NCBI GenBank assembly: GCA_035549255.1
Contig: DASZRD010000004.1
Location: 8,667-72,666 of the forward strand
Source of the DNA: Minisyncoccota bacterium
GTDB lineage: Bacteria > Patescibacteriota > Minisyncoccia > Phycocordibacterales > SBAW01
Length of the DNA: 64,000 nt
Direction: 5' to 3'
Shown here: positions 1-64,000 of the stretch, piece after piece
How positions within the stretch are numbered: the stretch's first letter is position 1
How the letters are laid out: the number at the start of each line of letters is the position of its first letter
Position numbers and translations under genes: made by a program
Notes under the pieces: generated by a model
The model's input: only the letters and a program-made list of their open reading frames with translations
The model's database searches: none
What the model was told of the DNA's origin: nothing

Positions 1-948
1 CAGCACGCCGAGTACGGCGGCGTGTACCCCAACCTCGCCAAGCGCGAGCACGAGAAGAATTTGCCCGTATTATTTGAGCAATTTAAGGACGAAGAGTATG
101 AGGCAATAGCCGTAACTCAAGGTCCTGGACTTGAACCCGCTCTCTGGACGGGCGTTGAGTTCGCAAAGAAATTAGCAAACGAGAAAAATCTCCCGCTTAT
201 CCCTGCCAATCATATGGAAGGGCATCTTATATCGAGCCTCGTACAAGGCGGCGAACTTAAAGACGTACAACTTCCCGTTTTAGCGTTGCTTATTTCAGGC
301 GGGCATACAGAATTCGTATTAATGAGCGAATGGTTCCGCTACGAGATCATCGGCCAGACGCTCGACGACGCCGTCGGCGAAGCATTCGACAAAGTCGCGC
401 GCATGCTGGGGCTCCCGTACCCCGGCGGGCCGCAGATATCCAAACTCGCGAGCGAGCATCGGAAAGAAATTCCGTCAGACAAATGGTCTGAGAAAAATCC
501 TTTCAAGCTTCCCCGCCCCATGATCAACGCCGACACGTGCGACGTTTCTTTCTCCGGCCTCAAGACTGCGGCACTCTACGCACTGCGCGATAGAGGCGGC
601 ATACAAAAACTTTCTCCCGACCAGATAGCCGAATTTGCCCGTGAGTTTGAAGACGCAGTCGGTGATGTACTCACTGCCAAGACATTACGTGCGCTTGATG
701 CTACCAGTGCTAAAACATTTGTGATCGGCGGCGGCGTTGCGGCCAATGCATACTTGCGAGAAAAGTTGAAGGCAGTCGTCGCGAAAGAATTCCCCGACGT
801 AGAGTTCCGTCTCCCCGAACATGCCATAACCGGCGACAACGCAATCATGATAGCCGAAGCCGCGCTCACGCGGCGGTTGGGCGGCCTCGAAGACGCCACC
901 AAAGAAGACTTCAGAGCTGTCGGAAATCTTTCTATAAAAACGAAGTGA
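1..948 (+). CDS. tsaD: tRNA N6-adenosine threonylcarbamoyltransferase TsaD (Kae1/Gcp family), 5'-partial; reading frame is open from nt 1
   Basis: Translation contains NHMEGHLISS, LLISGGHTEFVLM and DDAVGEAFDKVARMLGLPYPGGPQIS, typical of TsaD. The ORF continues in frame upstream of the listed start at 22. Confidence 0.85.
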   Translation, partial: QHAEYGGVYPNLAKREHEKNLPVLFEQFKDEEYEAIAVTQGPGLEPALWTGVEFAKKLANEKNLPLIPANHMEGHLISSLVQGGELKDVQLPVLALLISGGHTEFVLMSEWFRYEIIGQTLDDAVGEAFDKVARMLGLPYPGGPQISKLASEHRKEIPSDKWSEKNPFKLPRPMINADTCDVSFSGLKTAALYALRDRGGIQKLSPDQIAEFAREFEDAVGDVLTAKTLRALDATSAKTFVIGGGVAANAYLREKLKAVVAKEFPDVEFRLPEHAITGDNAIMIAEAALTRRLGGLEDATKEDFRAVGNLSIKTK

Positions 949-978
949 CCCCGACGATTTCTCGCCGGGGTCGAAACT
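947..978. terminator. Imperfect GC hairpin between convergent tsaD and the 987..1322 ORF (gaccccgacgatttctcgccggggtc)
   Basis: Inverted repeat seen directly after the tsaD stop codon. Confidence 0.35.
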
Positions 979-986
979 TGGAGGGC

Positions 987-1322
987 CTACTTAATGACCC
1001 AGGTACAGGGAGAGACATCCCAGCCGACGAAGTCGTTACCGAACGACCGCTTCAACTGGTCAGTCATCTTATGGAAGAACTTCTTATATTCGCGCTCAAC
1101 GAACCGCGGATCGCTACCTGCACCAGGAATAACGTACTTGAACCCGATGCCATGTTGATCTTTCGAGCATTGGCGAATGTGGATGTCGGTGTAATTCTCA
1201 CCGTTCACGCCCATGCTCCATGCGCGGGCGGTTGCCTGCAGCTGGTACAGGGGAACGGAGTCCGAAAACTTCCACATTCCCGAGATGATGGGCTGGGCGA
1301 CCCAGGTGTCTTGCTGTGTCAT
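987..1322 (-). CDS. Hypothetical protein (111 aa)
   Basis: Minus-strand ORF with protein-like composition (WKFSDSVPLYQL...FVEREYKKFFHKMTDQLKRSF). The overlapping plus ORF 945..1382 looks less protein-like. Confidence 0.4.
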   Translation of the reverse strand: MTQQDTWVAQPIISGMWKFSDSVPLYQLQATARAWSMGVNGENYTDIHIRQCSKDQHGIGFKYVIPGAGSDPRFVEREYKKFFHKMTDQLKRSFGNDFVGWDVSPCTWVIK

Positions 1323-1450
1323 TTGAGACCTCTATGGAAAGGAACAGTACGCGACATTGCGTACGCATTAACTATATCATAATTTATACAAAATAGCAAG
1401 TCTCTCCTTGACCCTTCTAAAAAAGCCTTATTTGGCGTAGTATTTGCTCT

Positions 1451-3571
<2,121 letters not shown>

Positions 3572-3587
3572 CCTATATACTAGAGGC

Positions 3588-4328
3588 ATGCTCTCTTCGG
3601 CGCTGTTCATCGCTTTCTTAGGCGGCATAGTGCCTGCACTCCTCTGGCTCATCTTCTGGCTCCTCGAAGACCGCCTCCATCCCGAACCCAAGCATTACAT
3701 CATCCTGTGCTTTATCGCCGGCATGATAACCGTCCCCTTCGCCGGCTATATCGAGCGCGCCGTATGCGGCTCGCTCTCGGGGGGCATGTGCCCGCTCCCG
3801 AACGTGTCCTTCTTTGTCCTCGTGTGCTGGGCGGCCACGGAGGAATTGCTCAAATTTGCGGCTGCCTACCTGGTAGCGCTGCGCACACGGGTGTTCGACG
3901 AGCCGCTTGATGCGGTCATTTACATGGTCACTGCGGCGCTGGGCTTTTCCGCTGCGGAAAACATGCTCTTCCTCTACAGCTGCCTGAACCTAAGCCCCGG
4001 CAGCGGATGCATTGCCCCCACCATCCTCTCTCAGGCAATCATTACGGGAGACCTGCGCTTTATGGGCGCCATGCTCCTCCATACGCTTTCTTCAGCCACG
4101 ATCGGGTTGTGTCTAGCACTCGCCTACTACCACGGCGCCCGGTCGCGGCGCCTGGCGGCCCTGGGCGGACTTATCCTTGCGACCGTGTTGCACACCTCAT
4201 TCAACTTTTTTATACTTGGGTCTGGGAGCAATGCGACATTCTGGATATTCCTCGTCATCTGGCTGGGGATTATCGCGGTTCTCCTGGGAATCGAGCGCGT
4301 CAAGCGCCCGATGCCGCACTATTCTTAA
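3588..4328 (+). CDS. PrsW-like intramembrane metalloprotease family protein
   Basis: Multi-TM protein with WAATEELLKFAA (EExxK-like) and GFSAAENMLFLY motifs. Start set at ATG 3588, downstream of the valS stop; the listed 3549 start would overlap valS. Confidence 0.55.
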   Translation: MLSSALFIAFLGGIVPALLWLIFWLLEDRLHPEPKHYIILCFIAGMITVPFAGYIERAVCGSLSGGMCPLPNVSFFVLVCWAATEELLKFAAAYLVALRTRVFDEPLDAVIYMVTAALGFSAAENMLFLYSCLNLSPGSGCIAPTILSQAIITGDLRFMGAMLLHTLSSATIGLCLALAYYHGARSRRLAALGGLILATVLHTSFNFFILGSGSNATFWIFLVIWLGIIAVLLGIERVKRPMPHYS

Positions 4329-4346
4329 CCTTTCATCTTCGTAGCT

Positions 4347-4865
4347 ATGGCGCGCGACAAAAAATCCTTATTCGACTGGCTGACCGGCGGCTCCGGCGCG
4401 GATAATGAATACTCTTTTGACGACCTCGACAGCGGCTCGAGCCTGGCGGTTACCCGCTCGCAAGCACCGAAGAAATCCCTTCCGATAACCCGCGTCGCCG
4501 AGGAGGAGCCGGCAGAGCTTCCGGAGGAGACGATGGAGGGCGAGCTTTCCATAGACATGCATCAGACACCGACCCATATAGTGATCAAGGCGATGATCGC
4601 CGGCGTGCGCCCCGAAGATCTCGATATCTCGATCACGCGCGACATGGTCACGATCCGCGGCAAGCGAGAGCGCGCGACCGAGGGCCACGCAGGCGATTAT
4701 TTTTTCCAAGAATTGTATTGGGGCACGTTCAGCCGCACTATCGTGCTCCCGCAGGAGGTAGAGATCGAGGAAGCGGAGGCAGTCGAGAAGCATGGCCTCC
4801 TCGTTATACGGCTCCCCAAGATGGACAAAGGGAGACAAGCCAAGCTCAAGGTCCGATCAAACTAA
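4347..4865 (+). CDS. Hsp20/alpha-crystallin family small heat-shock protein
   Basis: ACD-like region (DMHQTPTHIVIKAMIAGVRPEDLDISITRDMVTIRGKRE...GLLVIRLPK). Confidence 0.8.
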   Translation: MARDKKSLFDWLTGGSGADNEYSFDDLDSGSSLAVTRSQAPKKSLPITRVAEEEPAELPEETMEGELSIDMHQTPTHIVIKAMIAGVRPEDLDISITRDMVTIRGKRERATEGHAGDYFFQELYWGTFSRTIVLPQEVEIEEAEAVEKHGLLVIRLPKMDKGRQAKLKVRSN

Positions 4866-4891
4866 AAAATCCCCTTCCGGGGGATTTTTTA
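4865..4891 (+). terminator. Rho-independent terminator (aaaaatcccc-ttcc-gggggatttttt)
   Basis: Perfect GC stem followed by a T-run immediately after the hsp20 stop. Confidence 0.7.
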
Positions 4892-4927
4892 GTAAATAGC
4901 CCTGCACACATTTCACTTCGTTCAATG

Positions 4928-5000
4928 TGCTTGGGGCCAGGATCGAACTGGCGACCCCCTCCTCTTCAGGGAGATGCTCTACCAACTGAGCTACCCAAGC
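4928..5000 (-). tRNA. tRNA-Phe (anticodon GAA)
   Basis: Reverse complement gcttgggtagctcagttggtagagcatctccctgaagaggagggggtcgccagttcgatcctggccccaagca folds as a cloverleaf with a GAA anticodon loop. No CCA is encoded. Confidence 0.85.
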
Positions 5001-5045
5001 GTTACTAGAGGATTCTAGCAGAAATGCCCCTATTTAGAAACCCCG

Positions 5046-5366
5046 TTATCGCGAATTGGTTGTTGTGCCCGTGCCGCCGCCCTGGAATTGCTGTATGGCG
5101 TTTTGTGCTTGCTCCTGGAGATTTTGGATATTGCCATAGAGGCCAAGTATCTTTTGCAGATATGGTTGGAGATATAGATACGAATAGTACGAGGCGACGA
5201 TGATCGCTACGATCCAAAGCAGACGTACTGCGTACGAAAGCCATGTACCGCGGCGCACGGCATGGAGCATCTTATTGTTCTCCTGCGCAAGTGCGATATT
5301 CTGGCGCATCAATTCCTTAAGCTCCTCCACCGATGACGACTGAGGTATTTCTTGTTGCGGGTCCAT
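5046..5366 (-). CDS. Small hypothetical membrane protein (106 aa, one TM)
   Basis: ORF with a hydrophobic segment LLWIVAIIVASYYSYLYL. TATAAT lies 6 nt upstream of the ATG (tagcatataattggtgtATG), suggesting a leaderless transcript. Confidence 0.4.
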   Translation of the reverse strand: MDPQQEIPQSSSVEELKELMRQNIALAQENNKMLHAVRRGTWLSYAVRLLWIVAIIVASYYSYLYLQPYLQKILGLYGNIQNLQEQAQNAIQQFQGGGTGTTTNSR

Positions 5367-5400
5367 ACACCAATTATATGCTACATTTTGTCTTGTCCAT

Positions 5401-5472
5401 GCCGCTATAGCTCAATGGATAGAGCAATCCCGTCCTAAGGGAGAGATGTGGGTTCGATTCCTGCTAGCGGCA
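5401..5472 (+). tRNA. tRNA-Arg (anticodon CCT)
   Basis: gccgcta...tagcggc acceptor stem, D-arm gctcaatggatagagc, anticodon loop gtCCTaa, T-loop ttcgatt. Confidence 0.75.
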
Positions 5473-5479
5473 CAAAGAG

Positions 5480-5511
5480 AAAACCCGCCAAAAATATCTC
5501 AGGCGGGTTTT
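5480..5511. terminator. Bidirectional hairpin (aaaacccgcc-N12-ggcgggtttt) between tRNA-Arg and the glutaredoxin-like gene
   Basis: GC stem flanked by A-run and T-run. Confidence 0.6.
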
Positions 5512-5535
5512 CTTACAGTTATTAGTGAGATCAGA

Positions 5536-5778
5536 CTATGCCGCGATGCCGAGCTTCTGGGCCAGGCGGTCGCGCGAGAAGCCGATCATGATATCACCGT
5601 TGATGACAATGACAGGCACGCCGAGCTGCCCCGTGAGCTCTACCATCTCCGCGCGCTTCTGCGCATCGCTTGCGACATCGTAGGCGGTATACTTGACGCC
5701 CTTCTCAGCGAAGAATTCCTTCGCCATCTGGCAGAAGTGGCAGGTGGGCGTGCTGTAAATAGTTACGTTCTTGTCCAT
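5536..5778 (-). CDS. Glutaredoxin-like protein (NrdH/YruB-type, CxxC)
   Basis: 80-aa thioredoxin-fold ORF with a TCHFCQ active-site motif and GVPVIVING. Confidence 0.7.
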   Translation of the reverse strand: MDKNVTIYSTPTCHFCQMAKEFFAEKGVKYTAYDVASDAQKRAEMVELTGQLGVPVIVINGDIMIGFSRDRLAQKLGIAA

Positions 5779-5838
5779 AGCATTTATTGTTATTACTTAC
5801 TTTCTAGTATAGCATACGTGTCAAGCCCTCTCAGGGTT

Positions 5839-5909
5839 GCGGGATTAGTTTAGTGGTAGAACATGTGCTTCCCAAGCATAGGGCGCGAGTCCGATTCTCG
5901 CATCCCGCA
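5839..5909 (+). tRNA. tRNA-Gly (anticodon CCC)
   Basis: gcgggat/atcccgc acceptor stem, anticodon stem tgtgc/gcata with loop ttCCCaa, T-arm gcgag-tccgatt-ctcgc. Confidence 0.8.
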
Positions 5910-5922
5910 CAGAAACGCAGTC

Positions 5923-6321
5923 CTACAGCGAAAAAAGCGAGTGGAGAAGATTAGCCACCGGGTTGCTCGAGGAGGTGGCCTCTTGCGCTGTCGGGGCTAT
6001 GTCATTGCGCACGATATCGATCTCTCCTTCGCCGGGCAAAGCCACGCCGAAGCGCTCGCGCGCCTCGCGATCGAGCCCGTCGGGAGAGTTGAACGACTCG
6101 ACTGTCGCGCTCATATGCGCCTCATCCTGCTCGGCGCTCGCGAGCTGGGCCTCCGTCTCGTCGCGGCCGGCAGCGGCAACCCTGAAGGTGCCGTACATCC
6201 CCCACGCGGAAGAGACCGCGAAGCACGATATGCCGAAAAGGACGATCGTGGCAAGGAAGGTGGCGCCAAACCGTACGGCGTAGTGAACTCTTTTGCTGTG
6301 GGGCTTTCTAAATTCTTGCAT
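5923..6321 (-). CDS. FtsB/DivIC-like septum-formation initiator family protein (start ambiguous, alternative GTG at 6339)
   Basis: N-terminal TM, then a coiled-coil and the C-terminal motif PDGLDREARERFGVALPGEGEIDIV, similar to FtsB family ends. Confidence 0.45.
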   Translation of the reverse strand: MQEFRKPHSKRVHYAVRFGATFLATIVLFGISCFAVSSAWGMYGTFRVAAAGRDETEAQLASAEQDEAHMSATVESFNSPDGLDREARERFGVALPGEGEIDIVRNDIAPTAQEATSSSNPVANLLHSLFSL

Positions 6322-6340
6322 ATCTGCTAGGATGGGCACA

Positions 6341-6452
6341 TGTTCGGGCTATTCGGCAAACACCGCGACCGCTTTACCAAGATCTTTGCTTGGGTGGTCG
6401 GCACGCTCGTTATCGCGAGCATGATCGTAGCGTACTTCTCGCTACTCTTCTA
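6341..6452 (+). CDS. Possible small membrane peptide (37 aa, MFGLFGKHRDRFTKIFAWVVGTLVIASMIVAYFSLLF)
   Basis: Unlisted short ORF followed by a perfect GC hairpin at 6484..6511 (gggccgcagcgc-ttgc-gcgctgcggccc). Confidence 0.3.
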
Positions 6453-6638
6453 ACTCCTGAGCGTGCACCCTATCACGAGGAGGGGCCGCAGCGCTTGCGC
6501 GCTGCGGCCCTGTGCTCCACATACTACACCTATCCGACATCACTAGCAAACAAGCCATTGTGTGGATATCCCCCGCCCCCTATTTGCGCACCCGTACAGG
6601 AGGTATATAACTAGAGCCAGTTACCAGGGAGGAAGGTC

Positions 6639-6809
6639 ATGCCTATCAACTGGGTTCTATTGGCGGTAATCGTTCTTGCGGCAATCATCGTATTCATCAT
6701 CTTCTTCGTCTTCGGCGCAATGAAAGCAGCCAGCGACGCCGATGACGAGATAGAGCGGTGGGAGGAGGAGGCCGGCCTCCGCAAGAAATCCGATCGGTCA
6801 TCCATCTAG
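6639..6809 (+). CDS. Possible small membrane protein (56 aa)
   Basis: An agggaggaagg RBS lies 6 nt upstream. The TM segment is VLLAVIVLAAIIVFIIFFVFG. A terminator follows. Confidence 0.35.
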   Translation: MPINWVLLAVIVLAAIIVFIIFFVFGAMKAASDADDEIERWEEEAGLRKKSDRSSI

Positions 6810-6830
6810 TTTCAACAGCCGCCCCAGAGG
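6804..6830. terminator. Bidirectional rho-independent terminator (aacagccgcccc-agag-gggcggctgtt)
   Basis: Perfect 12-bp stem. It sits at the 3' end of both the 6639 ORF (+) and the LamG operon (-). Confidence 0.65.
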
Positions 6831-6878
6831 GGCGGCTGTTTACTACCTAAAAACCCTTGCAGTTACTGGCCAGTTCGC

Positions 6879-8969
6879 CTATCGACCCATTTGGTAAAGC
6901 TGAGCCACCTCGCTCGCCGAGAGCGCGCGGTTGTAGATGCGGACGTCGTCTATAGAGCCCGGGAAGTAATTGCCCGCCCCGCAGCCGCTGGACCCCGCCT
7001 CGGAGCCGATGCAGTCGCGTATGGCGCTGGTGTAGCGGATAGCACCGCTCGGGCTGGTGTTGTCCGAGACGTCGACGCCGTTGACATAGAGCCGGAGGGT
7101 CTCGCCGTCGTAGGTAGCCATGGCGTAGTACCAGGTATTCTGCGCGATATTGGTATCGGTTACATAATAGTAGGTGCCGCCGATGTTGACCGTGGCATCG
7201 AGCCCCGTGACGGTGTCATTGAAGGCGAGGCTGTAGCCGCCCGACTCGGTCTTGGAGAGAATGCGGGTGTTGGTGGTTGTGCTGGTAGCCCTAAACCACG
7301 CGCCAAAGGAGATGGTAGTGGGCTCGAGCGTGACGCTGCGCGGTATCGAGATATATGAGGCACTGCCGTCAAATTTGAGCGCCTGGCCGACCTTCCCTGC
7401 CACGGGCGCGGTGGTCGTGCCCAAGCTCACGAGCGTGCCGGTGTTGCCCGTGCCGCTCATATCGGCGATCGTATTTGAGCGCCAGTTGATGGTCGAGCCG
7501 TCCATAGTCCAATAGCCGACCAGGCCGGAGTTGATATTCCCTGCATTAGTCGTAGGCCCCGGCGAGTGTGCGATATTGGTCTGACCGAGACGATAGAGCT
7601 GGGACACCTCGCTAGCGGAGAGAGCGCGGTTGTAGACGCGGATATCATCGAGATAGCCCGAGAACCAGTCGCCCGAATTCCCGCCCACGAAGGCGACCGG
7701 ACACCCGTAGGTTTTTGAAATGGTTCCCACAGCCGCGCCGTTGGCATAGAGCGTCGCGGTACCGGTGTTGTTGACGAAGACGAGATACGTCCAGGCGTTC
7801 TGCGGCACGGTATAGGAGGGCGAAAAGGTGTCGTCCGAGACACCGTACGCCGTCTCGCCGGCTATGGTATTGCCCACCTGCTGCACGCGCAAACTGTATT
7901 GGCCGCTATCCATCATCGGGTAGCCGTGCGACTGGCTGGCGCTGTTGCGCAAGTTTACCCAGCCGGTAACCGTGCATGGTGCGGAGACATTTGAGCCCGA
8001 TGTGGGGATATACGCTCCCGATGCAAGCGAGAGCGCCTGACCTATCTTCCCTGCCACGGCAGTTATGGCACCGCTCACAGAGGTAAGCGTGCCGGTGATG
8101 CTGCCGACGATATCCTGCGTCGTCGGGCCCGCCCAATTAGTGGTGTTGCCGTCCATAGGCCAATAGTCAACCAGGCCCTTAGAGAGCGGTGCGGCGCTCG
8201 AGTGGCCGAGGGTGGCTCTCTGACTCTGTAGGGAGCTGATGTCGCTTTGGGTAAGCGCGCGATTATATCCCTTGAGGTCGTCTATCTGGCCGTTGAAATA
8301 GTTCGCAAGATCGCTGCAGTGGCCCGAAGCGCTGGTGAAGCTGCAGCCCTGCTGCGGGTAGCCCGCGAGAAAGTAAATGTCGTCGGGCGGCGCCCACGCG
8401 CCGCTTTGTGTGCCCTGGAGCACTCCGTCAACATAGAGCGACTGCGTCTGCGCTATGCCGTCGTAATAGAGGACGACGTTGTACCATTGCCCCGCGTTGA
8501 TAGGAGAAGAAGCGATGTCGCCGATGTTCCAGAAGCCGGCATAAAATGCGCCGTTGTAGATGCCGACGAGCGTATAGTGGTAGCCCGAGCTCGGCGCGCC
8601 ATCGCCTTCTTCGGTGAGGACACTCTGCTCGGTGGCCACGTCATTAGCCTTTACCCACATCGAGAGCGAGACGGAGGTCGGGAGCGAGCCGATGAGGCCC
8701 CAGGCGTATTGATTGGTACCATCAAGCGTGAGCGCCTGGCCATTGTGGCCGGCGGCGACGGATGCGCCATTGACGAGCGTGAGATTGTGCCCGTTGCCCG
8801 AGAGGTCGGAGACCGTGTTGCCGCTGACCGTACTGGAATCGAAGGACCAGTACGCGGTCACGCCCAGCTGATTAGCCGGCACCGAGATCGTGCTGATCCG
8901 CGCTGCGGCGTCAGCCGTAAGCGGCAGGAAAAACAGCGCGGCAAAGAGCATGTAGAAAGTCTTTTTCAT
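6879..8969 (-). CDS. Secreted LamG-domain (concanavalin A-like lectin/glucanase) repeat protein, 3 modules
   Basis: Signal peptide MKKTFYMLFAALFFLPLTADA. Three modules each end in the motif DD(I/V)R(V/I)YNRALSASEV(S/A)QLY, characteristic of Laminin_G_3 repeats. Confidence 0.75.
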   Translation of the reverse strand: MKKTFYMLFAALFFLPLTADAAARISTISVPANQLGVTAYWSFDSSTVSGNTVSDLSGNGHNLTLVNGASVAAGHNGQALTLDGTNQYAWGLIGSLPTSVSLSMWVKANDVATEQSVLTEEGDGAPSSGYHYTLVGIYNGAFYAGFWNIGDIASSPINAGQWYNVVLYYDGIAQTQSLYVDGVLQGTQSGAWAPPDDIYFLAGYPQQGCSFTSASGHCSDLANYFNGQIDDLKGYNRALTQSDISSLQSQRATLGHSSAAPLSKGLVDYWPMDGNTTNWAGPTTQDIVGSITGTLTSVSGAITAVAGKIGQALSLASGAYIPTSGSNVSAPCTVTGWVNLRNSASQSHGYPMMDSGQYSLRVQQVGNTIAGETAYGVSDDTFSPSYTVPQNAWTYLVFVNNTGTATLYANGAAVGTISKTYGCPVAFVGGNSGDWFSGYLDDIRVYNRALSASEVSQLYRLGQTNIAHSPGPTTNAGNINSGLVGYWTMDGSTINWRSNTIADMSGTGNTGTLVSLGTTTAPVAGKVGQALKFDGSASYISIPRSVTLEPTTISFGAWFRATSTTTNTRILSKTESGGYSLAFNDTVTGLDATVNIGGTYYYVTDTNIAQNTWYYAMATYDGETLRLYVNGVDVSDNTSPSGAIRYTSAIRDCIGSEAGSSGCGAGNYFPGSIDDVRIYNRALSASEVAQLYQMGR

Positions 8970-11092
8970 TTGCCGAGATTGTAGAGCTGCTTCGCTTCGT
9001 TTGCGGAGAGAGCGCGGTTGTAGACGCGTATCTCGTCGATATCACCTGCAAAGGGCGACGAGGGGGAGCTAATGAGCTCGTAGCCGTCGGTCCAGAGGTC
9101 CATGCTGCCAATACTCGAGAACCAGTTCGATGTCGATGAGCTCCCGCTCGTATAGCCCAGCCCCACGGCGGAGCCGTCGATATAGAGCGTATTGCCTAAA
9201 GAATTGACGGTGAAGGTCAGCTGATGCCACTTGGTGTCGTAGGCCAGGGTCGCCGTGGCCCGATAGAAGTCGCTTGAGCCCTTGAGCAAGAGAGAGATGG
9301 TGCCGCCAGCAGTGTAGAGCAGGCGGAAGATGTTGTTGTTGGTGCCCGACTGGCCGAGGTAAATGAGCGAGCCGTTAGTGTCGGCCGTGCGGCGGAACCA
9401 CACGCTCACACTCCCCTGAGTGTTGCCGGAAATCGCGGAGACGACCGAGGTATTGCGGATATAATCGCCCATGCCGTTGAAGTGAAGCGCCTGGCCGAGC
9501 TTGCCCGCGACCTTCATCGAGCTAGTCGCCACCGAGCCGTCGGCGTAGCCATTGTAGCCGCCGATCCTGTCATAAATTTTATCGGTCACATCGATGCCGT
9601 TGAGGCTCCAGTATGCCACGAGCCCGCTCGCGAGCGAAGAATTGTCGGAGAGGGTGATTGCGTTCGCGACTTTAGCCGCGCCTTCTTGATAGAGCTGTTT
9701 TACTTCGCCTGCCGAAAGCGCGCGGTTGTAGACCCGTACGTCGTCGATAGGACCCTTGAAAAAGTTGCCCGGCGAGTTTGACACATACTCGGAGCCGATG
9801 AGCACATTGGTCGTGGGGGTAGGCGTGCTGCAGGCATCGACCGTCGAAGTATCGAGCGTGCCGTTGATATAGAGATACTTCGTGGTCCCATCGAAGACGC
9901 CGACGACGTGATACCACGCACCGGGAGAGAGTACCGCATTGGACGTGAGAGTAAACGAGCCACAATCGCGCTGCAATTGAAGGTGGTTCGTCGATGAGAG
10001 GTTCAAGATCCACTGACCCGTAACGCCCGAATTAAACTTGGATACGATGGTTTGCGCTCCGGTAGCCGTGGTCTTTACCCACGCGCTTACGGCGAACGGC
10101 GCAGTGCCGGAAAAGCTCAGTATATTGCCGAGGTTGACATATGAGCTGCCGCTTAACGAAAGCGCCTGCCCCAGTTTTCCCTGCACGAGCATCGAACTAG
10201 TCGCAACCCCTCCACCGACGTAGCCGTTATTCCCCTGCCCGCTACTGTCCTGGATGGTGGTGCCTATGGTCGAACCGTCAAAGGTCCACCAGCCGACCAG
10301 GCCGTTTTTTAAGGTCGAGCCGCCCGCGAGCGTGCCCGCCGAGGTGTTGTACTTTACGCTCGTGGCGTTGTAGAAGTTGGCTACCTCGCCTGCCGAAAGC
10401 GCGCGATTGTAGATGCGGATGTCGTCGAGCGAGCCGTTATAGTAGGCACCCCACGTTTGTGCGTAGCCTATATAAAACGGTGCTGCACCGATGATGTTGG
10501 CGGTATCAGTACTGCTGCTATCGAGTACGCCGTTAACATACCAATAGATGGTCCCGCCGGTGCGCACAAACGTGGCCAGCGTCCACACTCCTGTCGGAAT
10601 CGTGGCAGTAGTAAGGAAATTGTGCTGTTGCGTAAGTCGCACATCAAGGTGTCCCGGATGACCAGAGTCTTGGTATATCTGCCACCCATTGTCCGAGTCA
10701 CTCGATTTTTGGCCTATGAGCCCGATTGTTGCGCCGGTGCCCCATGGCGAAGAAGGTTTGATCCAAAACGAGACGGAAAAATCTCCCGTACCAAAATTAT
10801 AGGCAGAAGTAAATCCGCGGCTCGCGACCTGAATGGAAGAGCTGTTAAACGATAGTGAGGAACCAATCTTGCCGGGAGTCCATGTTGGAGAGTTGTAGAG
10901 ATCAAGATTGTAGCCGTTTCCGCTGTAGTCGCGTGCCGTGGCACCGCTTCCTTCGTCAAACTTCCAATAACTCAAGAGACCGAAATTGTTGGCGGGCGTG
11001 ATGATCGCAGCCTGCGCAGCATTCGCCCATGCAAAGGCGACGTAGACGATAATACTCGCGAGGATAATCTTATGTTTTAGCGAAATTGCCAT
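8966..11092 (-). CDS. Secreted LamG-domain repeat protein, 4 modules
   Basis: Start placed at MAISLKHKIILASIIVYVAFAWANAAQA (signal peptide). Four modules end in IDD(I/V)R(I/V)YNRALSAGEV..LY. The stop overlaps the downstream LamG gene by 4 nt. Confidence 0.75.
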   Translation of the reverse strand: MAISLKHKIILASIIVYVAFAWANAAQAAIITPANNFGLLSYWKFDEGSGATARDYSGNGYNLDLYNSPTWTPGKIGSSLSFNSSSIQVASRGFTSAYNFGTGDFSVSFWIKPSSPWGTGATIGLIGQKSSDSDNGWQIYQDSGHPGHLDVRLTQQHNFLTTATIPTGVWTLATFVRTGGTIYWYVNGVLDSSSTDTANIIGAAPFYIGYAQTWGAYYNGSLDDIRIYNRALSAGEVANFYNATSVKYNTSAGTLAGGSTLKNGLVGWWTFDGSTIGTTIQDSSGQGNNGYVGGGVATSSMLVQGKLGQALSLSGSSYVNLGNILSFSGTAPFAVSAWVKTTATGAQTIVSKFNSGVTGQWILNLSSTNHLQLQRDCGSFTLTSNAVLSPGAWYHVVGVFDGTTKYLYINGTLDTSTVDACSTPTPTTNVLIGSEYVSNSPGNFFKGPIDDVRVYNRALSAGEVKQLYQEGAAKVANAITLSDNSSLASGLVAYWSLNGIDVTDKIYDRIGGYNGYADGSVATSSMKVAGKLGQALHFNGMGDYIRNTSVVSAISGNTQGSVSVWFRRTADTNGSLIYLGQSGTNNNIFRLLYTAGGTISLLLKGSSDFYRATATLAYDTKWHQLTFTVNSLGNTLYIDGSAVGLGYTSGSSSTSNWFSSIGSMDLWTDGYELISSPSSPFAGDIDEIRVYNRALSANEAKQLYNLGK

Positions 11093-11652
11093 GTTTGGAA
11101 TATCTGCCGCAGGAGGTCGTCCAGTCGCGCATAGGTCGAGATCTGGTAGAGGTTGCCGCGGAAGACAAACCATACTTCGCGCGAGTCGCCGCCGAAGGCA
11201 TCGTTGTTGCTCTTGAAAGCGAGCCCCGTGTAATGTTCGCCGACCTCGACCGGCTGCGGGTCGAGGATCTCGAGGTCGGGCACGTCTTGGTGGATGCGGT
11301 CGGCCGTGAGCGTGTAGCTCCCTGTTGTATCCTCATCGAAGGGCGATACCGCTATCTGGATGCCGTTATCGTTCTGGTCTTGGAGCACGATAGTCTCAGG
11401 CGTGCCATCCGGGTCGCCGGGGATATCCTGCGCGGTGAAGTCGGCAGGCATTTTGAGCGAGAAGTTGTAGATAGAGTTGTCGTACTCTTTGGTGAGCGCG
11501 GGCACGACGTAGGGCGGCTGCGATGGTTGATCGCTAGAAGGAGCCCAGGATGCGGGGACCAATTTTGTCGCACCATATGCGGCAAAGCCCAAGAGTATGA
11601 GCGCTATTGCGACTAGAAAGATGGTCCGCTTTTTTCTAAATGGGTACATCAT
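11077..11652 (-). CDS. Membrane-anchored hypothetical protein (191 aa, N-terminal TM, extracytoplasmic domain)
   Basis: ORF tightly packed between the giant fibre gene and the LamG gene, with TM segment IFLVAIALILLGFAAYGA. Confidence 0.5.
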   Translation of the reverse strand: MMYPFRKKRTIFLVAIALILLGFAAYGATKLVPASWAPSSDQPSQPPYVVPALTKEYDNSIYNFSLKMPADFTAQDIPGDPDGTPETIVLQDQNDNGIQIAVSPFDEDTTGSYTLTADRIHQDVPDLEILDPQPVEVGEHYTGLAFKSNNDAFGGDSREVWFVFRGNLYQISTYARLDDLLRQIFQTWQFR

Positions 11653-11671
11653 TGTCTGTAAACGATAGCGA

Positions 11672-14600
11672 TTAATTTTGCGGAGTTGAGGAAGCGTCCG
11701 ACGAGTCGCTCGGTGCAGGGTCGCTTACGGGCGGCGTTGACGATGCGTCGGTGTCGGGCGCGGGCGGTGTCTCTACGGTGAGTGGCGTAGAGCTTGCGGT
11801 GTCGTCGCTTGAAGTAGGTGGAGTCGAGGTCGCATCATCGCTGGACGCCGTAGGCGTTGATGTCGCGTCGTCGGAAGGCGTAGGCGCAGGAGACGGGGTA
11901 CCCGCGCTCCCCTGCCCGCTTGCATTGACCATCGCAAGGAACTGCGCCTGCGTCACGCACACGCTACCAACGCACAGCTTGTCGGTGTCGACCTCCTTGG
12001 CGTGGAAGATCGTCGCGTAGAGGTCGTGGATGCCATTCTGCGCATCGCCGAGCCATGCGATGAGCGTCGCTTTGAAGTTGTCACCGAGGTTGGCTATCTG
12101 CTGTATGGCCGCGGCAAGATACGGCGTGAAGCCCGCGTAATTGAGCGTAAGGTAGCCGCTGGCGGTGTCGGTCGCTACAAGGTCGGGGAAGACTTTCTGA
12201 ACATCCTGCGCGATGAAGCCGCTATGCTCCGGCGTGCCGGTGGCCTCGGTGAGCCAGTTGTAGAAGACCGGATCGAGTGCCATTACCAAGGCGAGCGATG
12301 AAGAGGCATTGATCGACGTGATGTTGGTCTTGAGGCGCTCGTCGGAGGAGCAGCCAACCGAGCCGGATGTTGGGTTGATGGTGCACGAGCCGGTGCCGTT
12401 GGTGAAGCGCGCGACGATAGCGCCGGTCGTCGAGGTGGCGACATCGAGGAGGTACGCGGGCGCCTGGGTCCCGATACCGACGCCGAGATTATTGATATTA
12501 CCCGTGCCATCGGCCGTGCCGTAGATCGTGAGCACCGGCGATCCACCCACGTTTGCCGTGTAGCTTTCGACCGTGCCGGCCGATGCGGAAGAATCGACGG
12601 GGAGATCGGCCCAGCTTACGATGCCCGCGTCGGTGTCGAAGTTGAGCGAGCCGATCGCGAGGTTGTTGATTGATGTAATGCCGCTGTTGAGGTTGTAGAC
12701 CAGATTGCCATTGCCGACATTCAATCCCCCGGAGATAGTCGAGGTTGCGGTAGTAGAAGTGGCGTTAATGGTAGCGCCGACAATATCGCCAGCTACTGAA
12801 AGTCTTGCATAGGGAGAGGTAGTGCCAATGCCTAGGTTGCCGGTTGCTAAAAGATTAACAAGCTGATCGTTGGAATAGAAGCCCCACGTGAGCGCGTTAC
12901 TTGATGAGCCGCTTGAGGAATATTTGAAGCCCATATAGCCGCTGTTGTTAAGTGCCGCATTCACTCCGGTAAGCTGCGTCAACAGGATATGGCCGGTCGT
13001 GAGATTCGGTGCAAGCACTACTCCGCCCCATACATACGTCGTGTCATTGGTAAGAGTCATGTTGAGGAGTCCGGGTCCGACGCTTGCATTGCCCGAACTT
13101 CCGCTTATCGAGAGCGACGCGATGGGACTCGTCGTGCCGATGCCAACATTGCTGCCAAAGTACGCAGTACCTGTCGTTGTGGCACCGCCTGAAATAGTGA
13201 GGCCGCCCTGCTGCGTGCCATCGCCTATCGTCGTTGAGGCATAGAGGTTAAGCGATCCGCCGCCGGCCGCGAGACAGGTGCCATTTATCGCATAACAGCC
13301 GCTCGTGATGTTGATGCCGTTGGCGACGGTGGCTGAACCAGTTTGATCTATCGAGAAGAGCGACGAGCCGCTCGTCGAGGCGATGGTGAACGGATTATAG
13401 CCCGCGGTGCCGAGTATGCTAAGCGATGCTGCAGGCGACGTCGTGCCGATGCCGACGCGGAGGTTCTGCACTCCGCCAGTGCCATTGCTCTCGCCGTAGA
13501 CGGTGAGCACCGACGTGTCGCCGATATTGATCGATTGCGATTGTATGACGCCTGCCGCGGCGCCGCTGTCGACCGGAATGTTAGAGAGTGCCACCACGCC
13601 CGCGTCGGTGTCGAAGGAGAGATTGCCTATCGAGAGGTTGCTGATGGTCGTCGTGCCGCTTGAGGAGTCAACGGTGAAGGCGTTGGAGCCGTTGGCGCCG
13701 ACGGAGAAGACGCCGCTGTTTGAGACCGTGAGAATGGAAGTCGAGGCAGAGTTGGCAACCTCGAGCGCGTTGCCCGCAGTCGATGAGCCGCCCCATACCG
13801 TGAGCTTGGCATAGGGCGAAGAGGTACCAACACCTACATTGCCGGACGACTTGATAACGAATTGCGGATTGATCGAATTATCTTCAACCGAGAGATAATC
13901 CCCCGAGCCGGTGCCATTCTTGCGCACGATCAATCCCGTCGAGTTATTGAAATTATTGAATACGTTCACTCCTGCCTGTCCGCTAGCCGCCGTAAGAACC
14001 GAGTTAGAGTTGCTGAGATATAATGCCGATGTCCCCGACAATTGAAGGGTCCCGTTCGCGGAGAAAAAGCTGCTAATGCTCGCCGAAGGCAGCCTACCGA
14101 TCCCCACGTTGCCCAGGGTATCGATCGTAAAGAGCGTCTTAGTGGAAGAGCCGATCACGAATGCAGGGCCCGAGATGCCGTTGGGGTTTACCGAGAGCTG
14201 CGCCCACGGCGAGGTGGTGCCGATGCCGAAGCTGCCGTCGGCGGTGAGGCGAGCCTTCTCCGTATTATTGGTGAAGAATCCTATCGGATGATTTGAGAAG
14301 TTGCCGATATAGAAGCCTGGCGTGCCCAAGGGGCCGGTGCCGAGGCCGTCGGCATAGAATTGCGAGGCGACTGCTTGGTTATCCGCATAGAGGATCGCCC
14401 CCGCGTAGGACTGGCCGCTCGTGTTGGTATTCGAGAGCGTATAGCGCACGCCGCGCGAATTGTTAACGCTCTTCTGAGCGAAAAGGGTTTCAAGAGGATC
14501 ATATCCGCCGATATCTATGTTGCCGCCGAAGTATGCGTTCCCGGTCGTTGTGGCGCCGCCGCTTATCGTGAGGCCGCCCGCCGGCGCGCCGTCGCCAATA

Positions 14601-16480
14601 GTGGTCGAGGCGTAAAGATTGACTGAGCCTCCGCCGCCAATGATCCCAAGGCTCGATGTGGAAACGTTGACCCACTTGCTGCCGTCGTATTGGAGCAGGT
14701 CGCCCCATGCGGGCGAAGAGGCATCGACATCGGTGAGCGCGGAGAGTGCCGAAGCGCCGCCAGTGCTTGAGCCGTTGAAGGTGGAGTTGGTGATAGTCGC
14801 ATTAGTGATCGTGACGCCGCTCAAATTGCTCACAATCTGGCTGAGCGCCACGTTGTTGGTGTAGCCGCCGGTCGAGTATTGCCCGTAATCTATCGTGCTC
14901 CCCTGCGGCTGCACCGAGCCCGCATTCTGGTAGATCAGGCTGCGGAGGTTGTTGTTCAATTGGCTCAGCTGGTCGGCAAGCGAAGATTGCGTAACGTAGT
15001 TGGAAGCGAGGAATTGTGTGGAGGGCGCCGGCACAATAGCTGCCGGAGCGGATTGCACGGGCTGCGCATTCTTTATTGCCGGAGAATGAGCATCTTCGCC
15101 TTGCGACAGGGCAGCCATGTCTGCGCCCGGAGCGCTTTGGACAGGCACAACAACGGTCGTAGTGGGGTTGCCTTGAGGCGCTATGGCAAGATCCGGCTGA
15201 GCGGGAGCAAAGATGCTGTTCCACCAATCGCCCACTGCGTTCCAAACCGATGCCGTGTTGCCCTGTGCAATCGCGATACGTGGCAGGGACATATGCGAAG
15301 GAACGTCGCTTACATATGCGAGCGACGCTGCGGCAGCATCGGATGCGTTTTGCGCGACCGAGAGGCTTCCCTCAAGCCAGAAGCCGAGCGCCGCTGCGCC
15401 GGCGTTTACTTGCGTCGTAACGCCGTCGGCAAGCGTTTGATACATATGCGCTTGCGCATCGCCCATCGCATCGGCCCACGCAACGAACGCATTGCCGATG
15501 TTGTAATACAGGGCCGCTTGGGTGTCGGCCATCGCGTTGCCTGCCGATTGCAAGGCGTAGTACGTACCGGCAGTCTCCTGCACCATGGCGCTCGTCATAT
15601 CGCGCATGAACGCAAGCGGGACCGAGGCGATACTGCGTGCGAGCGGCCGCGCGCCGTCATTCCAAAAGGCTACCGCGCGCGCAGAGCTTTGCAGGTCGGT
15701 CGTCACCGCGTCGCCGAGCGCCGCGTAGATGCCTGCCTGCGCGTCGCTCATGTCGTCGGCCCAATCGACGAAGTTCCGAGTGAATGAAAATTCAATCTCA
15801 GTCTGCGCGGCAAGCGCGACATTCACAGCGTTAGTGATCAAGCCATAGCCAACAGATGCCGCTTGCGTATCGAGGGCGACGCGATCCTGAATATTCCTAG
15901 ACAGGGCGAGCGGGACTGCGGCAACTAAGTTCGCCCCGCTTGCAAAATTCTCAAGGGTCAGGGTTTGAGACATGTCGGCACGCGCCGCGGCAAGCACCGC
16001 AGCGGCATTATCGCGCGGCAGCGGGGCAGCAGCCATCAGAGGCACGACTTCGATGCTCTTATACGACGCCGGCTGTCGATACGCATCGGCCAGCACTGAG
16101 AGCGGAAGTGATTGCGCAAACGAGAGCGCCCAGGCGCCTACGAAGATGATGAGCACCGCGAGCGGAGCGAGCGCGTTGTAGCGGAAGAACGGCGAGAAGT
16201 TGTTCGCCTGCTTTTTCTTTTTTGGCTTGCGCTCCGGCGCCACCGACTGATATTCACGCTTAAGGTCCTCGGAGAGCTGGGTCTTCCGGGCCTCCTTAAT
16301 ATTTTTCATCTCCCGAAGGTACTTCTCCAGAGACCACGCGCTCACGTACCACGTGCGGCCTCTGAGCTCCCCTTCCACTTTGCCGCGACGGCATAGCAGG
16401 GTTACGTAATCGCCGGTTACGCCGAAGAGCTTGGCCGCTTCGGCCGAGGGGATTTTATTCTTCTCAAAATCTTGTTCCAT
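11672..16480 (-). CDS. Giant (1602 aa) chimeric cell-surface fibre protein: N-terminal HTH (excisionase/HTH_17-like), one TM, tail-fibre-like repeat shaft, Peptidase S74 intramolecular chaperone domain, C-terminal Ser/Thr/Pro tandem repeats
   Basis: HTH region AEAAKLFGVTGDYVTLLCRRGKVEGELRGRTWYVSAWSLEKYL. TM segment FFRYNALAPLAVLIIFVGAWALSFA. At least 5 copies of G(N)(V/L)GIGTTSP.A.LS(V/I). S74-like SSDERLKTNITSI...GFIAQDVQKVFPDLV...AAIQQI. Confidence 0.8.
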   Translation of the reverse strand: MEQDFEKNKIPSAEAAKLFGVTGDYVTLLCRRGKVEGELRGRTWYVSAWSLEKYLREMKNIKEARKTQLSEDLKREYQSVAPERKPKKKKQANNFSPFFRYNALAPLAVLIIFVGAWALSFAQSLPLSVLADAYRQPASYKSIEVVPLMAAAPLPRDNAAAVLAAARADMSQTLTLENFASGANLVAAVPLALSRNIQDRVALDTQAASVGYGLITNAVNVALAAQTEIEFSFTRNFVDWADDMSDAQAGIYAALGDAVTTDLQSSARAVAFWNDGARPLARSIASVPLAFMRDMTSAMVQETAGTYYALQSAGNAMADTQAALYYNIGNAFVAWADAMGDAQAHMYQTLADGVTTQVNAGAAALGFWLEGSLSVAQNASDAAAASLAYVSDVPSHMSLPRIAIAQGNTASVWNAVGDWWNSIFAPAQPDLAIAPQGNPTTTVVVPVQSAPGADMAALSQGEDAHSPAIKNAQPVQSAPAAIVPAPSTQFLASNYVTQSSLADQLSQLNNNLRSLIYQNAGSVQPQGSTIDYGQYSTGGYTNNVALSQIVSNLSGVTITNATITNSTFNGSSTGGASALSALTDVDASSPAWGDLLQYDGSKWVNVSTSSLGIIGGGGSVNLYASTTIGDGAPAGGLTISGGATTTGNAYFGGNIDIGGYDPLETLFAQKSVNNSRGVRYTLSNTNTSGQSYAGAILYADNQAVASQFYADGLGTGPLGTPGFYIGNFSNHPIGFFTNNTEKARLTADGSFGIGTTSPWAQLSVNPNGISGPAFVIGSSTKTLFTIDTLGNVGIGRLPSASISSFFSANGTLQLSGTSALYLSNSNSVLTAASGQAGVNVFNNFNNSTGLIVRKNGTGSGDYLSVEDNSINPQFVIKSSGNVGVGTSSPYAKLTVWGGSSTAGNALEVANSASTSILTVSNSGVFSVGANGSNAFTVDSSSGTTTISNLSIGNLSFDTDAGVVALSNIPVDSGAAAGVIQSQSINIGDTSVLTVYGESNGTGGVQNLRVGIGTTSPAASLSILGTAGYNPFTIASTSGSSLFSIDQTGSATVANGINITSGCYAINGTCLAAGGGSLNLYASTTIGDGTQQGGLTISGGATTTGTAYFGSNVGIGTTSPIASLSISGSSGNASVGPGLLNMTLTNDTTYVWGGVVLAPNLTTGHILLTQLTGVNAALNNSGYMGFKYSSSGSSSNALTWGFYSNDQLVNLLATGNLGIGTTSPYARLSVAGDIVGATINATSTTATSTISGGLNVGNGNLVYNLNSGITSINNLAIGSLNFDTDAGIVSWADLPVDSSASAGTVESYTANVGGSPVLTIYGTADGTGNINNLGVGIGTQAPAYLLDVATSTTGAIVARFTNGTGSCTINPTSGSVGCSSDERLKTNITSINASSSLALVMALDPVFYNWLTEATGTPEHSGFIAQDVQKVFPDLVATDTASGYLTLNYAGFTPYLAAAIQQIANLGDNFKATLIAWLGDAQNGIHDLYATIFHAKEVDTDKLCVGSVCVTQAQFLAMVNASGQGSAGTPSPAPTPSDDATSTPTASSDDATSTPPTSSDDTASSTPLTVETPPAPDTDASSTPPVSDPAPSDSSDASSTPQN
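11675..11905 (-). repeat. In-frame tandem repeats (~33-nt units) encoding an SDDATSTP(T/P)(A/T)S low-complexity tail
   Basis: Protein tail PSDDATSTPTASSDDATSTPPTSSDDTASSTP... Direct DNA repeats are visible at about 11780..11890. Confidence 0.5.
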
Positions 16481-16510
16481 GGCGCTTGGCGAAATAGCGA
16501 GACGCAGAAA

Positions 16511-16537
16511 GGGCAGATCGCCGATTGCGATCTGCCC
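16511..16537. promoter_or_regulatory. Perfect 11-bp-arm inverted repeat (GGGCAGATCGC-cgatt-GCGATCTGCCC) in the 5' leader of the giant gene
   Basis: Seen directly, 31-57 nt upstream of the ATG at 16480. Candidate operator or RNA hairpin. Confidence 0.35.
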
Positions 16538-16689
16538 TGTTGCTTATCAGCATACTGCCGAACGCGCAGGAGGCACAACAATAAAAATGTCGGCTCTGTG
16601 GATAGCTGGCGAAATAACCTTTCTATATATAGAGGCGACAGGAAAGAAGTTTGAAGGAGGCTCCGCAGCGCGACGGCGCGAGGACCGAG

Positions 16690-16711
16690 CAAATTTTCAG
16701 CAGAAAATTTG
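16690..16711. promoter_or_regulatory. AT-rich perfect inverted repeat CAAATTTTC-agca-GAAAATTTG upstream of the giant gene
   Basis: Seen directly in the 16481..16789 intergenic region. Confidence 0.3.
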
Positions 16712-16789
16712 TGTACTCCTGAGAACTTGCTTTCCTGTTGCCTCTAAAAGAGGCTCTAAAATATAGTGATATCGGCTATGCGAGGTAGC

Positions 16790-18625
16790 CTACTCGGACT
16801 TTACCATCTTGAGGAAGACCTCCTCCGGGATGTTCACGTGGCCGGCGGCCTTCATGCGCGCCTTGCCCTCCTTCTGCTTCTTCCAGAGCTTCATCTTGCG
16901 GGTGCGGTCGCCGCCGTACATATGCTGGGTGACATTCTTGCTCATGGCCGGGAGGGTCTTCGACGAGAGGATACGGCCGAGTGCCACGGCCTGGATCTTG
17001 GTCGCGAACATCTGCCGCGGCAAGATAGTGTACAGCTTCTCGACCGCTGACTTGCCTTCGTCGTAGGCCTTGCCCGCTGCGACGATGCGGGTGAAGGCAG
17101 GCACCAAATCTTCGGCGACAAGAAGGTCGAGGCGCGCGACGTCGGCCTCGCGGAGTTCGCGCATTTCGTACGACACCGAGGCGTAGCCGCTGGATAAGCT
17201 TTTTACCTTATCGAAGAAGTTGCGCATGAGCTCGCGCAGCGGCATCACGACGCGCACGATCATCCTTCCTTCCGAAAATATTTCAGTCGACTCGACGACG
17301 CCCTCGTGCTCGTAGAGGAGCGGCATCAAAGAGCCTACCTGCTCCGCGGGCAAGAGGATTTCCGCGCACACGTATGGCTCCCAAACTTTCGTGATGATGC
17401 CATACTCGGGGAATGCCGATGGCGAGTAGATAGTATGTCGCTTACCATCCTCGGTCTCCACCTCATACGTGATGGTCGGCGTCGTGACGATAAGCGCGAG
17501 GCGGCCCTCGCGGCGCAAGCGCTCGGTGACGATCTCGAGGTGGAGCATGCCGAGGAGCCCGCAGCGGTAGCCGCGGCCAAGCACGCCGGATGATTCTTCC
17601 TCAAACGAGAGCGCCGAGTCGCTGAGGCGCAGACGCTCAAGCGCCGCGCGCAGCTGCGGGAAATCGTCCTGCGACTCGGGATAGATACTCGCCCACACGA
17701 CGGGTTTTGGCTCAGCATAGCCGGAAAGAGGAAGCGTCTTGCTCCCCCGCGTGCGGATCGTGTCGCCGACGCGCGCAAAGCCCGCCTCCTTGATGCCGGT
17801 CACGACATAACCGATCGATCCTTCGCTAAGATGCGCGGCGGCCTTGGGCTTCGGAGAAAATGTGCCAGCCTCGAGCGCGACGAACTTCTTGCCGCTTGCG
17901 GCAAACTCGAGCTCCATCCCCTTCTCAATCTTCCCCTCGAACATGCGCAGATACACGATCACGCCCTGATGATCGGAATATTGAAAGTCGAACACGAGCG
18001 ACCGAACATCAGAATCTTGCCTCACAAAAGTCCTCGGGGAGCTTCCCAGACTATTTGCTCGGTCAAGGTTCTGATGTTCGGGAGGCGGCACGCGCTCAAT
18101 AACCGTATCGAGAAGTTTGTCGACGCCCTCGCCCGTACGGCCCGAGCATAAGATTATGGAATCTTCTGAGATATCGAGTAGCTTTGCCATCTGAGTCTTT
18201 ACCCGCTCCACTTCCGCAAGCGGCGAGTCGATCTTGGAGATCGCCGGCACGATGACAAGGCCCTGCTCGCGGGCGCTGCGCAGCGTGGTAAGCGTCTGCG
18301 CCTGCACGCCCTGCGTCGCGTCAACGAGCAATATCGCGCCCTCGACCGCCGAGAGAGCGCGCGACACCTCGTAAGAGAAATCGATGTGCCCTGGCGTGTC
18401 GATCAGGTTAAGCTCGTAGCGCGTACCGCCTTTTTCATACTGCATGCGGACGGGCTGCATCTTGATCGTGATGCCGCGCTCGCGCTCAAGCTCCATCGAG
18501 TCGAGCACCTGCTCGCGCATGAGGCGCTTCTCGATCGTCCCCGTACGCTCAAGAAAACGATCGGCAAGCGTAGACTTGCCGTGATCAATATGCGCAATGA
18601 TGGAAAAATTCCGTATGTGATGCAT
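16790..18625 (-). CDS. lepA: Elongation factor 4 (LepA)
   Basis: N-terminus MHHIRNFSIIAHIDHGKSTLADR and the LepA-specific C-terminal domain. Confidence 0.9.
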   Translation of the reverse strand: MHHIRNFSIIAHIDHGKSTLADRFLERTGTIEKRLMREQVLDSMELERERGITIKMQPVRMQYEKGGTRYELNLIDTPGHIDFSYEVSRALSAVEGAILLVDATQGVQAQTLTTLRSAREQGLVIVPAISKIDSPLAEVERVKTQMAKLLDISEDSIILCSGRTGEGVDKLLDTVIERVPPPEHQNLDRANSLGSSPRTFVRQDSDVRSLVFDFQYSDHQGVIVYLRMFEGKIEKGMELEFAASGKKFVALEAGTFSPKPKAAAHLSEGSIGYVVTGIKEAGFARVGDTIRTRGSKTLPLSGYAEPKPVVWASIYPESQDDFPQLRAALERLRLSDSALSFEEESSGVLGRGYRCGLLGMLHLEIVTERLRREGRLALIVTTPTITYEVETEDGKRHTIYSPSAFPEYGIITKVWEPYVCAEILLPAEQVGSLMPLLYEHEGVVESTEIFSEGRMIVRVVMPLRELMRNFFDKVKSLSSGYASVSYEMRELREADVARLDLLVAEDLVPAFTRIVAAGKAYDEGKSAVEKLYTILPRQMFATKIQAVALGRILSSKTLPAMSKNVTQHMYGGDRTRKMKLWKKQKEGKARMKAAGHVNIPEEVFLKMVKSE

Positions 18626-18630
18626 GAGGA

Positions 18631-20316
18631 TTACGAGACATCGGACGGCTCGACCGCGATATGCTGCGCGGTCCTTCCAAGACGCCTGCCTAGAGCGCTT
18701 ACGATTTCAGCGAGCTCGCGGCTCTGCAAGAGCGCCAGCACGAGCGCGGTGGCGAAAAGCCCCACCACCCCGGCGGCAGCGCCTTGCGAGACGATGCCGA
18801 CGACGGTGGTCGTGTCCACCAGAGGACCGAAGAACGTAAGCGTCGCGTATGCGCAGGCCCCCCCGACAATAGACGAACTGAAGCTCTGGAAGAACAGCCT
18901 CCCCAAGCCCCAGGTCGGCATCGAAAAGTCTCGCGCCAGCAGTATAACCCCTACGAGGCATTGCACAATAGCGCCCAGCGAGTCGCCAAGCGCAAGCATC
19001 AAGACCGAGGTCCCCGGTACGCCGTCAACGCGCAGCAAGGACTCAATGAAGGAGCTAAAATTCTGACTCTGTATAAAGAGTAAAAGTAGTCCAAGCGAAG
19101 AAGCCAGCGAGATGACGATGTCGAGCAAGGCGAGCATGAGCGGTGTCTTCGTGTTGCCCGCCGCATAGTACGCACGCGCAATAAGCAGCACGAGCGATTG
19201 CGCCAGAAAGCCGACCATGAAGAGCGCCAGCGCCGCGGCAGTGAGGCGCGTCGCGGACCAGTCGAACGCTCCCGCACCCAGTATTGCGCGCACGATGTAG
19301 GCACGCAGAACGATCACCAGCACCGTCGCGGGCAGGGACCAGAAGATAATATGCCGCAGCGCGGTCTCAATATGGCTCACGAACTCGTGCTTTTGCCCTC
19401 CGGCGAAGAACCGCGAGAGCGTCGGGAACGCGGCAACGGAATACGAGACGCCGATGATCGCGATCGGCACGGCCTGAAGATTGGAGGCGAAGGTGAAGAC
19501 CGATATCGATCCTACCGAAAGAAACGAAGCTAGGGCGATGATGCCGAGCAGCACCAGTTGGTTGGCAGAGAGCGAGAGCGTGCGCGGGATCGAGAGCGCG
19601 AGCACCTCGCGCACTATCGGCAGGACCCGGCGCAGCGGGAGACGGCCCTCGGCCTTCTCGCTGAAGAAGAACGGCGCTTGCACAAGTGCGTGCATTGCCG
19701 CACCCAAGACGACGCCCCATCCCAGCCCCGCGATGCCGAAGCGCGGGTAGAAGAAGAGCACTCCGCAGATGATGCCCACATTGTAGAGCAGCGGGCTTAT
19801 GGAGTAGAGCAGGAACCGATGCCGCAGCTGGGTGAGATTCGCAAAGAGGTTGGACAACCCCAGAAGGATCGGCTGGAGCAGGAGGATGCGCGTGAGCATG
19901 ACCAGCGTGTCAGCGTCGCCATGGACGAAGCCGGGCGCGATGAAGGCGATGATTTGCGGCGCCAGGAGCCATGCCGCGCCGCACACTGCCCCCATCCCCA
20001 GGAAGAAGATGAGGAGCGAGTCGCGCAGGAATGCGACGCCCTGCCCCGCGCGCTCCGCCTCGAGCCGCGAGAGGACCGGCAGGAGCGCGTAGAGCGACAG
20101 GAGCGATGCAACGGTCGCGAAGAGGAAATCGGGTATGCGGAAGGCCGCGTAGTAGAGGTCGAGCGTGTGCCCCGCGCCAAACGCGGAGGCCAGCAGGCGG
20201 TCGCGGATGAGCGCGAGCGCCTGCGAGCCGAGCGCGAAACCCGCCAGAAGGTAGGCTGCCTGATGCATCCCCTTCACTTCTTTTGTCATTAGGGCTGCGA
20301 GGAAGGAGCGCACCAT
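18631..20316 (-). CDS. murJ: Lipid II flippase MurJ (MviN)
   Basis: 14-TM protein with conserved MurJ N-terminal region (DAYYAAFRIPDFLFATVASLLSLYALLPVLS-like). Alternative start at MTKEV. Confidence 0.8.
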   Translation of the reverse strand: MVRSFLAALMTKEVKGMHQAAYLLAGFALGSQALALIRDRLLASAFGAGHTLDLYYAAFRIPDFLFATVASLLSLYALLPVLSRLEAERAGQGVAFLRDSLLIFFLGMGAVCGAAWLLAPQIIAFIAPGFVHGDADTLVMLTRILLLQPILLGLSNLFANLTQLRHRFLLYSISPLLYNVGIICGVLFFYPRFGIAGLGWGVVLGAAMHALVQAPFFFSEKAEGRLPLRRVLPIVREVLALSIPRTLSLSANQLVLLGIIALASFLSVGSISVFTFASNLQAVPIAIIGVSYSVAAFPTLSRFFAGGQKHEFVSHIETALRHIIFWSLPATVLVIVLRAYIVRAILGAGAFDWSATRLTAAALALFMVGFLAQSLVLLIARAYYAAGNTKTPLMLALLDIVISLASSLGLLLLFIQSQNFSSFIESLLRVDGVPGTSVLMLALGDSLGAIVQCLVGVILLARDFSMPTWGLGRLFFQSFSSSIVGGACAYATLTFFGPLVDTTTVVGIVSQGAAAGVVGLFATALVLALLQSRELAEIVSALGRRLGRTAQHIAVEPSDVS

Positions 20317-20325
20317 AGGCGTTGG

Positions 20326-22686
20326 TTACTCGTTGATCGGGGCGGTCGTGCGGTCTTGAGGAGGCGTCGTTGCGGGCGGCGTCGCGGCGTCAAACGGCGC
20401 CTTGCCCGCCTGCAAGTTGCTCAGGATAAGCCGCGCTTCGGAGGAATCAGGGTTGGTCTTTACGATCGCCTGGAACTCGGCGATCGCGTCGTCCGTCCTC
20501 TTCTGCGCATAGTACGAGAGGCCGAGGAAGTATTGCGCGTTGGCGTAGTCCGGCTGGAGCGCTACCGCCTGCTCGAGCGCGGTTATCGCGTCCTTGCTGT
20601 CGTTGGCGGAGTAGTAGAGAAGCCCGAGCTCGAACCAGATCGGCGCTACGCCGGGCGCCGACTGCACGGCGGCCTGCGCGGCCTGGATCGCGTTCTGAAG
20701 GTCGTTGTTAGCGACGTTGAGCTGCACGAGGAAGAGGATCGCATCGGTGTAATTGGGCTTGAGGGTGAGCGACTGCGAGAGATATTTCTGCACCTCAGTC
20801 ACGTTATTCTGCCCCGCATCGAGCCGCGCGATGAAGAGCGGGATCTGCGGGTTGCTCGGCGCGAGCGCCGCGGCCTGCACGTACGCCTCTTTTGCCTTGT
20901 CGTACGCGCCCTGCACCTTGAGGCTCGCGAAGAGGTCATACACCTGCCCCAAGAGGAAGTACGAGCGGTAATCATGCGGGTCTTTGGCGACGAGCTGCTG
21001 GCCCACGCCGACGATCTGCTGCGCAAGCGTCGTGAACTGGGTCTGCGCGTCGGCCGTGGGAGAAGATTGCGCTATCTGCTGGAGCTTATTGCTGCCTGCC
21101 AGCACCATGAGGCGCAAAGAGTCGGGGTTTGAATTCTCGACCGAGGCGGCATGCGTGGCCTTGGTCATAGCGGCGTCGAAGTCGCCGCTCTGAAGCGCAT
21201 CGCTGCCCTGGCCGACCGCCGCTTCGGCAATATAATGCCGGTTCGACGCGAAGCCGACCCAGAGCGCGACCAGGAGTATGACCGGCATGCCGCCGATCAT
21301 CATCACGCGCGCAAGCAACGGCCGCGTGTCGTCCTCGCCCTGGGTGGAGCGGCCCTGCCTCCAGAGGAAGCCGAACGTAGCTCCCGCGAGCACAATACCA
21401 AGCAGGAGCATATTCTGGCTCGGCACGTAGAAGATAAGCGAAGCGAAGAAGTAGAGGCTCGACAAGCCTAGCGTCGCCGCAATAACGCGCTCTTCGCGGG
21501 AGAGAACGCCCAAGCGCACCGCGCGCACAAGGCTCATGATGACCAGCACCATCGGCACAAGCCAGGCGATGATACCCAAGAGGCCGACGGTCCCGAGCGC
21601 CGTCATGATCGAGGAGAAGCCGACCGAAAAGTCGAGGCTCCAGAACGCCGATTGGTTGACCGCGGCAGGCTTATGTGCGAGCCAGGAATCTACGAACGTG
21701 TTGGGGCCAGTGCCGACAACCATGCGCTCAACCGAGCCGCCGCGCGCCGCGTTGATGACGTCGACCGTCGAGGAATACGAAGGACGGACCTCAAGCGAGG
21801 TAACCGGGATGCTGCTGGTGATGGAGGCGTTGAAGTTCGAGCCGAAGAGGAGGAACACGATCGCGACAAGGACCGTGCCGACCGCCCACCACGGCGTGCG
21901 TTCGAGCAACGTGCGTGAAGCGGGAGCCATGCCCGCCATCTCGGATTCGGGGATGCGTTGGGTCAGGAATTTTATGATCGCAACGGCGATCGCAGCCGCG
22001 AGTATGAAGCCCCAGACGAGCGAGAAGTTGATGATCGCCAGAAGCGCGATAATGACAATGCCGAGCGCTACCGTAAGCCCGCGCCAGATGATGGTCTGCG
22101 CGGCGCCAAGCTCGAGGCGCGCCAAGATCATTACGCCCAGCAGCCCCGCCAGGAGGCCGAGGTCATTCCACTTGCCGATAAGGTTGACCGAGCGATCGGA
22201 GAATATCGAGAAGGGCACCAACGTCGTGCCGAAGAGGACGACAATCCACTGAAACAGGACTGCAACCATGAGGGTTATCGAGATCACGCGCAAGAGGATC
22301 CCCGCCGTGCGCAAGGTGCGGAAGAGCGCGAAGGACGCGAGGAAGGTGAGAAATACGAGGACGCTTACCAGCACCGTGTCGGATTCGAGGCCCGCGCCGA
22401 TATACCCGAGCACGGGATCGACCGAGAAGAACGCGGATATAAGGTATGCGACCGGAAGCGCAAGCATGAGGAGCGCAAGGTTGAGGCCGTGCGCGCGCAC
22501 GAGGTCGCGGCCTCCCCCGCCCAAGGCATAGAGAAAGAGCGCCACGAAGAGGAGCGCGGCGAAAACCGCCACCTTCCCCACCTGGAGCGGGAACCAGACG
22601 GTCGGAATAATGAGCAAGAGAGCGAGCACAAGAGCGGCCAGGAATACATACCGTGACCAGCTCACGAGTTTTGAGTGCATATACAA
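20326..22686 (-). CDS. O-antigen ligase (Wzy_C)-like polytopic membrane protein fused to C-terminal TPR repeats
   Basis: ~12 N-terminal TM helices, then repeated TPR-like 34-aa units (AIAEFQAIVKTNPDSSEARLILSNL etc.). Confidence 0.5.
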   Translation of the reverse strand: MYMHSKLVSWSRYVFLAALVLALLLIIPTVWFPLQVGKVAVFAALLFVALFLYALGGGGRDLVRAHGLNLALLMLALPVAYLISAFFSVDPVLGYIGAGLESDTVLVSVLVFLTFLASFALFRTLRTAGILLRVISITLMVAVLFQWIVVLFGTTLVPFSIFSDRSVNLIGKWNDLGLLAGLLGVMILARLELGAAQTIIWRGLTVALGIVIIALLAIINFSLVWGFILAAAIAVAIIKFLTQRIPESEMAGMAPASRTLLERTPWWAVGTVLVAIVFLLFGSNFNASITSSIPVTSLEVRPSYSSTVDVINAARGGSVERMVVGTGPNTFVDSWLAHKPAAVNQSAFWSLDFSVGFSSIMTALGTVGLLGIIAWLVPMVLVIMSLVRAVRLGVLSREERVIAATLGLSSLYFFASLIFYVPSQNMLLLGIVLAGATFGFLWRQGRSTQGEDDTRPLLARVMMIGGMPVILLVALWVGFASNRHYIAEAAVGQGSDALQSGDFDAAMTKATHAASVENSNPDSLRLMVLAGSNKLQQIAQSSPTADAQTQFTTLAQQIVGVGQQLVAKDPHDYRSYFLLGQVYDLFASLKVQGAYDKAKEAYVQAAALAPSNPQIPLFIARLDAGQNNVTEVQKYLSQSLTLKPNYTDAILFLVQLNVANNDLQNAIQAAQAAVQSAPGVAPIWFELGLLYYSANDSKDAITALEQAVALQPDYANAQYFLGLSYYAQKRTDDAIAEFQAIVKTNPDSSEARLILSNLQAGKAPFDAATPPATTPPQDRTTAPINE

Positions 22687-22801
22687 TAATGCTTACGGGA
22701 GGAACAATACCTCCCTACTATTAATACGGCCTTTTTCAGTATACCCCTCTCCGAGGCTTACAAGGCGAGATACTCACAGGCATCGAAATGTGGTATACTA
22801 T

Positions 22802-23095
22802 GAGAAGCGCATCAGAAAGCAGCCTCGGCTTCATCGGCCGGGGAGGAAAGTCCGAACACTCGCCAGAAGAGCGATCTTTTGGAACGGTAGCAGGTAACGC
22901 CTGCCATCTGCTCCAAGCGGGCAGGAGGGGTGCGAACAGTGACGAACCGGTTAAGTCCGGGTGAAACGGCTAAATCCCTATCGGAGTGCAAGGCCGTGTC
23001 CTGAGAGAAATCGAAGGAAGTGCCGCTTGATCCTGAGGGCGACCGAAGGACCAGATAAATTGCTTTCCGCGACAGAATTCGGCTTATCGATGCGC
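22802..23095 (+). ncRNA. rnpB: RNase P RNA (bacterial type A)
   Basis: Conserved blocks GGAAAGTCCGaaCaC, GGTAACGCCTGCC, GGGTGAAACGGC and ACAGAAtTCGGCTTAtCG. P1 pairs gaagcgcatc with gatgcgc. An extended -10 (TGgTATACT, 22791..22799) lies upstream. Confidence 0.8.
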
Positions 23096-23108
23096 GCGCT
23101 CGGTGTAG

Positions 23109-23130
23109 ATCCCGCCTTACAAGGCGGGAT
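23109..23130 (+). terminator. Hairpin atcccgcc-ttacaa-ggcgggat immediately 3' of rnpB
   Basis: Perfect 8-bp stem followed by tt. Confidence 0.5.
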
Positions 23131-23161
23131 TTGCGCGTCTGTCTAGGCGCCGAGACGAGTC

Positions 23162-23635
23162 CTATATAATGTGCACCTCTGCCATGCTTCCCTCCTCGAT
23201 GGTGTGCGCGGCGGCAAATCCCGCGGGGACTTCGAGCGCGTAGCGAATGGGTCCGCTTGGATAGAATGCTTGCGGGTACGTATCGGGCGCGAGATCGCGA
23301 TCGATCGTAATCACTTTGCCACTACTCGTTATAAAAATAATATCAAGCGAGAAGTTCATTCCTTTCATCCAGAAGCCCGGTTGCGAGCCGTCGGGAAATA
23401 CGAAGAGCATCCCGCTTCCCTCCGCCAGGCTTGTGCGGCCGGAGAGGCCCTGTTCCTGCTCGGCTGACGTCGAGGCGATTTCTACGCTTACGGTCGTGGT
23501 GCCAAAGGCGACGTATGATTCTGCACGCCCGGTTGATTGCATAGGGTGACTATAGTAAATGTACGCGCCGAGCGCGAGCGCCAAGCATACAAGCGCGGCC
23601 AGGACATACGGGATGTAAGAACGGCTACTGAGCAT
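23162..23635 (-). CDS. DUF192 (COG1430) family protein, membrane-anchored
   Basis: Motifs GLSGR...GMLFVFPD...FWMKGMNFSLDIIFI...YALEVPAGF. Start taken at MLSSRS to avoid overlap with the upstream gene. Confidence 0.6.
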   Translation of the reverse strand: MLSSRSYIPYVLAALVCLALALGAYIYYSHPMQSTGRAESYVAFGTTTVSVEIASTSAEQEQGLSGRTSLAEGSGMLFVFPDGSQPGFWMKGMNFSLDIIFITSSGKVITIDRDLAPDTYPQAFYPSGPIRYALEVPAGFAAAHTIEEGSMAEVHII

Positions 23636-24890
23636 TGAGTGCGGCCCGGGTCGCGGGTCCCACATATCCTACCGCATCTATGCCATGCGCGGACTGGAAC
23701 GCCTCGACCGCAGCCTGCGTCGCCGATCCGAAGTACCCGGTCGCCACGGCGCTGAAGTAGCCGAGCGCGGCGAGCTTCTCCTGCAGCGCAGTCACCTCGT
23801 CGCCTGTTGAGCCTACATCAAGGAAGCTTACGAATGTCGCGTTCGCTGAAGATGAGGGAGAAGACTCCGCGCTGTTGAGTGCTGCGCGTGTCGAGGGGCC
23901 GACGACCCCAAGCTGCTCGATGCCATGCGCCGCCTGGAAGGCCTCGACCGCCGCAGTGGTCGCCGGGCCGTAGTAGCCGTTGGGAGTCGCCGTGAGATAG
24001 CCCTCTTTTGCAAGCAGATTCTGCAGCGCCAGCACCTCGTCGCTGCTGTCGCCGGGCGAGAGATAGGAGGTAAATGTATAGGAGTTCGCCACAGTCGCAT
24101 CAGTCGGCGCAGCGGTCGAGGTCTGCAAGCCGCCGAGCTCGGCCGCGACTTGGTTGACCACCGACTGGTCGGCGCCGAAGGACTGCAGGAGCGAGACGAT
24201 CGACTGAATCTTGTTCTGCGCGAGGCCGCTGCCCGTGGTCGTTGTCACGGCAGCTGCCGCCCCAGGAGTGACCGCTACCACAATATTGGTATTGGCGCTG
24301 TGGCCATACGAATCGGTCGCGTAAAAGGTGATGGTGTGATTGCCGACCTGCGTCGAATCAGGAATCCACGAGAACGTGCCGGAGGAATTGATGTCGGCGT
24401 TGGATATCGTGCTGCCGCTGAAGGAGTCGCTGATCGTATAGACCGGGCTGGAAAACCCGCTCGCTACCGCACTGAAGGTGAGTGTTTGCCCGGTGCCGAG
24501 GGATGAACTCGGCGAGAGCGATTGTATGGAGAGCGAGACGGGCTGGCTTACCGTGATCTGCTCGACCGTAGTCGCGGTATTGCCGGAAGAGTCGCTGACC
24601 GTGACCGTGATGTTATGCGTGCCGATCTCGGCGGTGGTCGGCGTCCAGGAAAAGTTGCCGGAAGAGTTGATATTTGCGCTTGAGTCCGTAGCGCCGCTGA
24701 AAGAGTCGGTAAGGCTGTACGTGGGGCCGGAGAAGCCGGACGCGTTAACGGTAAAGGAGACATTCGTGCCGGCCGAGATATTGGTGCTCGGCGAGAGCGA
24801 GCCGACCGAGAGCGATACGCTCGCGTACGCGGGCGGCGCAAAGAGGAGAACCGCACCTAGCGCTACTGCTGCTCGTATCTTGGCGGACAT
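23625..24890 (-). CDS. Secreted protein with Ig-like repeats and two peptidoglycan-binding (PG_binding_1) domains
   Basis: Signal peptide MSAKIRAAVALGAVLLFAPPAYA. Two Ig-like repeats. Two copies of the D(E)V.ALQ..LA..GY....ATGY(Y)G.AT..AVEAFQ.AHGI motif. Confidence 0.6.
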   Translation of the reverse strand: MSAKIRAAVALGAVLLFAPPAYASVSLSVGSLSPSTNISAGTNVSFTVNASGFSGPTYSLTDSFSGATDSSANINSSGNFSWTPTTAEIGTHNITVTVSDSSGNTATTVEQITVSQPVSLSIQSLSPSSSLGTGQTLTFSAVASGFSSPVYTISDSFSGSTISNADINSSGTFSWIPDSTQVGNHTITFYATDSYGHSANTNIVVAVTPGAAAAVTTTTGSGLAQNKIQSIVSLLQSFGADQSVVNQVAAELGGLQTSTAAPTDATVANSYTFTSYLSPGDSSDEVLALQNLLAKEGYLTATPNGYYGPATTAAVEAFQAAHGIEQLGVVGPSTRAALNSAESSPSSSANATFVSFLDVGSTGDEVTALQEKLAALGYFSAVATGYFGSATQAAVEAFQSAHGIDAVGYVGPATRAALNAQ

Positions 24891-25004
24891 AGCGTATATA
24901 AATAGAAAGGAATAATGCGCGAGGCCTCGGGAAGCCTTCTGCCTATATATACGCACGCGCCGCAGAAACGGTGCAGCCCGCAAAACGCTTGCTGCCGAAC
25001 GGAC

Positions 25005-25343
25005 CTACGCCCGCTCGGCTATAACTGCCGTACCGTAGGCCAGGACTTCGGTGACGCCGCCGGCGATCTCCGTCGCGTCGTAGCGGAAGCCAACGATCGC
25101 GTTGGCACCCATTTGCTCGGCATGCTCGACCATGAGGTCGTAGGCGTGGGTACGGGCCTGCTCGCACAGCGCCGTATAGAGCGTGATGTTGCCGCCGAAG
25201 AGCGTCTGAATCCCCGCGCCGATGTTGCCCACCAAAGAGCGCGAGCGCACGATAATGCCCCGAGTAATGCCCAAATCCCTGCTTATCTTATAACCATCAA
25301 GAACGAAAGCGGTCGTAACCATCGATGTATCAATAGTCGCCAT
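25005..25343 (-). CDS. YbjQ/UPF0145 family protein
   Basis: 112-aa ORF with [32 protein letters not shown]...[28 protein letters not shown]. Confidence 0.7.
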
Positions 25344-25375
25344 AGCGCTAGTATAGCATTTTGGCTTAACAGAAC

Positions 25376-25873
25376 TTAGATCCGATACCTATACGACCGC
25401 TCGTTGTACTCGTCCGTCGGATACGCGCCGATGCCGTCTTCATGCCACAAGAGAAATTCCGCGATGCCCGCGTCGAGCGCGAGCCTGCTGCATACCGTAC
25501 AATACGGCTCTCCTGATTTTTTTATATTCCCGTCCGTATCGATCCGGACAAAGTAGAGCTGCGATCCTTGCAGTTTCTCCGGATTTCCCTTCATCGCGTC
25601 AAGAATGGCTCGCCACTCGGCGTGCATGCAACAGGTATGATCGTACTTCGGCTTGCCAGAAAAGTCGTACTCTTCAAGGCACCTTCTGCTAGCGATATCG
25701 TCGAGCGGCGGCGCGTTATAGCCGACGCCGATAATCAGCCCATCCTTCACGATCACCGTGCCGCACTTCGCCCTGAGACACAAGGCCTTCTGTGCTGCCG
25801 CAGCCGCCTCGTTCATCCACGCAATCGCCACCCGTTCCTCTGCACCGCGGAGATAGTTCATACCTACAAGCAT
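25376..25873 (-). CDS. dCMP/cytidine deaminase family protein (ComEB-like)
   Basis: Zinc-binding CMHAEWRAI (HAE) and PCTVCS (PCxxC) motifs. Start at MLVGMNYL, so it does not overlap tRNA-Ser. Confidence 0.7.
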
Positions 25874-25888
25874 AGTCCGACCGACGAG

Positions 25889-25973
25889 CGGAGGGTGAGA
25901 GATTCGAACTCTCGGTGCCTTGCGGCACACACGCTTTCCAAGCGTGCGCACTAGACCACTATGCGAACCCTCC
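25889..25973 (-). tRNA. tRNA-Ser (anticodon GGA), type II with long variable arm
   Basis: Reverse complement ggagggttcgcatagtggtctagtgcgcacgcttGGAaagcgtgtgtgccgcaaggcaccgagagttcgaatctctcaccctccg. Confidence 0.8.
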
Positions 25974-26004
25974 AGTGCAATTACCTTATCAAATTAAGAC
26001 AGTT

Positions 26005-26904
26005 TTATCTATCATCTCCAACAAGCGCCCTGATACGGTCCTCGATCGGCGGATGGGTTTGGAAGAGCTTCGCGATGGCGCTCGTCGCCGCATGCGCACC
26101 GAAGGGGTTGGTGATGTAGAGGTGCGCGGTCGCGGTACTCGCGGTCCTCATCGGTGCCTCGTAGGCACCGAGCTTGCGCAAAGCATTCGCGAGGCCTTCG
26201 GGGTAGCGTGTGAGTAAGGCGCCCGACGCATCGGCCAAATACTCGCGCTTGCGCGAGATTGCAAGCTGCAAGAGCGTGGCAAGCAGAGGCGCAAGTATAA
26301 TCAGCGCGATCGCGAAGACCATAAGGATCGGATTGTTCCTATTGTCGCGGTCGCGGCCTCCCCCGCCGAAGATGCTCATGCGCAGGAAGAAGTTCGACGC
26401 GAGCGTCGCGAAGCCGACCAAGACCACGGCGACGGTCGAGACCAGCATGTCGCGGTTGCCGATGTGGCTTAGCTCATGAGCGATGACGCCCTCCAATTCA
26501 GTGTGGTTCATCATGGTGAGGAGTCCTGTCGTCGCTGCCACTGCCGCATGCTTGGCATTGCGCCCAGTCGAGAAGGCATTGGGCGCCGGGTCGTCGATCA
26601 CATACACTTTTGGCTTCGGGAGCCCCGCGGTAATCGAGAGATTCTCGACGATACGGTTGAGGTCGGGATATTCTTCCTCGCTTGCGGGCTTTGCCTTTTC
26701 CATTGCTATAACGACTTTGTCGGAGAACCAGTAGCTCCAGATGTTGGTGAGTATCGCGAAGACGACGGCGGCAACCACGATCGCGGAATTGTTGAAATAG
26801 ACTGAGAGCGCCCAGCCAATCGCCATCACGATGCACAAAAAGACGAGCATGAGCACCCATGTCTTGGCGATGTTTTCCTCGCGGTGGGTATAGAGCGTTG
26901 CCAT
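26005..26904 (-). CDS. htpX: Zinc metalloprotease HtpX (M48)
   Basis: HELSHIGNRD zinc motif and N-terminal TM helices. Confidence 0.85.
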   Translation of the reverse strand: MATLYTHREENIAKTWVLMLVFLCIVMAIGWALSVYFNNSAIVVAAVVFAILTNIWSYWFSDKVVIAMEKAKPASEEEYPDLNRIVENLSITAGLPKPKVYVIDDPAPNAFSTGRNAKHAAVAATTGLLTMMNHTELEGVIAHELSHIGNRDMLVSTVAVVLVGFATLASNFFLRMSIFGGGGRDRDNRNNPILMVFAIALIILAPLLATLLQLAISRKREYLADASGALLTRYPEGLANALRKLGAYEAPMRTASTATAHLYITNPFGAHAATSAIAKLFQTHPPIEDRIRALVGDDR

Positions 26905-26959
26905 AAGATAACACTATAGCAAAAGCGGATTATAGAAAAGCGAAGGGGTAGCCTCGCGG

Positions 26960-27304
26960 CTACCCCACTGTCTCGAGAAAGATGCACTTGTCGAAGGCTC
27001 CGGCGAGCGAGTTCTTCGCGGCACGCGCCCCCATGAGCTCGGTATCGCCTATCCCCTCCGCCCGGCGGAGGGCGTCGAGGACCTCCGCAAGATCTGCCAT
27101 TTCGGTAAGGATGTCCTCACGGGTCGTGGCGCTTACGAGCTCGTTGTATTCTTCAAGAAGTTTGCGCCGAAGCTCCGCTTTGAACTCCTTCGGCGAAAGG
27201 ACGCGCACGCGCGGCTTTACTCCCCGCACCGCTTCAAGAGGCGTCCTGTTCCTCAGAATCTTATCGGGGATCTTGTCCCGCACTAATTTGTTGTAGACCT
27301 GCAC
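26960..27304 (-). CDS. Small all-alpha nucleotide pyrophosphohydrolase-like (MazG superfamily) protein, tentative
   Basis: 114-aa ORF starting MQVYNKLVRDKIPDKI, resembling the house-cleaning NTP-PPase family. Confidence 0.4.
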   Translation of the reverse strand: MQVYNKLVRDKIPDKILRNRTPLEAVRGVKPRVRVLSPKEFKAELRRKLLEEYNELVSATTREDILTEMADLAEVLDALRRAEGIGDTELMGARAAKNSLAGAFDKCIFLETVG

Positions 27305-27369
27305 GGCTTCCTCCTCTGATTACAGGCTGCACTCTACCCTACCATAACTCGCTCTGCGAGCAAGAAGTT

Positions 27370-27945
27370 TTAAAATTGCACCTTGACCGGCTCGCGGACT
27401 GCCGCATCTGCGTCGTCAAGCGCGAAGTACTCCATAGGAGAGAAGTGGAACATGCCGGCGATGATGTTGCCCGGGAAGCGCTGCATGGCGGTCGTGAGGT
27501 CGCGGACGTTGCCGTTGTAGAAGCGGCGCGCGGCTTGGATCTTGTCCTCGGTGTCGGTGAGCTGCGACTGGAGCGCCAAGAAATTCTGGTTGGCTTTGAG
27601 GTCGGGGTACGCCTCGGCAACGGCGAAAAGGGATTTCAGCGCGCCACTGAGCATATTTTCTGCCTGACCCTTCTCTTCCGGGCCTTGCGCGCTTATCGCC
27701 GCCGCGCGCGCTTTGGTAACATTTTCAAAAGCCTGGCTCTCGTGCGTCGCGTAGCCCTTAACTGTTTCAACAAGATTGGGGATGAGGTCATAGCGGCGCT
27801 TGAGTTGTACATCAATATCTGCCCACGCTTCCTTGGAGCGCTGCATAAGGGTAACAAAGCGGTTGTAGGCGAAGACGACCCACAGCACGAGCACCACAAC
27901 GACTGCTAAAATAATATACAGGATTGTCATATAGCGATTATACAA
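27370..27945 (-). CDS. lemA: LemA family protein
   Basis: N-terminal TM and conserved FYNGNVRDLTTAMQRFPGNIIAGMFHF region. Confidence 0.8.
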   Translation of the reverse strand: MYNRYMTILYIILAVVVVLVLWVVFAYNRFVTLMQRSKEAWADIDVQLKRRYDLIPNLVETVKGYATHESQAFENVTKARAAAISAQGPEEKGQAENMLSGALKSLFAVAEAYPDLKANQNFLALQSQLTDTEDKIQAARRFYNGNVRDLTTAMQRFPGNIIAGMFHFSPMEYFALDDADAAVREPVKVQF

Positions 27946-28018
27946 CTTTTATACAGATTGCAAGGGGTTTCGAGGCAGTGTAAGGTAAGTTTAGACACCG
28001 TCCACAAGGAGCTACGTC

Positions 28019-28342
28019 ATGTCTACGATCGAGAAAGAAGCCCGCGACAATGCGCTTGGGCCAGGCACGCTGAGATTTATCGACATGCTCACGAGCGATG
28101 TCGGCAAGCAGTTCCCATCGGTCTATTCAGACTCGGGAGATGCAGAGGGCAAAGGAAGGTTTATGCTCGGCAACTCGAGCACCACGCCGCCTATTACTCC
28201 GCTTGATAGCCTGCGCACGCTGCTCAAGGCCCTCACGAATGCGCCTGCCGCCGACCGTGCCGAGCTCGACCGAAAATTCGGAGCGCTGGCAGACAGCTTT
28301 GAGAGGAATATCCCCTTCTTCAAATCTCTCTCAGCCGCGTAA
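28019..28342 (+). CDS. Hypothetical protein (107 aa)
   Basis: AAGGAG RBS 7 nt upstream. Native-like GC. Followed by terminator repeat copy 1. Confidence 0.5.
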   Translation: MSTIEKEARDNALGPGTLRFIDMLTSDVGKQFPSVYSDSGDAEGKGRFMLGNSSTTPPITPLDSLRTLLKALTNAPAADRAELDRKFGALADSFERNIPFFKSLSAA

Positions 28343-28360
28343 AAGAATGGTTGTGCAATA

Positions 28361-28398
28361 AAAACCGCCCCGGAGATTTTCTCCGGGGCGATTGTTTT
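28361..28398. repeat. 38-bp repeat copy 1 containing a perfect terminator hairpin (aaaaccgccccggagattttctccggggcgattgtttt)
   Basis: Identical to 28921..28958. Confidence 0.75.
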
Positions 28399-28492
28399 AC
28401 TTTATAAAAATAAAAAGTTGTGGTATTTTCGCATTGGCTGTTCCCTAGCGAACAGCGTCACTAGGGGCTCCTAGAGCCTAAAGGAGGACGTT

Positions 28493-28912
28493 GTGAAAAT
28501 CAGTATCGACACTTGCTACTCGGAAGGGCAGTATCGTGACACGGGTGTTGAAGTGCCGGCACACGCTCTGTTGGGAGCGAGTACGTTAGCTGTCGCTATC
28601 GTCTCGGAGTTACGGGAAAATGACGTTGCAAAGTATGTCGAGGTCATCCGATTTCGATCAACCCACCGCACGCCGGATTGCGTCGTCTGCAAAGTTCATG
28701 GCGAACTAAATATTCTGGGGGTAAAGAAAACTTTGAGCCATGTCCTGACGATTGATCTTCCTGATCCGCCCAAGAAGTACAACACCACGATACTGCAGGA
28801 TGACGTGGCACGATTCATGGTTGGCATTCGATATGATCTTAGCTATACAGCCAGGGTCAATCGACAGGTCCTGGCCAACTTGGATAAGTTCTTAACGCCA
28901 TCTTCTGGTTAA
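28493..28912 (+). CDS. Hypothetical protein (139 aa), GTG start, within a low-GC islet
   Basis: Strong RBS aaggagga 5 nt upstream of the GTG. Noticeably lower GC than surrounding genes. No recognisable motifs. Confidence 0.5.
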   Translation: MKISIDTCYSEGQYRDTGVEVPAHALLGASTLAVAIVSELRENDVAKYVEVIRFRSTHRTPDCVVCKVHGELNILGVKKTLSHVLTIDLPDPPKKYNTTILQDDVARFMVGIRYDLSYTARVNRQVLANLDKFLTPSSG

Positions 28913-28920
28913 CCACTACG

Positions 28921-28958
28921 AAAACCGCCCCGGAGATTTTCTCCGGGGCGATTGTTTT
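28921..28958. repeat. 38-bp repeat copy 2 (identical terminator hairpin)
   Basis: Perfect direct repeat of 28361..28398. It serves as a convergent terminator for 28493..28912 (+) and 28958..29323 (-). Confidence 0.75.
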
Positions 28959-29323
28959 CATTTTTTTGTAGATCCAGGCTTATCCTTTCCGTCTTGTTTA
29001 GATTCCCCGTCACTCTTTGGTCCTTGCAAATCATTCTGGAAAGGACTGGGGATTCTTAGATCGAGCATAGCCGGTATCTCACCATTCTGTCTCTCATATT
29101 CGGAGATTTGGAAAGAGAGTAATTGAGACAATCTTTTGGTGTGATGAGGTGTCAACACATAACTTTCCGACATTTCTCCCTTATAAACGGTAAGTACGAA
29201 ATGACCTTCTCCAAATAATACTCTTACATTTTCGGAGAAAGATTTAGGTGTCTTTGCAATTCGTTGGATTTCTTGCTCATTCTGAATCTCTTGTTCCGTC
29301 TTTGCTTGTTCTTCTGGTGTCAT
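28958..29323 (-). CDS. Hypothetical protein (~122 aa from ATG; listed start 29341 is TTG), low-GC
   Basis: AT-rich ORF MTPEEQAKTEQEIQNEQEIQRIAK... with no recognisable motifs. Confidence 0.4.
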   Translation of the reverse strand: MTPEEQAKTEQEIQNEQEIQRIAKTPKSFSENVRVLFGEGHFVLTVYKGEMSESYVLTPHHTKRLSQLLSFQISEYERQNGEIPAMLDLRIPSPFQNDLQGPKSDGESKQDGKDKPGSTKK

Positions 29324-29342
29324 AAATTTTATGATATGCAAA

Positions 29343-29365
29343 ACCCCGCTCGCGCGGGGTTCTTT
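29343..29365 (-). terminator. groEL terminator hairpin (aaccccgc-gcga-gcggggtt)
   Basis: Perfect stem directly 3' of the groEL stop on the minus strand. Confidence 0.6.
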
Positions 29366-31436
<2,071 letters not shown>

Positions 31437-31533
31437 CGCCAAAAAATGTACTATACATATTTACTCCTTGTCAAAACCGACGGCGCTCGGAGCAGATTGC
31501 GCGGGATCGCAAAGCGTGGTACGCTCATGAGCA

Positions 31534-31764
31534 ATGACCGCAGCGGGGATTATCCCTTATATACAGATCGTAGTCTCGGTAGCGCTTATTATCTGCGTGC
31601 TTCTGCAGCAGACCGGCGCATCCATGGGCGGCGCATTCGGCGGCGACAATTTCAGCGCCTCCTACCACACGCGCCGCGGCCTCGAGAAAACGCTCTTCTA
31701 CGCCACGATTATCCTTGGCACCGTTCTCGCTTTGTCGTCATTCGCAACGCTCGTGGTACACTAA
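31534..31764 (+). CDS. secG: Preprotein translocase subunit SecG
   Basis: 76 aa, two TM helices, LLQQTGASMGGAFGG motif. Confidence 0.7.
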   Translation: MTAAGIIPYIQIVVSVALIICVLLQQTGASMGGAFGGDNFSASYHTRRGLEKTLFYATIILGTVLALSSFATLVVH

Positions 31765-31787
31765 ATCCACGCTTCTCTAAATTCTTT

Positions 31788-33563
31788 ATGGGTTCACTTT
31801 GGCGCACGCTTACGCGGCCCGTGTATATCCCGCTCGCCGACAAGGCAGAGGACGCATACCATGCCTTCTCGCGCACCGGCAGGGGCGTTTTCATATTTCT
31901 TGCATCGGTGATGGTAGTGAGCAGCGTGGCGCTCCTCTATATGCTCAACAGCTCGATGCTCTCGGCCACGCCTGGCTACGGCGGCAGCCTCACCGAGGGG
32001 ATTATCGGGAGCCCGCGGTTCATCAACCCCGTGCTTGCGGTCTCCGACGCCGACCACGACCTCTCGATACTGGTCTACTCCGGCCTCCTGCGCGCGACAC
32101 CCGAGGGCGACTACGTGCCCGATTTGGCCTCAAGCTATGACATCTCGAGCGATGGCACGACATACACCTTCCACCTGCGGCCGAATGCCACGTTCCATGA
32201 CGGCAGCAAGGTCACCGCCGACGACGTGGTCTTTACGATAAACAAGATCCAGGACGCGGCGCTCAAGAGCCCCGCCCGCGCCGACTGGGTGGGAGTCACG
32301 GTAACCGAAGTCGACCCGGAGACCGTGCAATTTACGCTCAAGTCGCGCTACGCGCCGTTCATCCAGAACTTGACACTCGGTATCCTCCCCAAGCATCTCT
32401 GGGCTAACGTGAGCGATGAGGAGTTTCCTTTCAGCGACCTCAACACTTCGCCCGTAGGCTCCGGCCCCTTCAAGATCGGCAAAATTTCGCGCTCGGCATC
32501 GGGCCTGCCGTCCTCCTACGAACTTGACGCGAATCAAGAGTACGCGCTCGGCGCGCCCTACCTCTCGGAAATATACCTGCGGTTCTATCAGAATGAGAGC
32601 GACCTTTCGGACGCGCTCGCGCGCGGCGACGTCGAGGCGGCAAGCGGCCTCTCGCCCGCCTCGCTCACCGATATCAAGGACGCGAACATAGAGACGGCGC
32701 CGCTCAACCGCGTCTTCGGCGTCTTCTTCAACCAGAACCAGTCGGAAGTATTGCGCGACCCGGACGTGCGCGAGGCGCTGCGCGACGCCATAAACCAGCA
32801 AGATCTTGTGAATCAGGTGCTTGGCGGCTACGGCACCCCACTTACGGGGCCCGTGCCGCCGGAGCTCCTCGGCGCGACTACGACGATCGCTGCATCTTCG
32901 ACACCGGCGGCTATAGGCACGACTACCGACATCGCTCTTCTCTCACAGCAAGAGCTCATAAAGAAAGGCTGGGTGTTAGGGGATGACGGCGTCTTAACCA
33001 AGACGACCGGCAAAGGCAAGGACGCGAAGACTGAAATACTTTCCTTCTCCCTCTCGACAGCCAACGTGCCCGAGCTGCGCGCGGCGGCGGAGTACCTGCG
33101 CCGGCAGTGGAGCGAGATGGGTGCCGCGGTCGACGTAAAGATATTCGAGCAAGGCGACCTCTCGCAGAACGTGATCCGCCCGCGCAAGTATGACGCGCTC
33201 CTCTTCGGCGAGGTGATCGGCCGCGAGCTCGACCTCTACGCCTTCTGGGACAGCAGCCAGCGCAACGACCCCGGCCTTAACGTCGCTTTGTATGCCAATT
33301 CCACCGTCGACAAAATCGTCGAGCAGCTCCGCCAAACGACCGACGACGCCACGCGCGCAAGCCTCTACAGCCAGTTCCTTGCCCAGTTCAACCAGGACAT
33401 CCCCGCGGTATTTCTCTACGCGCCCGATTTCGTGTATAGTATACCCAACGACATCCAAGGGCTCGACCTGGGTTTTATAGAAACGCCAAGCGACCGTTTT
33501 CTCTCAGCCCCTCAATGGCATCGGGAGACAGACTACGTGTGGCCCATATTTAACAGCAAGTAA
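31788..33563 (+). CDS. ABC transporter substrate-binding protein, family 5 (oligopeptide/nickel type)
   Basis: Signal anchor, then SBP_bac_5-like region (GSLTEGIIGSPRFINP...DGSKVTADDVVFTINK). The listed 886-aa ORF 30903..33563 has a spurious N-terminus antisense to groEL/groES/secG. Confidence 0.75.
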   Translation: MGSLWRTLTRPVYIPLADKAEDAYHAFSRTGRGVFIFLASVMVVSSVALLYMLNSSMLSATPGYGGSLTEGIIGSPRFINPVLAVSDADHDLSILVYSGLLRATPEGDYVPDLASSYDISSDGTTYTFHLRPNATFHDGSKVTADDVVFTINKIQDAALKSPARADWVGVTVTEVDPETVQFTLKSRYAPFIQNLTLGILPKHLWANVSDEEFPFSDLNTSPVGSGPFKIGKISRSASGLPSSYELDANQEYALGAPYLSEIYLRFYQNESDLSDALARGDVEAASGLSPASLTDIKDANIETAPLNRVFGVFFNQNQSEVLRDPDVREALRDAINQQDLVNQVLGGYGTPLTGPVPPELLGATTTIAASSTPAAIGTTTDIALLSQQELIKKGWVLGDDGVLTKTTGKGKDAKTEILSFSLSTANVPELRAAAEYLRRQWSEMGAAVDVKIFEQGDLSQNVIRPRKYDALLFGEVIGRELDLYAFWDSSQRNDPGLNVALYANSTVDKIVEQLRQTTDDATRASLYSQFLAQFNQDIPAVFLYAPDFVYSIPNDIQGLDLGFIETPSDRFLSAPQWHRETDYVWPIFNSK

Positions 33564-33568
33564 TTACA

Positions 33569-35425
33569 ATGGAAGAAAAGAAGAAAGGTTTTAAGACCCG
33601 CCGCCCTAGCGGCGGGCGCGGGCGCGGCAGCTTCGGCGGCCGCAAGCTTCGTCGCGAGGGTCCTCGCCCTCATCAGACGCCTCCGCCGCGCGAGATCCGC
33701 GAGCAAAGCGGCACCAATGGCGCCGGCGACGAGAAGCCGATCCCGCCTTTAGAGGCCGGCAACATCCGCATCATCCCGCTTGGCGGCGTCGAAGAGATCG
33801 GCCGCAACATGACGGCGGTCGAATTCGGCAACGACATCATTATCGTCGACTGCGGGTTCCAGTTCCGAGAACAGGACACCCCGGGTATCGATTACATTCT
33901 GCCCAATACCAAATACCTCGAAGACCGCCAGGACAAGATTAGAGGTATGTTTATTACGCACGGCCACCTCGACCACATCGGCGGCATCCCCTACGTCATC
34001 GACCGCATCGGCTACCCGCCGATCTTCACGCGCAAGCTGACCGCGATCATGATCCGCAAGCGCCAGGAGGAATTCCCGCACTTGAAGCCTTTGGATATTC
34101 ATGAGGTCGAAAAGGAAGACACGATCAAGGTCGGCGACCTGCGCGTGCGCTTCTTCTCGGTGACCCACACTATCCCCGACGCGATGGGCATCATCATCGA
34201 GACGCCGTACGGATTGGTCGTCTTCACCGGCGACCTCAAGCTCGACCACGTCGACGGCGTCCCGACCGAGGCCGAGGAGAAGGAGTTCGCATTCTTCAAG
34301 GATAAGAAGGTGCTCTTCCTCGCCGCGGACTCGACCAATGTCGAGCGCTCCGGCTTCTCTATCCCCGAGCGCGTGGTCAAGAAGAACATGGACGAGATCA
34401 TCGCCACGACGCCCGGCAGACTCATTATCGGCACCTTCTCCTCGCAGCTCGAGCGCCTCATGCGCATCGTCGAACAAGCCGAGCGCGTCGGCCGCAAAGT
34501 CCTCGTCGAGGGCCGCTCAATGAAGGTCAACCTCGAGATCGTAAAACATTTAGGATTGCTCAAAGTAAACGAGAAGACATTTATTTCTCCCGAGCAGCTC
34601 GAATCCATCCCTGACAGCAAAGTGCTCATACTCGCGACGGGCGCCCAGGGCGACGAGTTCGCGGCACTCATGCGCGTTGCCATGAAGTCGCACAAATACG
34701 TGAAGATCAAGCCCGGCGACACCATCGTGCTCTCTTCTTCGATCGTGCCGGGCAATGAGCGCTCGGTTCAGAAGCTTAAGGACAACCTCTCCCGCCAGGG
34801 CGCGCGCATCATCCACCGCGACACCATGGACGTGCACGCCTCCGGCCACGCCAACCGCGATGAGACCTTCTGGATCCACCAGAAGATCAACCCTCGGTTC
34901 TTCATGCCGCTCCATGGCTACCACTACATGCTGCGCGTCCACGCCGACATCGCCAAGGCCTGCGGCCGCGCCGAGGACGAGATCATCGTCCCTGACAACA
35001 GCGCCGTGATCGAAATCCGCGACGAGGGCTCGCGTATCGTGCGCCTTAAGGAAATGGCGCCGGCAGGTCTGCGCCTGGTAGACGGCTTCGCGATCGGCGA
35101 CATCCAGGAGGTCGTTATCCGCGACCGTACCGTGCTCGCGGCAGAAGGCATGTTCGTCATCATCGCGACAGTCAACCCCAAGAACGGCCGCCTACGCAAG
35201 TCGCCCGACATCATCTCGCGCGGGTTCGTGTACTTGCGCGAATCGCAGGAGCTCCTCCAGCAAGCGCGCATCATCGTAAAGAAGACGATCGAAGACACGA
35301 CCAAGAATCAGCAGCCAGTCAACTTCGACTTCGTCAAGAACAACGTCACCGACGCGGTAGCAAGATTCCTCTTCGAGAAGACCAACAAACGCCCGATCGT
35401 GATCCCCGTAATTTTGGGTGTGTAA
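33569..35425 (+). CDS. rnj: Ribonuclease J (beta-CASP metallo-beta-lactamase) with Arg/Gly-rich N-terminal extension
   Basis: HGHLDHIG motif and beta-CASP region, preceded by KKGFKTRRPSGGRGRGSFGGRKLRREGPRPHQTPPP. Confidence 0.85.
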   Translation: MEEKKKGFKTRRPSGGRGRGSFGGRKLRREGPRPHQTPPPREIREQSGTNGAGDEKPIPPLEAGNIRIIPLGGVEEIGRNMTAVEFGNDIIIVDCGFQFREQDTPGIDYILPNTKYLEDRQDKIRGMFITHGHLDHIGGIPYVIDRIGYPPIFTRKLTAIMIRKRQEEFPHLKPLDIHEVEKEDTIKVGDLRVRFFSVTHTIPDAMGIIIETPYGLVVFTGDLKLDHVDGVPTEAEEKEFAFFKDKKVLFLAADSTNVERSGFSIPERVVKKNMDEIIATTPGRLIIGTFSSQLERLMRIVEQAERVGRKVLVEGRSMKVNLEIVKHLGLLKVNEKTFISPEQLESIPDSKVLILATGAQGDEFAALMRVAMKSHKYVKIKPGDTIVLSSSIVPGNERSVQKLKDNLSRQGARIIHRDTMDVHASGHANRDETFWIHQKINPRFFMPLHGYHYMLRVHADIAKACGRAEDEIIVPDNSAVIEIRDEGSRIVRLKEMAPAGLRLVDGFAIGDIQEVVIRDRTVLAAEGMFVIIATVNPKNGRLRKSPDIISRGFVYLRESQELLQQARIIVKKTIEDTTKNQQPVNFDFVKNNVTDAVARFLFEKTNKRPIVIPVILGV

Positions 35426-35518
35426 TCTGCTACACTCCATCTCAAGTCCGAAGGAGGTGGTTCTCATGGACGATCAGACCTAATACTAGGTCGAGGCGCG
35501 GAGAAATCCGCGCCTTTT

Positions 35519-36310
35519 CTATTTCGCTACTGAAATCTTTTTGTTTTTTATTTCTATTATTCCCTCGCCTGCGAGGTTGGCCACCACTCTTGCCACGTCG
35601 CCGTGCGCACGGTTGGTTATGTCGATCAACTCATCCATTGTCTTGGGTTTCTCCAAGACTGCGCGCAGCACCGCTCCACGCAGTTGGCGGTAAGAGCCCT
35701 CGAACTTGCTCTGTTTGGCATAATGCTTGCTCCTACTGTTGATGCGCAAGCCTTGAGCCTTCAAGAATGACCCGTAATCCATGAGTGCCGCGTAGAAGTC
35801 TCGTGGGTCCATGCGCGACTGCTTGAGTGCTTTCTCTACGAGCGGCAAAATCTGTGCGTCGGACACAAGCACCTCTTTGCTGCCGCCCCTGAAGCAATAT
35901 TTGAGAAATACGGTGCGAATATTCGTCTCGATAAACACCGTTGGCTTATTGTGCGCAAAGGCCTCTACCGCTGCGGCTGTATACGGGCCAACACCGGGGA
36001 GTTTCTGACCGGTCCAACCCTCACGAGCAAGGATCTTCCCCGCTTCCCACAGATATTTGCCTCTGCGATTGTAGCCGAGGCCTTGCCACAGCGTGAGCAC
36101 TTCGCTCAGTTGCGCTTTGGCTAATTTTTGCGGCGTCGGGAACTTTTTTATAAACCGCTCGTAGAACGGGATCACGCGGTCGACTTGCGTTTGCTGGAGC
36201 ATCACTTCGGAGACCATAATCTTGTACGGGTCGTGCGTCTGCCGCCAAGGCAAGTGGCTGCGCGCCTGCGTCTTGTAAAAGCTTTTCAAATCTCGGAGAA
36301 GTCGCGGCAT
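35519..36310 (-). CDS. HhH-GPD base-excision DNA glycosylase, MutY/EndoIII family (A/G-specific adenine glycosylase-like)
   Basis: LPWRQTHDPYKIMVSEVMLQQTQVDRV and the HhH region LPGVGPYTAAAVEAFA. Start at MPRLLRDL (ATG 36310). No C-terminal NUDIX-like domain is evident. Confidence 0.65.
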   Translation of the reverse strand: MPRLLRDLKSFYKTQARSHLPWRQTHDPYKIMVSEVMLQQTQVDRVIPFYERFIKKFPTPQKLAKAQLSEVLTLWQGLGYNRRGKYLWEAGKILAREGWTGQKLPGVGPYTAAAVEAFAHNKPTVFIETNIRTVFLKYCFRGGSKEVLVSDAQILPLVEKALKQSRMDPRDFYAALMDYGSFLKAQGLRINSRSKHYAKQSKFEGSYRQLRGAVLRAVLEKPKTMDELIDITNRAHGDVARVVANLAGEGIIEIKNKKISVAK

Positions 36311-36345
36311 ATATTCAGCAAAACAGTATTGCTTGCCTATGATAA

Positions 36346-36375
36346 CAAAAAGCCCCGCCGAAGCGGGGCTTTTTG
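36346..36375. terminator. Bidirectional terminator aaaaagccccgc-cgaa-gcggggcttttt
   Basis: Perfect stem flanked by an A-run and a T-run, between the mutY-like start and the RRM gene end. Confidence 0.6.
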
Positions 36376-36392
36376 ATTGCAGGCCAGAGGGC

Positions 36393-36644
36393 TTATGCCT
36401 TCGGGCGGGCATCGGAGACCGTGAGCGTGCGGCCGTCGAACTCCTTGCCATTCCACATGGCAATAGCAGCTTCGCCGCCGGCATCGTCGGCCATCTCCAC
36501 GAAGCCGAAGCCACGGGAGCGACCAGTCTCACGATCAGTAACAATGGACGCGGTGGCTACCTCGCCCGCCTTGGCAAACGCGTCTCTCAACTCGTCGCCC
36601 GTAGTGCGGTACGGAAGGCCTCCCACGAACAGTTTGCGTACCAT
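36393..36644 (-). CDS. RRM-type RNA-binding protein (83 aa)
   Basis: RNP motifs KLFVGGLPY (RNP2) and RGFGFVEM (RNP1). Start at MVRKLF. Confidence 0.75.
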   Translation of the reverse strand: MVRKLFVGGLPYRTTGDELRDAFAKAGEVATASIVTDRETGRSRGFGFVEMADDAGGEAAIAMWNGKEFDGRTLTVSDARPKA

Positions 36645-36749
36645 ATTCGCGAAATACAATGAATTAACTAAGTTCCGTTGTAAGTCGACCCTCCGATAAC
36701 CGCGCCAGGGGCGCACCAGGAGCACTTGACTCGGAACGCCCTCACCTTA

Positions 36750-37454
36750 TCATAGCGACGAGAGGCGCGCAACCACGACGAGGCGCTTGTCGAAGGCGTG
36801 CGCGTGCGGGTCCCAGTCTCCGGCGCAGGTTATAAGGACTATTTGGGAAGGGCCGGCTGTGGAGAAGATCTCGTTAAGGGGCGCCGCGTTGGTGTCGTAA
36901 TCCTCAATTGAGGAGACGGTATACGTAAGGCTCCGGCCCGAGGCGTCGGACACGACGACCGAGTCGCCAACCGCGATTTGGCCGAGGTGCTCGAAGACGC
37001 CCGCGGTCGTAAGCGCATTGTTGACATGCCCGTCGATGACGGCGTTGCCAGCCTCTCCGGGCTTAGGGCCGAGGTTATACCAGGCGACGTCCTGCCAGGT
37101 GGAGGGTGTGGCCATCGAGCCGTCTGACTTTTGCCCGACGCTCTCGACCTTGGCCGAGACCCCGATCGAGGGTATGGCGAGGTGCACGGGCACGAGCGGC
37201 GTAGTGGTGGCAGGACCAGCAGCCGGCGCGTTGAGAAGCGAAGGGTCGGTAATCGCCGCAGCCGGCGCGAAGGCGACGAAAGCGGCATTCGCGCCGAACG
37301 CGTTTTTCGAGAGGGTCGAGAGCGCGCCCGCCGCGCCGATCACTATCGCAAGCACGCCGAAGGCGACAAAGACATTCCTCGTCCAGTGCGGCCTGCGGTG
37401 GTGTATGATAACGCCCGACTTAGCGGATGAGAGTAGCAACTGCCTTTCTGACAT
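36750..37454 (-). CDS. Sortase family transpeptidase
   Basis: N-terminal TM, active-site His context VIDGHVN, catalytic Cys in LITCAG (TLxTC motif), and a trailing Arg. Confidence 0.7.
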   Translation of the reverse strand: MSERQLLLSSAKSGVIIHHRRPHWTRNVFVAFGVLAIVIGAAGALSTLSKNAFGANAAFVAFAPAAAITDPSLLNAPAAGPATTTPLVPVHLAIPSIGVSAKVESVGQKSDGSMATPSTWQDVAWYNLGPKPGEAGNAVIDGHVNNALTTAGVFEHLGQIAVGDSVVVSDASGRSLTYTVSSIEDYDTNAAPLNEIFSTAGPSQIVLITCAGDWDPHAHAFDKRLVVVARLSSL

Positions 37455-38157
37455 ACGGTTGCAATACTACGCCCGCAACCACAAGGAGCACAAGCGCCAA
37501 GGCCAGGGGTAAAGCGTACGCTGAAATCGGCTCGAAGCCGGTGTTCGGAAGCGACGGTACATATTTGGAGACGACCGTCACGGCCGCGACGGATGTCTGC
37601 ACAGGCTGGGCCGGCTGCGTATAGGAGTAGCTCGGATATTGATAGCCGTAGGGGTAATTGTAGTAGCCGCTGCCATACGCGTATGTCGGCGTGAGCGTGA
37701 TGTAGCATGCGGCGTTGGAGCCATTGGCTACAGTGCCGGAACAGCTGCCTGAATAGGAGGGCGTGTACCCTGTCTGATTATAGACCGAAACCGAGTACGA
37801 CCCATTCACCCACACGGTCGTGCCGTTTGAGGAGCCCTGGAAGTACTGCTGGTTGCTGTTGGCGCCCGCGACATAGAACGTAAAGTCGCTCGGCGACTTG
37901 TACTGACCGTATTGATACTGGTTATTAACCGTTACATAGACAGTCACGCTTCCCTGCGTGGAATTATTGCAATTCCAATAGCCGTAGGAATATCCGTAAT
38001 TGTTATTCCAGCCGCAATTATTGTTGTAGCCATATTGGTATTGATAATAGCCGGGCGCATAGAGCGTGTCGGCAGAGGCCGCAACAGGAACGAGGATGCC
38101 CAGCAGAAGCGCGAACGAGGACACGAACACTGCAAGAGAGCGCTTGAATGATTTCAT
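37420..38157 (-). CDS. LPXTG-anchored cell-wall surface protein, Tyr/Asn/Gly-rich low complexity
   Basis: Signal peptide MKSFKRSLAVFVSSFALLLGILVPVAASA. C-terminal sorting signal LPNTG + hydrophobic stretch + RK tail. Composition such as YQYQYGYNNNCGWNNNYGYSYGYWNCNN. Confidence 0.6.
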   Translation of the reverse strand: MKSFKRSLAVFVSSFALLLGILVPVAASADTLYAPGYYQYQYGYNNNCGWNNNYGYSYGYWNCNNSTQGSVTVYVTVNNQYQYGQYKSPSDFTFYVAGANSNQQYFQGSSNGTTVWVNGSYSVSVYNQTGYTPSYSGSCSGTVANGSNAACYITLTPTYAYGSGYYNYPYGYQYPSYSYTQPAQPVQTSVAAVTVVSKYVPSLPNTGFEPISAYALPLALALVLLVVAGVVLQPYVRKAVATLIR

Positions 38158-38232
38158 AGCGGTAGGACAATTTAAATTATAAAAACGAGCAGGCCCAGGA
38201 CTATCCCCATTGTAGCACACCGAGGCATCCGA

Positions 38233-38439
38233 TTAGTAGCCCGCCGGGAGCGTAACGCTCGAGAGGAAGGCCGGTATGACCGCCGGGAGTATAAGGAGTG
38301 GGATCACGATCGCCCCTACCGTGATCCAGAAGCCCCAGAGCATATACTTGCGCATCTTTTCGCTCGACTGGAAGGTGGCGTCGATCTTCCCCTCCAGCTC
38401 GGCAAGCTTGATCTCCATGCGGTCGAGCTGTTCGTTCAT
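38233..38439 (-). CDS. Small membrane protein (68 aa)
   Basis: Coiled N-terminus followed by a TM helix (WGFWITVGAIVIPLLILPAVIPAFL). Confidence 0.35.
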   Translation of the reverse strand: MNEQLDRMEIKLAELEGKIDATFQSSEKMRKYMLWGFWITVGAIVIPLLILPAVIPAFLSSVTLPAGY

Positions 38440-38493
38440 TACCCGGTAGTATACACCCCCTTCAGGAGCTGTCCCCAGCCCGATGCCGGCCTT

Positions 38494-38545
38494 CTTGACA
38501 CTTTCATCCTGCGGATATATATTTAGACAACCTAACTATTAGGTT
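38494..38545 (+). promoter_or_regulatory. Putative marR promoter (TTGACA-17-TATATT) followed by dyad AACCTAA-cta-TTAGGTT
   Basis: Seen directly upstream of the marR ATG. The palindrome sits between the -10 and the start codon, a typical MarR autoregulatory arrangement. Confidence 0.4.
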
Positions 38546-38553
38546 TAAGTACT

Positions 38554-38961
38554 ATGCAGGAGCATGCAACGACGCTGAACCTGTTTCTCGACGTGGGCCG
38601 CGCCATCAAGCGCGACATGGGTTCGGCGCTGCCGCTCCCCTTCGCCCAGTGCGAGGCGCTCAAGCTCGTCGAGGAGCTTCCCCGCGCCAGTATGCGCGAA
38701 GTGGCGCGCACGCTGCGTATAACGGCGCCTTCGGCGACCTCGCTCATCGACGAGCTGGCCCGCCAAGGGTACCTCAAGCGCGGCGCAGCGCGCGAAGACC
38801 GCCGCAGGATAGCGCTCACCCTTACCCCCAAGGGCAAGCGCATCGCGAGCGAGATCATGCGCAAGCGCAAAGCAGTCTTTGCCCGCTTGCTCCAGCCCCT
38901 CGACCATGAGGATCGGGAGAATCTTAACCGCGTGCTGCGCAAAATTATCAATAGTCAATAA
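38554..38961 (+). CDS. MarR family transcriptional regulator
   Basis: Winged-HTH region (LPFAQCEALKLVEELPRASMREVARTLRITAPSATSLIDELARQGYLKR). Confidence 0.8.
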   Translation: MQEHATTLNLFLDVGRAIKRDMGSALPLPFAQCEALKLVEELPRASMREVARTLRITAPSATSLIDELARQGYLKRGAAREDRRRIALTLTPKGKRIASEIMRKRKAVFARLLQPLDHEDRENLNRVLRKIINSQ

Positions 38962-38963
38962 GC

Positions 38964-40328
38964 ATGAAAACATCTTTTAATAATCCGGTTATTTTGGGCG
39001 CCATAGGCATCGCAGCCGTCATCGCGGTCGGCAGCGCCGGCTATTACCTGCTCGAGAGCAGGACGCCTTCCCTGGCGCAGCTTCCGCCGGCATCGAGTGC
39101 TACGAGTACCGTTACCGGCACCGGAACCGTTGAGCCCGCCGAGAACCCCGACCTCGCCTTCGAGGCCAGCGGCAAGGTCGCAAGCGTGCGCGTAAGCGTG
39201 GGCGATACTGTTGCCCGCGGCCAGACCCTTGCGAGCCTCGACAACAGCGCCCTCCTCGCCCAGCGCGCGCAAGCGGTCGCAAGCCTCGACGCGCAGGAGG
39301 CGAACCTCTCGCAGATGCAGGCGGGCCCGCGGGACGTCGACGTCGCCGCCAAGCAGACTGCGGTCTCGCAAGCGCAGCTCGCTCTCGCCAACCTCTACTC
39401 GACTGTATATGACACGCTCAACGACGCATACGGCAAGGCCTATAGCGCGGTGCATATCGACACCGATGCTCTCTTCTCGAACCCCGACTCGGTCAACGCA
39501 ACCCTCGCGGTAACCGTCAGCAATAGCCAGCTGGCGTCGAATGCGATCAGCACGCGCACCGCCGTCACGAGCGACCTTGCGCAATGGAAGGGCGAACTCG
39601 ACGCGCTCTCCGGCTCGGCTGATCCCTCGACGCTTGAGGCCGCCCTCACGACGGCTCAGGCCCACTTGAACGTCGCGCGCCAGTACACGGACACGATGGC
39701 ACAGGTCCTCAGCGCAGCGATTCCGTCAACCTCTTTCCCGCAGGCTTCGATAAATACATCGATCGCCGCAGTCAGCTCGCTGCACGACACGGTCGCCGGC
39801 CGCATAAGCGCGCTCTCGACCCTCAGCCAGCAGATCGCTACCGCCAAGCTCGCCGTGCAATCAGCGCAGGACGCGCTCAATTCGACGCTTGCGGGCTCGA
39901 CACAGCAGCAGATCCAAGCGCAACAGGCGCAGGTCGAGGCGGCGCAAGCCAATGTCGCCGCGATCGACGCGCAAATCGCCAAGGCGGTTATTACGGCGCC
40001 CTTCAGCGGCACGGTATCGAGCGTCCATGTGAAGGTCGGCGACATCGTTGCCGCCGACAACTCCGCAATCTCGCTCACGCCGCAAAGCGCCCTCCAGGTG
40101 AACGCGTATTTCTCGGAGTCCGATGTTGCATCGATTTCCGCGGGCCAGAGCGCTGATGTCACGCTCGACGCGTACGGGAGCGGGCGGGTCTTCCCCGCGA
40201 CTGTGGTATCAGTCGACCGTTCGCCGACGACCCAGAACGGCGTGCCCGCCTACAAGGTGACGCTGCAGTTCGAGGCAAGCGATCCATCGATCACCTCGGG
40301 CATGACCGCCAACGTAACTATCAAATAA
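38964..40328 (+). CDS. Efflux pump periplasmic adaptor (HlyD/membrane-fusion family), long coiled-coil
   Basis: N-terminal TM, biotin-lipoyl-like segments (VSVGDTVARGQTLASLD; VKVGDIVAADNSAISL), and an extended Ala/Gln coiled-coil. Confidence 0.65.
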   Translation: MKTSFNNPVILGAIGIAAVIAVGSAGYYLLESRTPSLAQLPPASSATSTVTGTGTVEPAENPDLAFEASGKVASVRVSVGDTVARGQTLASLDNSALLAQRAQAVASLDAQEANLSQMQAGPRDVDVAAKQTAVSQAQLALANLYSTVYDTLNDAYGKAYSAVHIDTDALFSNPDSVNATLAVTVSNSQLASNAISTRTAVTSDLAQWKGELDALSGSADPSTLEAALTTAQAHLNVARQYTDTMAQVLSAAIPSTSFPQASINTSIAAVSSLHDTVAGRISALSTLSQQIATAKLAVQSAQDALNSTLAGSTQQQIQAQQAQVEAAQANVAAIDAQIAKAVITAPFSGTVSSVHVKVGDIVAADNSAISLTPQSALQVNAYFSESDVASISAGQSADVTLDAYGSGRVFPATVVSVDRSPTTQNGVPAYKVTLQFEASDPSITSGMTANVTIK

Positions 40329-40332
40329 TCAT

Positions 40333-40965
40333 ATGAGTGAAAAGAAAAAGTCCATGGACCGCCGCGCCCTTGCCATCGCCGCGTTTATCGTAGTCGTGAT
40401 CGGCGGCGGGATCGCCGTGCTCGCCTACCTCGGCGTGGCCGCAAAAACCGTCTATATCGACAAGGCCACCATCTCCGCGCCCGAGACGACGCTCGCGCCT
40501 ACGACCGCCGGCATATTGCAGCATACTTACGTCTCGGTCGGCGACATCATCGCGCCCAACACGGTCGTGGCGCAGGTTGGCGTCGAGCTGATCAAATCAA
40601 CGAATGGCGGGCTTGTGATCGACGCGCGCACCGACCTCGGCACCTCGATAGCTCCGGGCACCGCAGTCGTGACAACGATCGATCCTACGGCGCTGCGCGC
40701 GGTCGGCGAAGTGCAGGAAGATAAGGGCCTCACGGATATCAAAGTCGGCGATACCGCCACCTTTACCGTCGACGCGTTCGGCGGGCAGAAGTTCCAGGGC
40801 GTCGTCGACGAAATCAGCCCGACTTCTAATGCGGGCGACGTGGTCTTCTCGGTCTCCGACAAGCGCGAGGAGCAGGACTTCGACGTCAAGGTGCGCTTTG
40901 ATACCGCGCAATATCCGCAGCTGCGCAACGGCATGTCGGCTAAGATCTGGGTTTATAAGAACTAA
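40333..40965 (+). CDS. Second HlyD-family adaptor subunit (short)
   Basis: TM followed by lipoyl-like hairpin motifs (VSVGDIIAPNTVVAQV; IKVGDTATFTVDAFG). Confidence 0.55.
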   Translation: MSEKKKSMDRRALAIAAFIVVVIGGGIAVLAYLGVAAKTVYIDKATISAPETTLAPTTAGILQHTYVSVGDIIAPNTVVAQVGVELIKSTNGGLVIDARTDLGTSIAPGTAVVTTIDPTALRAVGEVQEDKGLTDIKVGDTATFTVDAFGGQKFQGVVDEISPTSNAGDVVFSVSDKREEQDFDVKVRFDTAQYPQLRNGMSAKIWVYKN

Positions 40966-42455
40966 TGCAAGCAGCACAAGAGAACGGCAACCTCAAGTGG
41001 CTCATCCTCGCGACCGTGATGGTCGGGACATTCTTGGGGCGCCTCGACCAGACGATCGTAGGGTTAGCGCTTCCCAAGATCATCAGCGACTTCTCGATCA
41101 CCGTATCCGCCGCGGGCTGGATCGCGACCGCCTATATCCTCGCGAACGCCGTCTTCGTGCCGGTGTGGGGCAAGCTTGGCGACACGATCGGGCGCAAGCG
41201 CGTGTACATCCTCGGCTTCGGCATATTCATCTTCGGTTCCGCGCTTGCCGGGTTCTCGTGGGACCTGGACTCGATGATCGTCTTCCGCGTCATCCAGGCG
41301 ATCGCGTCCTCGGCCGACTATCCCACCGCGATGGCCATCATCGCATTCACCTTTAGCGAAGGCCGCGAGCGCGCCCAGGCGCTCGGCATCTGGTCGAGCG
41401 TTTTCGCCGCATCGGCGGTCGTGGGTCCCTTGCTCGGCGGCCCCTTGATCGACCACCTCGGCTGGCGGTGGGTCTTTTTCATCAATATCCCGGTTGGGCT
41501 CGTGGGCCTTATGCTTGCGCTCGCCTTCATACCCGAGTCGACCGGTCGCAAGACAGAAAGCTTCGACTGGTGGGGCGCCATGTTCCTTGGCGGCGCGCTC
41601 TCCGCGCTGGTGCTCATCCTCGACAAGGGGCCCGACTGGGGCTGGCTCTCGGGAAGCGCGCTCATCTGCTACGCGGCGACCGTCATTTTCGGCATCATAT
41701 TCTATTTCATAGAGATCGGGCACAAGGAGCCAATCGTCGATCTTAAATTCTTCAAAAATAGCGTTTTCGTCAATACGCTCCTTAACAATTTCATTGTATT
41801 CATGGGGCTCATGGGCGCGATATTCCTCATCCCCATCTTCGCGCAAACATTCCTCGGCTACGACGCGACCCAGACCGGCTACCTCTTCATCCCGATGGCA
41901 GCAGCGCTCATGCTCGCCTCGCCTCTGGGCGGCGCGCTCACGGGGCGGGTTGAGGCGCGTGTTGTCATCATCGCCTCGACGCTGGTCGCGGCGCTGGGCC
42001 TCTTCCTCTTCGCCGTGCTCATCGACGTCCGCGCGACTGCGATCGACATTATGATCCCGCTCATGGTGATGGCGTTCGGGCTCGGCTTCGGGATGGCGCA
42101 GCGCACCAATGCGGTGGCATCGGTCGTCGACACACACGAGATGGGCAGCGCTTCGTCGGTCCTGGCGCTCGTGCGCAACATCTCGGGCGCCTTCGGCGTG
42201 GCCGTCTTCTCGACCATCCTCAACAGCGCCACCGAGAACAATGTCCTCTCAATCGCGCAAAATAGCACGCTCTACGTGCATTCGGCCGCCGCAATGCAGC
42301 AATTTATCGCGCTTATAGAATTAAAGGCGCAAGTGGATGCTTATCACACGATCTTCCTCGTCGGCATGTGGACGCTGATCGCAGGTGCCATCGCCTCGTT
42401 GTGGCTCAAAATCCCGGAGAAGAAGCTTTTGCAGCCGCTCCACGTCGACGCGTAA
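40965..42455 (+). CDS. MFS transporter, DHA2 (EmrB/QacA-like, 14 TM) family
   Basis: MFS signatures (LDQTIVGLALPKI; GKLGDTIGRKRV) and 14 predicted TM segments. Confidence 0.8.
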   Translation: MQAAQENGNLKWLILATVMVGTFLGRLDQTIVGLALPKIISDFSITVSAAGWIATAYILANAVFVPVWGKLGDTIGRKRVYILGFGIFIFGSALAGFSWDLDSMIVFRVIQAIASSADYPTAMAIIAFTFSEGRERAQALGIWSSVFAASAVVGPLLGGPLIDHLGWRWVFFINIPVGLVGLMLALAFIPESTGRKTESFDWWGAMFLGGALSALVLILDKGPDWGWLSGSALICYAATVIFGIIFYFIEIGHKEPIVDLKFFKNSVFVNTLLNNFIVFMGLMGAIFLIPIFAQTFLGYDATQTGYLFIPMAAALMLASPLGGALTGRVEARVVIIASTLVAALGLFLFAVLIDVRATAIDIMIPLMVMAFGLGFGMAQRTNAVASVVDTHEMGSASSVLALVRNISGAFGVAVFSTILNSATENNVLSIAQNSTLYVHSAAAMQQFIALIELKAQVDAYHTIFLVGMWTLIAGAIASLWLKIPEKKLLQPLHVDA

Positions 42456-42458
42456 TCG

Positions 42459-43187
42459 CTATCCCGCGATCTTGATCGCGGCAAAGAGCACAAGCGCGCC
42501 GAGCACGGTCACGAGCGTCGTCCATGCGGTCGGATGGCGGTGATGGCTCTCGGGTATGAGGTCGCTTGCGCCGATATACAGAAAGAAGCCGGCGAAGAGC
42601 GCGAGCAGAAGCCCGAGGTGCTCGTCGGATATGCTGAAGAGCATCGTTGCGGCAACGCCTACGACGGGTGCGAGCGCATCGACTATGAGCCAGCGCAATG
42701 CTCGTGCCCGCTCGCCCGCGTTTTTAATAATCATATTGACGGTATTGATGCCGTCGGAGAAATCGTGCGTTAAGACCGCTGCGGCAACGACCACGCCCAC
42801 CGCGGTCGAGACCTGGAACGCGAGCCCGATGCCGATGCCGTCCAGCAGGCTGTGGAACGAAAGCGCCGATGCGCCAGCAATCCCGCGCCGCGCGGTGTGC
42901 TCGTGGTGATGCGGCTCTTCGTCATGCTCATGGGTGTGGAGCAGCAGGAACCGATCGATGAGGAGATAGGTGAAGAAGCCTGCTGCAGTAACTGCAAGCA
43001 CGGTCGCGTCAGCATACTGCGCGCTCGCAAGATCGAGCGCCTCGGGCAGGAGGTCGAAGAAGGCTACGGCTACCACTGCTCCGGCGCTGAAGCCGAGTAT
43101 GAGATGGAGCTTATCGCGCAGCGAAAGCGCGAAGAGCCCGCCGAGCAAGGTGGCGATGCATGTGGCTGCGGCTATCGCGATCAGCAT
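42459..43187 (-). CDS. ZIP family metal (zinc) transporter
   Basis: His-rich loop HTHEHDEEPHHHEHTARR and the conserved ZIP TM motif HSLLDGIGIGL. Confidence 0.8.
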   Translation of the reverse strand: MLIAIAAATCIATLLGGLFALSLRDKLHLILGFSAGAVVAVAFFDLLPEALDLASAQYADATVLAVTAAGFFTYLLIDRFLLLHTHEHDEEPHHHEHTARRGIAGASALSFHSLLDGIGIGLAFQVSTAVGVVVAAAVLTHDFSDGINTVNMIIKNAGERARALRWLIVDALAPVVGVAATMLFSISDEHLGLLLALFAGFFLYIGASDLIPESHHRHPTAWTTLVTVLGALVLFAAIKIAG

Positions 43188-43193
43188 ACGAGA

Positions 43194-44048
43194 TTATTGT
43201 CCGACTGAGGTCGTGCTCGAGGCGGTCGCCGAGACTTTGGCCGAAGCGAGCGCCTTCATGATCGTGTCCACATCTTTGCGCGCGGCCACGAGGTCCTTCT
43301 GGCCATTCGTGATCTCGTCGCGGCCGGTCTTGAGCGCCGCCGTGTTGGACGCCATGGCCGTTTTGTCACCGTTGTCAGGGGTAAGCGTCGCGGTGCCATT
43401 GATCGCAGCCTGGGCGTGGCCCTGCGCGCTCGTAAGGTGGGTGCTCATATCGTTGAGGGTCGAGATCATCGCAGTCACATCGACACCTGCCCCCTGGTCG
43501 GCCTGCACGCGCGCCTGGAGTTTGGAGCCGATGCCTGCCAGCATATTGATGATCGTCGCCTCACGATCAGCAGCAGCGGCTATCCTGGCTTGCGGCATGA
43601 CGAGCGCGAAGATGCGGTATGACTGCGTGATCGACTGAACGTCGGCCTTGAGCGTCGCGCCGTCGGTTTCCGCATCGATCTTCGATTTGAGCTGGACTAA
43701 GCCCGTGAGCTGGTTCTGAATGTTGGTAACGATATTTGTCTTGAGCTGCGCAGAGACCTTGGTCATCTGCTCTACGCGCGCATTGAGATCGGTAAGCGCC
43801 TTGGTGCGGCGGTCTATCTCGGTGTCAGCTTTGGTCTTGGCGCGAGCCACGACCGTGGCGCTGATCGTAGTCGATGCGGTCGCTTTGACGCCTGTAGTGT
43901 CGACGCTCGCATTGGCGCTGGCGCTCACTGCCGCGGTCTGCTGGAGAGCAGTGTCGATGTCGCTGTCAGCCATGGCGAAAACAGGGACGAGGAAGGCCGC
44001 CCCGAGCACGATTGCGCTGATACTGCGAAGAAGATTGGCGAGGTTCAT
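43194..44048 (-). CDS. Secreted coiled-coil hypothetical protein
   Basis: Signal peptide MNLANLLRSISAIVLGAAFLVPVFAMA, then Ala/Thr/Gln-rich coiled-coil. Confidence 0.45.
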   Translation of the reverse strand: MNLANLLRSISAIVLGAAFLVPVFAMADSDIDTALQQTAAVSASANASVDTTGVKATASTTISATVVARAKTKADTEIDRRTKALTDLNARVEQMTKVSAQLKTNIVTNIQNQLTGLVQLKSKIDAETDGATLKADVQSITQSYRIFALVMPQARIAAAADREATIINMLAGIGSKLQARVQADQGAGVDVTAMISTLNDMSTHLTSAQGHAQAAINGTATLTPDNGDKTAMASNTAALKTGRDEITNGQKDLVAARKDVDTIMKALASAKVSATASSTTSVGQ

Positions 44049-44049
44049 A

Positions 44050-44358
44050 TTAGAATTCCTGCTGGGTTGGCTGGTCATTGAGGCTGCTGTCGACGTTGGT
44101 TTGGTCGGAACCGAGGCTCTTCATTTGGGTATCGACAGCCGCGGAGTCTTGCATGATCGCCGCGTCGGAATCATCGTCCGAGGCCGTCGGCAAGTCGCTG
44201 ACTGGCTGCTGAGCCTGCTGCTGTTGAACCTGAGGCGTCGTAGTAGCCTGCTGAAGGAGCGCTGTGGCGCCGGGCAGATACGGCTTGAGGAGCCCGCTGA
44301 ACCAGAGCCCTGCGCCCGCAATAATGACTAACGCGAGACCGACAATCCATTTCATCAT
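44050..44358 (-). CDS. Membrane-anchored Gln-rich hypothetical protein (102 aa)
   Basis: TM helix at N-terminus, then a PQVQQQQAQQP low-complexity stretch. Confidence 0.4.
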   Translation of the reverse strand: MMKWIVGLALVIIAGAGLWFSGLLKPYLPGATALLQQATTTPQVQQQQAQQPVSDLPTASDDDSDAAIMQDSAAVDTQMKSLGSDQTNVDSSLNDQPTQQEF

Positions 44359-44416
44359 GATGAGAAATACACGAGAGATTACCTTAGTAAGCTGGCGCTC
44401 TCAAGTATACTCCTTT

Positions 44417-44845
44417 TCAAGAATCTTTGAGGAGCTTCTTTTCCTCTTCGGTGGGCTCGAGGTCGAGGCACACCGAGTTAAGGCAATAGCGCTTGCCGGT
44501 AGCCGTGGGCCCGTCGTCGAAGACATGCCCCAAGTGGCTGCCGCATTGCGCGCACAAGACCTCGGTACGATGCATGCCATAGGCGTTGTCGGCCTTGAAC
44601 TCGACCGCGCCCGGGAGCGCCTGGTCGAAGGACGGCCAGCCGGTGCCCGAGTCGAACTTAGCATCGGAGGAGAAGAGCGGGTTGCCGCATGCCGCGCAGC
44701 GGTAGACACCGTCACGATCCTCATGCAGGAGCTTGCCGCTGAAGGGGGCTTCGGTCCCCTTTTCGCGCAGGATCGCATATTGTTCGGCTGAGAGCTTATT
44801 TTTCCAACCGGCCTCGTCTTGAGGCATATTTTCACGCGGATTCAT
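44417..44845 (-). CDS. msrB: Peptide methionine sulfoxide reductase MsrB
   Basis: Two CxxC pairs (CAACGNPLF; CAQCGSHLGHVF) and the catalytic region RYCLNSVCL (presumed catalytic Cys). Confidence 0.85.
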   Translation of the reverse strand: MNPRENMPQDEAGWKNKLSAEQYAILREKGTEAPFSGKLLHEDRDGVYRCAACGNPLFSSDAKFDSGTGWPSFDQALPGAVEFKADNAYGMHRTEVLCAQCGSHLGHVFDDGPTATGKRYCLNSVCLDLEPTEEEKKLLKDS

Positions 44846-44894
44846 AGGATTAGTGCGCTTACTGGTAAATTGATATCTGTAAGTATACTCAAAT

Positions 44895-45566
44895 CTAGTC
44901 ATACACTACTTCAGTGATCTCGGCATGAGGATTGGGGATGACGCACAGCACCTTGCCGGCGATCTTGAAGTCCTCGCGCAGGACAATGGGCTTATACTTG
45001 GGATTCTTGGACTCTGGGTAAAGGACGGTAACGCCTTCGCGCCTCTCATAGCGCTTAACCGTCACCATGTCGCCAACGATTGCCGCCACGCGGTCGCCGT
45101 CCTGGGCCTCGCTGGTGAAGCGGATAAGCACGTAATCGCCCGGATGGATGCCCGCGTCCTCCATGCTGTCACCTACCGCGCGCACCGCCACGATGCTGCC
45201 TTCGTCGCCGCGAGGGCTTTCTGCCAGCGCCTTGTCTACTTCGAGAAATTCGTCCTGCTCCTCCTGCGCAAAGAGGGAAAGGTCGTCGCAGCCCACGTTG
45301 GCCACGACCGGCACGGAGACTGTTTCCTGAGTAGGCATGCCGTCGGCATCTGCGCCGCGCAACTCGATATTGCGGCGCGCGTGCTTGCGGCGCACGATGT
45401 AGCCCTTTTCCTCGAGCGCCTCAAGGTACTGCGTCACCGTGCGTAGGGAGCTTACCTTGAGAAGCTTCCGGAGCTCGTCGATGGTCGGCGGCTCGCGATG
45501 CTTGAGCATGTAGGCCTCGAGTGTATCGAGCACGCGCTGCTGTTTGATCGTGAGAGCCTGCTGCAT
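44895..45566 (-). CDS. lexA: LexA repressor (S24 peptidase)
   Basis: N-terminal wHTH (LTIKQQRVLDTLEAY...), cleavage site A-G (VANVGCDD region), and catalytic GDSM plus K (VKRY). Confidence 0.85.
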   Translation of the reverse strand: MQQALTIKQQRVLDTLEAYMLKHREPPTIDELRKLLKVSSLRTVTQYLEALEEKGYIVRRKHARRNIELRGADADGMPTQETVSVPVVANVGCDDLSLFAQEEQDEFLEVDKALAESPRGDEGSIVAVRAVGDSMEDAGIHPGDYVLIRFTSEAQDGDRVAAIVGDMVTVKRYERREGVTVLYPESKNPKYKPIVLREDFKIAGKVLCVIPNPHAEITEVVYD

Positions 45567-45572
45567 AGCATC

Positions 45573-45600
45573 ATTATATTCTGCACAAAACTAGTGTCAA
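45573..45600 (-). promoter_or_regulatory. Putative lexA promoter (TTGACA-16-TATAAT on the minus strand; -10 ends 6 nt before the ATG, so leaderless)
   Basis: Minus-strand reading ttgacactagttttgtgcagaatataatgatgctATG. The near-palindrome CACAAaTTGTG lies at 45614..45624. Confidence 0.45.
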
Positions 45601-45631
45601 ATACACAACATACACAAATTGTGGATAAATA

Positions 45632-45991
45632 CTAGCGTATGCGATTGAGCTGCGCGCGGTGGTGCTTGTAGTCGGGCATCGCTTGCCCGACCAGAGTCCA
45701 AAACCTGGGCGAATGGTTGAACTCGCCGAGGTGGCACAGCTCGTGGAGGATCACGTAATCGGCAAGCTTTACCGGCAAAAAAATGATTTTGTAATTGAAG
45801 TTGAGGTTGCGGAATTCCGAGCAGCTCCCCCAGCGGGAGCGAAGATTCTTGATGAAGACTCTGCGGTACGGGAAGCCGTAAAACCGGTTGAAATGGGCGA
45901 GCCGCGCGTGCGCCAGCGCACGCGCGGCTTCCTTGTGCTTAAGATAATGATGCCTGGTGCCGCGGCGCATCGAGACAGTATACCCCTTCAT
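45632..45991 (-). CDS. DUF45/YgjP-like zinc metallopeptidase (HExxH)
   Basis: HELCHL motif near the C-terminus and conserved WGSCS region. Confidence 0.6.
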   Translation of the reverse strand: MKGYTVSMRRGTRHHYLKHKEAARALAHARLAHFNRFYGFPYRRVFIKNLRSRWGSCSEFRNLNFNYKIIFLPVKLADYVILHELCHLGEFNHSPRFWTLVGQAMPDYKHHRAQLNRIR

Positions 45992-46065
45992 GCTTGCCTC
46001 AGGATGAATGCGTCATACTGCACTCATGCGTCGATTTATGTTATGAGCCTAATCTTTACAACTCT

Positions 46066-46260
46066 ATGAAAGTCTTGCTTACGTGCATGCAGTGTAGCTA
46101 CGCCGCGTGGGGTTCGACCGACGGCGACTTGATGAATAAGATCATCATGTGGAACCACGTCCGCAAGGCCCATGCACATACGGCCGAGCGCATCCTTGAG
46201 CGCTATCAAGTCGTGCCGAACGACTTCTATGACGTGCGCGCCGCGCCAACGGCGGCTTAG
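46066..46260 (+). CDS. Small hypothetical protein (64 aa, possible DUF1059-like)
   Basis: MKVLLTCMQCSYAAWGSTDGDLMNKIIMWNHVRKAH... Confidence 0.3.
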   Translation: MKVLLTCMQCSYAAWGSTDGDLMNKIIMWNHVRKAHAHTAERILERYQVVPNDFYDVRAAPTAA

Positions 46261-46988
46261 TTGGACAGATCGACTGAATTGATCACGATCGGCGTCGTGG
46301 GGCGGTCGCTGCTATCGGTAGCCGCGTTATTGATCGCTTCCACGACATCCATGCCCGCCGTCACCTTGGCGAAAACGGCGTACTTGCCGTCGAGGAAGGA
46401 GTTGTCGACCGCATTGATAAAGAATTGCGACCCGCCCGAGTTAGGTTGCCCCGTATTGGCCATGGAGACAACACCTGCGGCGTTGTGGCCGCTCATATTT
46501 TCATCCGGAATCGTATACCCCGGGCCGCCGGTGCCCCAGCGCGCCTGCTGGGAGTCGTCTTTCGTAAGCGGATCGCCGGCCTGGTCCATAAAGCCTTTGA
46601 TCACGCGGTGGAACTTCACGCCGTTGTAGTAGCCGCTCTGCGCCAGCTTCACGAAGTTGGCAACGGTCTGGGGCGCGGCATTGTCGAACTCGATCGTAAT
46701 GTCGCCCAGGCTAGTGTGAAGCGTTGCGTGCATGATGGTTTGTTGATTAGTAGTACTAACGGGTGACGAGGAATTCGCGCCGGCCGGCTGCGAGCCGCTG
46801 CTTCCTTGCTGCGGTTGGCTAGTATCGGTCGGCGCGCCAAAGTTCTGATTTGCGTCGGCGCCCTGCTCTGGCGTCGTGGTCGCATACCCCAGGCTCGGCG
46901 CGCCGTTTGGCGTATGGCCGAGGTACCACCAGGCGCCGAGCGCAAGCGCGAGGAGGATCGGAAAAATGATGAGTACTGAGCGGTCCAT
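46257..46988 (-). CDS. ppiB: Secreted cyclophilin-type peptidyl-prolyl cis-trans isomerase
   Basis: Signal anchor, then the cyclophilin core (FHRVIKGFMDQAGDP; GVVSMANTGQPNSGGSQFFI). Confidence 0.85.
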   Translation of the reverse strand: MDRSVLIIFPILLALALGAWWYLGHTPNGAPSLGYATTTPEQGADANQNFGAPTDTSQPQQGSSGSQPAGANSSSPVSTTNQQTIMHATLHTSLGDITIEFDNAAPQTVANFVKLAQSGYYNGVKFHRVIKGFMDQAGDPLTKDDSQQARWGTGGPGYTIPDENMSGHNAAGVVSMANTGQPNSGGSQFFINAVDNSFLDGKYAVFAKVTAGMDVVEAINNAATDSSDRPTTPIVINSVDLSN

Positions 46989-46990
46989 GG

Positions 46991-47278
46991 CTATATCCCC
47001 TTCACTTGCTTAGCGATCTCCGACTCGATGCGGCCCTCAAACATGCGCCAGAGCAAAGGCAGCTTGGCGTCGAGGATATACTCGCTGTCGGTGACCTCAA
47101 GCGTGCCGCTGATCGACTTGCCCTGGAGGTCAACATCGAAATTAAGTGTATCGCCCAGCCACTCCTCCTTCTTGACCGTGGCGTGCTCTATGAGCTGCGC
47201 GCGGTGCTCGGTCAAGGCAGACTTGATCTTCTCTACCGCCGCTTGGCGGGAGGTTTTGTGCGGAATGACGAGATGCAT
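46991..47278 (-). CDS. Small conserved hypothetical protein (95 aa)
   Basis: Clean ORF abutting ppiB. Weak resemblance to the polyhydroxyalkanoic-acid system protein family; unverified. Confidence 0.35.
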   Translation of the reverse strand: MHLVIPHKTSRQAAVEKIKSALTEHRAQLIEHATVKKEEWLGDTLNFDVDLQGKSISGTLEVTDSEYILDAKLPLLWRMFEGRIESEIAKQVKGI

Positions 47279-47295
47279 AGATGTCTACTATACGA

Positions 47296-47772
47296 TTACT
47301 GCGCAGACCCCGAGAACACGCGCAAGGTCACGTCGCACGGGCACTGCACCGGCTCGTTCGGCTGCGTGCCCTTGAAATCGGTCGAGACCTGGGTCGCGAT
47401 AAAATCACCCCCCTTGCTATAGACCGTTATGTCGCTCCCTGGCCCGCCCGCCGCGCGCGCGATATCGACGCTCCAGCCGGCGGCAAGGAGCTTCTGTCTG
47501 TAATAATCCTCAAAAGGCTGCGAGGTCGAGGCGATGTTGGTGATATCGGTCGCCGCCTGCGAGGTAACCTCGACCCCTATCAAGTCTTCAAGCGTTGCCG
47601 AAGCGACGCTTCCCCACGCCACACCCGTATAGAGCGGATAGGCGTCTGCCGCAAGCAGCGGCGCCGAATTGTTGGTCGTGGGCGCCTGCGCCTGCTCGCC
47701 CCAGAGCCAATATATAGCCGCGGCGGCGATGACGAGCACTACGATTATGCCGATAATGGTCGATGATTTCAT
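47296..47772 (-). CDS. Secreted hypothetical protein (158 aa)
   Basis: Signal anchor MKSSTIIGIIVVLVIAAAAIYWLW. Confidence 0.45.
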   Translation of the reverse strand: MKSSTIIGIIVVLVIAAAAIYWLWGEQAQAPTTNNSAPLLAADAYPLYTGVAWGSVASATLEDLIGVEVTSQAATDITNIASTSQPFEDYYRQKLLAAGWSVDIARAAGGPGSDITVYSKGGDFIATQVSTDFKGTQPNEPVQCPCDVTLRVFSGSAQ

Positions 47773-48086
47773 AGGCTTTCGTTATATACTAAAGACGGTC
47801 AATTACCCATAGTATTTCATTATATATGAACGGCAGCAATGTTAATACGATCCTGATCGTCGTAATATTAGTCCTCCTGGTGGGCGCAGGCGTCTGGTGG
47901 TACGAGACCTACGGCCCCGGCCACGCGCAGCCGGCCCAGCAGCAAAACGGCCTCAATATCAACGTGGGCTCCTCCAACGACAGCAGCCAATAACCAAAAG
48001 ACCCTGCAAGGGGTCTTTTGCTTTGTCAGCCCTTGAGGGTTCTGCTAGATTGGGTTTAGGAGAACCACTTACGAGAGGTTAGCGAC

Positions 48087-48380
48087 ATGCCTGCCAAACA
48101 AGGGTTTGAGACTGCGGACGATATGCGGGCTTGGCCGCGCGAGCACCAGGAAAGCTGGTACATCAGGTCATTTACTCGTTTTGTTATCGCCGACGACGAC
48201 AAGGGCTACATACGGGAAGGCCGCAACCTGCGCGCGCTTGAGCGGCTGTGGGGCTTTACCAAGACGGAAGCTCACGAGCTCCAGCTCAGAGCTTTAGAAG
48301 CTCTAGTCGATATGAGCCGCGAGATGGACGATGGCCTCGGCCCGGTCCCCGCAGCCGCTCCGCTCCCCACCCAACATTAG
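48087..48380 (+). CDS. Hypothetical protein (97 aa)
   Basis: ORF followed by a perfect 14-bp-stem terminator. Confidence 0.45.
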   Translation: MPAKQGFETADDMRAWPREHQESWYIRSFTRFVIADDDKGYIREGRNLRALERLWGFTKTEAHELQLRALEALVDMSREMDDGLGPVPAAAPLPTQH

Positions 48381-48389
48381 GCGACAGCG

Positions 48390-48420
48390 GGCTCCGCGAT
48401 CACGCGTGATCGCGGAGCTC
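48390..48420 (+). terminator. Palindromic terminator gctccgcgatcacg/cgtgatcgcggagc
   Basis: Perfect 28-bp palindrome followed by tctttcg. Confidence 0.6.
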
Positions 48421-48475
48421 TTTCGTATAGAAAACCCTTATTTCAGGCCTTATACTATCAGATGCCGCGGGATAC

Positions 48476-48504
48476 TTGACATATATTTAATATTGGTGTA
48501 GTAT
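48476..48504 (+). promoter_or_regulatory. Orphan sigma70-like promoter (TTGACA-17-TAGTAT, AT-rich, TATAAA overlapping)
   Basis: cttgacatatatttaatattggtgtagtataaat, in a low-GC intergenic stretch with no adjacent credible ORF. Confidence 0.4.
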
Positions 48505-48510
48505 AAATAT

Positions 48511-48830
48511 CAGAAGATCTTTGGCTAAGCGGACACCGCGCTGAAGAAGCGCCCGCAATCTCAAAGGTAGGCCGTGCTTTGCAGGCTACCGAGACTAAGT
48601 CCAGTGCATGACGAGGCAGCCCCGCGGATGTTTTTGTCCGAGCGGTACGATCTCCATGCGGCTTAGCGCCACGACATCTTCAAAGGTTCTCAGCTTGTGG
48701 CAGGTTTTGCGCGCGAGCGCCCGCCGAAGCTGCATGTCCGCCTTTTTGCGGACGAACGACGAACCAGAGGCTCGATGCGCGAGCCTCAATCCCAGAGCCC
48801 TTCGTAATTTTGCGAGGGCTCTTTTCATTC
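48511..48830 (+). ncRNA. Candidate ~320-nt sRNA or structured leader between the orphan promoter and an intrinsic terminator
   Basis: Promoter at 48476..48504 and terminator at 48794..48829. It contains the hairpin gtccgc-cttttt-gcggac. The overlapping ORFs (48608..48928 +, 48595..48906 -) start with TTG, lack RBSs and are not convincing. Confidence 0.3.
48794..48829 (+). terminator. Intrinsic terminator (agagcccttcg-taattttg-cgagggctct + ttt)
   Basis: ~10-bp stem with one bulge, followed by cttttcatt. Confidence 0.5.
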
Positions 48831-48871
48831 CATCGACGCTTGATGCTTTATTTTGCGTGGAGATTTTGCTA

Positions 48872-48893
48872 AAGTACAAAAGAATTTGTACTT
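48872..48893. promoter_or_regulatory. Perfect 9-bp-arm inverted repeat AAGTACAAA-agaa-TTTGTACTT upstream of the 48928 gene
   Basis: Seen directly, 35-55 nt upstream of the GTG start and adjacent to a TTGACA at 48900. Confidence 0.35.
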
Positions 48894-48927
48894 GTGTCCT
48901 TGACAATCAATCCGAGGAGGAATTGTA

Positions 48928-49266
48928 GTGAACTTTCAGACAATGAAGTCCGATGTGCTGGCGGCGATCATGCCGGACCGGTGGAGGGATGTGACGATCA
49001 TACTCGATGCGGTAAATGACGCGTGGAAAAAGCGCGGCGAGAGGACTCTCTTCCTGCGAAGGCTGCGCACACTCAGCACAGCCACCCTGTGCGACATCCT
49101 TACCGACCTAGAGGATGAGGGCATGATAATCGTAAACGAAGGGCATGTTCCGTCTGGACTGCACGAGCATGACAACCGGTACGAGCACGCGCACATGCGG
49201 CGTATAGAGGCCGCTGCTCCCGCGGCGCGCCCGGCTAAGGGCAGGCGCACGCAGATGTACCGATAA
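48928..49266 (+). CDS. Hypothetical protein (112 aa), possible winged-helix regulator; GTG start
   Basis: RBS gaggagga 6 nt upstream of the GTG. The LSTATLCDILTDLEDEGMIIVNEG segment is HTH-like. Confidence 0.45.
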   Translation: MNFQTMKSDVLAAIMPDRWRDVTIILDAVNDAWKKRGERTLFLRRLRTLSTATLCDILTDLEDEGMIIVNEGHVPSGLHEHDNRYEHAHMRRIEAAAPAARPAKGRRTQMYR

Positions 49267-49317
49267 TCACAAGCCCCAGCGCCGCGCGGACTAGTCCGCG
49301 CGGCGCTTTCTTTTTAT

Positions 49318-49635
49318 TTACTTAAATTCCCACAGCACGTCGCGGAAGTTTACTATCTTGTCGTTCTTGTCGAGCTCGATCCCCTCTTTTTTATACAGCG
49401 CGCGGCGCTTCTTCTCGTACTCGGGGCTCATCCACACCCTGCCGTCAGCATAGACGATGCGGTGCCATGGGATTGTATGCTCGCCCTTGTCCCACGCCTT
49501 GCCGAGTATCGCGGTGATGCTTTGCGAGGCCATGGGCCCCGCGCCCGCGGCGATCGCGATGCGGCCGTAGGTGGTGACGCGCCCCGGCGGCACCGAGAGC
49601 GCAAGCTCGAGTACCTTCTCGCTGAATGTTTTCAT
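49318..49635 (-). CDS. atl: Alkyltransferase-like protein (Atl; MGMT DNA-binding domain with Trp replacing the active-site Cys)
   Basis: IPWHRIV replaces the PCHRV motif of Ogt/Ada. Start at MKTFSEKV. Confidence 0.65.
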   Translation of the reverse strand: MKTFSEKVLELALSVPPGRVTTYGRIAIAAGAGPMASQSITAILGKAWDKGEHTIPWHRIVYADGRVWMSPEYEKKRRALYKKEGIELDKNDKIVNFRDVLWEFK

Positions 49636-49637
49636 GG

Positions 49638-50201
49638 CTAGAAGATAAAGGGGACCAGCATCTTGGTGCGCTTTTTGTACGCGGGGTACGCATCGAGGAA
49701 TTCCTTGCTTAGAAGCTTCTCCTCCTGCGTCGCGCTGTAGATAAAGTAGGCGCCCGAGGCTGCGAACCATACGAGCCACACCCAGCCTGTTGCGAGCGCC
49801 GAGCCGAGCACGGCAAGCAGCACGCCGGTATAGATTGGGTGCCGTACATACGTATAGGGGCCGCTGGTCACGAGCTCGGGCGAATCTTTAACCGACATCG
49901 GCATGCCCCAGTTCTTACCAAGATAGAAGCGCGCCCAGACTGCAAAACCGATCCCCGCGACGCACAAGAGCGCGCCGACTGGCGCCCATGCGGACGCCGC
50001 GGAGACCGGGAGCGCCAGCGAGATATAGCGCGTCGCGCGCGACATGCCGAGTGCTATCACCACCACGAAGAACGCGACGATGCGGAAGATAAAGAAGCCG
50101 CGGTGGCTGCGCAGGTTGCGCTTGGCCCCCAGCGCGGCGATGATCCACACCGCAAGAAATACTGCCCAGCACGCGACGATGATCCAGCTGTAGATGGTCA
50201 T
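49638..50201 (-). CDS. Isoprenylcysteine carboxyl methyltransferase / phospholipid methyltransferase family membrane protein
   Basis: C-terminal YTYVRHPIYTGVLLAVLGSALATG motif typical of the ICMT/PEMT family. Confidence 0.7.
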   Translation of the reverse strand: MTIYSWIIVACWAVFLAVWIIAALGAKRNLRSHRGFFIFRIVAFFVVVIALGMSRATRYISLALPVSAASAWAPVGALLCVAGIGFAVWARFYLGKNWGMPMSVKDSPELVTSGPYTYVRHPIYTGVLLAVLGSALATGWVWLVWFAASGAYFIYSATQEEKLLSKEFLDAYPAYKKRTKMLVPFIF

Positions 50202-50304
50202 GAGGCTATTGTAGCAAATTGACTCGGCGCAGGTCAGTGGTATGGTGGCAGTGACTCGATCTTTGCGCGGGCCCGCGTGGCAAACAAACTCCAGGGAGGA
50301 TGCA

Positions 50305-50496
50305 ATGGATTACCTGTACGCTCAGGAGGCGCAATGGGAGCAAACGCTCAACTCCCTTTTCCCAACCCATTGGTGGGAATTCCTCGGACGCGTGGAGTTC
50401 TGGATAATCGCGTTCCCGCTGTGCGTGGCGTGGATCTACTTCAGCGCCAAGCTTGCCGGCGCGATGAGAGAATTTTTCCTTCCCCAGGACAAGTAG
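50305..50496 (+). CDS. Small membrane protein (63 aa)
   Basis: RBS agggagga upstream of the ATG. TM helix FWIIAFPLCVAWIYF. Terminator hairpin gcgccgcgacc-tctaa-ggtcgcggcgc at about 50499..50535. Confidence 0.35.
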   Translation: MDYLYAQEAQWEQTLNSLFPTHWWEFLGRVEFWIIAFPLCVAWIYFSAKLAGAMREFFLPQDK

Positions 50497-50555
50497 CACG
50501 GCGCGCCGCGACCTCTAAGGTCGCGGCGCTTTCTTTACCTTTGTGCATCCTTATT

Positions 50556-51305
50556 TTATGCAAGCGCTTCGGGATGCTTGCTGCTCCACTGGAAGAGCGC
50601 CACCGCAGCGGCGGCTGCAACATTGAGCGACTCAGCGCGCGAGTGCATGGGGACCTTAAGGACCGCGTCGCACAAGACGCGCAGGCTGCGCGGAATGCCC
50701 TCGCCCTCATTGCCCATCACGATAACCGTGGGCGAACTGAACGATTCCTCAACGATACTTTTCTTCCCCTCGCCTGCGAGCGCGTAGACTTTAAACCCGC
50801 GCTTCTTGAGGTCGTAGACCGCCTTCTCCGCATCGTCGATCGAGACGAGCGGGATGCGGAAGGCCATCCCTGCTGAGACTTTGATAACCGCGCTCGTGAT
50901 GGGCGACTGATTCTTTTGCGGCATGAGGACCCCGCTCGCGCCAAAGCCCGCGGCCGAGCGGATGATGGCGCCGGTGTTGTGCGGGTCTTGGATGCCCGCG
51001 AGCACGACAAGACAGCTCGCCGGAGTGATCTCGAGCCCGCGCACGAAGTCTTCGTACTTTTTCGTGAGGGTAAAGACCGAGAGCTGCGCGATGACGTTCT
51101 GATGCGCGCTCCCTGCCTTGAGGTCCGCCCGAGCGACGCCCGCCGCAAGCGGCTCAAGCGCGACGCCCGAGCCGCTTACCAAGGAGCGCATACCGGGGTC
51201 AAGCTCCCGCGTGTCGGCATACACTTTAAGCACCGACTCGCGCGCGTGGAGGAGCGCTTCGGCGACCGCATGCCTACCGTAGATATAAACCTTGGGTTGC
51301 TTCAC
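50556..51305 (-). CDS. TrmH/SpoU-family RNA 2'-O-methyltransferase (RlmB-like)
   Basis: SPOUT motifs LVVLAGIQDPHNTGAIIRSAAGFG and VIVMGNEGEGI, with an N-terminal substrate-binding domain. Confidence 0.75.
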   Translation of the reverse strand: MKQPKVYIYGRHAVAEALLHARESVLKVYADTRELDPGMRSLVSGSGVALEPLAAGVARADLKAGSAHQNVIAQLSVFTLTKKYEDFVRGLEITPASCLVVLAGIQDPHNTGAIIRSAAGFGASGVLMPQKNQSPITSAVIKVSAGMAFRIPLVSIDDAEKAVYDLKKRGFKVYALAGEGKKSIVEESFSSPTVIVMGNEGEGIPRSLRVLCDAVLKVPMHSRAESLNVAAAAAVALFQWSSKHPEALA

Positions 51306-51387
51306 CCCTTAAGCGTACACTAGCTTTGTGGTACAGTGCAAAAAGACTTTGGTACTTCATCTCAGAAGCCGTTAGAGGAGGAATGCC

Positions 51388-51903
51388 TTGACTGCTCATA
51401 CGCTTGCCCATGGCATCTACCACGCCAAATCGCTCAAACATCGCTGGCCCGCCCACAACACTGATTGGGAGGGTAAACCGTTCTTGATCTGCGACACTAT
51501 GCCGCTCGCCATGCCGGTCGCCGACATCGTCTTGTTCATCAAGACAAACGCCGACATGATTGGCGCAAGCCGGGAGCGGGCCAAAGGCGGGGTGCGCGAG
51601 CACATGGTCAAATTCGCCACGCTCAAGTACGAACCGGAGTTCTACAGCGAGAAGGGTCTCGAATACCGCGTACGCCAGATGCTCCTCAAGCAATGCGAGG
51701 GTCAGCGCGTACGCCTGAATGTCCTGCGCAGCAAGAAATCTTCCTGGGAAGCGGTCGGCATCATGCAAGGGTTCGAATCGCCGACTAAGATATCGCTTGC
51801 CAAGTGCACGCTTGCCAAGCCGGCCACCGACCGCGTGCTTCTCAAGGACAAGAATATCGTCCTCAAGATCAACAAGGTCATCGGCATCGCGCTCGCCGCA
51901 TAA
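51388..51903 (+). CDS. Hypothetical protein (171 aa), TTG start
   Basis: RBS gaggagga 8 nt upstream of the TTG. Terminator hairpin aaagggccgctc-acaa-gagcggcccttttt at about 51920..51952. Confidence 0.45.
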   Translation: MTAHTLAHGIYHAKSLKHRWPAHNTDWEGKPFLICDTMPLAMPVADIVLFIKTNADMIGASRERAKGGVREHMVKFATLKYEPEFYSEKGLEYRVRQMLLKQCEGQRVRLNVLRSKKSSWEAVGIMQGFESPTKISLAKCTLAKPATDRVLLKDKNIVLKINKVIGIALAA

Positions 51904-51973
51904 TCGCGGCGGAATAATGCAAAGGGCCGCTCACAAGAGCGGCCCTTTTTCTATATCTTTATCTTTAATTTTA

Positions 51974-52897
51974 TTATCTCCCCAAGACCAGCGTGCGGCG
52001 GATCGCATCGAAGGTATTGACGAGCGACGTGCGATCGAACTCAGTCACCGCACCGGCCGGATAATTCTCTATGACGCCATAGTGGATCATGTAGCGTATC
52101 GCCGTGCAAGGGTTGGTGCCGGGGATCGCGAAGACCGCCTCGTCATACCGGTTGCCGGCGGCGGCGTCGGTGGTCGTGGCGACTGAATAGTCGACGCCAT
52201 TATCGCTGAACGTGGTTACCTTGCCCCCGTTGCCCATGTCGAGGAAGAGGTCTGCAGTGCACGAGGCGGTCGCCTTGGGGAGCCATTCGACGCTGGCATA
52301 CGTATCGCTTGCGAGGTTGGTCCCGGTCGCGACCGAAGCCGGGATCGTGATCTTAACGCCCGGGATGCTCTTGCCGGGGCCGAGCGCCTGATAGCTGTAA
52401 TTGGGGTCAAGCGTGTAGCCTTGCGGGAAGCGGATCGAGAAGCCCGCGGTCGAGGTAGCATAAATCTGGCTGAGGACGCCGGTAGGATCGGGCGCTACGA
52501 TTATGCAGCCCGTATAGGTCTGCGTCTGATCCGCGCCTTCCTGTACGAAAGCGGTATTGCCCTTGCCCCAGAAGATGAACGACTCGTCGGCATTGGCATA
52601 GCGCACGCCGGAGGCAGAGATCGTCTGCGGTATGGTCATGCTGCGGCCATCGCTGAGCGTAAGCGCCACGCTGCCGCCAGGCGTAGGCGGCTGGTTGGGG
52701 TCATTCGAAGGCGTCGAGGAACCTTCGTAGAAGGAGGCGCTGATTGACTTGCCCGCATCGCATGCGAAGGAAGCGGTAGCGATGGGCTGCTGGTTCTGCT
52801 GCCCCGCCGGCGCGGCGTTCTGGCCGATATACCACCAGCCCAGGCCCAGGAGCGCAAGCAGTACGACAATGACAATAATAGCGGTTGATGTTTTCAT
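51974..52897 (-). CDS. Secreted hypothetical protein (307 aa)
   Basis: Signal anchor MKTSTAIIVIVVLLALLGLGWWYI. Confidence 0.45.
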   Translation of the reverse strand: MKTSTAIIVIVVLLALLGLGWWYIGQNAAPAGQQNQQPIATASFACDAGKSISASFYEGSSTPSNDPNQPPTPGGSVALTLSDGRSMTIPQTISASGVRYANADESFIFWGKGNTAFVQEGADQTQTYTGCIIVAPDPTGVLSQIYATSTAGFSIRFPQGYTLDPNYSYQALGPGKSIPGVKITIPASVATGTNLASDTYASVEWLPKATASCTADLFLDMGNGGKVTTFSDNGVDYSVATTTDAAAGNRYDEAVFAIPGTNPCTAIRYMIHYGVIENYPAGAVTEFDRTSLVNTFDAIRRTLVLGR

Positions 52898-52981
52898 GTG
52901 ACTAAGAAATTATATTGGTATCTGACGCCCGGTAAGCATGAACCTTACATCCTGAAGCATACATGAGCGCCGCGAAGCAGG

Positions 52982-54142
52982 CTAGTCGAGCACGCCCCAG
53001 ATGCGCTGATCTTCCCCACCGTCGAGCTTGAAGATGGCAACGCCGCGCAGGCCCAATTGCTTCGCGAGCGCGATCTTCTGCGCCACGGAGACGGCGTCGT
53101 CCCACCAGAGGAGATTGAAAGTCTGCGCCGAGGCCGCGGCGGGGCCGAGCGCCGTCGCCGCTGTAGGCACGCCGGCCACTGCAGGCGTGGAGCTTGGGAT
53201 ATAGCTGAACGAGAGCTCGCCGGCGGTATTGCGCATCGGCGTGATGCCGTAGGATGCGGCGAGCTCTAGCGCATAGTTGGGGTCGAAGGACCAGAGCGTG
53301 TCGTAGCTGAAGCCCTGCTGGGAGAGCGGCGTCACCTGATACTCGTAGCCGTAGGTCGGGATGCCGAGGATGATCTTCTTCTTGGAGATCGACTGCTCGG
53401 CAACCTGGACCACCTTGGTGACCCACGCCGGGTCGGCGACTGGCGCATAGGGCGCGTTATTGGCGGCGGCGTTGAGCTTCACGTCTATGGTGCCTTGGTC
53501 GTACGCCATGATCTGCACGCGGTCGCAGTAGTTGTTGATCTGGGCGAAGTCGTTGGCATAGATCGTCGCATCGGCGGGCGGCGTACCGGTATAGCGCGAG
53601 GAGAGCGGCGTACGGGACTCGATCGTACAATAGACCCACTTTTGCCCCATGCGCTGGTAGAGGCCCTTGAGGAAGGTCGAGAAGTAATCCTTGGTTGCAG
53701 CGGTCTTGTTTTCGAAGTCGATGTCGATGCCGTCAAAGCCCTCGCGCATGACGAGCGCGGCGATCTGGTCTTCGAGCGCGATGCGCGTCGTGGAATTTGA
53801 AAGCGTATTGTAGATCTGAGCCCCGTCGCTCCACATGATGGTGGGTATGACCCGCACGTGGTCGGCTTTCGCCTGCGCGATGAGGCCTTTCCACGGATCG
53901 TCGGCGATGCCCATGGCATCGTAGAGCACGCCGTCGCTCGACACCGTATAGCCGAAGGGGTAGATCGCGGTGAAATCGTCGATGTGCGGCAGCACGTCGG
54001 CCACGCCCTGATCCTCGCGCCAGTACGGGATCCATCCGCCCACCTCGAGCGAAGATTTCAGCTGCGCCGCGTGCGCGAAGGAAGGCGTGAGCGAGACAAG
54101 CCCCAATGCGAACAGTATTCCAAAGAAAAATCGCCGCTGCAT
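52982..54142 (-). CDS. Secreted glycoside hydrolase family 18 protein
   Basis: Signal peptide, and the GH18 catalytic motif FDGIDIDFE (DxxDxDxE). Confidence 0.7.
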   Translation of the reverse strand: MQRRFFFGILFALGLVSLTPSFAHAAQLKSSLEVGGWIPYWREDQGVADVLPHIDDFTAIYPFGYTVSSDGVLYDAMGIADDPWKGLIAQAKADHVRVIPTIMWSDGAQIYNTLSNSTTRIALEDQIAALVMREGFDGIDIDFENKTAATKDYFSTFLKGLYQRMGQKWVYCTIESRTPLSSRYTGTPPADATIYANDFAQINNYCDRVQIMAYDQGTIDVKLNAAANNAPYAPVADPAWVTKVVQVAEQSISKKKIILGIPTYGYEYQVTPLSQQGFSYDTLWSFDPNYALELAASYGITPMRNTAGELSFSYIPSSTPAVAGVPTAATALGPAAASAQTFNLLWWDDAVSVAQKIALAKQLGLRGVAIFKLDGGEDQRIWGVLD

Positions 54143-54181
54143 AATTTCAGTATACCCGATGACGAACGCATGTGCGCGCTC

Positions 54182-54655
54182 TTACGGCTGGGTCGTGGTC
54201 GATTGCACGACCGGCGTGAAGTCCTGCCCGCGACCGCCGGCCGTCGTGATCGCGCCCTTCTTGAGGACGAGCTTGTCGTCAGCGTCGCGGAAGACCGCTA
54301 TCTCGGTGCCGCCCGCGTCGGTGCGGCAGATGACGCCCGAGAGCTCGCCGGACATGAGCGTCGCATTTGCGCCGTCGATGATGCTGCACGTGCCCGCGTA
54401 CGTGCCGGTCGGAAGGTCAGCACCCGCGATCTCAAGCGTTATCGCGGTCTGCGGTCCTGGCGTATCCGGAAGCGGCGCGGCTGGCACCAAGTGCCAGACA
54501 AACTGCTCGCGCAAAGTGTCATCGACCAGGGAGCCCTCGTGGAAGGTGTAGTACACGAACCAGCCCCCGAGCCCTACGATGATAAGAAGGGCTACGATGA
54601 CCGAAAGCCCGTATGTTTTGCGCACATCTGACGAAGAGTCGTTTTGGGACGGCAT
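54182..54655 (-). CDS. Membrane-anchored hypothetical protein (157 aa)
   Basis: TM segment LSVIVALLIIVGLGGWFVYY. Confidence 0.4.
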   Translation of the reverse strand: MPSQNDSSSDVRKTYGLSVIVALLIIVGLGGWFVYYTFHEGSLVDDTLREQFVWHLVPAAPLPDTPGPQTAITLEIAGADLPTGTYAGTCSIIDGANATLMSGELSGVICRTDAGGTEIAVFRDADDKLVLKKGAITTAGGRGQDFTPVVQSTTTQP

Positions 54656-54702
54656 GATGAAAGGAGAATAGCGTAAGTAATCTGTACCGAAGATGAAGCG
54701 GC

Positions 54703-56478
54703 TTACGAGTGACCCTGGCGCTTGCCACTCGGCTTCTTGCGCAGGCGCACGCTTGCGGGCGTAACCTCAAGATACTCATCCTCGGCCATGACTTCAAGCC
54801 CGCGCTCGATCGTGAGCGTGTAGGGTGGCACGAGCATGATCGCCTCGTCGGAGCCGGAGGCGCGCATGTTGGTGAGCTGCTTGCCCTTGGTGGGGTTGAC
54901 CTCCATCTCCTCGCCCTTGGAGGTGTTGCCGATAACCTGGCCCTCGTAGACCTCGGTCGCGGGGGTGATATAGAGCACGCCGCGGTCCTGGAGGTTCCAG
55001 AGGCTGAAGCCCAGCGCCTTGCCCGCGGCCATGGATATCATCGATCCTTGAGCGCGCTTGACGATCTCGCCCGCATACGCCCTGAACTCGGCGAAGCGGC
55101 TCGAGAGGATCCCCTCGCCCTTGGTGTCGAGGACGAATTGCGAGCGGTAGCCGAGGAGTCCGCGCGTCGGGCCCTCGAAGGTCATGCGCACGGTCTCGCT
55201 GTGCTGACGCATATCTTTAAGGATGCATTTGCGCAGGCCCAGCTTCTCGATGATTGCACCCTGGAATTGCGACGGCGTATCGATGACGATCTCCTCGAAC
55301 GGCTCGAATACTTTGCCGTCCCGCTCTTCGAGGATCACGTGCGGCTGCGAGACTTGGACCTCATAGCCCTCGCGGCGCATGTTCTCAAGCAATATGGAGA
55401 TGTGGAGCTCGCCGCGGCCGGATACATGGAAGGTCTCGCTCGAGTCGAAGTCGACCCTGAGGCCGACATTGACCTCGAGCTCGCGCTCGAGGCGCTCGCG
55501 AATCTGGCGCGAGGTGACGAACTTCCCTTCGCGGCCGGCGAAGGGCGAGGAGTTCACGAGAAAGTCGAGCGTGATCGTGGGCTCATCGATCGCGATTGCA
55601 GGAAGTGGAGCGGCATCCTTGTCGCTCGTTACGGTCTCGCCGATAAAGATATCGGGCAACCCGGCCACAAGCACGATATCGCCCGCCTCGGCGCTCGCAG
55701 TCTCTACTTTCTGGAGGCCCTTAAAGGTATAGAGCTTGGTGATCTTTCCCGCACGCGTTTCGCCGTCGGGCTTTTTTATGAACACGCCATCGTTGACTGA
55801 AGCCTTGCCCTGATAGATGCGCGCGAAGGCGAGGCGGCCGAGGAAATTATCGTAGCCCAAGTTAAACGGCTGCATCATAAGAGCGCCCTCCTCCATGCCG
55901 GGCGCGTTGGCTGCCGGAACTTTTTCAAGAATCGTATCGAGGAGCGGCGTCAAATCCTTCGACTCGTCCGTAAGCTTTATCTTGGCAACACCTTCGCGGC
56001 CGATCGCATAGACGACTGGGAAATTGCTCTGCTCATCGCTGGCGCCGAGTTCGAGAAAGAGCTCGAGCACCGATTCTTCCGCCTGGGCGGGGTTGGCGGC
56101 GGGCTTGTCGATCTTGTTGATGACAACGATGGGCTTGAGGCCGAGCTCGAGGGACTTCTTGAGCACGAAGCGCGTCTGCGGCATCGGGCCCTCCTGCGCG
56201 TCGACGACGAGGAGCACCGAGTCGATCGAGCGCAGCACGCGCTCGACCTCGCTGCCGAAGTCGGCATGGCCCGGCGTATCGACGATGTTGATCTTGGTCC
56301 CCTTGTACGGGATCGACGCGTTCTTGGCATAGATGGTAATGCCGCGCTCGCGTTCGAGCGTGTTGCTATCCATAGACACCCCTTCCTCCCCCACGCCGCA
56401 TTGCTTGAGCATGGCGTCGGTGAGCGTCGTCTTGCCGTGGTCGACGTGCGCGATAATTGCGATATTGCGTATCTCCAT
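54703..56478 (-). CDS. typA: Translational GTPase TypA/BipA
   Basis: [24 protein letters not shown] start, G-domain motifs, and EF-G-like domains. The listed upstream extension (start 56586) is unlikely. Confidence 0.9.
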
Positions 56479-56545
56479 TGAATTAAAAAGGCCGGGCGGC
56501 TCCCGGACACACATACAGAATACCCCAAAAACCTTTAGAGCACAA

Positions 56546-56568
56546 CGGCCACCCTTGTGGGGTGGCCG
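56546..56568 (-). terminator. Hairpin cggccaccc-ttgtg-gggtggccg between the small ORF 56593..56703 and typA
   Basis: Perfect 9-bp stem. On the minus strand it is followed by ttgtgctctaaaggttttt. Confidence 0.5.
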
Positions 56569-56592
56569 CTCATGCCCGAGCGTCAAGCTCTG

Positions 56593-56703
56593 CTAAGAAT
56601 TGGAAGAATTGTCAGAACCAGGCATGTCGGAGGTAGTGTTGCGGTTGTCGCCTTTGTTCTGCTGATGATTCTGCTGGTCGTTGCGCTTTTCGTCGTTGTT
56701 CAT
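56593..56703 (-). CDS. Possible small hydrophilic Asn/Gln-rich protein (36 aa: MNNDEKRNDQQNHQQNKGDNRNTTSDMPGSDNSSNS)
   Basis: Unlisted ORF with its own downstream terminator hairpin. Low GC relative to neighbours. Confidence 0.3.
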   Translation of the reverse strand: MNNDEKRNDQQNHQQNKGDNRNTTSDMPGSDNSSNS

Positions 56704-56829
56704 AATTTTTACTGCTTATGCAAGCACCGATAATATTGCCCATCGACCTCGGCCTAGCATACGAAACCCTCGCTGAAGCGCGGGTTAAGGAGCCGCGCCT
56801 TGCCGCCACAAGGCCGAAATCAGGCGCGC

Positions 56830-56955
56830 CTAGCGGGCGCCGACGCGGCGCATCTCTTCCTCGTCGATATATTCGGCTTCGCTGATGCGCGTGCCCACGC
56901 CGACGATAAAGACGGCTAGGAGTATGAGTGATAACAGGATAATGACGATGCTCAT
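56830..56955 (-). CDS. Possible small membrane protein (41 aa: MSIVIILLSLILLAVFIVGVGTRISEAEYIDEEEMRRVGAR)
   Basis: Unlisted ORF with one TM helix. Confidence 0.25.
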   Translation of the reverse strand: MSIVIILLSLILLAVFIVGVGTRISEAEYIDEEEMRRVGAR

Positions 56956-57002
56956 GCATCAATTCTATGCCTGCAGCGCTAAAGTCTCGATGAAGCGGCA
57001 GA

Positions 57003-58751
57003 TCAGCCGAAGGTGAAGGTGTACGCGTCGAGCGTGCCCGAGACGACCTCGATTTCGATCGTATGAATGCCGGGCGAGACGTCGTGCGCGAGCTTGTAGA
57101 GCCGGTCGCTGTCGATAGTTGCCGTGCCGCTCGCAGGGTCGACGTCGCTCCCCGCAAGGGCGCCCACGGGCTTGCCATCGAGCAGCACCCTGACAACCGC
57201 CGGCGCGCCGCCCGCGGGCGCCGCTACCATATATATGTCATGCGCGCTGTACTGGTAGAGTATGTCCGCCCCCGCGCCCCCTTCCGCATACTCCGGAGCA
57301 ACCGTCCACGCACCGCCGAGGTAAAGCGTGTTGGGCGCGGGGGCGGATTGCGGCAAGGTAAAGGCCTGCGCGCCCGCAACGCCTTGCTGGCCGTTGCCGA
57401 GATACTCATTGCGATTGGAGCCGAAGTACGTCTCCGGGCTCTGTATCGCGGAGAAATCCGTCGGCGCGATAGTGACAGTCGACGTGGCAACCGCACTGCC
57501 GCCCAGGCGCGCCGCGCGCTCGGCAAGCGCGGCCTGTATCGCCGCCTCGGTCTCTGCGTACTCCCCTTCGCCCGCGTGCTCATGCACGACATAGCCGTCG
57601 ATGTCGATCAAATATTCATTCGGCCAGTACTCGTTCTGATACGCGTTCCATGTCTTGTATTCGTTGTCGAGCACGACCGGGTACTTGATGCCCGCCGCAT
57701 TCACCGCCGCCTGCACATTGGCAAGTTCGTGCTCGAAGGAGAACTCCGGCGTGTGCACGCCGATGATGACAAGTCCCTGGCCCTTGTATTTCTCATACCA
57801 CGCATTGAGATACGGCGTCGTGCGCTCGCAATTGATGCAGCTATAGTCCCAGAAGTCGATCAGCACCACGTCCTTGCCGATGTATTGTGCGAGATCGATC
57901 GGCTGGCCGTCGGTGTTGATATAGCCGTCGATGCCAGCGAGCTCCGGGGCCTTCTGGTACGCGAGCGCCTTCGCCATAGGCGAGAGAAATGCGCCCGCGG
58001 GCGTCGAGGTCGCCGCGGAGTTATCATTGCCGCCGCCGAGCAGCATCTGCTCGATCTGCGTTTCGCCGAAGGCCGCCGCCGGAAGCGCCGCCTCGAGCTT
58101 CTTGTCGAGGCCCAGGATAACCGCAAGCCCGATGAGCACAAAAAGCATGCCGATCAATTTCTTAAACCATCCGTTCGCATCCGACGCGAGGCCGAGCCAG
58201 GTGGCCGCGCGCTGGCCGAGATACGCGATTATGAATAGCGAGAGCCCGAGGCCGATGACATACGCCGCGAGGTACAGCACCCCGGCTGTGAAGTTGGCGG
58301 GCAAAACTGCCGCAAGTATGACGAAATACGTCGGGCTGCACGAGGAGAATACAGGCCCGAGCGCGGCGCCCATGATGATGTCGCCCCAAAGGCTGTGCTT
58401 GCGATAGCCGCTGCCAAGCAGCTTGTTGGAGCTTTGATAGAGCGCCTGGGTGCCGGGGATCATGTCCCAGAGCGACGGAAATAAAGTGACAAGGCCGAAG
58501 AGGATGAGCAGGATGCCCGAGAGAAGCTGCCAGAAGATCGCAGGGATTGAGACAAACACCGTGCTGACTTTGAGGATCAACGTAAAGGCGAAGACGGACG
58601 CCGCAAGCGCCGTAACGATGACGACGGCACGGCGCGCGTTCGCCTCTCCTGCAACCGAGCCGCCGATAATGACCGGCAATAAGGGCAGGATGCAGGGCGC
58701 CAGCACCGTGAGCGCGCCCGCGAGGAGGGACACCAGCAAGAGCTCCGACAT
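57003..58751 (-). CDS. CcdA/DsbD-like thiol-disulfide transporter fused to a TlpA-like thioredoxin domain plus a C-terminal beta-rich domain
   Basis: N-terminal TM Cys motif (LAPCILPLLPV). Redoxin region DFWDYSCINCERTTPYLNAWYEKYKGQGLVIIGVHTPEF (CxxC). Confidence 0.65.
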   Translation of the reverse strand: MSELLLVSLLAGALTVLAPCILPLLPVIIGGSVAGEANARRAVVIVTALAASVFAFTLILKVSTVFVSIPAIFWQLLSGILLILFGLVTLFPSLWDMIPGTQALYQSSNKLLGSGYRKHSLWGDIIMGAALGPVFSSCSPTYFVILAAVLPANFTAGVLYLAAYVIGLGLSLFIIAYLGQRAATWLGLASDANGWFKKLIGMLFVLIGLAVILGLDKKLEAALPAAAFGETQIEQMLLGGGNDNSAATSTPAGAFLSPMAKALAYQKAPELAGIDGYINTDGQPIDLAQYIGKDVVLIDFWDYSCINCERTTPYLNAWYEKYKGQGLVIIGVHTPEFSFEHELANVQAAVNAAGIKYPVVLDNEYKTWNAYQNEYWPNEYLIDIDGYVVHEHAGEGEYAETEAAIQAALAERAARLGGSAVATSTVTIAPTDFSAIQSPETYFGSNRNEYLGNGQQGVAGAQAFTLPQSAPAPNTLYLGGAWTVAPEYAEGGAGADILYQYSAHDIYMVAAPAGGAPAVVRVLLDGKPVGALAGSDVDPASGTATIDSDRLYKLAHDVSPGIHTIEIEVVSGTLDAYTFTFG

Positions 58752-58835
58752 GGCTCTATAGTACCAGGAGTACCAGACGGACCGGGCACGCTACCCTCTT
58801 CTACTCCGTCTGCCGAAGATGTAGTATGGAAACAT

Positions 58836-59177
58836 ATGATCAAGATCAAGCGCGCCTACGATAAGGCGGAGGCATCGGATGGGCGTCGGGTGCTGGTGGA
58901 CCGCCTGTGGCCCCGCGGCGTCTCGAAAGCGGAAGCACAGCTCGATGCATGGGAGAAAGACATCGCCCCCACGACCGCCCTGCGGAAATGGTTCGGCCAC
59001 GACCCAAAGCACTGGGTCGAATTTAAGAAGCGCTACAAGGCCGAGCTGCGCGGCCACAAGCAGAAGCTCGTTGCCCTCAAAAAGAGTGCGAGACGCCTGA
59101 CTCTCGTGTATGGCGCCAAAGACCCGCTCCACAATCATGCGCTGGTGCTTAAAGAAGCGCTTGAGCGGATCGCGTAG
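58836..59177 (+). CDS. DUF488 (YeaO-like) family protein
   Basis: Motif DRLWPRGVSK...WEKDIAPTTALRKWFGHDPKHWVEFKKRY. Confidence 0.7.
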   Translation: MIKIKRAYDKAEASDGRRVLVDRLWPRGVSKAEAQLDAWEKDIAPTTALRKWFGHDPKHWVEFKKRYKAELRGHKQKLVALKKSARRLTLVYGAKDPLHNHALVLKEALERIA

Positions 59178-59645
59178 CTAGCGCTCCGGCTCGTGTGGGC
59201 AATTCTCCCCGCCCCAGCACAGCATGCCCGCGCACTGACGGCACTCCATCGGGTAGAGCGCGAAGCGGCCCGACGCCATAAGCGCGATCGCGAAGGAATT
59301 GAGCGCGAGGACCGCCTCGAGTTCATGCGGGCTCCAGCCGCGGCCGAAGCCGGTCAAGAATATCGCGAAGACCATTTCGATGCCGAGCGCGACCGCAATG
59401 GGGCGCGTAAAGATGCCGAGTATGAGCATGAGGCCGCCAATGACCTCAAGCCAGGAGATGAACGGCCCGAAGAACCATGGCCAGAAGACGCCGAGATGGA
59501 GCATCATGCCGCTTACCATCGCGGTATTGTGGATCTTCATCCAGCCATGCGCGACGAAGACTATGCCGGTCGCTACCCGCACGAGGAGCACGCCCAATGA
59601 GCGGCGATACCAAAACCGGCTCATGCGATTGATGATGTTTTTCAT
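59178..59645 (-). CDS. DoxX family membrane protein with Cys-rich C-terminal tail
   Basis: Four TM helices (start MKNIINRMSRFWY...). Tail CRQCAGMLCWGGENCPHE. Confidence 0.55.
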   Translation of the reverse strand: MKNIINRMSRFWYRRSLGVLLVRVATGIVFVAHGWMKIHNTAMVSGMMLHLGVFWPWFFGPFISWLEVIGGLMLILGIFTRPIAVALGIEMVFAIFLTGFGRGWSPHELEAVLALNSFAIALMASGRFALYPMECRQCAGMLCWGGENCPHEPER

Positions 59646-59667
59646 GAACCCTATCGTACCACGAGCA

Positions 59668-60111
59668 TCAGGCGTGGTGATATTTGCCGCCCTCGAGTAT
59701 CGAAGCGGCACGGTAGAGCTGCTCCATTAGTATGAGCCGCACGAGCATATGCGGGAAGACGAGCGAGGAGAGCTTCAGGGTCATATCGGCGCGCTCGCGC
59801 ACGCTGTCGGCAACGCCGAACGCGCCGCCGATCACGAATACGAGCCGCTTGGTCCCCTCCTGCATGTGGCGGCCGATCATCGCGGAGAAAGCCGGTGTTG
59901 TACTATCTTTGCCACGCTCGTCGAGGAGCACGACCTTGTCGCTGTCTTTAATTAATTTCACTATCGCCTCGCCCTCTTTGTCTTTTGTGCCTGCGGGCGG
60001 CATCGCCCACGCGATGGAGAATTTTTTACCGAGCCGCTTTTCGTATTCGGCAATACCGTCGGCAACCGTGTCATCGTGCGCCTTACCGGGAGAAATAATG
60101 AGGATCTGCAT
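59668..60111 (-). CDS. rlmH: 23S rRNA (pseudouridine1915-N3)-methyltransferase RlmH (SPOUT)
   Basis: MQILIISPGK start, and the C-terminal HMLVRLILMEQLYRAASILEGGKYHH. Confidence 0.8.
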   Translation of the reverse strand: MQILIISPGKAHDDTVADGIAEYEKRLGKKFSIAWAMPPAGTKDKEGEAIVKLIKDSDKVVLLDERGKDSTTPAFSAMIGRHMQEGTKRLVFVIGGAFGVADSVRERADMTLKLSSLVFPHMLVRLILMEQLYRAASILEGGKYHHA

Positions 60112-60116
60112 ACGGG

Positions 60117-60419
60117 TTATACGCGCTTCTTCCGCGCGGCGAGCACTCCCCGAACCGACGGGCTTATCTTTTTGTCGGTGCGATGGATGCAGCCGATCCA
60201 GCAGCACGGCCGGCGCATCCCTTCCGTAAGTTCAGAGACGACTCTGCGCACATGGTCATCCCTGGTCTCCGCCTTCTTGACCGAGATAGTCCAGCAAATC
60301 CACTCGTTGCGCGCAAGCGGCGAGATATCTTCCCAGGCCGCAAGCGCTTTGCGATCCGCCACGAGGGCTTTCTTGAGGTCCGGCGGCAGCGTGTGTACTG
60401 TTCCTGAAGATACTTTCAT
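60117..60419 (-). CDS. YdeI/OmpD-associated (bacteriocin-protection) family protein
   Basis: LKKALVADRKALAAWEDISPLARNEWICWTISVKKAETR. The listed long N-terminal extension (to 60713) is Arg-rich antisense artefact. Confidence 0.55.
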   Translation of the reverse strand: MKVSSGTVHTLPPDLKKALVADRKALAAWEDISPLARNEWICWTISVKKAETRDDHVRRVVSELTEGMRRPCCWIGCIHRTDKKISPSVRGVLAARKKRV

Positions 60420-60450
60420 GGCGCGATTATATGGAGCGCTGCAGGATTGG

Positions 60451-60963
60451 TTATGCAGTCTCGTCAAACGGAAGGCCATTGATATAGTCCGCCTTGCCGA
60501 TTGCGACATCGTTCTTGCGCACGAGGCCGTACGCGATCGTAACGTGGAAGAAGAAGTTCGGCAGCGCATAGTAGCGCGCGTAATCGAGGCCCGGCATGCT
60601 CTTTTCCTTCCAATACGGCAGCGTGACGCGGCGCTCAGGGGCGCCCTCAAAGGATTCCTTGGATACTGACTCGACAAACGCGATCGTCTTGTCGATGCGT
60701 GCGAGGAGCTCATCCACTGTAGACTCGGTATCTTCCATCTTCGGCGGCTCGATGCCTGCCAAACGTGCGGTCGCGCCCTTAGCGTGGTCGCAGGCGGTCT
60801 GCACCTGCTTCACGAATGGGAACATATCGGGCGCAAGACGGTCGGCAAGCAGCGCCGCTTCGTCGAGGCCGTGGGACTTCGCCTTGGCGAGGACGGTCTT
60901 GAGGCCGCCGAGGGATTTGATAAATACAGGCACGATGAAATCGTATAGTGATTGCATGAGCAT
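60451..60963 (-). CDS. DUF1993 family protein
   Basis: C-terminal PNFFFHVTIAYGLVRKNDVAIGKADY motif. Start at MLMQSLYDF or MQSLYDF. Confidence 0.55.
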   Translation of the reverse strand: MLMQSLYDFIVPVFIKSLGGLKTVLAKAKSHGLDEAALLADRLAPDMFPFVKQVQTACDHAKGATARLAGIEPPKMEDTESTVDELLARIDKTIAFVESVSKESFEGAPERRVTLPYWKEKSMPGLDYARYYALPNFFFHVTIAYGLVRKNDVAIGKADYINGLPFDETA

Positions 60964-61084
60964 GATTGTACACGAACGTTGTGGGAAAAAGAACATGGCA
61001 TAATAAACGCATTATTGTATGCGCAGGCTCCGCGAAGTAAAGCATCGCCTCCCCCGCGCCGGCTCGCGGTGGCGGCTCGGAGTC

Positions 61085-62260
61085 ATGTCGGGCATGGTGT
61101 TCTTCTTCGTCATTTTCGACGGGATCATCATGTACCTCGCACCCATCGTGATGCAGAACGCGGGCGTGTCGCTCGGCACCATCGGCCTCCTGCTCGGCCT
61201 CTCGTCGGTCGCGGGGATGTGCTTCGATGTGATCCTGCTCAGAGCCCTCGAGAACACCGGCTATCGCGCGATATTTTCTTACATGTTCCTCGTGGCGCTC
61301 ACCGTGCCGTACTTCCTCTTCGCGCAGAATACCGTCACGTTTTATCTCCTCGCGATGGCGGCATGGGGCCTCTATTACAATCTCTACTTTATCGGCTCGC
61401 TCGACTTCGTGCGGCAGAGCGCGGGCGTACATGAGCACACGTCCTCCTTCGGCGTGCTCAAGGTCTTCGAGGGGCTGGGATATCTGCTGGCGCCCTTCTT
61501 TGGCTCGCTGGTCCTGCTGACAATCTCTGCGGCATATCCGATGCCGGCGTGGATCTTTCTGCCGCTCATGATCGCCTTTATGCTCTTCATGCTGCTGGCT
61601 CTGCGCCGTGCGAGACCGCGCGTCGTCGAACACAAGAAGAGAGATGCGCTCAGCACGCTGGTGCAGATCGGCATTTGGCGCTCGATCGGCCGCGTGATAT
61701 TCCCCCTTCTCCTCCTCACGCTCATCATCAATCTCGTCGACGCTGCCGTGTGGACGATTGGCCCCCTCTTCTCCGAGTCGCTCTCGATCCCCGGCGGGCT
61801 CACCGGCGGCGCGTTCATGCTCGCCTATACGATCCCGCCGCTTATTGTCGGATGGTTCGTGGGGTCGCTCGTCGCGCGCAGGGGCGCCAAGCGCGTAGGC
61901 ATGGGTTCGCTTCTTATCGGATCGCTCCTCCTCATACCGATCGGCGTCATGAGCTCGGCCGCGGCGCTGGTGGGCGCGATATTCTTGGTGTCGATATTCT
62001 TCTCGCTCATCTGGCCTACGATCAACGGCGCGTTCGAGGACACAATCGCCGCCTCGCCCCAATATCACGAAGAGATCGAGACCATCGGCGACTGGTTCAC
62101 CAATATCGGTGACACCTTAGGCCCCATGCTCGGCGGCTATGCGGCGCAGATTTTCGGCGTGCAGCACTCCTTCGCTATCATGGGCATCTGCGGCGTACTG
62201 GTAGCAATCATCCTCCTGCGCGCCACGCCGCCGGCGCTTGTGCAAAAGATCGTTTCCTAA
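61085..62260 (+). CDS. MFS transporter (12 TM)
   Basis: 12 predicted TM helices and an MFS-like fold. Start chosen at MSGMVFFF; the listed start is 61019. Confidence 0.6.
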   Translation: MSGMVFFFVIFDGIIMYLAPIVMQNAGVSLGTIGLLLGLSSVAGMCFDVILLRALENTGYRAIFSYMFLVALTVPYFLFAQNTVTFYLLAMAAWGLYYNLYFIGSLDFVRQSAGVHEHTSSFGVLKVFEGLGYLLAPFFGSLVLLTISAAYPMPAWIFLPLMIAFMLFMLLALRRARPRVVEHKKRDALSTLVQIGIWRSIGRVIFPLLLLTLIINLVDAAVWTIGPLFSESLSIPGGLTGGAFMLAYTIPPLIVGWFVGSLVARRGAKRVGMGSLLIGSLLLIPIGVMSSAAALVGAIFLVSIFFSLIWPTINGAFEDTIAASPQYHEEIETIGDWFTNIGDTLGPMLGGYAAQIFGVQHSFAIMGICGVLVAIILLRATPPALVQKIVS

Positions 62261-62281
62261 ATCTAGCGAATCAGATCAATA

Positions 62282-63223
62282 TTATGGCGACGGCACCCGG
62301 GAAATAGCGCCGGTCGCGCGGTCGTAGGAATACTGGCCGCAGTCTGGGCATGCCTGCTCTCCCTCGCCATCTCCCTTTTGATATTTAAAGAATAATATTT
62401 TCAAGCCATCTTTGGAGATCGATACTCCCTGCTGCGTGCCGTAGGGAAACACTTGTACGGTGTCGGCGTTCTTGTCGATGATACAGATTGCGTTGTCATT
62501 GGGGTAGCCGATCACGCTGCCGTCTTGCGAAAACGCTGGCGGATATACCTGCGGGTAAATGATATCGGTGCTCGATGTGTTGCACGCCGCGGGCAGCGCC
62601 TTGGCGTACTGAGTATTATCGGTCATGAGGCTCACCGGGCCGATCACGTCGGAGTTTTGATAAATAAAATTCTTGTCGTGAGGAACAGGTACGAGAGTAA
62701 AGGTCGCCGCGTCGGCGCCCTGAAGCGGCCGGTAGAGGTTGTAGACATGAGTCGCATCTTTGCCGTAGCCGGTCTGCATGTTGTCCGACCCCGGCACCGG
62801 CACGATGCTGAATGTCTTGGGGTCAGCGCCCGGCAGAAGATAATACCCTTCCCAATATACATGAGATGCATCCTCGGCGTATTCTCCGTTGATGACCGTG
62901 AAGGTCGCAGGGTCTGCGTCGTTGACGATCTGATTGCACCAATACACGTAGTGCCTGTCCTTGCCGTAATTGCCGAGCGAAGAGACCTGGAACGTTGCGT
63001 AATCTGCCTCAGGCATAGCGTTGCCCATGCAATATACGGTAGTGTCCTGCCGCGAAAACCAGGTAAAGCCTTGGCCGTTGACCCAATTCATCGGCAGCGC
63101 GCTTACAGGAAGCCAGGTGATCTGCACGGGGGTTGCTGACGGTGCCTTGAACAGAAGAATATACAGCCCACCTACGGTAAGCATAAGGGCTGCGGCGGCT
63201 CCGAAAATAATCTTTTTTCGCAT
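62282..63223 (-). CDS. Secreted DKNYY-repeat protein with C-terminal beta-propeller-like region
   Basis: Signal anchor. Repeats KDRHYVYW / DASHVYWEGYY / DATHVYNLY / DKNFIYQ resemble the DKNYY family. Confidence 0.5.
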   Translation of the reverse strand: MRKKIIFGAAAALMLTVGGLYILLFKAPSATPVQITWLPVSALPMNWVNGQGFTWFSRQDTTVYCMGNAMPEADYATFQVSSLGNYGKDRHYVYWCNQIVNDADPATFTVINGEYAEDASHVYWEGYYLLPGADPKTFSIVPVPGSDNMQTGYGKDATHVYNLYRPLQGADAATFTLVPVPHDKNFIYQNSDVIGPVSLMTDNTQYAKALPAACNTSSTDIIYPQVYPPAFSQDGSVIGYPNDNAICIIDKNADTVQVFPYGTQQGVSISKDGLKILFFKYQKGDGEGEQACPDCGQYSYDRATGAISRVPSP

Positions 63224-63262
63224 GGCTTTGGCGTTCAGGACATACTGCAGACAATCATTTTA

Positions 63263-63724
63263 TTATGAAGGGGCAACGATGAAGCGAACGAAGTAATCCG
63301 GCGCTCCCTGAACAACGCTCTTTACGCGCAGGTCGACTTCACCATTCCCATCAAGCTCCACCTGTGTCGACCAGCATTCCGGCGTAGCCTCGTACGCTTC
63401 GCCGGGAAGACCGCCGTTCGATATATATCCTCCCGTGGCGTTGCCTGAGACAGTGGTCCAGGAATGGAGGATGTCCTCGGGATACAAACTTTTTGGCGTA
63501 TTGATGAAGAGGCGCGTCGTGTCCTTCACATATTGGACGGAATTATTCGATATCGGCGTATTCACGGTGCCGCTCGGGTTTTCGGAATGACACGCAAGAA
63601 TGGCGGCCGCATACGAGCCGGGGCCGTGTCGGTCGTAGGTGTACCACACAGCGCATGCTCCCGCCGCGACGAGCGCCAGAAGGATGCCTGCTCTTATGCC
63701 TATATACATGCTTTTTCGTTTCAT
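63263..63724 (-). CDS. Secreted hypothetical protein (153 aa)
   Basis: Signal anchor MKRKSMYIGIRAGILLALVAAGACAVW. Confidence 0.4.
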   Translation of the reverse strand: MKRKSMYIGIRAGILLALVAAGACAVWYTYDRHGPGSYAAAILACHSENPSGTVNTPISNNSVQYVKDTTRLFINTPKSLYPEDILHSWTTVSGNATGGYISNGGLPGEAYEATPECWSTQVELDGNGEVDLRVKSVVQGAPDYFVRFIVAPS

Positions 63725-63807
63725 GCGATTACGTATGCGCGGCTTCGAACGAGGCACTATCGGGCGTTGGATATGGGCAAGTATAGCAAACTGCCCTGCC
63801 GCCACTT

Positions 63808-64000
63808 AGCCTCGTATCCCGTGGCGATAGCTGATGGCGCCGATTGCCTGCACAATAAACAGCGTCACGGCCGTGCCAAAGTTGCCCGTAATCAACGATA
63901 CGAGCCAGAATACGAGCAGCGTGAAGTTGAGCACCATATAGGCGCGTCGCGTCGCGCGCATCGTGAGGAGCTGTTCGCGCTCGTCTTCTTCCTGAAAATC
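63808..64000 (-). CDS. 3'-partial-window ORF (C-terminal fragment of a membrane protein; continues beyond the window)
   Basis: Open minus-strand frame from the window edge to the stop at 63808, with a TM-like segment VLNFTLLVFWLVSLITGNFGTAVTLFIV. Confidence 0.3.

What the first reader, a model, noticed from the sequence alone, without database searches (positions are those of the whole stretch)
6879..16480. Co-directional surface-protein operon: giant fibre, small membrane protein, two multi-LamG lectin-like proteins
Four minus-strand genes (16480 to 6879) are packed tightly. The 11077..11652 gene overlaps the LamG gene start by 16 nt. The two LamG genes overlap by 4 nt (8966..8969). The block is closed by a perfect bidirectional terminator at 6804..6830. 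All products are membrane-anchored or secreted. LamG/ConA-like modules are carbohydrate-binding, and the fibre resembles a phage receptor-binding protein. The locus is therefore a strong candidate host or partner-cell attachment apparatus, relevant if this is an episymbiotic CPR organism. No other phage genes flank it, so it is not an intact prophage.
Basis: partly seen in the sequence, partly recalled or inferred. Interest (0 to 1): 0.55.

Follow-up and report, generated by a model that had tools for sequence, protein, structure and literature searches.

The report
Cell-anchored tail-fibre and lectin gene cassette
A tiny uncultured bacterium (Candidatus Paceibacterota) carries a conserved four-gene chromosomal cassette for a membrane-anchored fibre resembling a phage tail fibre, a small adaptor-like protein and two secreted lectin-like proteins; it probably lets the cell bind a partner or surface, but the fibre also has an unexplained DNA-binding domain inside the cell.

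Summary
The four tightly packed minus-strand genes are real. The window comes from a Candidatus Paceibacterota (CPR) genome, and the flanking genes are housekeeping, so this is not a prophage.

New findings:
- **Conserved cassette.** In 28 of 30 assessable related loci the small gene is followed on the same strand by 1-3 LamG genes. A 1,000 to >3,300 aa giant gene lies directly upstream in about 14 loci.
- **Giant protein.** It has a cytoplasmic Xis/MerR-type winged helix-turn-helix, one transmembrane helix, a repetitive outer domain and a C-terminal Peptidase_S74 self-cleaving chaperone with an intact Ser/Lys motif. Only the last 180-280 residues resemble phage distal tail fibres.
- **Small protein.** It is membrane-anchored, has a PsbP/DcrB-like fold, and is the best-conserved member. 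Its stop overlaps the first LamG start by 16 nt.
- **LamG proteins.** The two 3xLamG proteins have Sec signal peptides, no detected anchor, and evolve fast.

Corrections: the closing hairpin is at 6814..6840, not 6804..6830, and has no proper U-tract.

The most likely function is a cell-surface fibre carrying lectin subunits for attachment. This is inferred, not shown. I rate it a new variant of a known kind, of moderate interest.

The parts
16481..16789 (-). Conserved intergenic leader between lepA and the giant gene. It contains invariant blocks and ends in the hairpin listed next.
   Evidence: Alignment of five orthologous intergenic regions shows 57% mean column identity with invariant blocks. 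There is no Rfam match.
16510..16538 (-). Conserved 12-bp hairpin followed by a U-rich stretch, 30 nt upstream of the giant's ATG. It could be a terminator/attenuator or a 5' stabilising stem-loop.
   Evidence: Seen. Fold energy is -23.8 kcal/mol for the centroid, z -4.5. Two stem pairs covary across five loci. A sixth instance is L041.
11672..16480 (-). Giant gene (1602 aa): a membrane-anchored fibre protein, annotated by NCBI as 'tail fiber domain-containing protein'.
   Evidence: Orthologues of 1824-2527 aa lie at the same position after lepA in L001, L003, L004 and L010.
16310..16453 (-). Giant residues 10-57: a cytoplasmic winged helix-turn-helix of the HTH_17 / Xis-MerR type. It is followed by a long helix and a Lys-rich stretch.
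   Evidence: Pfam HTH_17 gives E=0.004, below the cut-off, in this protein. It is found in 26 of 37 relatives, best E=1e-17. The AF2 model has pLDDT 89.8 with a beta-alpha-alpha-beta-beta-helix layout. Foldseek hits are TraN, Xis, BldC and RacA.
16112..16180 (-). Giant residues about 101-123: the single transmembrane helix. Orientation is N-in: 22 K/R before it and an acidic ectodomain after it.
   Evidence: Hydropathy scan and segment composition. 34 of 37 relatives have one such segment 90-260 aa from the N-terminus.
12440..14644 (-). Giant residues 613-1347: two diverged tandem copies of a Gly/Ser/Thr-rich module (613-1020 and 1070-1347). They carry six copies of the motif [VLIF]G[IV]GTxxPxxxLx[VI]. 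This is the fibre shaft.
   Evidence: Internal BLAST gives E down to 1.5e-26. Motif count. Orthologues differ in length by about 900 aa.
12176..12346 (-). Giant residues 1379-1435: the Peptidase_S74 intramolecular chaperone / autoprocessing domain, with the motif S1379-D-E-R-L-K1384.
   Evidence: Pfam PF13884 E=2.7e-17, 63 bits against a cut-off of 22. PHROG tail-fibre families match. The motif is conserved in L001, L003, L004 and L008. A weak PDB match is the phage S16 long tail fibre distal subunit 6f45.
11675..11950 (-). Giant residues 1511-1602: a Ser/Thr/Pro/Asp-rich tail after the conserved Cys motif (KLCVGSVCVTQAQFLAMV). It would be released if the S74 domain cleaves.
11077..11649 (-). 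Small gene (190 aa): an N-terminal membrane anchor plus a PsbP/DcrB-like alpha-beta sandwich. It is the best-conserved member of the cassette.
   Evidence: 287 homologues with no Pfam match. The alignment has 25 invariant columns. The AF2 model has pLDDT 90.6. Foldseek finds PsbP at E=6e-6, with DcrB and EagT6 weaker.
8966..11092 (-). LamG gene 1 (708 aa): a Sec signal peptide plus 3 Laminin_G_3 domains and no anchor found. Its start lies 16 nt inside the small gene.
   Evidence: The same 16-nt overlap occurs in L003, L004, L005, L010, L023 and L024.
6879..8969 (-). LamG gene 2 (696 aa): a Sec signal peptide plus 3 Laminin_G_3 domains. It is a collinear paralogue of LamG gene 1 (29% identity) and has an ATGA overlap with it.
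   Evidence: One-to-one orthology with L004 and L010 is shown.
6814..6840 (.). Perfect 12-bp hairpin with a 3-nt loop, lying between LamG gene 2 and a convergent 56-aa + strand gene (6640..6809).

Best explanation
This is a conserved chromosomal surface-appendage cassette of Paceibacteria, probably transcribed as one unit. It has three components.

**1. Giant protein.** It is inserted in the membrane with its N-terminus inside. A Xis/MerR-type winged HTH sits in the cytoplasm, followed by one transmembrane helix. About 1,250 residues of repetitive Gly/Ser/Thr-rich sequence lie outside.
- The C-terminal Peptidase_S74 domain is inferred to act as it does in phage tail fibres and tailspikes: it nucleates trimer folding, then cuts itself off at Ser1379.
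- That would leave a fibre rooted in the cell membrane with a free distal tip.

**2. Small membrane-anchored PsbP-fold protein.** It is made in fixed proportion to the first LamG protein through translational coupling. It is inferred to be an extracytoplasmic adaptor or chaperone for the secreted subunits.

**3. Two secreted 3xLamG proteins.** They have no anchor of their own and are inferred to be the ligand-binding (lectin-like) subunits. They would be held on the fibre tip or on the adaptor, much as the gp38 adhesin sits on the processed gp37 tip in T2/S16-type phages.

The net function would be binding to a partner cell or a polysaccharide surface.

**Shown:** gene order, overlaps, domain content, predicted folds, conservation and relative evolutionary rates.

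**Inferred:** trimerisation, cleavage, physical association of the parts, ligand binding, and the role of the HTH.
For: **Tight packing and overlaps.**

**Conserved order giant - small - LamG(x1-3).**
- Four close relatives keep the block beside lepA/murJ.
- The order recurs more widely in loci named as Paceibacterota, Adlerbacteria, Kaiserbacteria, Taylorbacteria, Portnoybacteria and Minisyncoccia.
- 28 of 30 assessable loci have LamG downstream of the small gene.
- The 16-nt small/LamG overlap recurs in six other loci.

**Giant protein.**
- S74 domain at E=2.7e-17 with an SDERLK motif that is conserved in orthologues.
- The C-terminal 180-280 aa match phage distal tail fibres: Thermus phage phiFa E=4e-8, T4-like gp37-type proteins, and PDB 6f45.
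- One transmembrane helix, with a basic N-terminal side and an acidic outer domain.

**LamG proteins.** Signal peptides and no anchor domain found.

**Small protein.** High-confidence PsbP/DcrB-like model.

**Evolutionary rates.** LepA 78-80% identity, small protein 63-71%, giant about 52% with large length changes, LamG 43-45%. This is the pattern expected for a conserved core with fast-evolving exposed or ligand-binding parts.

**Not phage or defence.** No phage, defence or toxin content.
Against: - No expression, localisation, cleavage, oligomer or binding data exist.
- No complex prediction could be run.
- The LamG domains were not checked for sugar- or Ca-binding residues.
- The strong conservation of the small protein, the position next to murJ, and the recurrent Beta-lactamase2 neighbours in other lineages fit an envelope-maintenance role as well as an adhesion role.
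- About half of the related loci have small+LamG without a recognisable giant directly upstream, so the fibre may not be an obligatory partner.
- The cytoplasmic HTH has no role in a pure adhesin model.
- A conserved terminator-like hairpin sits just upstream of the giant's start. Transcription of the block may therefore be regulated or interrupted in ways not resolved here.
Confidence: 0.55

Rival explanations
1. Envelope-architecture module. The giant, the PsbP-like protein and the LamG proteins build or maintain the cell's own surface layer, as a wall-spanning scaffold or coat, and do not bind another organism.
For: - The cassette has a conserved position next to murJ and lepA.
- The small protein is almost as conserved as housekeeping genes.
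- Membrane-anchored Beta-lactamase2 (PBP-like) genes recur beside the small gene or beside giant S74 genes in L006, L013, L017, L019, L020, L021, L023, L024 and L070.
- The cassette occurs in loci assigned to many different Paceibacteria groups.
- DcrB, a fold relative, is a periplasmic protein. Its envelope role is from my own knowledge.
Against: - The fast divergence and copy-number variation of the LamG genes, and the length variation of the giant, are more typical of ligand-facing proteins than of structural coats.
- The S74-capped, phage-fibre-like tip is a design known from receptor-binding fibres.
- No S-layer (SLH-type) or wall-binding domain was found in any of the four proteins.
Confidence: 0.22
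2. Transmembrane contact sensor. The giant is a membrane-tethered DNA-binding protein with ToxR-like topology, and its fibre reports outside contact to the chromosome. This could be by transcription control or by DNA tethering, as RacA does. The LamG and PsbP-like proteins would be co-receptors. This can coexist with the adhesin model.
For: - The N-terminal domain is conserved in all orthologues.
- The family matches HTH_17 in 26 of 37 members sampled.
- A confident winged-HTH model is closest to the dsDNA-binding proteins TraN, Xis, BldC, RacA and MerR-family NmlR.
- The module is always followed by one transmembrane helix.
- It heads about 1,954 cluster representatives. Many carry two HTH copies.
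Against: - Foldseek E-values are weak (0.03-0.5) because the domain is small.
- In this protein the Pfam score is below the cut-off (17.7 against 27 bits).
- No DNA target is known.
- S74 cleavage occurs on the outside and cannot release the HTH, unlike in MYRF.
- HTH_17-like folds can also serve protein-protein contacts.
Confidence: 0.15
3. Prophage remnant or domesticated phage tail-fibre module that is still part of a mobile element.
For: - PHROG tail-fibre and virion-structural families match the S74 region and the LamG domains.
- tblastn matches to phage distal tail fibres.
- Published reports that CPR phages encode LamG proteins (PMC11310336).
Against: - There are no capsid, terminase, integrase, tail-tube or lysis genes in the flanks.
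- G+C content is unremarkable.
- The locus is syntenic beside lepA/murJ in at least four related genomes.
- The small-protein family is absent from IMG/VR.
- The giant begins with an HTH and a transmembrane helix instead of a virion-attachment domain.
- Phage similarity covers less than 20% of the giant.
Confidence: 0.03
4. Four independent genes that are merely adjacent, with no functional unit.
For: No transcript data exist. Weak internal terminator-like and promoter-like matches occur, but at chance frequency.
Against: - The 16-nt and 4-nt overlaps and the 19-22-nt gap.
- The same order, and the same 16-nt overlap, appear in distant loci placed in different genomic neighbourhoods, for example after the ATP synthase operon in L005 and before gap/rpi genes in L008.
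Confidence: 0.05

Closest known systems
Phage long tail fibre distal subunit with a C-terminal intramolecular chaperone, plus a separate tip adhesin (T2/S16-type gp37 + gp38). The same Peptidase_S74 chaperone occurs in endosialidase tailspikes and the T5 L-shaped fibre.
   Same: - C-terminal Peptidase_S74 domain with the Ser/Lys motif.
- The preceding about 100-200 residues are similar to phage distal tail fibres.
- The root is at the N-terminus and the tip at the C-terminus.
- Separately encoded binding proteins lie immediately downstream, which suggests an analogy with gp38. This last point is an inference.
   Different: - The root is a cytoplasmic HTH plus a transmembrane helix in a cell membrane, not a virion attachment domain.
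- The gene is chromosomal and syntenic, with no phage genes nearby.
- The downstream proteins are 3xLamG, not gp38-like.
- A PsbP-fold protein is present.
- More than 80% of the giant has no phage counterpart.
MYRF (myelin regulatory factor) and related membrane-bound transcription factors that use a Peptidase_S74-type domain.
   Same: One polypeptide combines a DNA-binding domain, a transmembrane helix and an S74 trimerisation/autocleavage domain. The MYRF description is from my own knowledge. The parts in this protein are documented.
   Different: - The domain order is HTH - TM - fibre - S74, so the S74 domain lies on the opposite side of the membrane from the DNA-binding domain.
- Its cleavage therefore cannot release that domain.
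- The DNA-binding domain is Xis/MerR-like, not Ndt80-like.
ToxR/CadC-type membrane-bound one-component regulators.
   Same: The topology matches: an N-terminal cytoplasmic winged-helix DNA-binding-type domain, a single transmembrane helix and an extracytoplasmic domain.
   Different: - A different HTH class: HTH_17 / Xis-MerR rather than OmpR/PhoB.
- The outer domain is a 1,250-aa (up to >5,000-aa in relatives) fibre, not a small sensor domain.
- DNA binding has not been tested.
Proteins with the PsbP / DcrB / DUF1795 (Eag chaperone) / Mog1 fold.
   Same: The small protein's ectodomain is an alpha-beta-alpha sandwich. Foldseek matches PsbP (E=6e-6, TM 0.46-0.61) and, more weakly, DcrB, EagT6/SciW and TM1622. 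From my own knowledge, these are protein-binding, scaffold or chaperone modules rather than enzymes.
   Different: - There is no sequence-level match to any Pfam, NCBIfam or PHROG family.
- It is anchored by an N-terminal transmembrane helix on the outside of a CPR cell.
- It is genetically coupled to LamG proteins.
LamG / concanavalin A-like proteins of CPR/DPANN organisms and their phages, proposed in the literature as adhesion factors.
   Same: Multi-domain Laminin_G_3 secreted proteins in a CPR genome. An attachment role is speculated in the literature (PMC11310336, PMC12911398).
   Different: Here they are placed in a defined, conserved gene cassette with a PsbP-fold partner and an S74 fibre. 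I found no description of that cassette.
Haloarchaeal Tat-fimbriae subunit TafC (NCBIfam NF052521).
   Same: A partial profile match through LamG-like domains (E=2e-33). TafC is a subunit of a surface filament (PMC11821415, abstract).
   Different: - The score is far below the family cut-off (116 against 410 bits).
- The signal is Sec-type rather than Tat-type.
- It is bacterial.

Membership tests
Peptidase_S74 intramolecular chaperone / autoprocessing domain (PF13884) | Profile match above the curated cut-off | tested here: met
   63.2 bits against a cut-off of 22, E=2.7e-17, residues 1379-1435, covering profile positions 1-57 of 58.
Peptidase_S74 intramolecular chaperone / autoprocessing domain (PF13884) | Catalytic Ser and Lys five residues apart at the start of the domain. 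The dyad spacing is recalled from endosialidase and MYRF. | tested here: met
   S1379-D-E-R-L-K1384 is present. The same S/T-D-x-R-L-K motif occurs in L001, L003, L004 and L008 and in 9 further family members. It aligns with VSSDRRIK of PDB 6f45.
Peptidase_S74 intramolecular chaperone / autoprocessing domain (PF13884) | Trimer-dependent self-cleavage that releases the C-terminal part | not testable with these tools
   This needs protein expression or at least a multimer prediction.
Phage tail fibre / receptor-binding protein | Encoded within a phage or prophage, among tail and baseplate genes | tested here: not met
   The flanks are lepA, murJ, a TPR gene, leuS, tsaD and tRNAs. The locus is syntenic in related genomes.
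Phage tail fibre / receptor-binding protein | N-terminal domain that attaches to the virion | tested here: not met
   The N-terminus is an HTH_17-like domain plus a transmembrane helix.
Phage tail fibre / receptor-binding protein | Sequence similarity over most of the protein to known fibres | tested here: not met
   Phage matches cover only residues about 1183-1470. No phage record covers 80% or more of even the 521-aa C-terminal query.
LamG / Laminin_G_3 (concanavalin A-like lectin/glucanase superfamily, PF13385) | Profile match above the curated cut-off, as repeated domains | tested here: met
   254 and 219 bits against a cut-off of 27.6, with three stretches in each protein.
LamG / Laminin_G_3 (concanavalin A-like lectin/glucanase superfamily, PF13385) | Carbohydrate- or Ca-binding site residues | not tested
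PsbP family (PF01789) / DcrB / DUF1795 | Sequence-profile membership | tested here: not met
   No Pfam, NCBIfam or PHROG hit for the 190-aa protein.
PsbP family (PF01789) / DcrB / DUF1795 | The alpha-beta-alpha sandwich fold | tested here: met
   AF2 pLDDT 90.6. Foldseek versus PsbP structures gives E from 6e-6 to 4e-4, probability 1.00 and TM 0.46-0.61. DcrB and EagT6 are weaker.
HTH_17 / excisionase-MerR-type winged helix (PF12728) | Profile match above the curated cut-off | tested here: inconclusive
   This protein scores 17.7 bits against a cut-off of 27, E=0.004. Among relatives sharing the N-terminal module, 26 of 37 match, best E=1.2e-17.
HTH_17 / excisionase-MerR-type winged helix (PF12728) | The beta-alpha-alpha-beta-beta winged-helix fold | tested here: met
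   The AF2 model (pLDDT 89.8) has E5-7, H8-15, H19-28, E33-36, E39-43 and then a long helix. The closest structures are TraN, Pukovnik Xis, BldC and RacA at rmsd 1.8-2.7 A over 44-57 columns.
HTH_17 / excisionase-MerR-type winged helix (PF12728) | DNA binding | not testable with these tools
   This needs EMSA or DAP-seq.
ToxR-like membrane-bound one-component regulator | OmpR/PhoB-type winged-helix DNA-binding domain | tested here: not met
   The domain is HTH_17 / Xis-MerR-like. Only the topology is shared.
Operon (single transcription unit) | Same strand, short or overlapping junctions, and order conserved across genomes | tested here: met
Operon (single transcription unit) | One continuous transcript | not testable with these tools
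   No RNA data were available.

The most novel reading that the evidence does not exclude
The giant belongs to a large, undescribed class of CPR proteins in which one or two cytoplasmic Xis/MerR-type DNA-binding domains are joined through a single transmembrane helix to a huge extracellular fibre. Many of these proteins are capped by a phage-type S74 chaperone.

The search found about 1,954 cluster representatives, ranging from 79 to 5,533 aa. If the HTH binds DNA, these proteins would physically connect events at the tip of a surface fibre, such as contact with a host cell, to the chromosome of an ultrasmall cell. The link could work as membrane-tethered regulation or as nucleoid anchoring.

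The PsbP-fold protein and the LamG array would be the conserved co-receptor set. The conserved hairpin-containing leader upstream of the giant would be the regulatory input for the cassette.
Probability: 0.15. Interest if true: 0.8.

Novelty: new variant of a known kind. Interest (0 to 1): 0.55.

Why it matters
Most Paceibacteria are uncultured, and how they hold on to partners or surfaces is unknown. Published work only notes that CPR genomes are rich in LamG/concanavalin-like proteins and pili.

This locus turns that vague statement into a defined, conserved and testable cassette. It comprises:
- a cell-rooted fibre built on the phage tail-fibre principle (S74 self-cleaving chaperone);
- a strongly conserved PsbP-fold partner;
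- fast-evolving lectin-like subunits.

The cassette offers concrete targets for cryo-ET, heterologous expression and binding assays. The LamG genes and fibre tip are candidate markers for comparing host or surface specificity between genomes.

The cytoplasmic DNA-binding-type domain on the fibre would be the more surprising result if it is functional. It would be a direct mechanical or structural link between the cell surface and DNA in organisms with very few classical signalling systems.

Tried and rejected
- **Word-index search, whole giant.** It returned only 2 hits, because low-complexity words dominated.
- **Word-index search, 136-aa N-terminus.** It returned nothing, although full HMMER later found 1,954 relatives. 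That search was wasted.
- **Sequence search of the whole giant against the PDB.** Only noise.
- **PDB profile search with the HTH alignment.** It gave only AM32 at E=0.013. AM32's entry codes (4p0y, 4p0z, 4pm3) are the TraN structures found.
- **Rfam.** At gathering and at permissive thresholds it found no family for the lepA-giant leader.
- **Metagenome pattern scan for the leader hairpin.** Of 35 hits, only one (L041) lay in the lepA-to-giant context and the rest were chance. The motif is therefore clade-restricted, or my pattern was too strict.
- **Viral contig scan with the small-protein profile.** No relatives.
- **PADLOC.** No defence-system match.
- **TafC fimbrial family.** Rejected as a membership, because the score is far below the cut-off.
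- **Prophage, polymorphic-toxin and trimeric-autotransporter readings.** Rejected: there are no phage genes, no toxin domain after the S74 domain (only an S/T/P-rich tail), and no beta-barrel anchor. The anchor is an N-terminal transmembrane helix.
- **Paralogues.** No further copies of any of the four genes exist in the 64-kb window.


Full report
**Origin and observation**

The giant ORF is 100% identical to an NCBI protein named 'tail fiber domain-containing protein [Candidatus Paceibacterota bacterium]'. Its contig is CAYTYW010000001.1 of GCA_964442315.1, 179 kb long.

The four minus-strand ORFs exist as described:
- 11672..16480, 1602 aa.
- 11077..11652, 191 aa. NCBI starts it at 11649, giving 190 aa.
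- 8966..11173. The real start is the internal Met at 11092, giving 708 aa with a signal peptide.
- 6879..8969, 696 aa.

The junctions can be read directly in the sequence. There are 19-22 nt between the giant and the small gene. The small gene and LamG1 overlap by 16 nt; the LamG1 ATG is formed inside the small protein's conserved Thr-Trp codons. LamG1 and LamG2 share an ATGA overlap.

The closing hairpin is at 6814..6840, not 6804..6830. It has a perfect 12-bp stem and a 3-nt loop, at about -25 kcal/mol and z -5 to -6. It lies between LamG2 and a convergent 56-aa + strand gene (6640..6809). It lacks a U-run on the minus strand and has only 'UUUAC' on the plus strand, and the terminator scan did not list it.

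The flanks are housekeeping genes: LepA, MurJ, a TPR protein, a PG-binding protein, LeuRS, TsaD, PrsW, HSP20 and four tRNAs. G+C content is unremarkable. There is no prophage.

**The giant protein**

From the N-terminus the protein has these parts:
- **Residues 10-57: helix-turn-helix.** They match HTH_17 weakly in this protein (E=0.004, below the cut-off).
- **Lys-rich stretch and transmembrane segment.** A single hydrophobic segment lies at about residues 101-123. There are 22 K/R residues before it and a net-acidic sequence after it, so the N-terminus is cytoplasmic.
- **Residues 130-420.** An Ala-rich region with an internal repeat.
- **Residues 613-1347.** Two diverged copies of a Gly/Ser/Thr-rich module with six copies of the motif [VLIF]G[IV]GTxxPxxxLx[VI].
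- **Residues 1379-1435.** A Peptidase_S74 domain (E=2.7e-17, 63 bits against a cut-off of 22). It opens with S1379-D-E-R-L-K1384.
- **C-terminal end.** A conserved Cys motif (KLCVGSVCVTQAQFLAMV) and a Ser/Thr/Pro/Asp-rich tail.

Similarity to phage proteins is confined to the C-terminal 180-280 residues:
- PHROG tail-fibre families.
- PDB 6f45, the phage S16 long tail fibre distal subunit, at E=0.057; its VSSDRRIK aligns with CSSDERLK.
- By tblastn, the Thermus phage phiFa distal tail fibre (E=4e-8, 29% identity over 279 aa) and T4-like gp37-type subunits.
- No phage record covers 80% of even the last 521 residues.

The N-terminal module is real and widespread:
- It is conserved in all four orthologues.
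- A full HMMER search with residues 1-136 found 1,954 cluster representatives at E<=1e-3, 87 of them at E<=1e-10. They range from 79 to 5,533 aa, and the match is always near the N-terminus.
- I sampled 37 of them. Of these, 26 match HTH_17 (best E=1.2e-17) and 14 match Peptidase_S74.
- Thirty-four have one hydrophobic segment 90-260 residues from the start.
- Many carry two tandem HTH copies.

An AF2 model of residues 5-85 has pLDDT 89.8. It shows strand, two helices, a beta-hairpin wing and a long helix leading towards the membrane. The nearest solved structures are dsDNA-binding proteins of the Xis/MerR type: TraN, Pukovnik Xis, BldC, RacA and NmlR. They superpose at rmsd 1.8-3.1 A over 44-60 columns, but the E-values are weak (0.03-0.5) because the domain is small.

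**The small protein**

It has no Pfam, NCBIfam, PHROG or PADLOC match. It does have at least 287 homologues at 46-79% identity. In a 40-sequence alignment 25 columns are invariant, mostly in the C-terminal half.

The AF2 model has pLDDT 90.6 and shows an N-terminal helix (the membrane anchor) plus an alpha-beta sandwich. Foldseek places it with PsbP (E=6e-6 to 4e-4, TM 0.46-0.61). DcrB, EagT6/SciW (DUF1795) and TM1622 match more weakly. To my knowledge, proteins with this fold act as protein-binding scaffolds or chaperones rather than enzymes.

**The LamG proteins**

Each has a Sec-type signal peptide and three Laminin_G_3 domains (E=6e-76 and 3e-65). No anchor, wall-binding or catalytic domain was found. 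The two are collinear paralogues at 29% identity, and each has its own orthologue in L004 and L010. The TafC fimbrial model matches only partially and far below its cut-off.

**Synteny**

In four close relatives (L001, L003, L004, L010) the order TPR - murJ - lepA - giant - small - LamG - LamG is kept wherever the contig is long enough to show it.

The wider set comprises 26 species-representative loci (one duplicates L003) plus loci reached through homologues. Their record titles name Paceibacterota, Adlerbacteria, Kaiserbacteria, Taylorbacteria, Portnoybacteria, Minisyncoccia and Parcubacteria; several records carry an 'uncultured Candidatus Saccharibacteria' title. In this set:
- The small gene is followed on the same strand by 1-3 LamG genes in 28 of 30 assessable cases.
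- A 1,000 to >3,300-aa ORF lies directly upstream in about 14 loci. Most of these ORFs are similar to the giant's shaft or S74 region.
- In 3 more loci the giant is separated from the small gene by one or two genes.
- The cassette sits in different neighbourhoods, for example after the ATP synthase operon in L005 and before gap/rpi genes in L008. The linkage is therefore not just inherited context.
- The 16-nt small/LamG overlap recurs in L003, L004, L005, L010, L023 and L024.

Relative identities to L003, L004 and L010 are LepA 78-80%, small 63-71%, giant about 52% with length differences of about 200-900 aa, and LamG 43-45%.

The small-protein family has no relatives in IMG/VR viral contigs.

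**Interpretation**

The best-supported model is a cell-rooted fibre built on the phage tail-fibre principle, with separately encoded lectin-like subunits and a conserved PsbP-fold adaptor. The S74 domain would fold the fibre and then cut itself off. The function would be binding to a partner cell or a polysaccharide surface.

What is shown is the anatomy, the conservation and the pattern of evolutionary rates. Trimerisation, cleavage, assembly of the parts and ligand binding are inferred by analogy with endosialidase, T5 and gp37 fibres and the gp37-gp38 arrangement.

The main rival is a role in the cell's own envelope. Three points support it: the murJ neighbourhood, the strong conservation of the small protein, and the recurrent Beta-lactamase2 neighbours in other lineages.

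The cytoplasmic HTH fits neither model neatly. It suggests a third, more novel reading in which the fibre is coupled to DNA, either with ToxR-like topology or as a RacA-like tether. Unlike in MYRF, S74 cleavage here occurs outside the cell and cannot release the HTH.

**Literature**

Searches found only general statements that CPR LamG/concanavalin proteins may mediate attachment and that CPR phages carry such genes (PMC11310336, PMC12911398). I found nothing on this cassette, on HTH-TM-fibre-S74 proteins or on the PsbP-fold partner. The library is incomplete, so this absence is not proof.

**Verdict**

The attachment function remains an inference.

The added value of this analysis is fourfold: the cassette is conserved across loci assigned to many Paceibacteria groups; the small protein is a PsbP-fold core component; the fibre is an S74-processed membrane protein with a DNA-binding-type cytoplasmic head; and a conserved hairpin-bearing leader precedes it.

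I rate it a new variant of a known kind, with interest about 0.55.

Noticed in passing
window 16481..16789 (minus strand); hairpin at 16510..16538; also L001, L003, L004, L010, L041: The lepA-to-giant intergenic region is conserved. Invariant blocks are 'TAGCCGA.AT.ACTA', 'TATCCACA' and 'GTAT..T'. It ends in a 12-bp hairpin with two covarying pairs, followed by a U-run that is strong in L003, L004 and L010. This lies 30-60 nt before the giant's start. There is no Rfam match. It could be an attenuator, an sRNA terminator or a 5' stabiliser.
   Followed up: partly
Proteins P0123-P0270; window 16073..16480: An N-terminal module heads about 1,954 cluster representatives of 79-5,533 aa. It consists of one or two HTH_17-like domains, a conserved helix and a single transmembrane helix. 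14 of 37 sampled members also end in Peptidase_S74. Others carry Ig-like, beta-helix, NYN or intein domains.
   Followed up: partly
L006 19377-20297 (-), L013 about 17065-18021 (-), L017 7270-8256, L019 6338-7318 and 7338-8324, L020 388-1431, L021 126-1151, L023 8245-9273, L024 929-1918, L070 6616-7563 (-): Genes of the Beta-lactamase2 family (PF13354) recur right next to the small PsbP-like gene or between giant S74 genes in other lineages. The one translation I read (L021) begins with a hydrophobic N-terminal segment, consistent with a membrane anchor. No homologue exists in this 64-kb window.
   Followed up: partly
L070 (JGI 3300068442, 722-kb contig) 1-19832: Three giant S74-containing genes lie in a row (5,104, 1,887 and 1,913 aa), so these fibres form multigene arrays in some CPR genomes.
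   Followed up: no
L011, L020, L022, L024, L006: The small PsbP-like gene is present in 2-3 copies per locus, either in tandem or interleaved with LamG genes. LamG copy number varies from 1 to 3 without a fixed ratio to the small gene.
   Followed up: no
window 6640..6809 (+): A 56-aa ORF with a GGAGG ribosome-binding site and one hydrophobic helix converges on the hairpin at 6814..6840. It is also called as a gene in the NCBI record. Its function is unknown.
   Followed up: no
window 5401..5473, 5839..5910, 4927..5000; ORFs 5446..5853 (+) and 5863..6330 (+): The two + strand ORFs from the mechanical ORF list overlap tRNA-Arg and tRNA-Gly and are probably spurious. The annotated genes there are on the minus strand: a glutaredoxin (5536..5778) and a DivIC-like protein (5923..6321).
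   Followed up: partly
window 11921..12010 (giant residues about 1491-1520) and orthologues: The motif KLC[VI]G(D/S)VCVT(Q/K)xQFLAMV, containing two cysteines, is conserved after the S74 domain in the S74-containing giants read in full here (window, L001, L003, L004); a looser variant occurs in L008 (MVCVDDVCVTKDQFKQML). A variant also appears in the L006 giant (LCVADDSGETCITKAQLDALL), for which no S74 hit was detected. Its role is unknown.
   Followed up: no

What the first reader, a model, noticed from the sequence alone, without database searches (positions are those of the whole stretch)
11672..16480. Giant chimeric protein: excisionase-type HTH + single TM + tail-fibre shaft + Peptidase S74 chaperone domain
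One uninterrupted 1602-aa ORF combines four unusual parts. (1) A clear N-terminal HTH_17/excisionase-like DNA-binding fold (AEAAKLFGVTGDYVTLLCRRGKVEGELRGRTWYVSAWSLEKYL). (2) One hydrophobic helix (FFRYNALAPLAVLIIFVGAWALSFA) preceded by a basic stretch. (3) A ~1300-aa ectodomain with duplicated Ala/Gln-rich ~40-aa modules and at least five copies of the G(N)(V/L)GIGTTSP(Y/W/I)A.LS(V/I) motif typical of phage tail-fibre beta-helical shafts. It also contains a large internal duplication (LNLYASTTIGDG..GGLTISGGATTTG.AYFG appears twice). (4) A Peptidase_S74 (endosialidase intramolecular chaperone) signature: SSDERLKTNI...GFIAQDVQKVFPDLV...AAIQQI. The topology implied is cytoplasmic DNA-binding domain, TM, extracellular domain, as in ToxR/CadC-type one-component regulators, but the extracellular part is a tail-fibre/adhesin. 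That would be a membrane-tethered transcription factor coupled to a surface fibre, or a domesticated phage receptor-binding protein. I know of no described equivalent.
Basis: partly seen in the sequence, partly recalled or inferred. Interest (0 to 1): 0.85.

Follow-up and report, generated by a model that had tools for sequence, protein, structure and literature searches.

The report
Membrane-anchored phage-like fibre with cytoplasmic HTH
A tiny symbiotic (CPR/Patescibacteria) bacterium encodes a giant phage-tail-fibre-like surface protein that is fixed in its own membrane by an unusual anchor carrying a DNA-binding-type domain inside the cell; the same anchor recurs on hundreds of other surface proteins in this group and seems not to have been described.

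Summary
A 1602-aa ORF lies on the minus strand at 11672-16480. It encodes an excisionase/MerR-type winged HTH, a basic helical linker, one TM helix, an Ala-rich stalk, a Pro-rich linker, an ~890-aa repetitive shaft with six GIGTTSP loops, an intact Peptidase_S74 domain (S1379/K1384) and a 122-aa tail.

It is not an artefact. A 56%-identical syntenic orthologue has the same layout, and the HTH is the most constrained segment (dN/dS 0.055).

It is also not unique. The HTH-TM cassette occurs in up to ~1950 protein clusters, and every named member is from Patescibacteria. Ninety-two of 99 long members have a TM after the HTH. Sixteen of the top 150 end in S74, sometimes in tandem arrays.

The fibre part resembles the Bdellovibrio MAT fibres and phage tail fibres. 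The anchor is the new element.

Best reading: a membrane-anchored trimeric adhesin matured by S74 autocleavage. S74 lies outside the cell, so it cannot release the HTH as in MYRF. What the HTH does is inferred, not shown.

A conserved structured RNA lies immediately upstream.

Verdict: new variant of a known kind; interest about 0.68.

The parts
11672..16480 (-). Complete CDS, 1602 aa plus stop. It is identical to an NCBI 'tail fiber domain-containing protein' from Candidatus Paceibacterota.
16301..16456 (-). Cytoplasmic winged HTH of the excisionase/MerR (HTH_17) type, aa 9-60.
   Evidence: Pfam is sub-threshold on this protein. The family-level HTH_17 match is 28/32. The AF2 model has pLDDT >92. 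Foldseek hits are TraN, Xis, BldC and RacA. dN/dS is 0.055, the lowest in the protein.
16190..16300 (-). Helical linker carrying the family motif R..LS..LK.EY, followed by the basic stretch KPKKKK; aa 61-97.
   Evidence: The AF2 helix spans aa 48-79. The motif appears in the alignment consensus.
16115..16189 (-). Single transmembrane helix acting as a signal-anchor, N-in; aa 98-122.
   Evidence: The hydropathy peak is 2.29. The family-wide positive-inside bias is. dN/dS is 0.12.
15221..16114 (-). Ala-rich juxtamembrane ectodomain with two ~95-aa repeats (aa 212-299 and 307-397); aa 123-420. No known family matches it.
15011..15220 (-). Pro/Ala/Gln-rich low-complexity linker, the fastest-evolving segment; aa 421-490. 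It probably spans the cell wall (inferred).
   Evidence: 29% aa identity to the orthologue and dN/dS 0.68
12347..15010 (-). Neck and repetitive fibre shaft, aa 491-1378. It carries six GIGTTSP capping-loop motifs (aa 751, 882, 1009, 1112, 1216, 1334) and the duplications 604-701~1056-1159 and 881-1039~1215-1374.
   Evidence: Repeats are. The profile matches Bdellovibrio MAT fibre Bd2133 at E 4e-5. The modules are shared with more than 20 family members. Similarity to phage fibres is distant.
12041..12346 (-). Peptidase_S74 intramolecular-chaperone autoprocessing domain, aa 1379-1480. The predicted cleavage is before S1379, with catalytic partner K1384.
   Evidence: Pfam scores 63 bits. The dyad is conserved in 16 class members. 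PDB profile hits are a tail fibre (8jov, 1.5e-16) and MyRF ICA (2.3e-13). The AF2 model has pLDDT ~90, and Foldseek finds 7dc3 and 3gw6.
11675..12040 (-). Post-S74 tail, aa 1481-1602. It has a conserved helical part (84% id to the orthologue) followed by a Ser/Thr/Pro/Asp-rich low-complexity end.
16481..16789 (-). Conserved structured non-coding RNA or leader between lepA and the fibre gene.
   Evidence: It is 86% identical to the orthologous spacer, while flanking synonymous sites are near saturation. The folding z-score is -5.1. Of 76 predicted pairs, 9 are compensatory and none is broken. No Rfam family matches.
16510..16538 (.). Perfect 12-bp inverted repeat AGGGCAGATCGC-N5-GCGATCTGCCCT, ending about 29 nt before the ATG. 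It could be a terminator/attenuator hairpin or an operator.
11077..11652 (-). Downstream 191-aa membrane-anchored protein, 20 nt after the fibre stop. It is conserved next to the orthologue and its function is unknown.

Best explanation
The gene encodes a type-II (N-in, C-out) membrane-anchored surface fibre of a Candidatus Paceibacterota (CPR) bacterium.

The C-terminal ~1100 aa form a phage-tail-fibre/MAT-like shaft that probably trimerises. The C-terminal Peptidase_S74 intramolecular chaperone would drive its folding and then cut itself off before Ser1379. That leaves a mature fibre whose distal tip (about aa 1215-1378) is exposed for binding another cell's surface. This fits the episymbiotic lifestyle of the group.

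The fibre is not attached by a signal peptide plus a surface-binding domain. It is held by an N-terminal cassette of cytoplasmic excisionase/MerR-type winged HTH, helical basic linker and one TM helix. Patescibacteria use this cassette on hundreds of different ectodomains.

The HTH stays on the cytoplasmic face. Most likely it binds DNA (the nucleoid) or another cytoplasmic partner there, which would couple or position the surface structure. S74 cleavage cannot release it, because S74 is on the other side of the membrane.

Shown: the architecture, conservation, topology bias, fold assignments, catalytic dyad and family distribution. Inferred: trimerisation, autocleavage, the adhesin role, and DNA binding by the HTH.
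For: - The ORF and its domains are established.
- S74 is above the Pfam cutoff and the SDxxxK dyad is intact and conserved across the class. The S74 fold matches MyRF ICA and the endosialidase chaperone.
- The shaft profile hits Bdellovibrio MAT fibres, and the GIGTTSP motif resembles the MAT/MyRF capping-loop motif (PMC10769870). PHROG tail-fibre families also match.
- The HTH fold model and its nearest structures are all dsDNA binders. At family level 28/32 modules match HTH_17.
- The orthologue has the same architecture and synteny. dN/dS is 0.055 for the HTH.
- The cassette is found in 1954 clusters at E<=1e-3. In 92 of 99 proteins of >=250 aa a TM follows the HTH. K+R is 3.5 before the TM against 1.1 after it.
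- 16 of 150 members end in S74, and 9 of 64 by Pfam.
- Tandem arrays of HTH-TM-fibre-S74 genes occur in other Patescibacteria.
- All named members are Patescibacteria.
- The context is chromosomal and housekeeping.
Against: - No experiment supports any step.
- The HTH_17 score of this protein alone is below Pfam's threshold.
- Foldseek E-values for the 80-aa HTH model are weak (0.02-0.4) despite probability ~1.
- The shaft was modelled only as a monomer and with low confidence (pLDDT 50-80), so the trimeric beta-helix is inferred by homology.
- The tip has no recognised ligand-binding domain.
- Why an adhesin would need a cytoplasmic DNA-binding-type domain is unexplained.
- The hits beyond the top 150 were not inspected and may include ordinary soluble HTH_17 proteins.
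Confidence: 0.62

Rival explanations
1. Contact-sensing membrane-tethered transcription factor. Engagement of, or pulling on, the fibre would trigger proteolytic release or activation of the HTH, which then regulates genes. This would be analogous to ToxR/CadC, Notch or MYRF.
For: - The HTH belongs to a DNA-binding fold family.
- It is the most constrained part of the protein.
- MYRF shows that an S74 domain and a DNA-binding domain can cooperate in a membrane-bound factor, and that trimerisation confers DNA binding (PMC3742443, PMC5436001).
- A conserved perfect palindrome and structured leader lie just upstream of the gene and could be an autoregulatory site.
- A PrsW-family intramembrane protease gene lies 8 kb away.
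Against: - S74 is extracellular and ~1250 aa from the TM, so its cleavage cannot free the HTH.
- The identical cassette is fused to ectodomains from 22 to >5000 aa, often in several paralogues per locus. That is hard to reconcile with gene-specific regulators.
- The TM helices show ordinary Pro/Asn content, with no RIP signature.
- The upstream palindrome is not found upstream of other family genes.
- There is no OmpR-type wHTH.
Confidence: 0.15
2. The HTH is not a DNA binder here. It would be a protein-interaction or positioning handle, as in RodZ, whose cytoplasmic HTH binds MreB. Alternatively it could be a folded cytoplasmic plug that enforces N-in insertion of very large Sec substrates. 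On this reading the protein is simply an adhesin with an unusual anchor.
For: - The architecture HTH-TM-extracellular part is exactly that of RodZ (established knowledge).
- The cassette is generic and independent of the ectodomain.
- The conserved linker motif R..LS..LK.EY next to the membrane suggests a conserved interaction surface.
- Stand-alone soluble copies also exist.
Against: - The nearest structures are all dsDNA-binding proteins.
- The conserved residues (R31, K34, G41-R42, W44) lie in the recognition helix and wing, where this fold contacts DNA.
- Half of the family carries two tandem HTH copies like TraN, which binds dsDNA as an internal dimer.
- RodZ's HTH is XRE-type, not excisionase-type.
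Confidence: 0.2
3. A prophage or phage structural gene (a true virion tail fibre), or an assembly or annotation artefact that joins an excisionase gene to a tail-fibre gene.
For: - Excisionase-like HTH and tail-fibre/S74 domains are both typical phage modules.
- PHROG tail-fibre hits exist.
- NCBI names it 'tail fiber domain-containing protein'.
Against: - The neighbours are lepA, murJ, a TPR protein, leuS and tRNAs. No phage genes are present.
- The same fusion and synteny occur in a 56%-identical orthologue.
- Purifying selection runs across the HTH, linker and TM.
- A TM anchor makes no sense for a virion fibre.
- Identity to any phage is <=36% and limited to S74 plus short shaft pieces.
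- The fusion recurs in at least 16 divergent clusters.
Confidence: 0.03

Closest known systems
Bdellovibrio bacteriovorus MAT (mosaic adhesive trimeric) fibre family (Caulton et al. 2024, PMC10769870)
   Same: - Large (~1000 aa or more) chromosomally encoded fibres of a bacterium that lives on other bacteria.
- A repetitive shaft with V-G-x-x-x-x-P-x-x-x-L-type capping loops.
- Many members end in an autoproteolytic S74 domain with SDxxxK.
- They occur as multi-paralogue families with mosaic tips.
- The profile of the shaft here hits Bd2133 at E 4e-5.
   Different: - MATs have a signal peptide and a conserved ~130-aa beta-rich N-terminal domain thought to bind a surface element. This protein has a cytoplasmic wHTH, one TM and an Ala-rich stalk instead.
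- The envelope type and phylum differ.
- This protein has an extra conserved ~120-aa tail after S74.
Phage tail fibres and tailspikes with C-terminal intramolecular chaperone (endosialidase K1F/endoNF, T5 pb1, S16 gp37; Pfam PF13884)
   Same: - The S74 fold and Ser/Lys dyad.
- A fibre N-terminus that is anchored and a C-terminal tip exposed after chaperone release.
- Sequence hits to annotated tail fibres.
   Different: - It is not in a phage genome.
- It is anchored in a cell membrane, not a baseplate.
- Identity is only 27-36%.
- It carries HTH and TM modules that are absent from virion fibres.
MYRF (myelin regulatory factor), a eukaryotic membrane-bound transcription factor with an S74/ICA domain (PMC3742443, PMC8326128)
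   Same: - It is the only described protein type that combines a DNA-binding domain, a TM helix and an S74 domain.
- The S74 part here matches MyRF ICA at E 2.3e-13 by sequence and is the top Foldseek hit.
- S74-driven trimerisation would bring three DNA-binding domains together.
   Different: - The order in MYRF is DBD-ICA-TM, with the ICA on the same side as the DBD, so cleavage frees the DBD.
- Here the order is HTH-TM-fibre-S74. S74 is on the opposite side of the membrane, so cleavage cannot free the HTH.
- The DBD type differs: Ndt80 in MYRF, excisionase-type here.
Bitopic HTH-TM-periplasmic proteins: ToxR/CadC (OmpR-type wHTH) and RodZ (XRE-type HTH)
   Same: A cytoplasmic N-terminal HTH, a single TM and an extracytoplasmic C-terminal part, with N-in topology.
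   Different: - The HTH family differs (excisionase/MerR-type HTH_17).
- The ectodomain is a >1400-aa fibre rather than a small sensor or periplasmic domain.
- The cassette is promiscuously fused to many different ectodomains.
TraN of pIP501, Xis, BldC and RacA (excisionase/MerR-like wHTH DNA binders)
   Same: - They are the best structural matches to the N-terminal domain.
- TraN has two tandem copies, like half of the cassette family.
- RacA tethers the chromosome to a membrane-associated site.
   Different: They are soluble proteins. None is an integral membrane protein or fused to an extracellular structure.

Membership tests
Peptidase_S74 / intramolecular chaperone autoprocessing domain (PF13884) | Sequence match above Pfam's gathering score | tested here: met
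   63.2 bits against a cutoff of 22, aa 1379-1435
Peptidase_S74 / intramolecular chaperone autoprocessing domain (PF13884) | Catalytic Ser-Lys dyad in an S-D-x-x-x-K motif at the cleavage site | tested here: met
   S1379-DERL-K1384. The dyad is conserved in all 16 class members aligned.
Peptidase_S74 / intramolecular chaperone autoprocessing domain (PF13884) | ICA fold | tested here: met
   AF2 pLDDT is ~90 over aa 1379-1480. Foldseek finds 7dc3 at prob 1.0 (TMt 0.67) and 3gw6 at prob 0.99.
Peptidase_S74 / intramolecular chaperone autoprocessing domain (PF13884) | Trimer-dependent self-cleavage that releases the C-terminal fragment | not testable with these tools
   This needs expression of wild type and S1379A, with SDS-PAGE.
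HTH_17 / excisionase-MerR-like winged HTH (PF12728) | Sequence match above Pfam's gathering score (27 bits) | tested here: not met
   The score is 17.7 bits on the full protein and 24.1 bits on the isolated module. However, 28 of 32 homologous modules match, with a best E of 2.3e-9.
HTH_17 / excisionase-MerR-like winged HTH (PF12728) | beta-alpha-alpha-beta-beta wing fold | tested here: met
   The AF2 elements are E9-11, H12-19, H23-32, E37-40 and E43-47, with pLDDT >92. The matches are Xis 4j2n (rmsd 1.7-1.9 A), BldC and TraN.
HTH_17 / excisionase-MerR-like winged HTH (PF12728) | DNA binding | not testable with these tools
   This needs EMSA or DAP-seq.
Bdellovibrio MAT fibre family | Shaft with capping-loop motif, homologous to MAT beta-helix regions | tested here: inconclusive
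   The profile hits Bd2133 (8ond) at E 4e-5, and more weakly 8ol4, 8oml and 8ojn. The motif GIGTTSPxxxL has one residue more than the published V-G-G/N-pi-x-x-P-x-x-x-L. The monomer model of the shaft has low confidence.
Bdellovibrio MAT fibre family | Signal peptide followed by the conserved ~130-aa beta-rich N-terminal domain (present in all 21 MATs) | tested here: not met
   The N-terminus is an HTH, a linker and a TM, followed by an Ala-rich region. There is no signal peptide.
Bdellovibrio MAT fibre family | C-terminal S74 with SDxxxK (S74 subgroup) | tested here: met
ToxR/CadC-type membrane one-component regulators | OmpR/PhoB-type winged HTH (Trans_reg_C) | tested here: not met
   There is no such Pfam hit even at E<=1. 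The fold matches excisionase/MerR-type instead.
ToxR/CadC-type membrane one-component regulators | Bitopic N-in topology with a cytoplasmic DNA-binding domain | tested here: met
   Supported by the positive-inside rule only. It has not been verified experimentally.
MYRF-type membrane-bound transcription factors | S74/ICA domain between the DBD and the TM, on the same side as the DBD, so that cleavage frees the DBD | tested here: not met
   The order here is HTH(9-60)-TM(98-122)-...-S74(1379-1480).
Phage virion tail fibre (structural gene of a phage or prophage) | Location among phage structural or morphogenesis genes | tested here: not met
   The neighbours are lepA, murJ, a TPR protein, Laminin_G_3 proteins, leuS and tRNAs. 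The synteny is the same in the orthologue.
Trimeric autotransporter adhesin (the name JGI gives to relative P0026) | C-terminal YadA-like beta-barrel membrane anchor | tested here: not met
   There is no such Pfam hit. The C-terminus is S74 plus a low-complexity tail.

The most novel reading that the evidence does not exclude
The HTH-linker-TM cassette may be a Patescibacteria-specific device that physically or functionally couples extracellular structures (fibres, adhesins, Ig-like and beta-helix proteins) to the nucleoid. In these ultra-small cells, trimerised fibres would cluster three excisionase-type HTHs on DNA at the membrane. That could tether the chromosome beneath host-contact sites. 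It could also transmit host contact to gene expression or to DNA uptake. This would be a new principle of surface-to-genome coupling, distinct from ToxR, RodZ and MYRF.
Probability: 0.15. Interest if true: 0.9.

Novelty: new variant of a known kind. Interest (0 to 1): 0.68.

Why it matters
How CPR/Patescibacteria episymbionts recognise and hold on to their hosts is largely open. So far mainly type IV pili have been implicated.

This gene shows that Paceibacterota and relatives carry families, sometimes tandem arrays, of phage-like S74-matured fibres comparable to the prey-recognition MAT fibres of Bdellovibrio. That gives concrete candidates for host-specificity determinants.

The anchor is the surprising part. 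A cytoplasmic DNA-binding-type domain under very strong purifying selection is fused through one TM helix to hundreds of different extracellular proteins, so far only in this radiation.

If the domain binds DNA, it points to an undescribed link between the cell surface and the nucleoid in organisms with minimal regulatory repertoires. If it does not, it defines a new generic membrane-anchor module useful for annotating CPR surface proteomes.

Both outcomes can be tested with recombinant fragments.

Tried and rejected
- **Word-indexed homologue search, N-terminal 152 aa:** no hits. The same search with the module profile gave only short fragments. The exhaustive HMMER search was needed.
- **The search for related loci with broad alignments:** A1 and A4 failed because they had no stretch conserved enough. 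The narrow A3 pattern found only 9 loci. The taxonomic census is therefore a sample, not a count.
- **YceI-like/X158 'cellulose-binding protein' lead for the repeated shaft module:** it scored E 3e-5 with the mixed profile but fell to E 0.11 with a module-only profile, and Pfam gave nothing. Rejected as unproven.
- **Similarity between the juxtamembrane repeats and the post-S74 segment:** strong after jackhmmer iteration, but direct BLASTP gave E 0.089 and Smith-Waterman z=2.0. I keep it only as a shared short motif.
- **RIP signature in the TM:** Pro occurs in 29 of 92 TMs, which is unremarkable.
- **Upstream palindrome as a family-wide operator:** it is absent upstream of the 10 other family genes examined.
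- **Metagenome scan for the invariant RNA hairpin:** it returned one chance hit inside an unrelated CDS.
- **Rfam:** no family matched the upstream RNA at either the gathering or the E-value threshold.
- **NCBIfam and PDB by sequence:** the full protein gave no hit.
- **AFDB fold search:** the library was unavailable.
- **Literature:** nine searches found no description of an HTH-TM anchor or of S74 fibres in Patescibacteria. The library lacks most subscription journals.
Full report
**1. Observation**

The window holds an uninterrupted 1602-codon ORF at 11672-16480 on the minus strand, starting with ATG.

Pfam finds Peptidase_S74 at aa 1379-1435 with 63.2 bits against a cutoff of 22. HTH_17 at aa 13-57 scores only 17.7 bits, below the cutoff of 27. 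PHROGs gives tail-fibre families over the C-terminal ~250 aa. NCBIfam and PDB sequence searches of the whole protein give nothing.

Hydropathy shows exactly one TM-grade segment at about aa 101-122. It is preceded by KPKKKK and followed by an almost uncharged stretch.

Segment-wise self-comparison gives these repeats:
- Six GIGTTSP-type motifs, at aa 751, 882, 1009, 1112, 1216 and 1334.
- A duplication 604-701~1056-1159 at 40-57% identity.
- A ~160-aa duplication 881-1039~1215-1374 at 42-48% identity.
- Two ~95-aa Ala/Gln-rich repeats, 212-299~307-397, at E 1e-13.

So the description is confirmed, with small corrections: six motifs rather than five, and a ~95-aa repeat rather than ~40 aa.

**2. 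It is a real, translated fusion**

The identical protein is in NCBI as 'tail fiber domain-containing protein' from a Candidatus Paceibacterota MAG. A 1867-aa relative (P0002) is 56% identical. P0002 has the same HTH-linker-TM N-terminus, 78% identical over aa 1-135. It also sits in the same TPR-murJ-lepA-fibre synteny, followed by a homologue of the 191-aa downstream gene.

Codon-level comparison of the two orthologues gives near-saturated synonymous divergence (pS 0.46-0.67). The dN/dS values by segment are:

| Segment | dN/dS |
|---|---|
| HTH | 0.055 (lowest in the protein) |
| TM | 0.12 |
| Shaft modules | 0.07-0.14 |
| Ala-rich region | 0.36 |
| S74 | 0.58 |
| Pro-rich linker | 0.68 |

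An assembly frameshift or a mis-joined gene is therefore excluded. The HTH is translated and strongly constrained.

**3. The N-terminal domain**

An exhaustive phmmer search with aa 1-136 against 1.84 billion cluster representatives found 1954 proteins at E<=1e-3 and 87 at E<=1e-10. An alignment of 32 modules has the consensus ISS.EAA..FG.T.DY...LCR.GK..G.L.GR.W.V...SL..FL, then R...LS.....EY. Twenty-eight of the 32 hit HTH_17, with a best E of 2.3e-9.

AF2 on this alignment gives a confident model, with pLDDT >92 for residues 10-60. Its order is beta-alpha-alpha-beta-beta, followed by a long helix at aa 48-79.

Foldseek against the PDB ranks these at probability 0.8-1.0 with rmsd 1.7-2.7 A, although E-values are only 0.02-0.4 for such a small domain:
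- TraN of pIP501
- Mycobacteriophage Pukovnik Xis
- BldC
- P2 Cox
- RacA

All are dsDNA-binding excisionase/MerR-like winged helices. TraN is also the best sequence-profile hit in the PDB, at E 0.049.

**4. The cassette is widespread and has a fixed topology**

Among the 150 best hits:
- 73 have one HTH copy, 75 have two tandem copies and 2 have three.
- In 98 of the 99 proteins of >=250 aa, the first HTH starts within 40 residues of the N-terminus.
- In 92 of those 99, a TM-grade segment follows the last HTH within 180 aa.
- The 20 residues before the TM hold on average 3.5 K+R, against 1.1 after it.
- The part after the TM ranges from 22 to 5324 aa, with a median of 258.

Every member with a source name comes from Patescibacteria: Paceibacterota, Parcubacteria, Portnoybacteria, Nomurabacteria, Minisyncoccia or Saccharibacteria.

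Related loci often hold two or three such genes side by side. Short soluble versions also exist. The window itself holds only this one copy.

**5. HTH-TM-fibre-S74 is a recurrent class**

Sixteen of the 150 proteins carry a C-terminal S74 domain, together with GIGTTSP motifs and a further tail of 65-264 aa. That is 16 of the 28 that are >=1000 aa, and several of the remaining 12 are truncated by contig ends. Pfam sees S74 in 9 of 64 members scanned. A few others carry Ig-like, beta-helix or pectate-lyase-like domains.

The Ser and the Lys five residues later are conserved in all of them.

Two genomes show arrays:
- On a 722-kb contig, P0037 (2xHTH) and P0112 (1xHTH) are adjacent. They sit next to a 5104-aa LVIVD+S74 protein and a pilin-like Shufflon_N+S74 protein.
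- In another genome, a 258-aa HTH-TM protein, P0111 (2732 aa) and a 3115-aa HTH-TM...S74 protein are in tandem. A DGR accessory gene (bAvd) follows them.

**6. The fibre part**

A profile of the distal shaft plus S74 gives these PDB hits:

| PDB entry | Protein | E-value |
|---|---|---|
| 8jov | Phage tail fibre | 1.5e-16 |
| 6f45 | Long-tail-fibre distal subunit | 5e-14 |
| 7dc3 | MyRF ICA domain | 2.3e-13 |
| 8ond | Bdellovibrio Bd2133 (via the GIGTTSP region) | 4e-5 |
| 8ol4, 8oml, 8ojn | Bdellovibrio MAT fibres | weak |

The AF2 monomer model is confident for S74 (pLDDT ~90) and poor for the shaft (50-80), as expected for an interdigitated trimer. Foldseek confirms MyRF ICA and the endosialidase chaperone.

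Caulton et al. (PMC10769870) define the Bdellovibrio MAT family as follows:
- 21 'mosaic adhesive trimeric' fibres, 13 of which end in S74 with SDxxxK.
- Capping loops with the motif V-G-G/N-pi-x-x-P-x-x-x-L, also present in MyRF.
- Demonstrated self-cleavage and surface or prey localisation.
- An invariant N-terminal anchor: a signal peptide plus a ~130-aa beta-rich domain.

The protein here shares the shaft and S74 features but not the anchor.

tblastn against 50,697 phage genomes gives only 27-36% identity, confined to S74 and short shaft pieces. The neighbourhood is housekeeping genes. So it is not a prophage gene, and any phage origin is ancient.

The S74 segment is far more diverged between the two orthologues (39% identity) than its flanks (84-89%). 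P0002 also has extra modules. This suggests mosaic exchange at the distal end, as in receptor-binding proteins.

**7. Mechanism**

These steps are shown:
- A cytoplasmic-type N-terminus without a signal peptide.
- One TM with positive-inside bias.
- A long extracytoplasmic repetitive region homologous to trimeric fibres.
- An intact S74.

These steps are inferred:
- The TM acts as a signal-anchor.
- The Ala-rich stalk and Pro-rich linker carry the fibre through the wall.
- S74 templates trimerisation and cleaves before S1379, releasing a 224-aa fragment.
- The exposed tip (the last 881-1039-type module, aa 1215-1378) binds a partner cell.

S74 is on the far side of the membrane, so it cannot liberate the HTH. 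The MYRF mechanism therefore does not apply, although trimerisation would still cluster three HTHs.

What the HTH does is the open point. Three things favour DNA binding: the fold relatives, the conserved basic residues in the recognition helix and wing, and the TraN-like tandem copies. Two things argue against a gene-specific transcription factor and for a generic tether or anchor role: the promiscuous fusion to hundreds of ectodomains, and the presence of several paralogues per locus.

I rate the probabilities as follows:
- Anchored S74-fibre reading: about 0.8.
- DNA binding by the HTH: about 0.5.
- Contact-regulated transcription: about 0.15.

**8. Side finding**

The 309-nt lepA-fibre spacer (16481-16789, minus strand) is 86% identical between the two orthologous loci, despite near-saturated synonymous sites next door. 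It folds with z=-5.1. RNAalifold predicts 76 pairs, of which 9 are maintained by changes on both sides and none is broken.

The spacer ends in a perfect 12-bp hairpin about 29 nt before the ATG. It matches no Rfam family. The hairpin is not found upstream of other family genes, and a metagenome scan found no further copy.

It is a conserved structured leader or small RNA. It is known from only two sequences, so the covariation evidence is suggestive rather than statistical.

**9. Novelty and score**

The fibre/S74 half is a new member of a described kind (phage fibres and Bdellovibrio MATs). The HTH-TM anchor, and its radiation-wide use, is the new element. In nine full-text searches I found no paper describing it, with the caveat that most subscription journals are not covered.

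Its 'membrane-tethered transcription factor' reading and its uniqueness claim are only partly supported.

Overall verdict: new variant of a known kind, interest 0.68.

Noticed in passing
window 16481-16789 (minus strand); L001 6430-6753: A conserved structured non-coding RNA or leader lies between lepA and the fibre gene. It is 86% identical between orthologous loci, although neighbouring synonymous sites are near saturation. The folding z-score is -5.1. Of 76 predicted pairs, 9 are compensatory and none is broken. It matches no Rfam family. It ends in a perfect 12-bp hairpin (16510-16538) about 29 nt before the ATG.
   Followed up: partly
window 11077-11652 (minus strand); L001 12367-12671: A 191-aa protein with an N-terminal membrane anchor starts 20 nt after the fibre stop. 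It is conserved directly downstream of the orthologous fibre gene (shared motif YTVPALT..Y.N..Y.FSLKMPADFTA). It has no Pfam family and may be a partner or accessory protein.
   Followed up: partly
window 6879-8969 and 8966-11173 (minus strand): Two large secreted proteins (696 and 735 aa), each with three Laminin_G_3/ConA-like lectin domains, lie downstream on the same strand as the fibre gene. Together they may form a surface or host-interaction gene cluster. The listed start of the 735-aa ORF overlaps the 191-aa gene, so the real start is probably the internal MAISLKHK.
   Followed up: no
window aa 237-252, 332-347 and 1472-1486 of the ORF (nt about 15725-15772, 15440-15487, 12023-12067): The short motif [FL][VI][AD]W..[GS]DAQ[AN][GH][IM][YH] occurs in both juxtamembrane repeats and again just after the S74 core. 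An iterated profile links the regions strongly, but direct comparison is weak (E 0.089, z=2.0). The post-S74 tail itself is conserved across the class, unlike phage chaperones, which end the protein.
   Followed up: partly
window 12041-12346 vs L001: The S74 segment is only 39% identical between the two orthologues (dN/dS 0.58), while its flanks are 84-89% identical. The orthologue also has extra shaft modules. This suggests mosaic exchange at the distal end of the fibre.
   Followed up: partly
L013 27826-28199: A bAvd / 23S_rRNA_IVP gene (accessory protein of diversity-generating retroelements) lies directly downstream of a tandem array of HTH-TM-fibre-S74 genes in another Paceibacterota genome. 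DGR targeting of such fibres is possible.
   Followed up: no
L012 1-8607 and 24834-25664: In a 722-kb Patescibacteria contig, the HTH-anchored fibres sit beside a 5104-aa LVIVD+S74 protein and a protein with a pilin-like Shufflon_N N-terminus plus S74. S74 fibres in this group therefore use several alternative N-terminal anchors.
   Followed up: no
L004 668-1354, 1650-2546, 5959-6243; L005 638-1324, 1663-2667, 5869-6258; L009 1136-1510: Nomurabacteria and Saccharibacteria loci hold clusters of two or three genes with the HTH module, including short (89-123 aa) stand-alone HTH+linker proteins without a TM.
   Followed up: partly
window 3549-4328 (plus strand): A PrsW-family intramembrane metalloprotease gene lies about 8 kb from the fibre gene. 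No link to the fibre protein was shown.
   Followed up: no

Follow-up and report, generated by a model that had tools for sequence, protein, structure and literature searches.

The groEL and lemA genes in the window (the whole 64-kb stretch of DNA analysed here) lie on the minus strand and are separated by 1435 bp. Between them we found three small ORFs, named ORF107, ORF A, and ORF B, and two identical copies of a 38-bp repeat, T1 and T2. The features of the locus are as follows.

27370..27930, minus strand: lemA, native flank (Pfam LemA, 1.7e-61)
27931..27968, minus strand: predicted native lemA promoter region (TTGCAA, TATAAT), conserved in relatives
27969..29341, no strand: lineage-specific insert of ~1.37 kb, delimited by intergenic alignment against empty sites
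27981..27986, plus strand: -10-like TAAGGT, candidate ORF107 promoter, 17 nt from the palindromic TTGCAA
28019..28342, plus strand: ORF107 (VG934_00525), 107 aa, within the insert, with a Shine-Dalgarno (SD) sequence AAGGAG at 28006-28011
28361..28398, no strand: T1 repeat, a G+C-rich hairpin (stem of 11 bp, loop of 3 nt) preceded by an A-tract and followed by a T-tract
28399..28492, plus strand: ORF A leader, with TTTATA (28401-28406), 17 nt, and TGG-TATTTT (28424-28429)
28493..28912, plus strand: ORF A (VG934_00530), 139 aa, with a GTG start 4 nt past the SD AAAGGAGGA (28480-28488)
28921..28958, no strand: T2 repeat, identical to T1, where ORF A and ORF B converge
28958..29323, minus strand: ORF B (VG934_00535), 121 aa, marginal match to DUF3467 (Pfam PF11950)
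29342..29361, minus strand: native groEL terminator hairpin aaccccgcgcgagcggggtttt, predicted at -18 kcal/mol and conserved in the nearest relative
29366..31024, minus strand: groEL, native flank, with the insert immediately 3'
30032..30592, minus strand: low-GC recombination tract in groEL (codons ~145-327, middle third, ~550 bp)

A lineage-specific insert between groEL and lemA

In seven related lineages, lemA directly follows groEL with a spacer of 18-74 bp. The spacer of the nearest relatives (L038 and the P0006 contig/L040, with GroEL proteins 87% and 81% identical) measures 66-74 bp and consists of the same terminator and promoter that flank the insert here. In five more distant lineages the groEL-lemA gap is 18-69 bp; the site is empty at L041, L043/L044, L047-L048, and L052. 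The insert runs from the tail of the groEL terminator ('ggggtttt') to 'cccTTGCAA' on the lemA side, where the border is uncertain by about 6 nt, and contains all three ORFs. The predicted lemA promoter at this border would have a palindromic TTGCAA (27958-27963) and a TATAAT (27937-27942) lying 6 nt ahead of the ATG, in a leaderless-style arrangement; the pattern cccTTGCAA...TATAAT is kept in L038, L043, L042, and L051.

The ends of the insert lack terminal inverted repeats, direct repeats, and a target-site duplication, and no integrase or transposase family was detected in the annotated 20 kb surrounding the locus or in 20 further ORFs of the window. As no CIRCE operator occurs in the window, no link to HrcA was made. 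The stretch has the properties of a genomic islet, since the syntenic site is empty in close relatives and both its composition and its expression signals are atypical. It resembles the strain-specific islets found at intergenic hot spots, with a conserved gene pair around lineage-variable cargo of atypical composition, but unlike known islets it spans only 1.4 kb, lacks a tRNA, an integrase, and direct repeats at its ends, and resides in a CPR bacterium.

A preliminary description of this DNA had proposed that a cassette was inserted immediately 3' of groEL, between 28361 and 29340, with duplication of the terminator of a host gene at 28019-28342. The insertion and its position next to groEL are borne out, and the insert genes are absent from the relatives, where they might have been found at native GC. 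The extent has to be revised, because the islet in fact reaches from the lemA promoter (~27968) to the groEL terminator. The supposed host gene is ORF107, which we did not find at any of the relatives' loci and which is itself part of the insert.

Composition and coding content of the islet

The three ORFs differ in base composition. GC is 0.571 in ORF107, 0.495 in ORF A, and 0.399 in ORF B, compared with a window mean of 0.583, and the corresponding GC3 values are 0.67, 0.54, and 0.34. Native GC3 is 0.72 in lemA and groES, 0.74-0.82 in groEL outside its low-GC tract, and about 0.75 overall; by a crude ORF call, most of the longer ORFs in the window fall at about 0.65-0.83. The composition of ORF107 is only mildly atypical, and ORF A and ORF B are strongly non-native in GC3. 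GC falls below 48% at just three places in the window, one of them 28601-29500, and the repeat pair lies in one of the two stretches of the window with the lowest GC. Initiation signals differ as well: ORF107 and ORF A each have a strong SD, whereas 16 of the 17 annotated native genes nearby have none.

The neighboring groEL gene carries a compositional anomaly of its own. GC3 within the tract at 30032..30592 is 0.30, against 0.82 and 0.74 on its two sides, and mismatch to L038 rises from 12-16% outside to 36% inside. Two independent change-point fits placed the tract in agreement within 12 nt, and its best match shifts from L038 to the lower-GC L052. At the protein level, identity to the GroEL of P0005 over the three segments is 97.6, 77.5, and 90.5%. 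These comparisons mark the tract as recombinant and show exchange with a low-GC donor at the locus. A housekeeping gene bearing a foreign recombination tract is comparable to known mosaic genes; the mosaic pbp genes of naturally transformable bacteria reflect recombination with foreign DNA. Together, the stepped GC3 of the three ORFs, the contrast in SD sequences, and the groEL tract support a foreign origin of the islet.

ORF A had no match other than itself in a word-indexed search of 5.8 billion clusters or in an exhaustive phmmer search against 1.84 billion representative proteins, and an exact-protein look-up returned no record. Searches for ORF A in PDB (by sequence), PADLOC, Pfam, PHROG, and NCBIfam gave no match, nor did tblastn against 50,697 phage records. 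An ORF of this length arose in 0.4% of shuffles. The AF2 model was uninformative (pLDDT 38). Besides the elements listed above, the leader contains a small hairpin (28437-28456), and it may include a promoter, one that scores below the threshold of the promoter scanner.

ORF107 likewise had no match in Pfam, PADLOC, PHROG, or NCBIfam and no relative in JGI metagenomes, and its protein cluster is a singleton. With GC close to native, and with 2.5% of shuffles giving an ORF this long, ORF107 may derive from native DNA or may not be a true gene. The TAAGGT upstream may act as the -10 of an ORF107 promoter that has the -35 of lemA in common. A comparison of ORF107 with ORF B, to see whether the two might be diverged DUF3467 paralogues, gave no significant match (hhalign P 0.019, probability 2.4%), and the idea was dropped. 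We regard ORF A and ORF107 as lineage-restricted ORFans.

ORF B is a marginal member of DUF3467. Its score against PF11950 (25.9 bits, E 1e-5, profile positions 23-90 of 92) lies just above the cutoff of 25.0, with residues 24-83 of the protein fitting the model, and the family also appears in its precomputed annotation. The only homologue found (P0003) is 39% identical and shares an MTPEE N-terminus and an IPSPFQNDLQ motif. ORF B is small and acidic, with a disordered Lys/Asp-rich tail; this extra tail, which includes the conserved IPSPFQNDLQ, sets it apart from DUF3467. The AF2 model (pLDDT 60.5) predicts a compact core of helices, three strands, and a long helix, and it gave no fold match; the PDB sequence search and tblastn of the 50,697 phage records also returned nothing. 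The gene has no SD and a leaderless-style start, in which TATCAT (29331-29336) is followed by 7 nt and the ATG. DUF3467 itself has no known function. In the sole report that we found, a Porphyromonas gingivalis member rose about 5-fold together with GroES following chlorhexidine exposure (PMC11986949). An arrival of ORF B together with groEL, from a donor with a DUF3467 gene after groEL, found no support, as the only homologue (L046) is not beside groEL and the 3' third of groEL and its terminator are native.

No paralogue of any islet ORF was found elsewhere in the window or at the relatives' loci, and PHROGs gave no phage signal for them. PADLOC returned 0 families at E<=1 for the three ORFs, and matches to YceI (E 0.045) and Hsp33 (E 0.019) were discarded, being far below cutoffs. 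Most of what the preliminary description had said of these genes holds: ORF A is a 139-aa ORF with a GTG start behind a strong ribosome-binding site, ORF B is convergent to it, and both lie well below background GC. ORF B had been given as 122 aa and has 121; neither ORF was said to have recognizable motifs, which is correct for ORF A and needs amending for ORF B.

The 38-bp repeat

The window has just two exact copies of the 38-mer AAAACCGCCCCGGAGATTTTCTCCGGGGCGATTGTTTT, 560 bp apart from start to start and around ORF A, as described earlier. No third copy exists in the window even with up to 3 mismatches, and 100 shuffles yielded none. Similarity between T1 and T2 stretches to 43 nt with 2 mismatches. 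Both copies would fold into very stable RNA hairpins on either strand: predicted folding energies are -25.3 (plus) and -28.2 (minus) kcal/mol for T1 (z -5.3 and -5.9) and -28.0 and -29.8 kcal/mol for T2 (z about -7). Overall, the hairpin spans -24 to -30 kcal/mol over the two strands, and z against shuffles lies between -5.3 and -7.2. Nine of the 11 stem pairs are G-C. On the minus strand, the stem is followed by a U-tract (GGCGG-UUUU(U)), and the plus-strand tract is interrupted (AUUGUUUU, with U at 6 of 8 positions). T1 starts 18 nt past the ORF107 stop and T2 starts 8 nt past the ORF A stop; the stop codon of ORF B overlaps T2 by 1 nt. The repeat thus combines a stable G+C-rich stem-loop and a 3' U-rich tract with a site just downstream of a stop codon, as in intrinsic terminators. 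Rfam gave sub-threshold matches only; all of them fell on terminator hairpins, and most were to sRNA and leader families.

With a very stable hairpin and U-tracts on both strands, the repeat reads as a bidirectional intrinsic terminator, and we consider it most likely to be a duplicated one; termination activity is predicted from sequence. It resembles the bidirectional terminators of convergent genes in its perfect G+C-rich stem, short loop, and A-tract/T-tract, and in lying directly past stop codons, with T2 common to a convergent pair. Unlike these, it comes in two copies, 560 bp apart and without a single base difference, and its plus-strand U-tract is broken up. The preliminary description had likewise taken the repeat for terminator-like, and its hairpin and U-tracts agree with this; its copies are confined to the islet.

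The repeat is also palindromic, intergenic, and downstream of genes, as REP/BIME palindromes are, and it would be of little meaning at this site if it were a REP-like or generic terminator scattered genome-wide, two copies of which happen to lie here. Its palindromic stem core indeed occurs in 36 unrelated GTDB genomes, there as single terminators, which shows it to be an 'easy' terminator sequence, and the copy count comes from 64 kb of the source genome. Unlike REP/BIME elements, however, the 38-mer has only these 2 copies in those 64 kb, both within the 1.4-kb insert. A scan of the GTDB representatives with the stem core did not find the 38-mer (the source genome is apparently absent from that set), JGI metagenome contigs had 0 matches to the flank-specific repeat pattern, IMG/VR had 0 matches to the stem core, and the best match at the relatives' loci was 23/38. 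The dozens of ordinary terminators carrying the 38-mer that would speak for a generic element were therefore not seen in the window or in these three collections, and we consider a dispersed repeat unlikely.

Origin of the islet

The groEL-lemA spacer is also occupied at L042, by a 192-aa ORF, and at L050/L051, by a 59-70-aa ORF, in the same orientation. L042 and L051 have TTGCAA-17-TATTTT, and this geometry is missing from the empty sites. Common to all three occupied sites, the present one included, are TTGCAA-17-TAnnnT, a UTR of some 30 nt, caC(A)AGGAG, an ATG, and the orientation. The cargo proteins of the three sites are unrelated, and the insert DNAs have no similarity to each other. Unrelated cargo at the same spot in two other lineages marks the spacer as a hot spot.

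We favor, as the probable explanation of the whole locus, a composite, horizontally acquired accessory islet. Its assembly, in a single soil lineage of Paceibacterota (CPR), would have taken two or more steps, in the spacer that separates the groEL terminator from the lemA promoter. It would comprise three independent single-gene modules, namely ORF107 with T1, ORF A with its promoter-like leader and T2, and ORF B, which would use T2 from the opposite strand. T2 would then end both convergent genes, and T1 would block read-through from ORF107 into ORF A as well as antisense transcripts towards lemA. In the original state, ORF107 and ORF B may have converged on one common terminator. The simplest account of the exact repeat is that it was probably duplicated as a by-product of the entry or exchange of the ORF A module, via recombination within the terminator, either by Campbell-type integration of a fragment bearing the repeat or by import of a T-ORF A-T segment from a sibling strain. 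Recombination at the terminator is a reasonable, if unproven, reading, and two points count against it: a homology of 38 bp is short for a RecA-mediated crossover, and neither a circular form nor a haplotype lacking ORF A was seen. An order of acquisition could be proposed from GC amelioration logic only.

A different history would be differential loss, in which one or more ancestral, fast-evolving divergent genes beside lemA were precisely lost in most relatives. The promoter and SD architecture and the orientation common to the three occupied sites fit such a history, as does the near-native GC of ORF107. However, the cargo proteins are unrelated and the insert DNAs dissimilar, ORF A and ORF B are strongly non-native in GC3, and both nearest relatives have an empty site with terminator and promoter intact, so that several precise deletions would be needed; we give this history a small chance. 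The pairing of two same-strand small ORFs, each followed by an identical imperfect palindrome in a unit of about 0.5 kb, is reminiscent of integron cassettes, and the hairpin could instead be an attC-like or structure-specific recombination site, with a two-cassette array built by a site-specific recombinase. The extended hairpin with its 3-nt bulge (ATT) and AAAAC/GTTTT ends and the recurrent use of the locus as a landing pad would suit this. Known attC sites are about 57-141 bp long and have an R''/L''-L'/R' organization, GTTRRRY core sites, and extrahelical bases. The repeat, at 38 bp, is shorter; its ends (...AAAAAC and GTTTTAC/GTTTTCA) do not fit RYYYAAC/GTTRRRY, and the 3-nt bulge is its sole irregularity. 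Moreover, the surrounding 20 kb and the 20 further window ORFs yielded no intI or other recombinase, there are only two units, ORF A seemingly has a promoter and SD of its own where typical cassettes are promoterless, and the repeat is absent from the L042 and L051 sites as well as from the GTDB representatives, JGI contigs, and IMG/VR. Cassette capture by a recombinase is therefore very unlikely.

The preliminary description had also floated a toxin-antitoxin or defence pair, a suggestion prompted by small, lineage-specific, low-GC genes at a variable spot. We abandoned it as highly improbable: PADLOC had no match and Pfam, NCBIfam, and PHROGs gave no hit to such a family, ORF A and ORF B do not form an operon but converge on a strong putative terminator, and the terminator and promoter-like leader between ORF107 and ORF A make a bicistronic operon of these two implausible. 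The unlike composition of the three modules further argues against co-inheritance as one system. As the source is a metagenome-assembled genome and short-k assembly breaks at the repeat, the arrangement could in principle be a mis-join or a collapse of strain variants, with T-ORF A-T not on one molecule. Yet a separately deposited assembly (GCA_964442315.1, 179-kb contig) agrees base for base, being 100% identical over 20,561 bp, both repeat copies included. A Logan contig from run SRR12170510 ends 30 nt into T2, and Logan contigs, which we take to be built from 31-mers, should break at a genuine repeat with two contexts. The 38-bp repeat is also far shorter than typical reads and should be resolvable by them. 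An assembly artefact is thus extremely improbable.

Returning to the accessory islet, a more far-reaching reading of it would treat the spacer as a landing pad, where single-gene modules with their own -10, SD-led ORF, and hairpin are captured without a dedicated recombinase, dock with the -10 placed 17 nt from the lemA -35, and are stacked by recombination in the hairpin. We hold this to be a long shot; if true, the landing pad would work like cassette capture but without an integrase, and would provide a steady supply of ORFans. As it stands, the islet is cleanly delimited but an ordinary accessory islet, and its architecture is as expected of one. It offers a clean example of a very small, synteny-conserved CPR genome that is still gaining genes, at a spacer that two or more other lineages have filled independently. 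Should the promoter geometry and the stacking at terminators prove general, they would provide a simple route for the acquisition and expression of ORFans in uncultivated Patescibacteria.

The groEL-lemA insert

We chose relatives' loci by a GroEL search and fetched the nearest ones. The closest relative, L038 (GCA_035550415.1; GroEL 87% identical), has the gene order SBP-SecG-groES-groEL-lemA-MazG-like-HtpX-YbjQ, and its groEL and lemA are separated by only 66 bp, reading stop, aaccccgcgcaagcggggttttt, cgta, cccTTGCAAtctgtataaaagttgTATAATtaccgc, ATG. groEL also lies directly beside lemA (18-74 bp) in six further lineages, including the P0006 contig/L040, L041, L043/L044, L047-L048 and L052. 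The groEL terminator and lemA promoter of the relatives are both present in the window, where they stand ~1.37 kb apart, and we therefore placed the insert at ~27969-29341.

Features of the locus (coordinates, strand, description)
27968-27928, lemA promoter (cccTTGCAA...TATAAT...ATG), as in L038
28019-28342, plus, ORF107, 107 aa, within the insert
28361-28398, T1, first repeat copy, 18 nt past the ORF107 stop
28493-28912, plus, ORF A, 139 aa, between the repeat copies
28921-28958, T2, second repeat copy, 8 nt past the ORF A stop and abutting the ORF B stop codon
28958-29323, minus, ORF B, 121 aa, convergent on ORF A
29342-29361, groEL terminator, as in L038
29366-31024, minus, groEL, following ORF B

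The preliminary description had seen two orphan genes here, placed downstream of a host gene at 28019-28342 whose terminator was duplicated. ORF A and ORF B are indeed there, but the insert carries three ORFs, and the supposed host gene, ORF107, is itself missing from all relatives and lies within the insert. The insert ends show neither inverted nor direct repeats. An integrase or transposase family was looked for in the annotated 20 kb surrounding the locus and in 20 further window ORFs, and none was found. The comparison makes a lineage-specific insertion highly probable, and within it lie three separate single-gene modules.

The source of the islet is a metagenome-assembled genome labelled "Candidatus Paceibacterota bacterium", in which the three ORFs carry the locus tags VG934_00525/530/535. 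In GCA_964442315.1, an assembly deposited separately, a 179-kb contig matches 20,561 bp at 100% identity, both repeat copies included. A Logan contig from run SRR12170510 stops 30 nt into copy 2, where a break is expected on our assumption that Logan assembles with 31-mers. Given the identical second assembly and this expected break, an assembler artefact is unlikely.

The duplicated 38-bp repeat

The 38-mer AAAACCGCCCCGGAGATTTTCTCCGGGGCGATTGTTTT occurs as exactly two copies in the 64-kb window, as first described; no further copy appeared there even at three mismatches, nor any in 100 shuffles. A whole-window repeat search recovered the same pair, and the similarity reaches 43 nt when 2 mismatches are allowed. 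Both copies fold as a hairpin whose 11-bp stem, with 9 G-C pairs, closes a 3-nt loop; the free energy is -24 to -30 kcal/mol whichever strand is folded (z -5.3 to -7.2). UUUU(U) directly follows the stem on the minus strand and AUUGUUUU on the plus strand. A strong two-way hairpin is found past each plus-strand gene and is common to the convergent pair. This anatomy is that of a bidirectional intrinsic terminator, which we consider the likely function of the repeat. Rfam gave only sub-threshold matches; most were to families of sRNAs and leaders, and every one overlapped the hairpins.

The palindromic stem core is found once each in 36 unrelated genomes among GTDB representatives, with differing flanks, and these matches look like convergent generic terminators, one stem reused, rather than a family. 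The identical 11-bp stem CGCCCCGGAGA/TCTCCGGGGCG forms a lone terminator-like hairpin in these 36 bacteria (L001-L036), from Streptomyces to Alistipes, with different loops and flanks. A flank-specific repeat pattern had zero matches in JGI metagenome contigs, the stem core had zero in IMG/VR, and the relatives' loci held nothing nearer to the 38-mer than 23/38 positions. By these searches, the 38-mer is not a dispersed element across the window, relatives' loci, GTDB representatives, JGI metagenome contigs and IMG/VR. A REP-like identity was not borne out within the areas searched.

Composition and content of the islet genes

GC averages 0.583 across the window, which has only three stretches below 48% (400-bp windows), two of them at 28601-29500 and 30001-30700. 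ORF A (GC 0.495) and ORF B (0.399) fall below this mean, in agreement with the preliminary description. GC3 steps across the modules from 0.67 in ORF107 through 0.54 in ORF A to 0.34 in ORF B, against 0.72 in lemA and groES and 0.74-0.82 in native parts of groEL. In the surroundings (17370-37930; L045), 17 native genes are annotated and 16 of them lack a Shine-Dalgarno (SD) site; in several (lemA, groES, YbjQ and HtpX) the ATG is preceded at 6-8 nt by a -10-like box, suggesting that their mRNAs are leaderless. Strong SDs precede ORF107 (AAGGAG) and ORF A (AAAGGAGGA). The composition and signals of the islet are non-native and point to a layered foreign origin.

ORF A starts with GTG, 4 nt past AAAGGAGGA, so the reported 139-aa ORF with a strong ribosome-binding site between the repeats stands. 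Because an ORF of this length arises in 0.4% of shuffles of its segment, and the near-consensus SD is ideally spaced, we accept it as a probable real gene. Its sole match was to itself, both among 5.8 billion protein clusters and when 1.84 billion representatives were searched exhaustively with phmmer, and searches of Pfam, PADLOC, PHROG, NCBIfam, PDB and phage sequences gave no match; by these searches it is a true singleton. A single-sequence AF2 model was uninformative (pLDDT 38). By eye only, we noticed H-x5-C-x2-C-x2-H (HRTPDCVVCKVH) at residues 57-69 (28661-28699), a possible small metal-binding knuckle. Between a promoter-like site and the SD, the leader holds two adjoining inverted arms of 10 nt each, GCTGTTCCCT/AGCGAACAGC (28437-28456), which could form a regulatory hairpin.

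ORF B had been located correctly and recognized as convergent, but it encodes 121 aa, not 122, and it is not devoid of recognizable motifs: it matches Pfam DUF3467 at 25.9 bits (cutoff 25), a marginal assignment. Its one homologue (39% identical) comes from an 827-bp low-GC contig and shares the N-terminus MTPEE, on which basis we set the start at the ATG at 29323. IPSPFQNDLQ, at residues 92-101 (29021-29050) in an otherwise disordered tail, is invariant between the two (PSPFQNDLQ preceded by I), which makes it a candidate for a short docking motif. The only paper that we found mentioning the family reports that chlorhexidine raised a DUF3467 protein of P. gingivalis ~5-fold, together with GroES (PMC11986949); this is a lead, not evidence.

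ORF107 had no family match, JGI metagenome contigs yielded no relative of it, and it is alone in its 90% cluster. It aligns to ORF B with 29% identity over 51 columns (GxGxFxL ... I/LTP ... K.L ...), which could hint at a degenerate DUF3467; kinship was not significant by hhalign (P 0.019, probability 2.4%). The three proteins are mutually unrelated and have no paralogues in the window.

Elsewhere in the window, three adjacent very large ORFs (696, 735 and 1602 aa; 6879-16480, minus) contain internally repeated ~93-130-nt units spaced about 650-1390 bp and probably encode surface proteins with repeat domains. This small CPR genome also has a gene for a LexA-type repressor at 44895-45566 (minus), with Peptidase_S24 and the LexA DNA-binding domain.

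Origin of the islet

In two other lineages the same spacer holds different cargo: L042 has an ORF of 192 aa there, and L050/L051 has one of 59-70 aa. Like ORF107 and ORF A, these ORFs lie on the strand opposite groEL and lemA; neither is related to the other or to any window ORF of the islet. On the opposite strand of all three occupied sites, TTGCAA, which is the palindromic hexamer in lemA's promoter, is followed by 17 nt, TAnnnT (TAAGGT, TATTTT and TATTTT), a ~30-nt UTR with caC(A)AGGAG, and ATG.

Promoter/UTR stretches of the occupied sites
Window, 27958-28018
L042, 8285-8342
L051, 5924-5983

Empty sites have no -10-like hexamer at the TAnnnT position. From these comparisons the spacer is a recurrent landing pad in three lineages, and the putative promoters are suggestive of retained insertions being those that gained expression via the -35 of lemA. 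An old, fast-evolving gene that was lost repeatedly is a less likely explanation, as the nearest relatives are empty with their signals intact and the cargoes have nothing in common.

Within the insert, the 38-mer would terminate transcription both ways and so keep the modules apart, shielding them from read-through out of groESL and from lemA. A module made up of the ORF A leader, ORF A and a repeat may have recombined in a terminator already shared by convergent ORF107 and ORF B, with the exact duplication as the outcome; we infer a crossover within the repeat, as a single one would leave a 560-bp unit between 38-bp direct repeats. Alternatively, the repeat-ORF A-repeat arrangement could have been imported from a sibling strain. 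Recombination at the repeat as the cause of the duplication is tentative, at slightly under an even chance, while the overall reading of insertion, terminator repeat and repeat recombination is modestly favored. Of the insertion by terminator recombination proposed earlier, the insertion and the terminator-like repeat hold, the host gene does not, and the recombination is the inferred part. The suggested toxin/antitoxin or defence-type pair finds no support, since ORF A and ORF B converge, a hairpin and a leader separate ORF107 from ORF A, and the modules differ in composition. The islet superficially resembles a two-cassette integron array, but no IntI was found near it, its repeat has no attC core sites and falls short of the length required, and its ORFs carry their own expression signals. 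Nor is it a transposon, a toxin-antitoxin pair or a known defence system.

Recombination with low-GC DNA has evidently occurred at the locus. In groEL codons ~145-327 (~30032-30592, minus strand; ~550 bp, the middle third), GC3 is 0.30, against 0.82 and 0.74 on either side, and divergence from the nearest relative is 36%, against 12-16% in the rest of the gene. Two independent change-point fits agreed within 12 nt, the best match changes from L038 to the lower-GC lineage L052, and at the protein level the three segments are 97.6%, 77.5% and 90.5% identical to the nearest relative. By these measures the tract shows homologous exchange with a donor of ~40% GC, apparently one that has yet to be sampled. 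It lies ~700 bp from ORF B, which has the same GC3; because the intervening groEL 3' end and terminator are native, the two may have arrived in one event or separately. The insert is cleanly delimited, and its genes could be given no function. The architecture is that of an ordinary accessory islet with intrinsic terminators, which needs no new mechanism; worth recording beside it are groEL's mosaic structure and the landing pad with its shared promoter.
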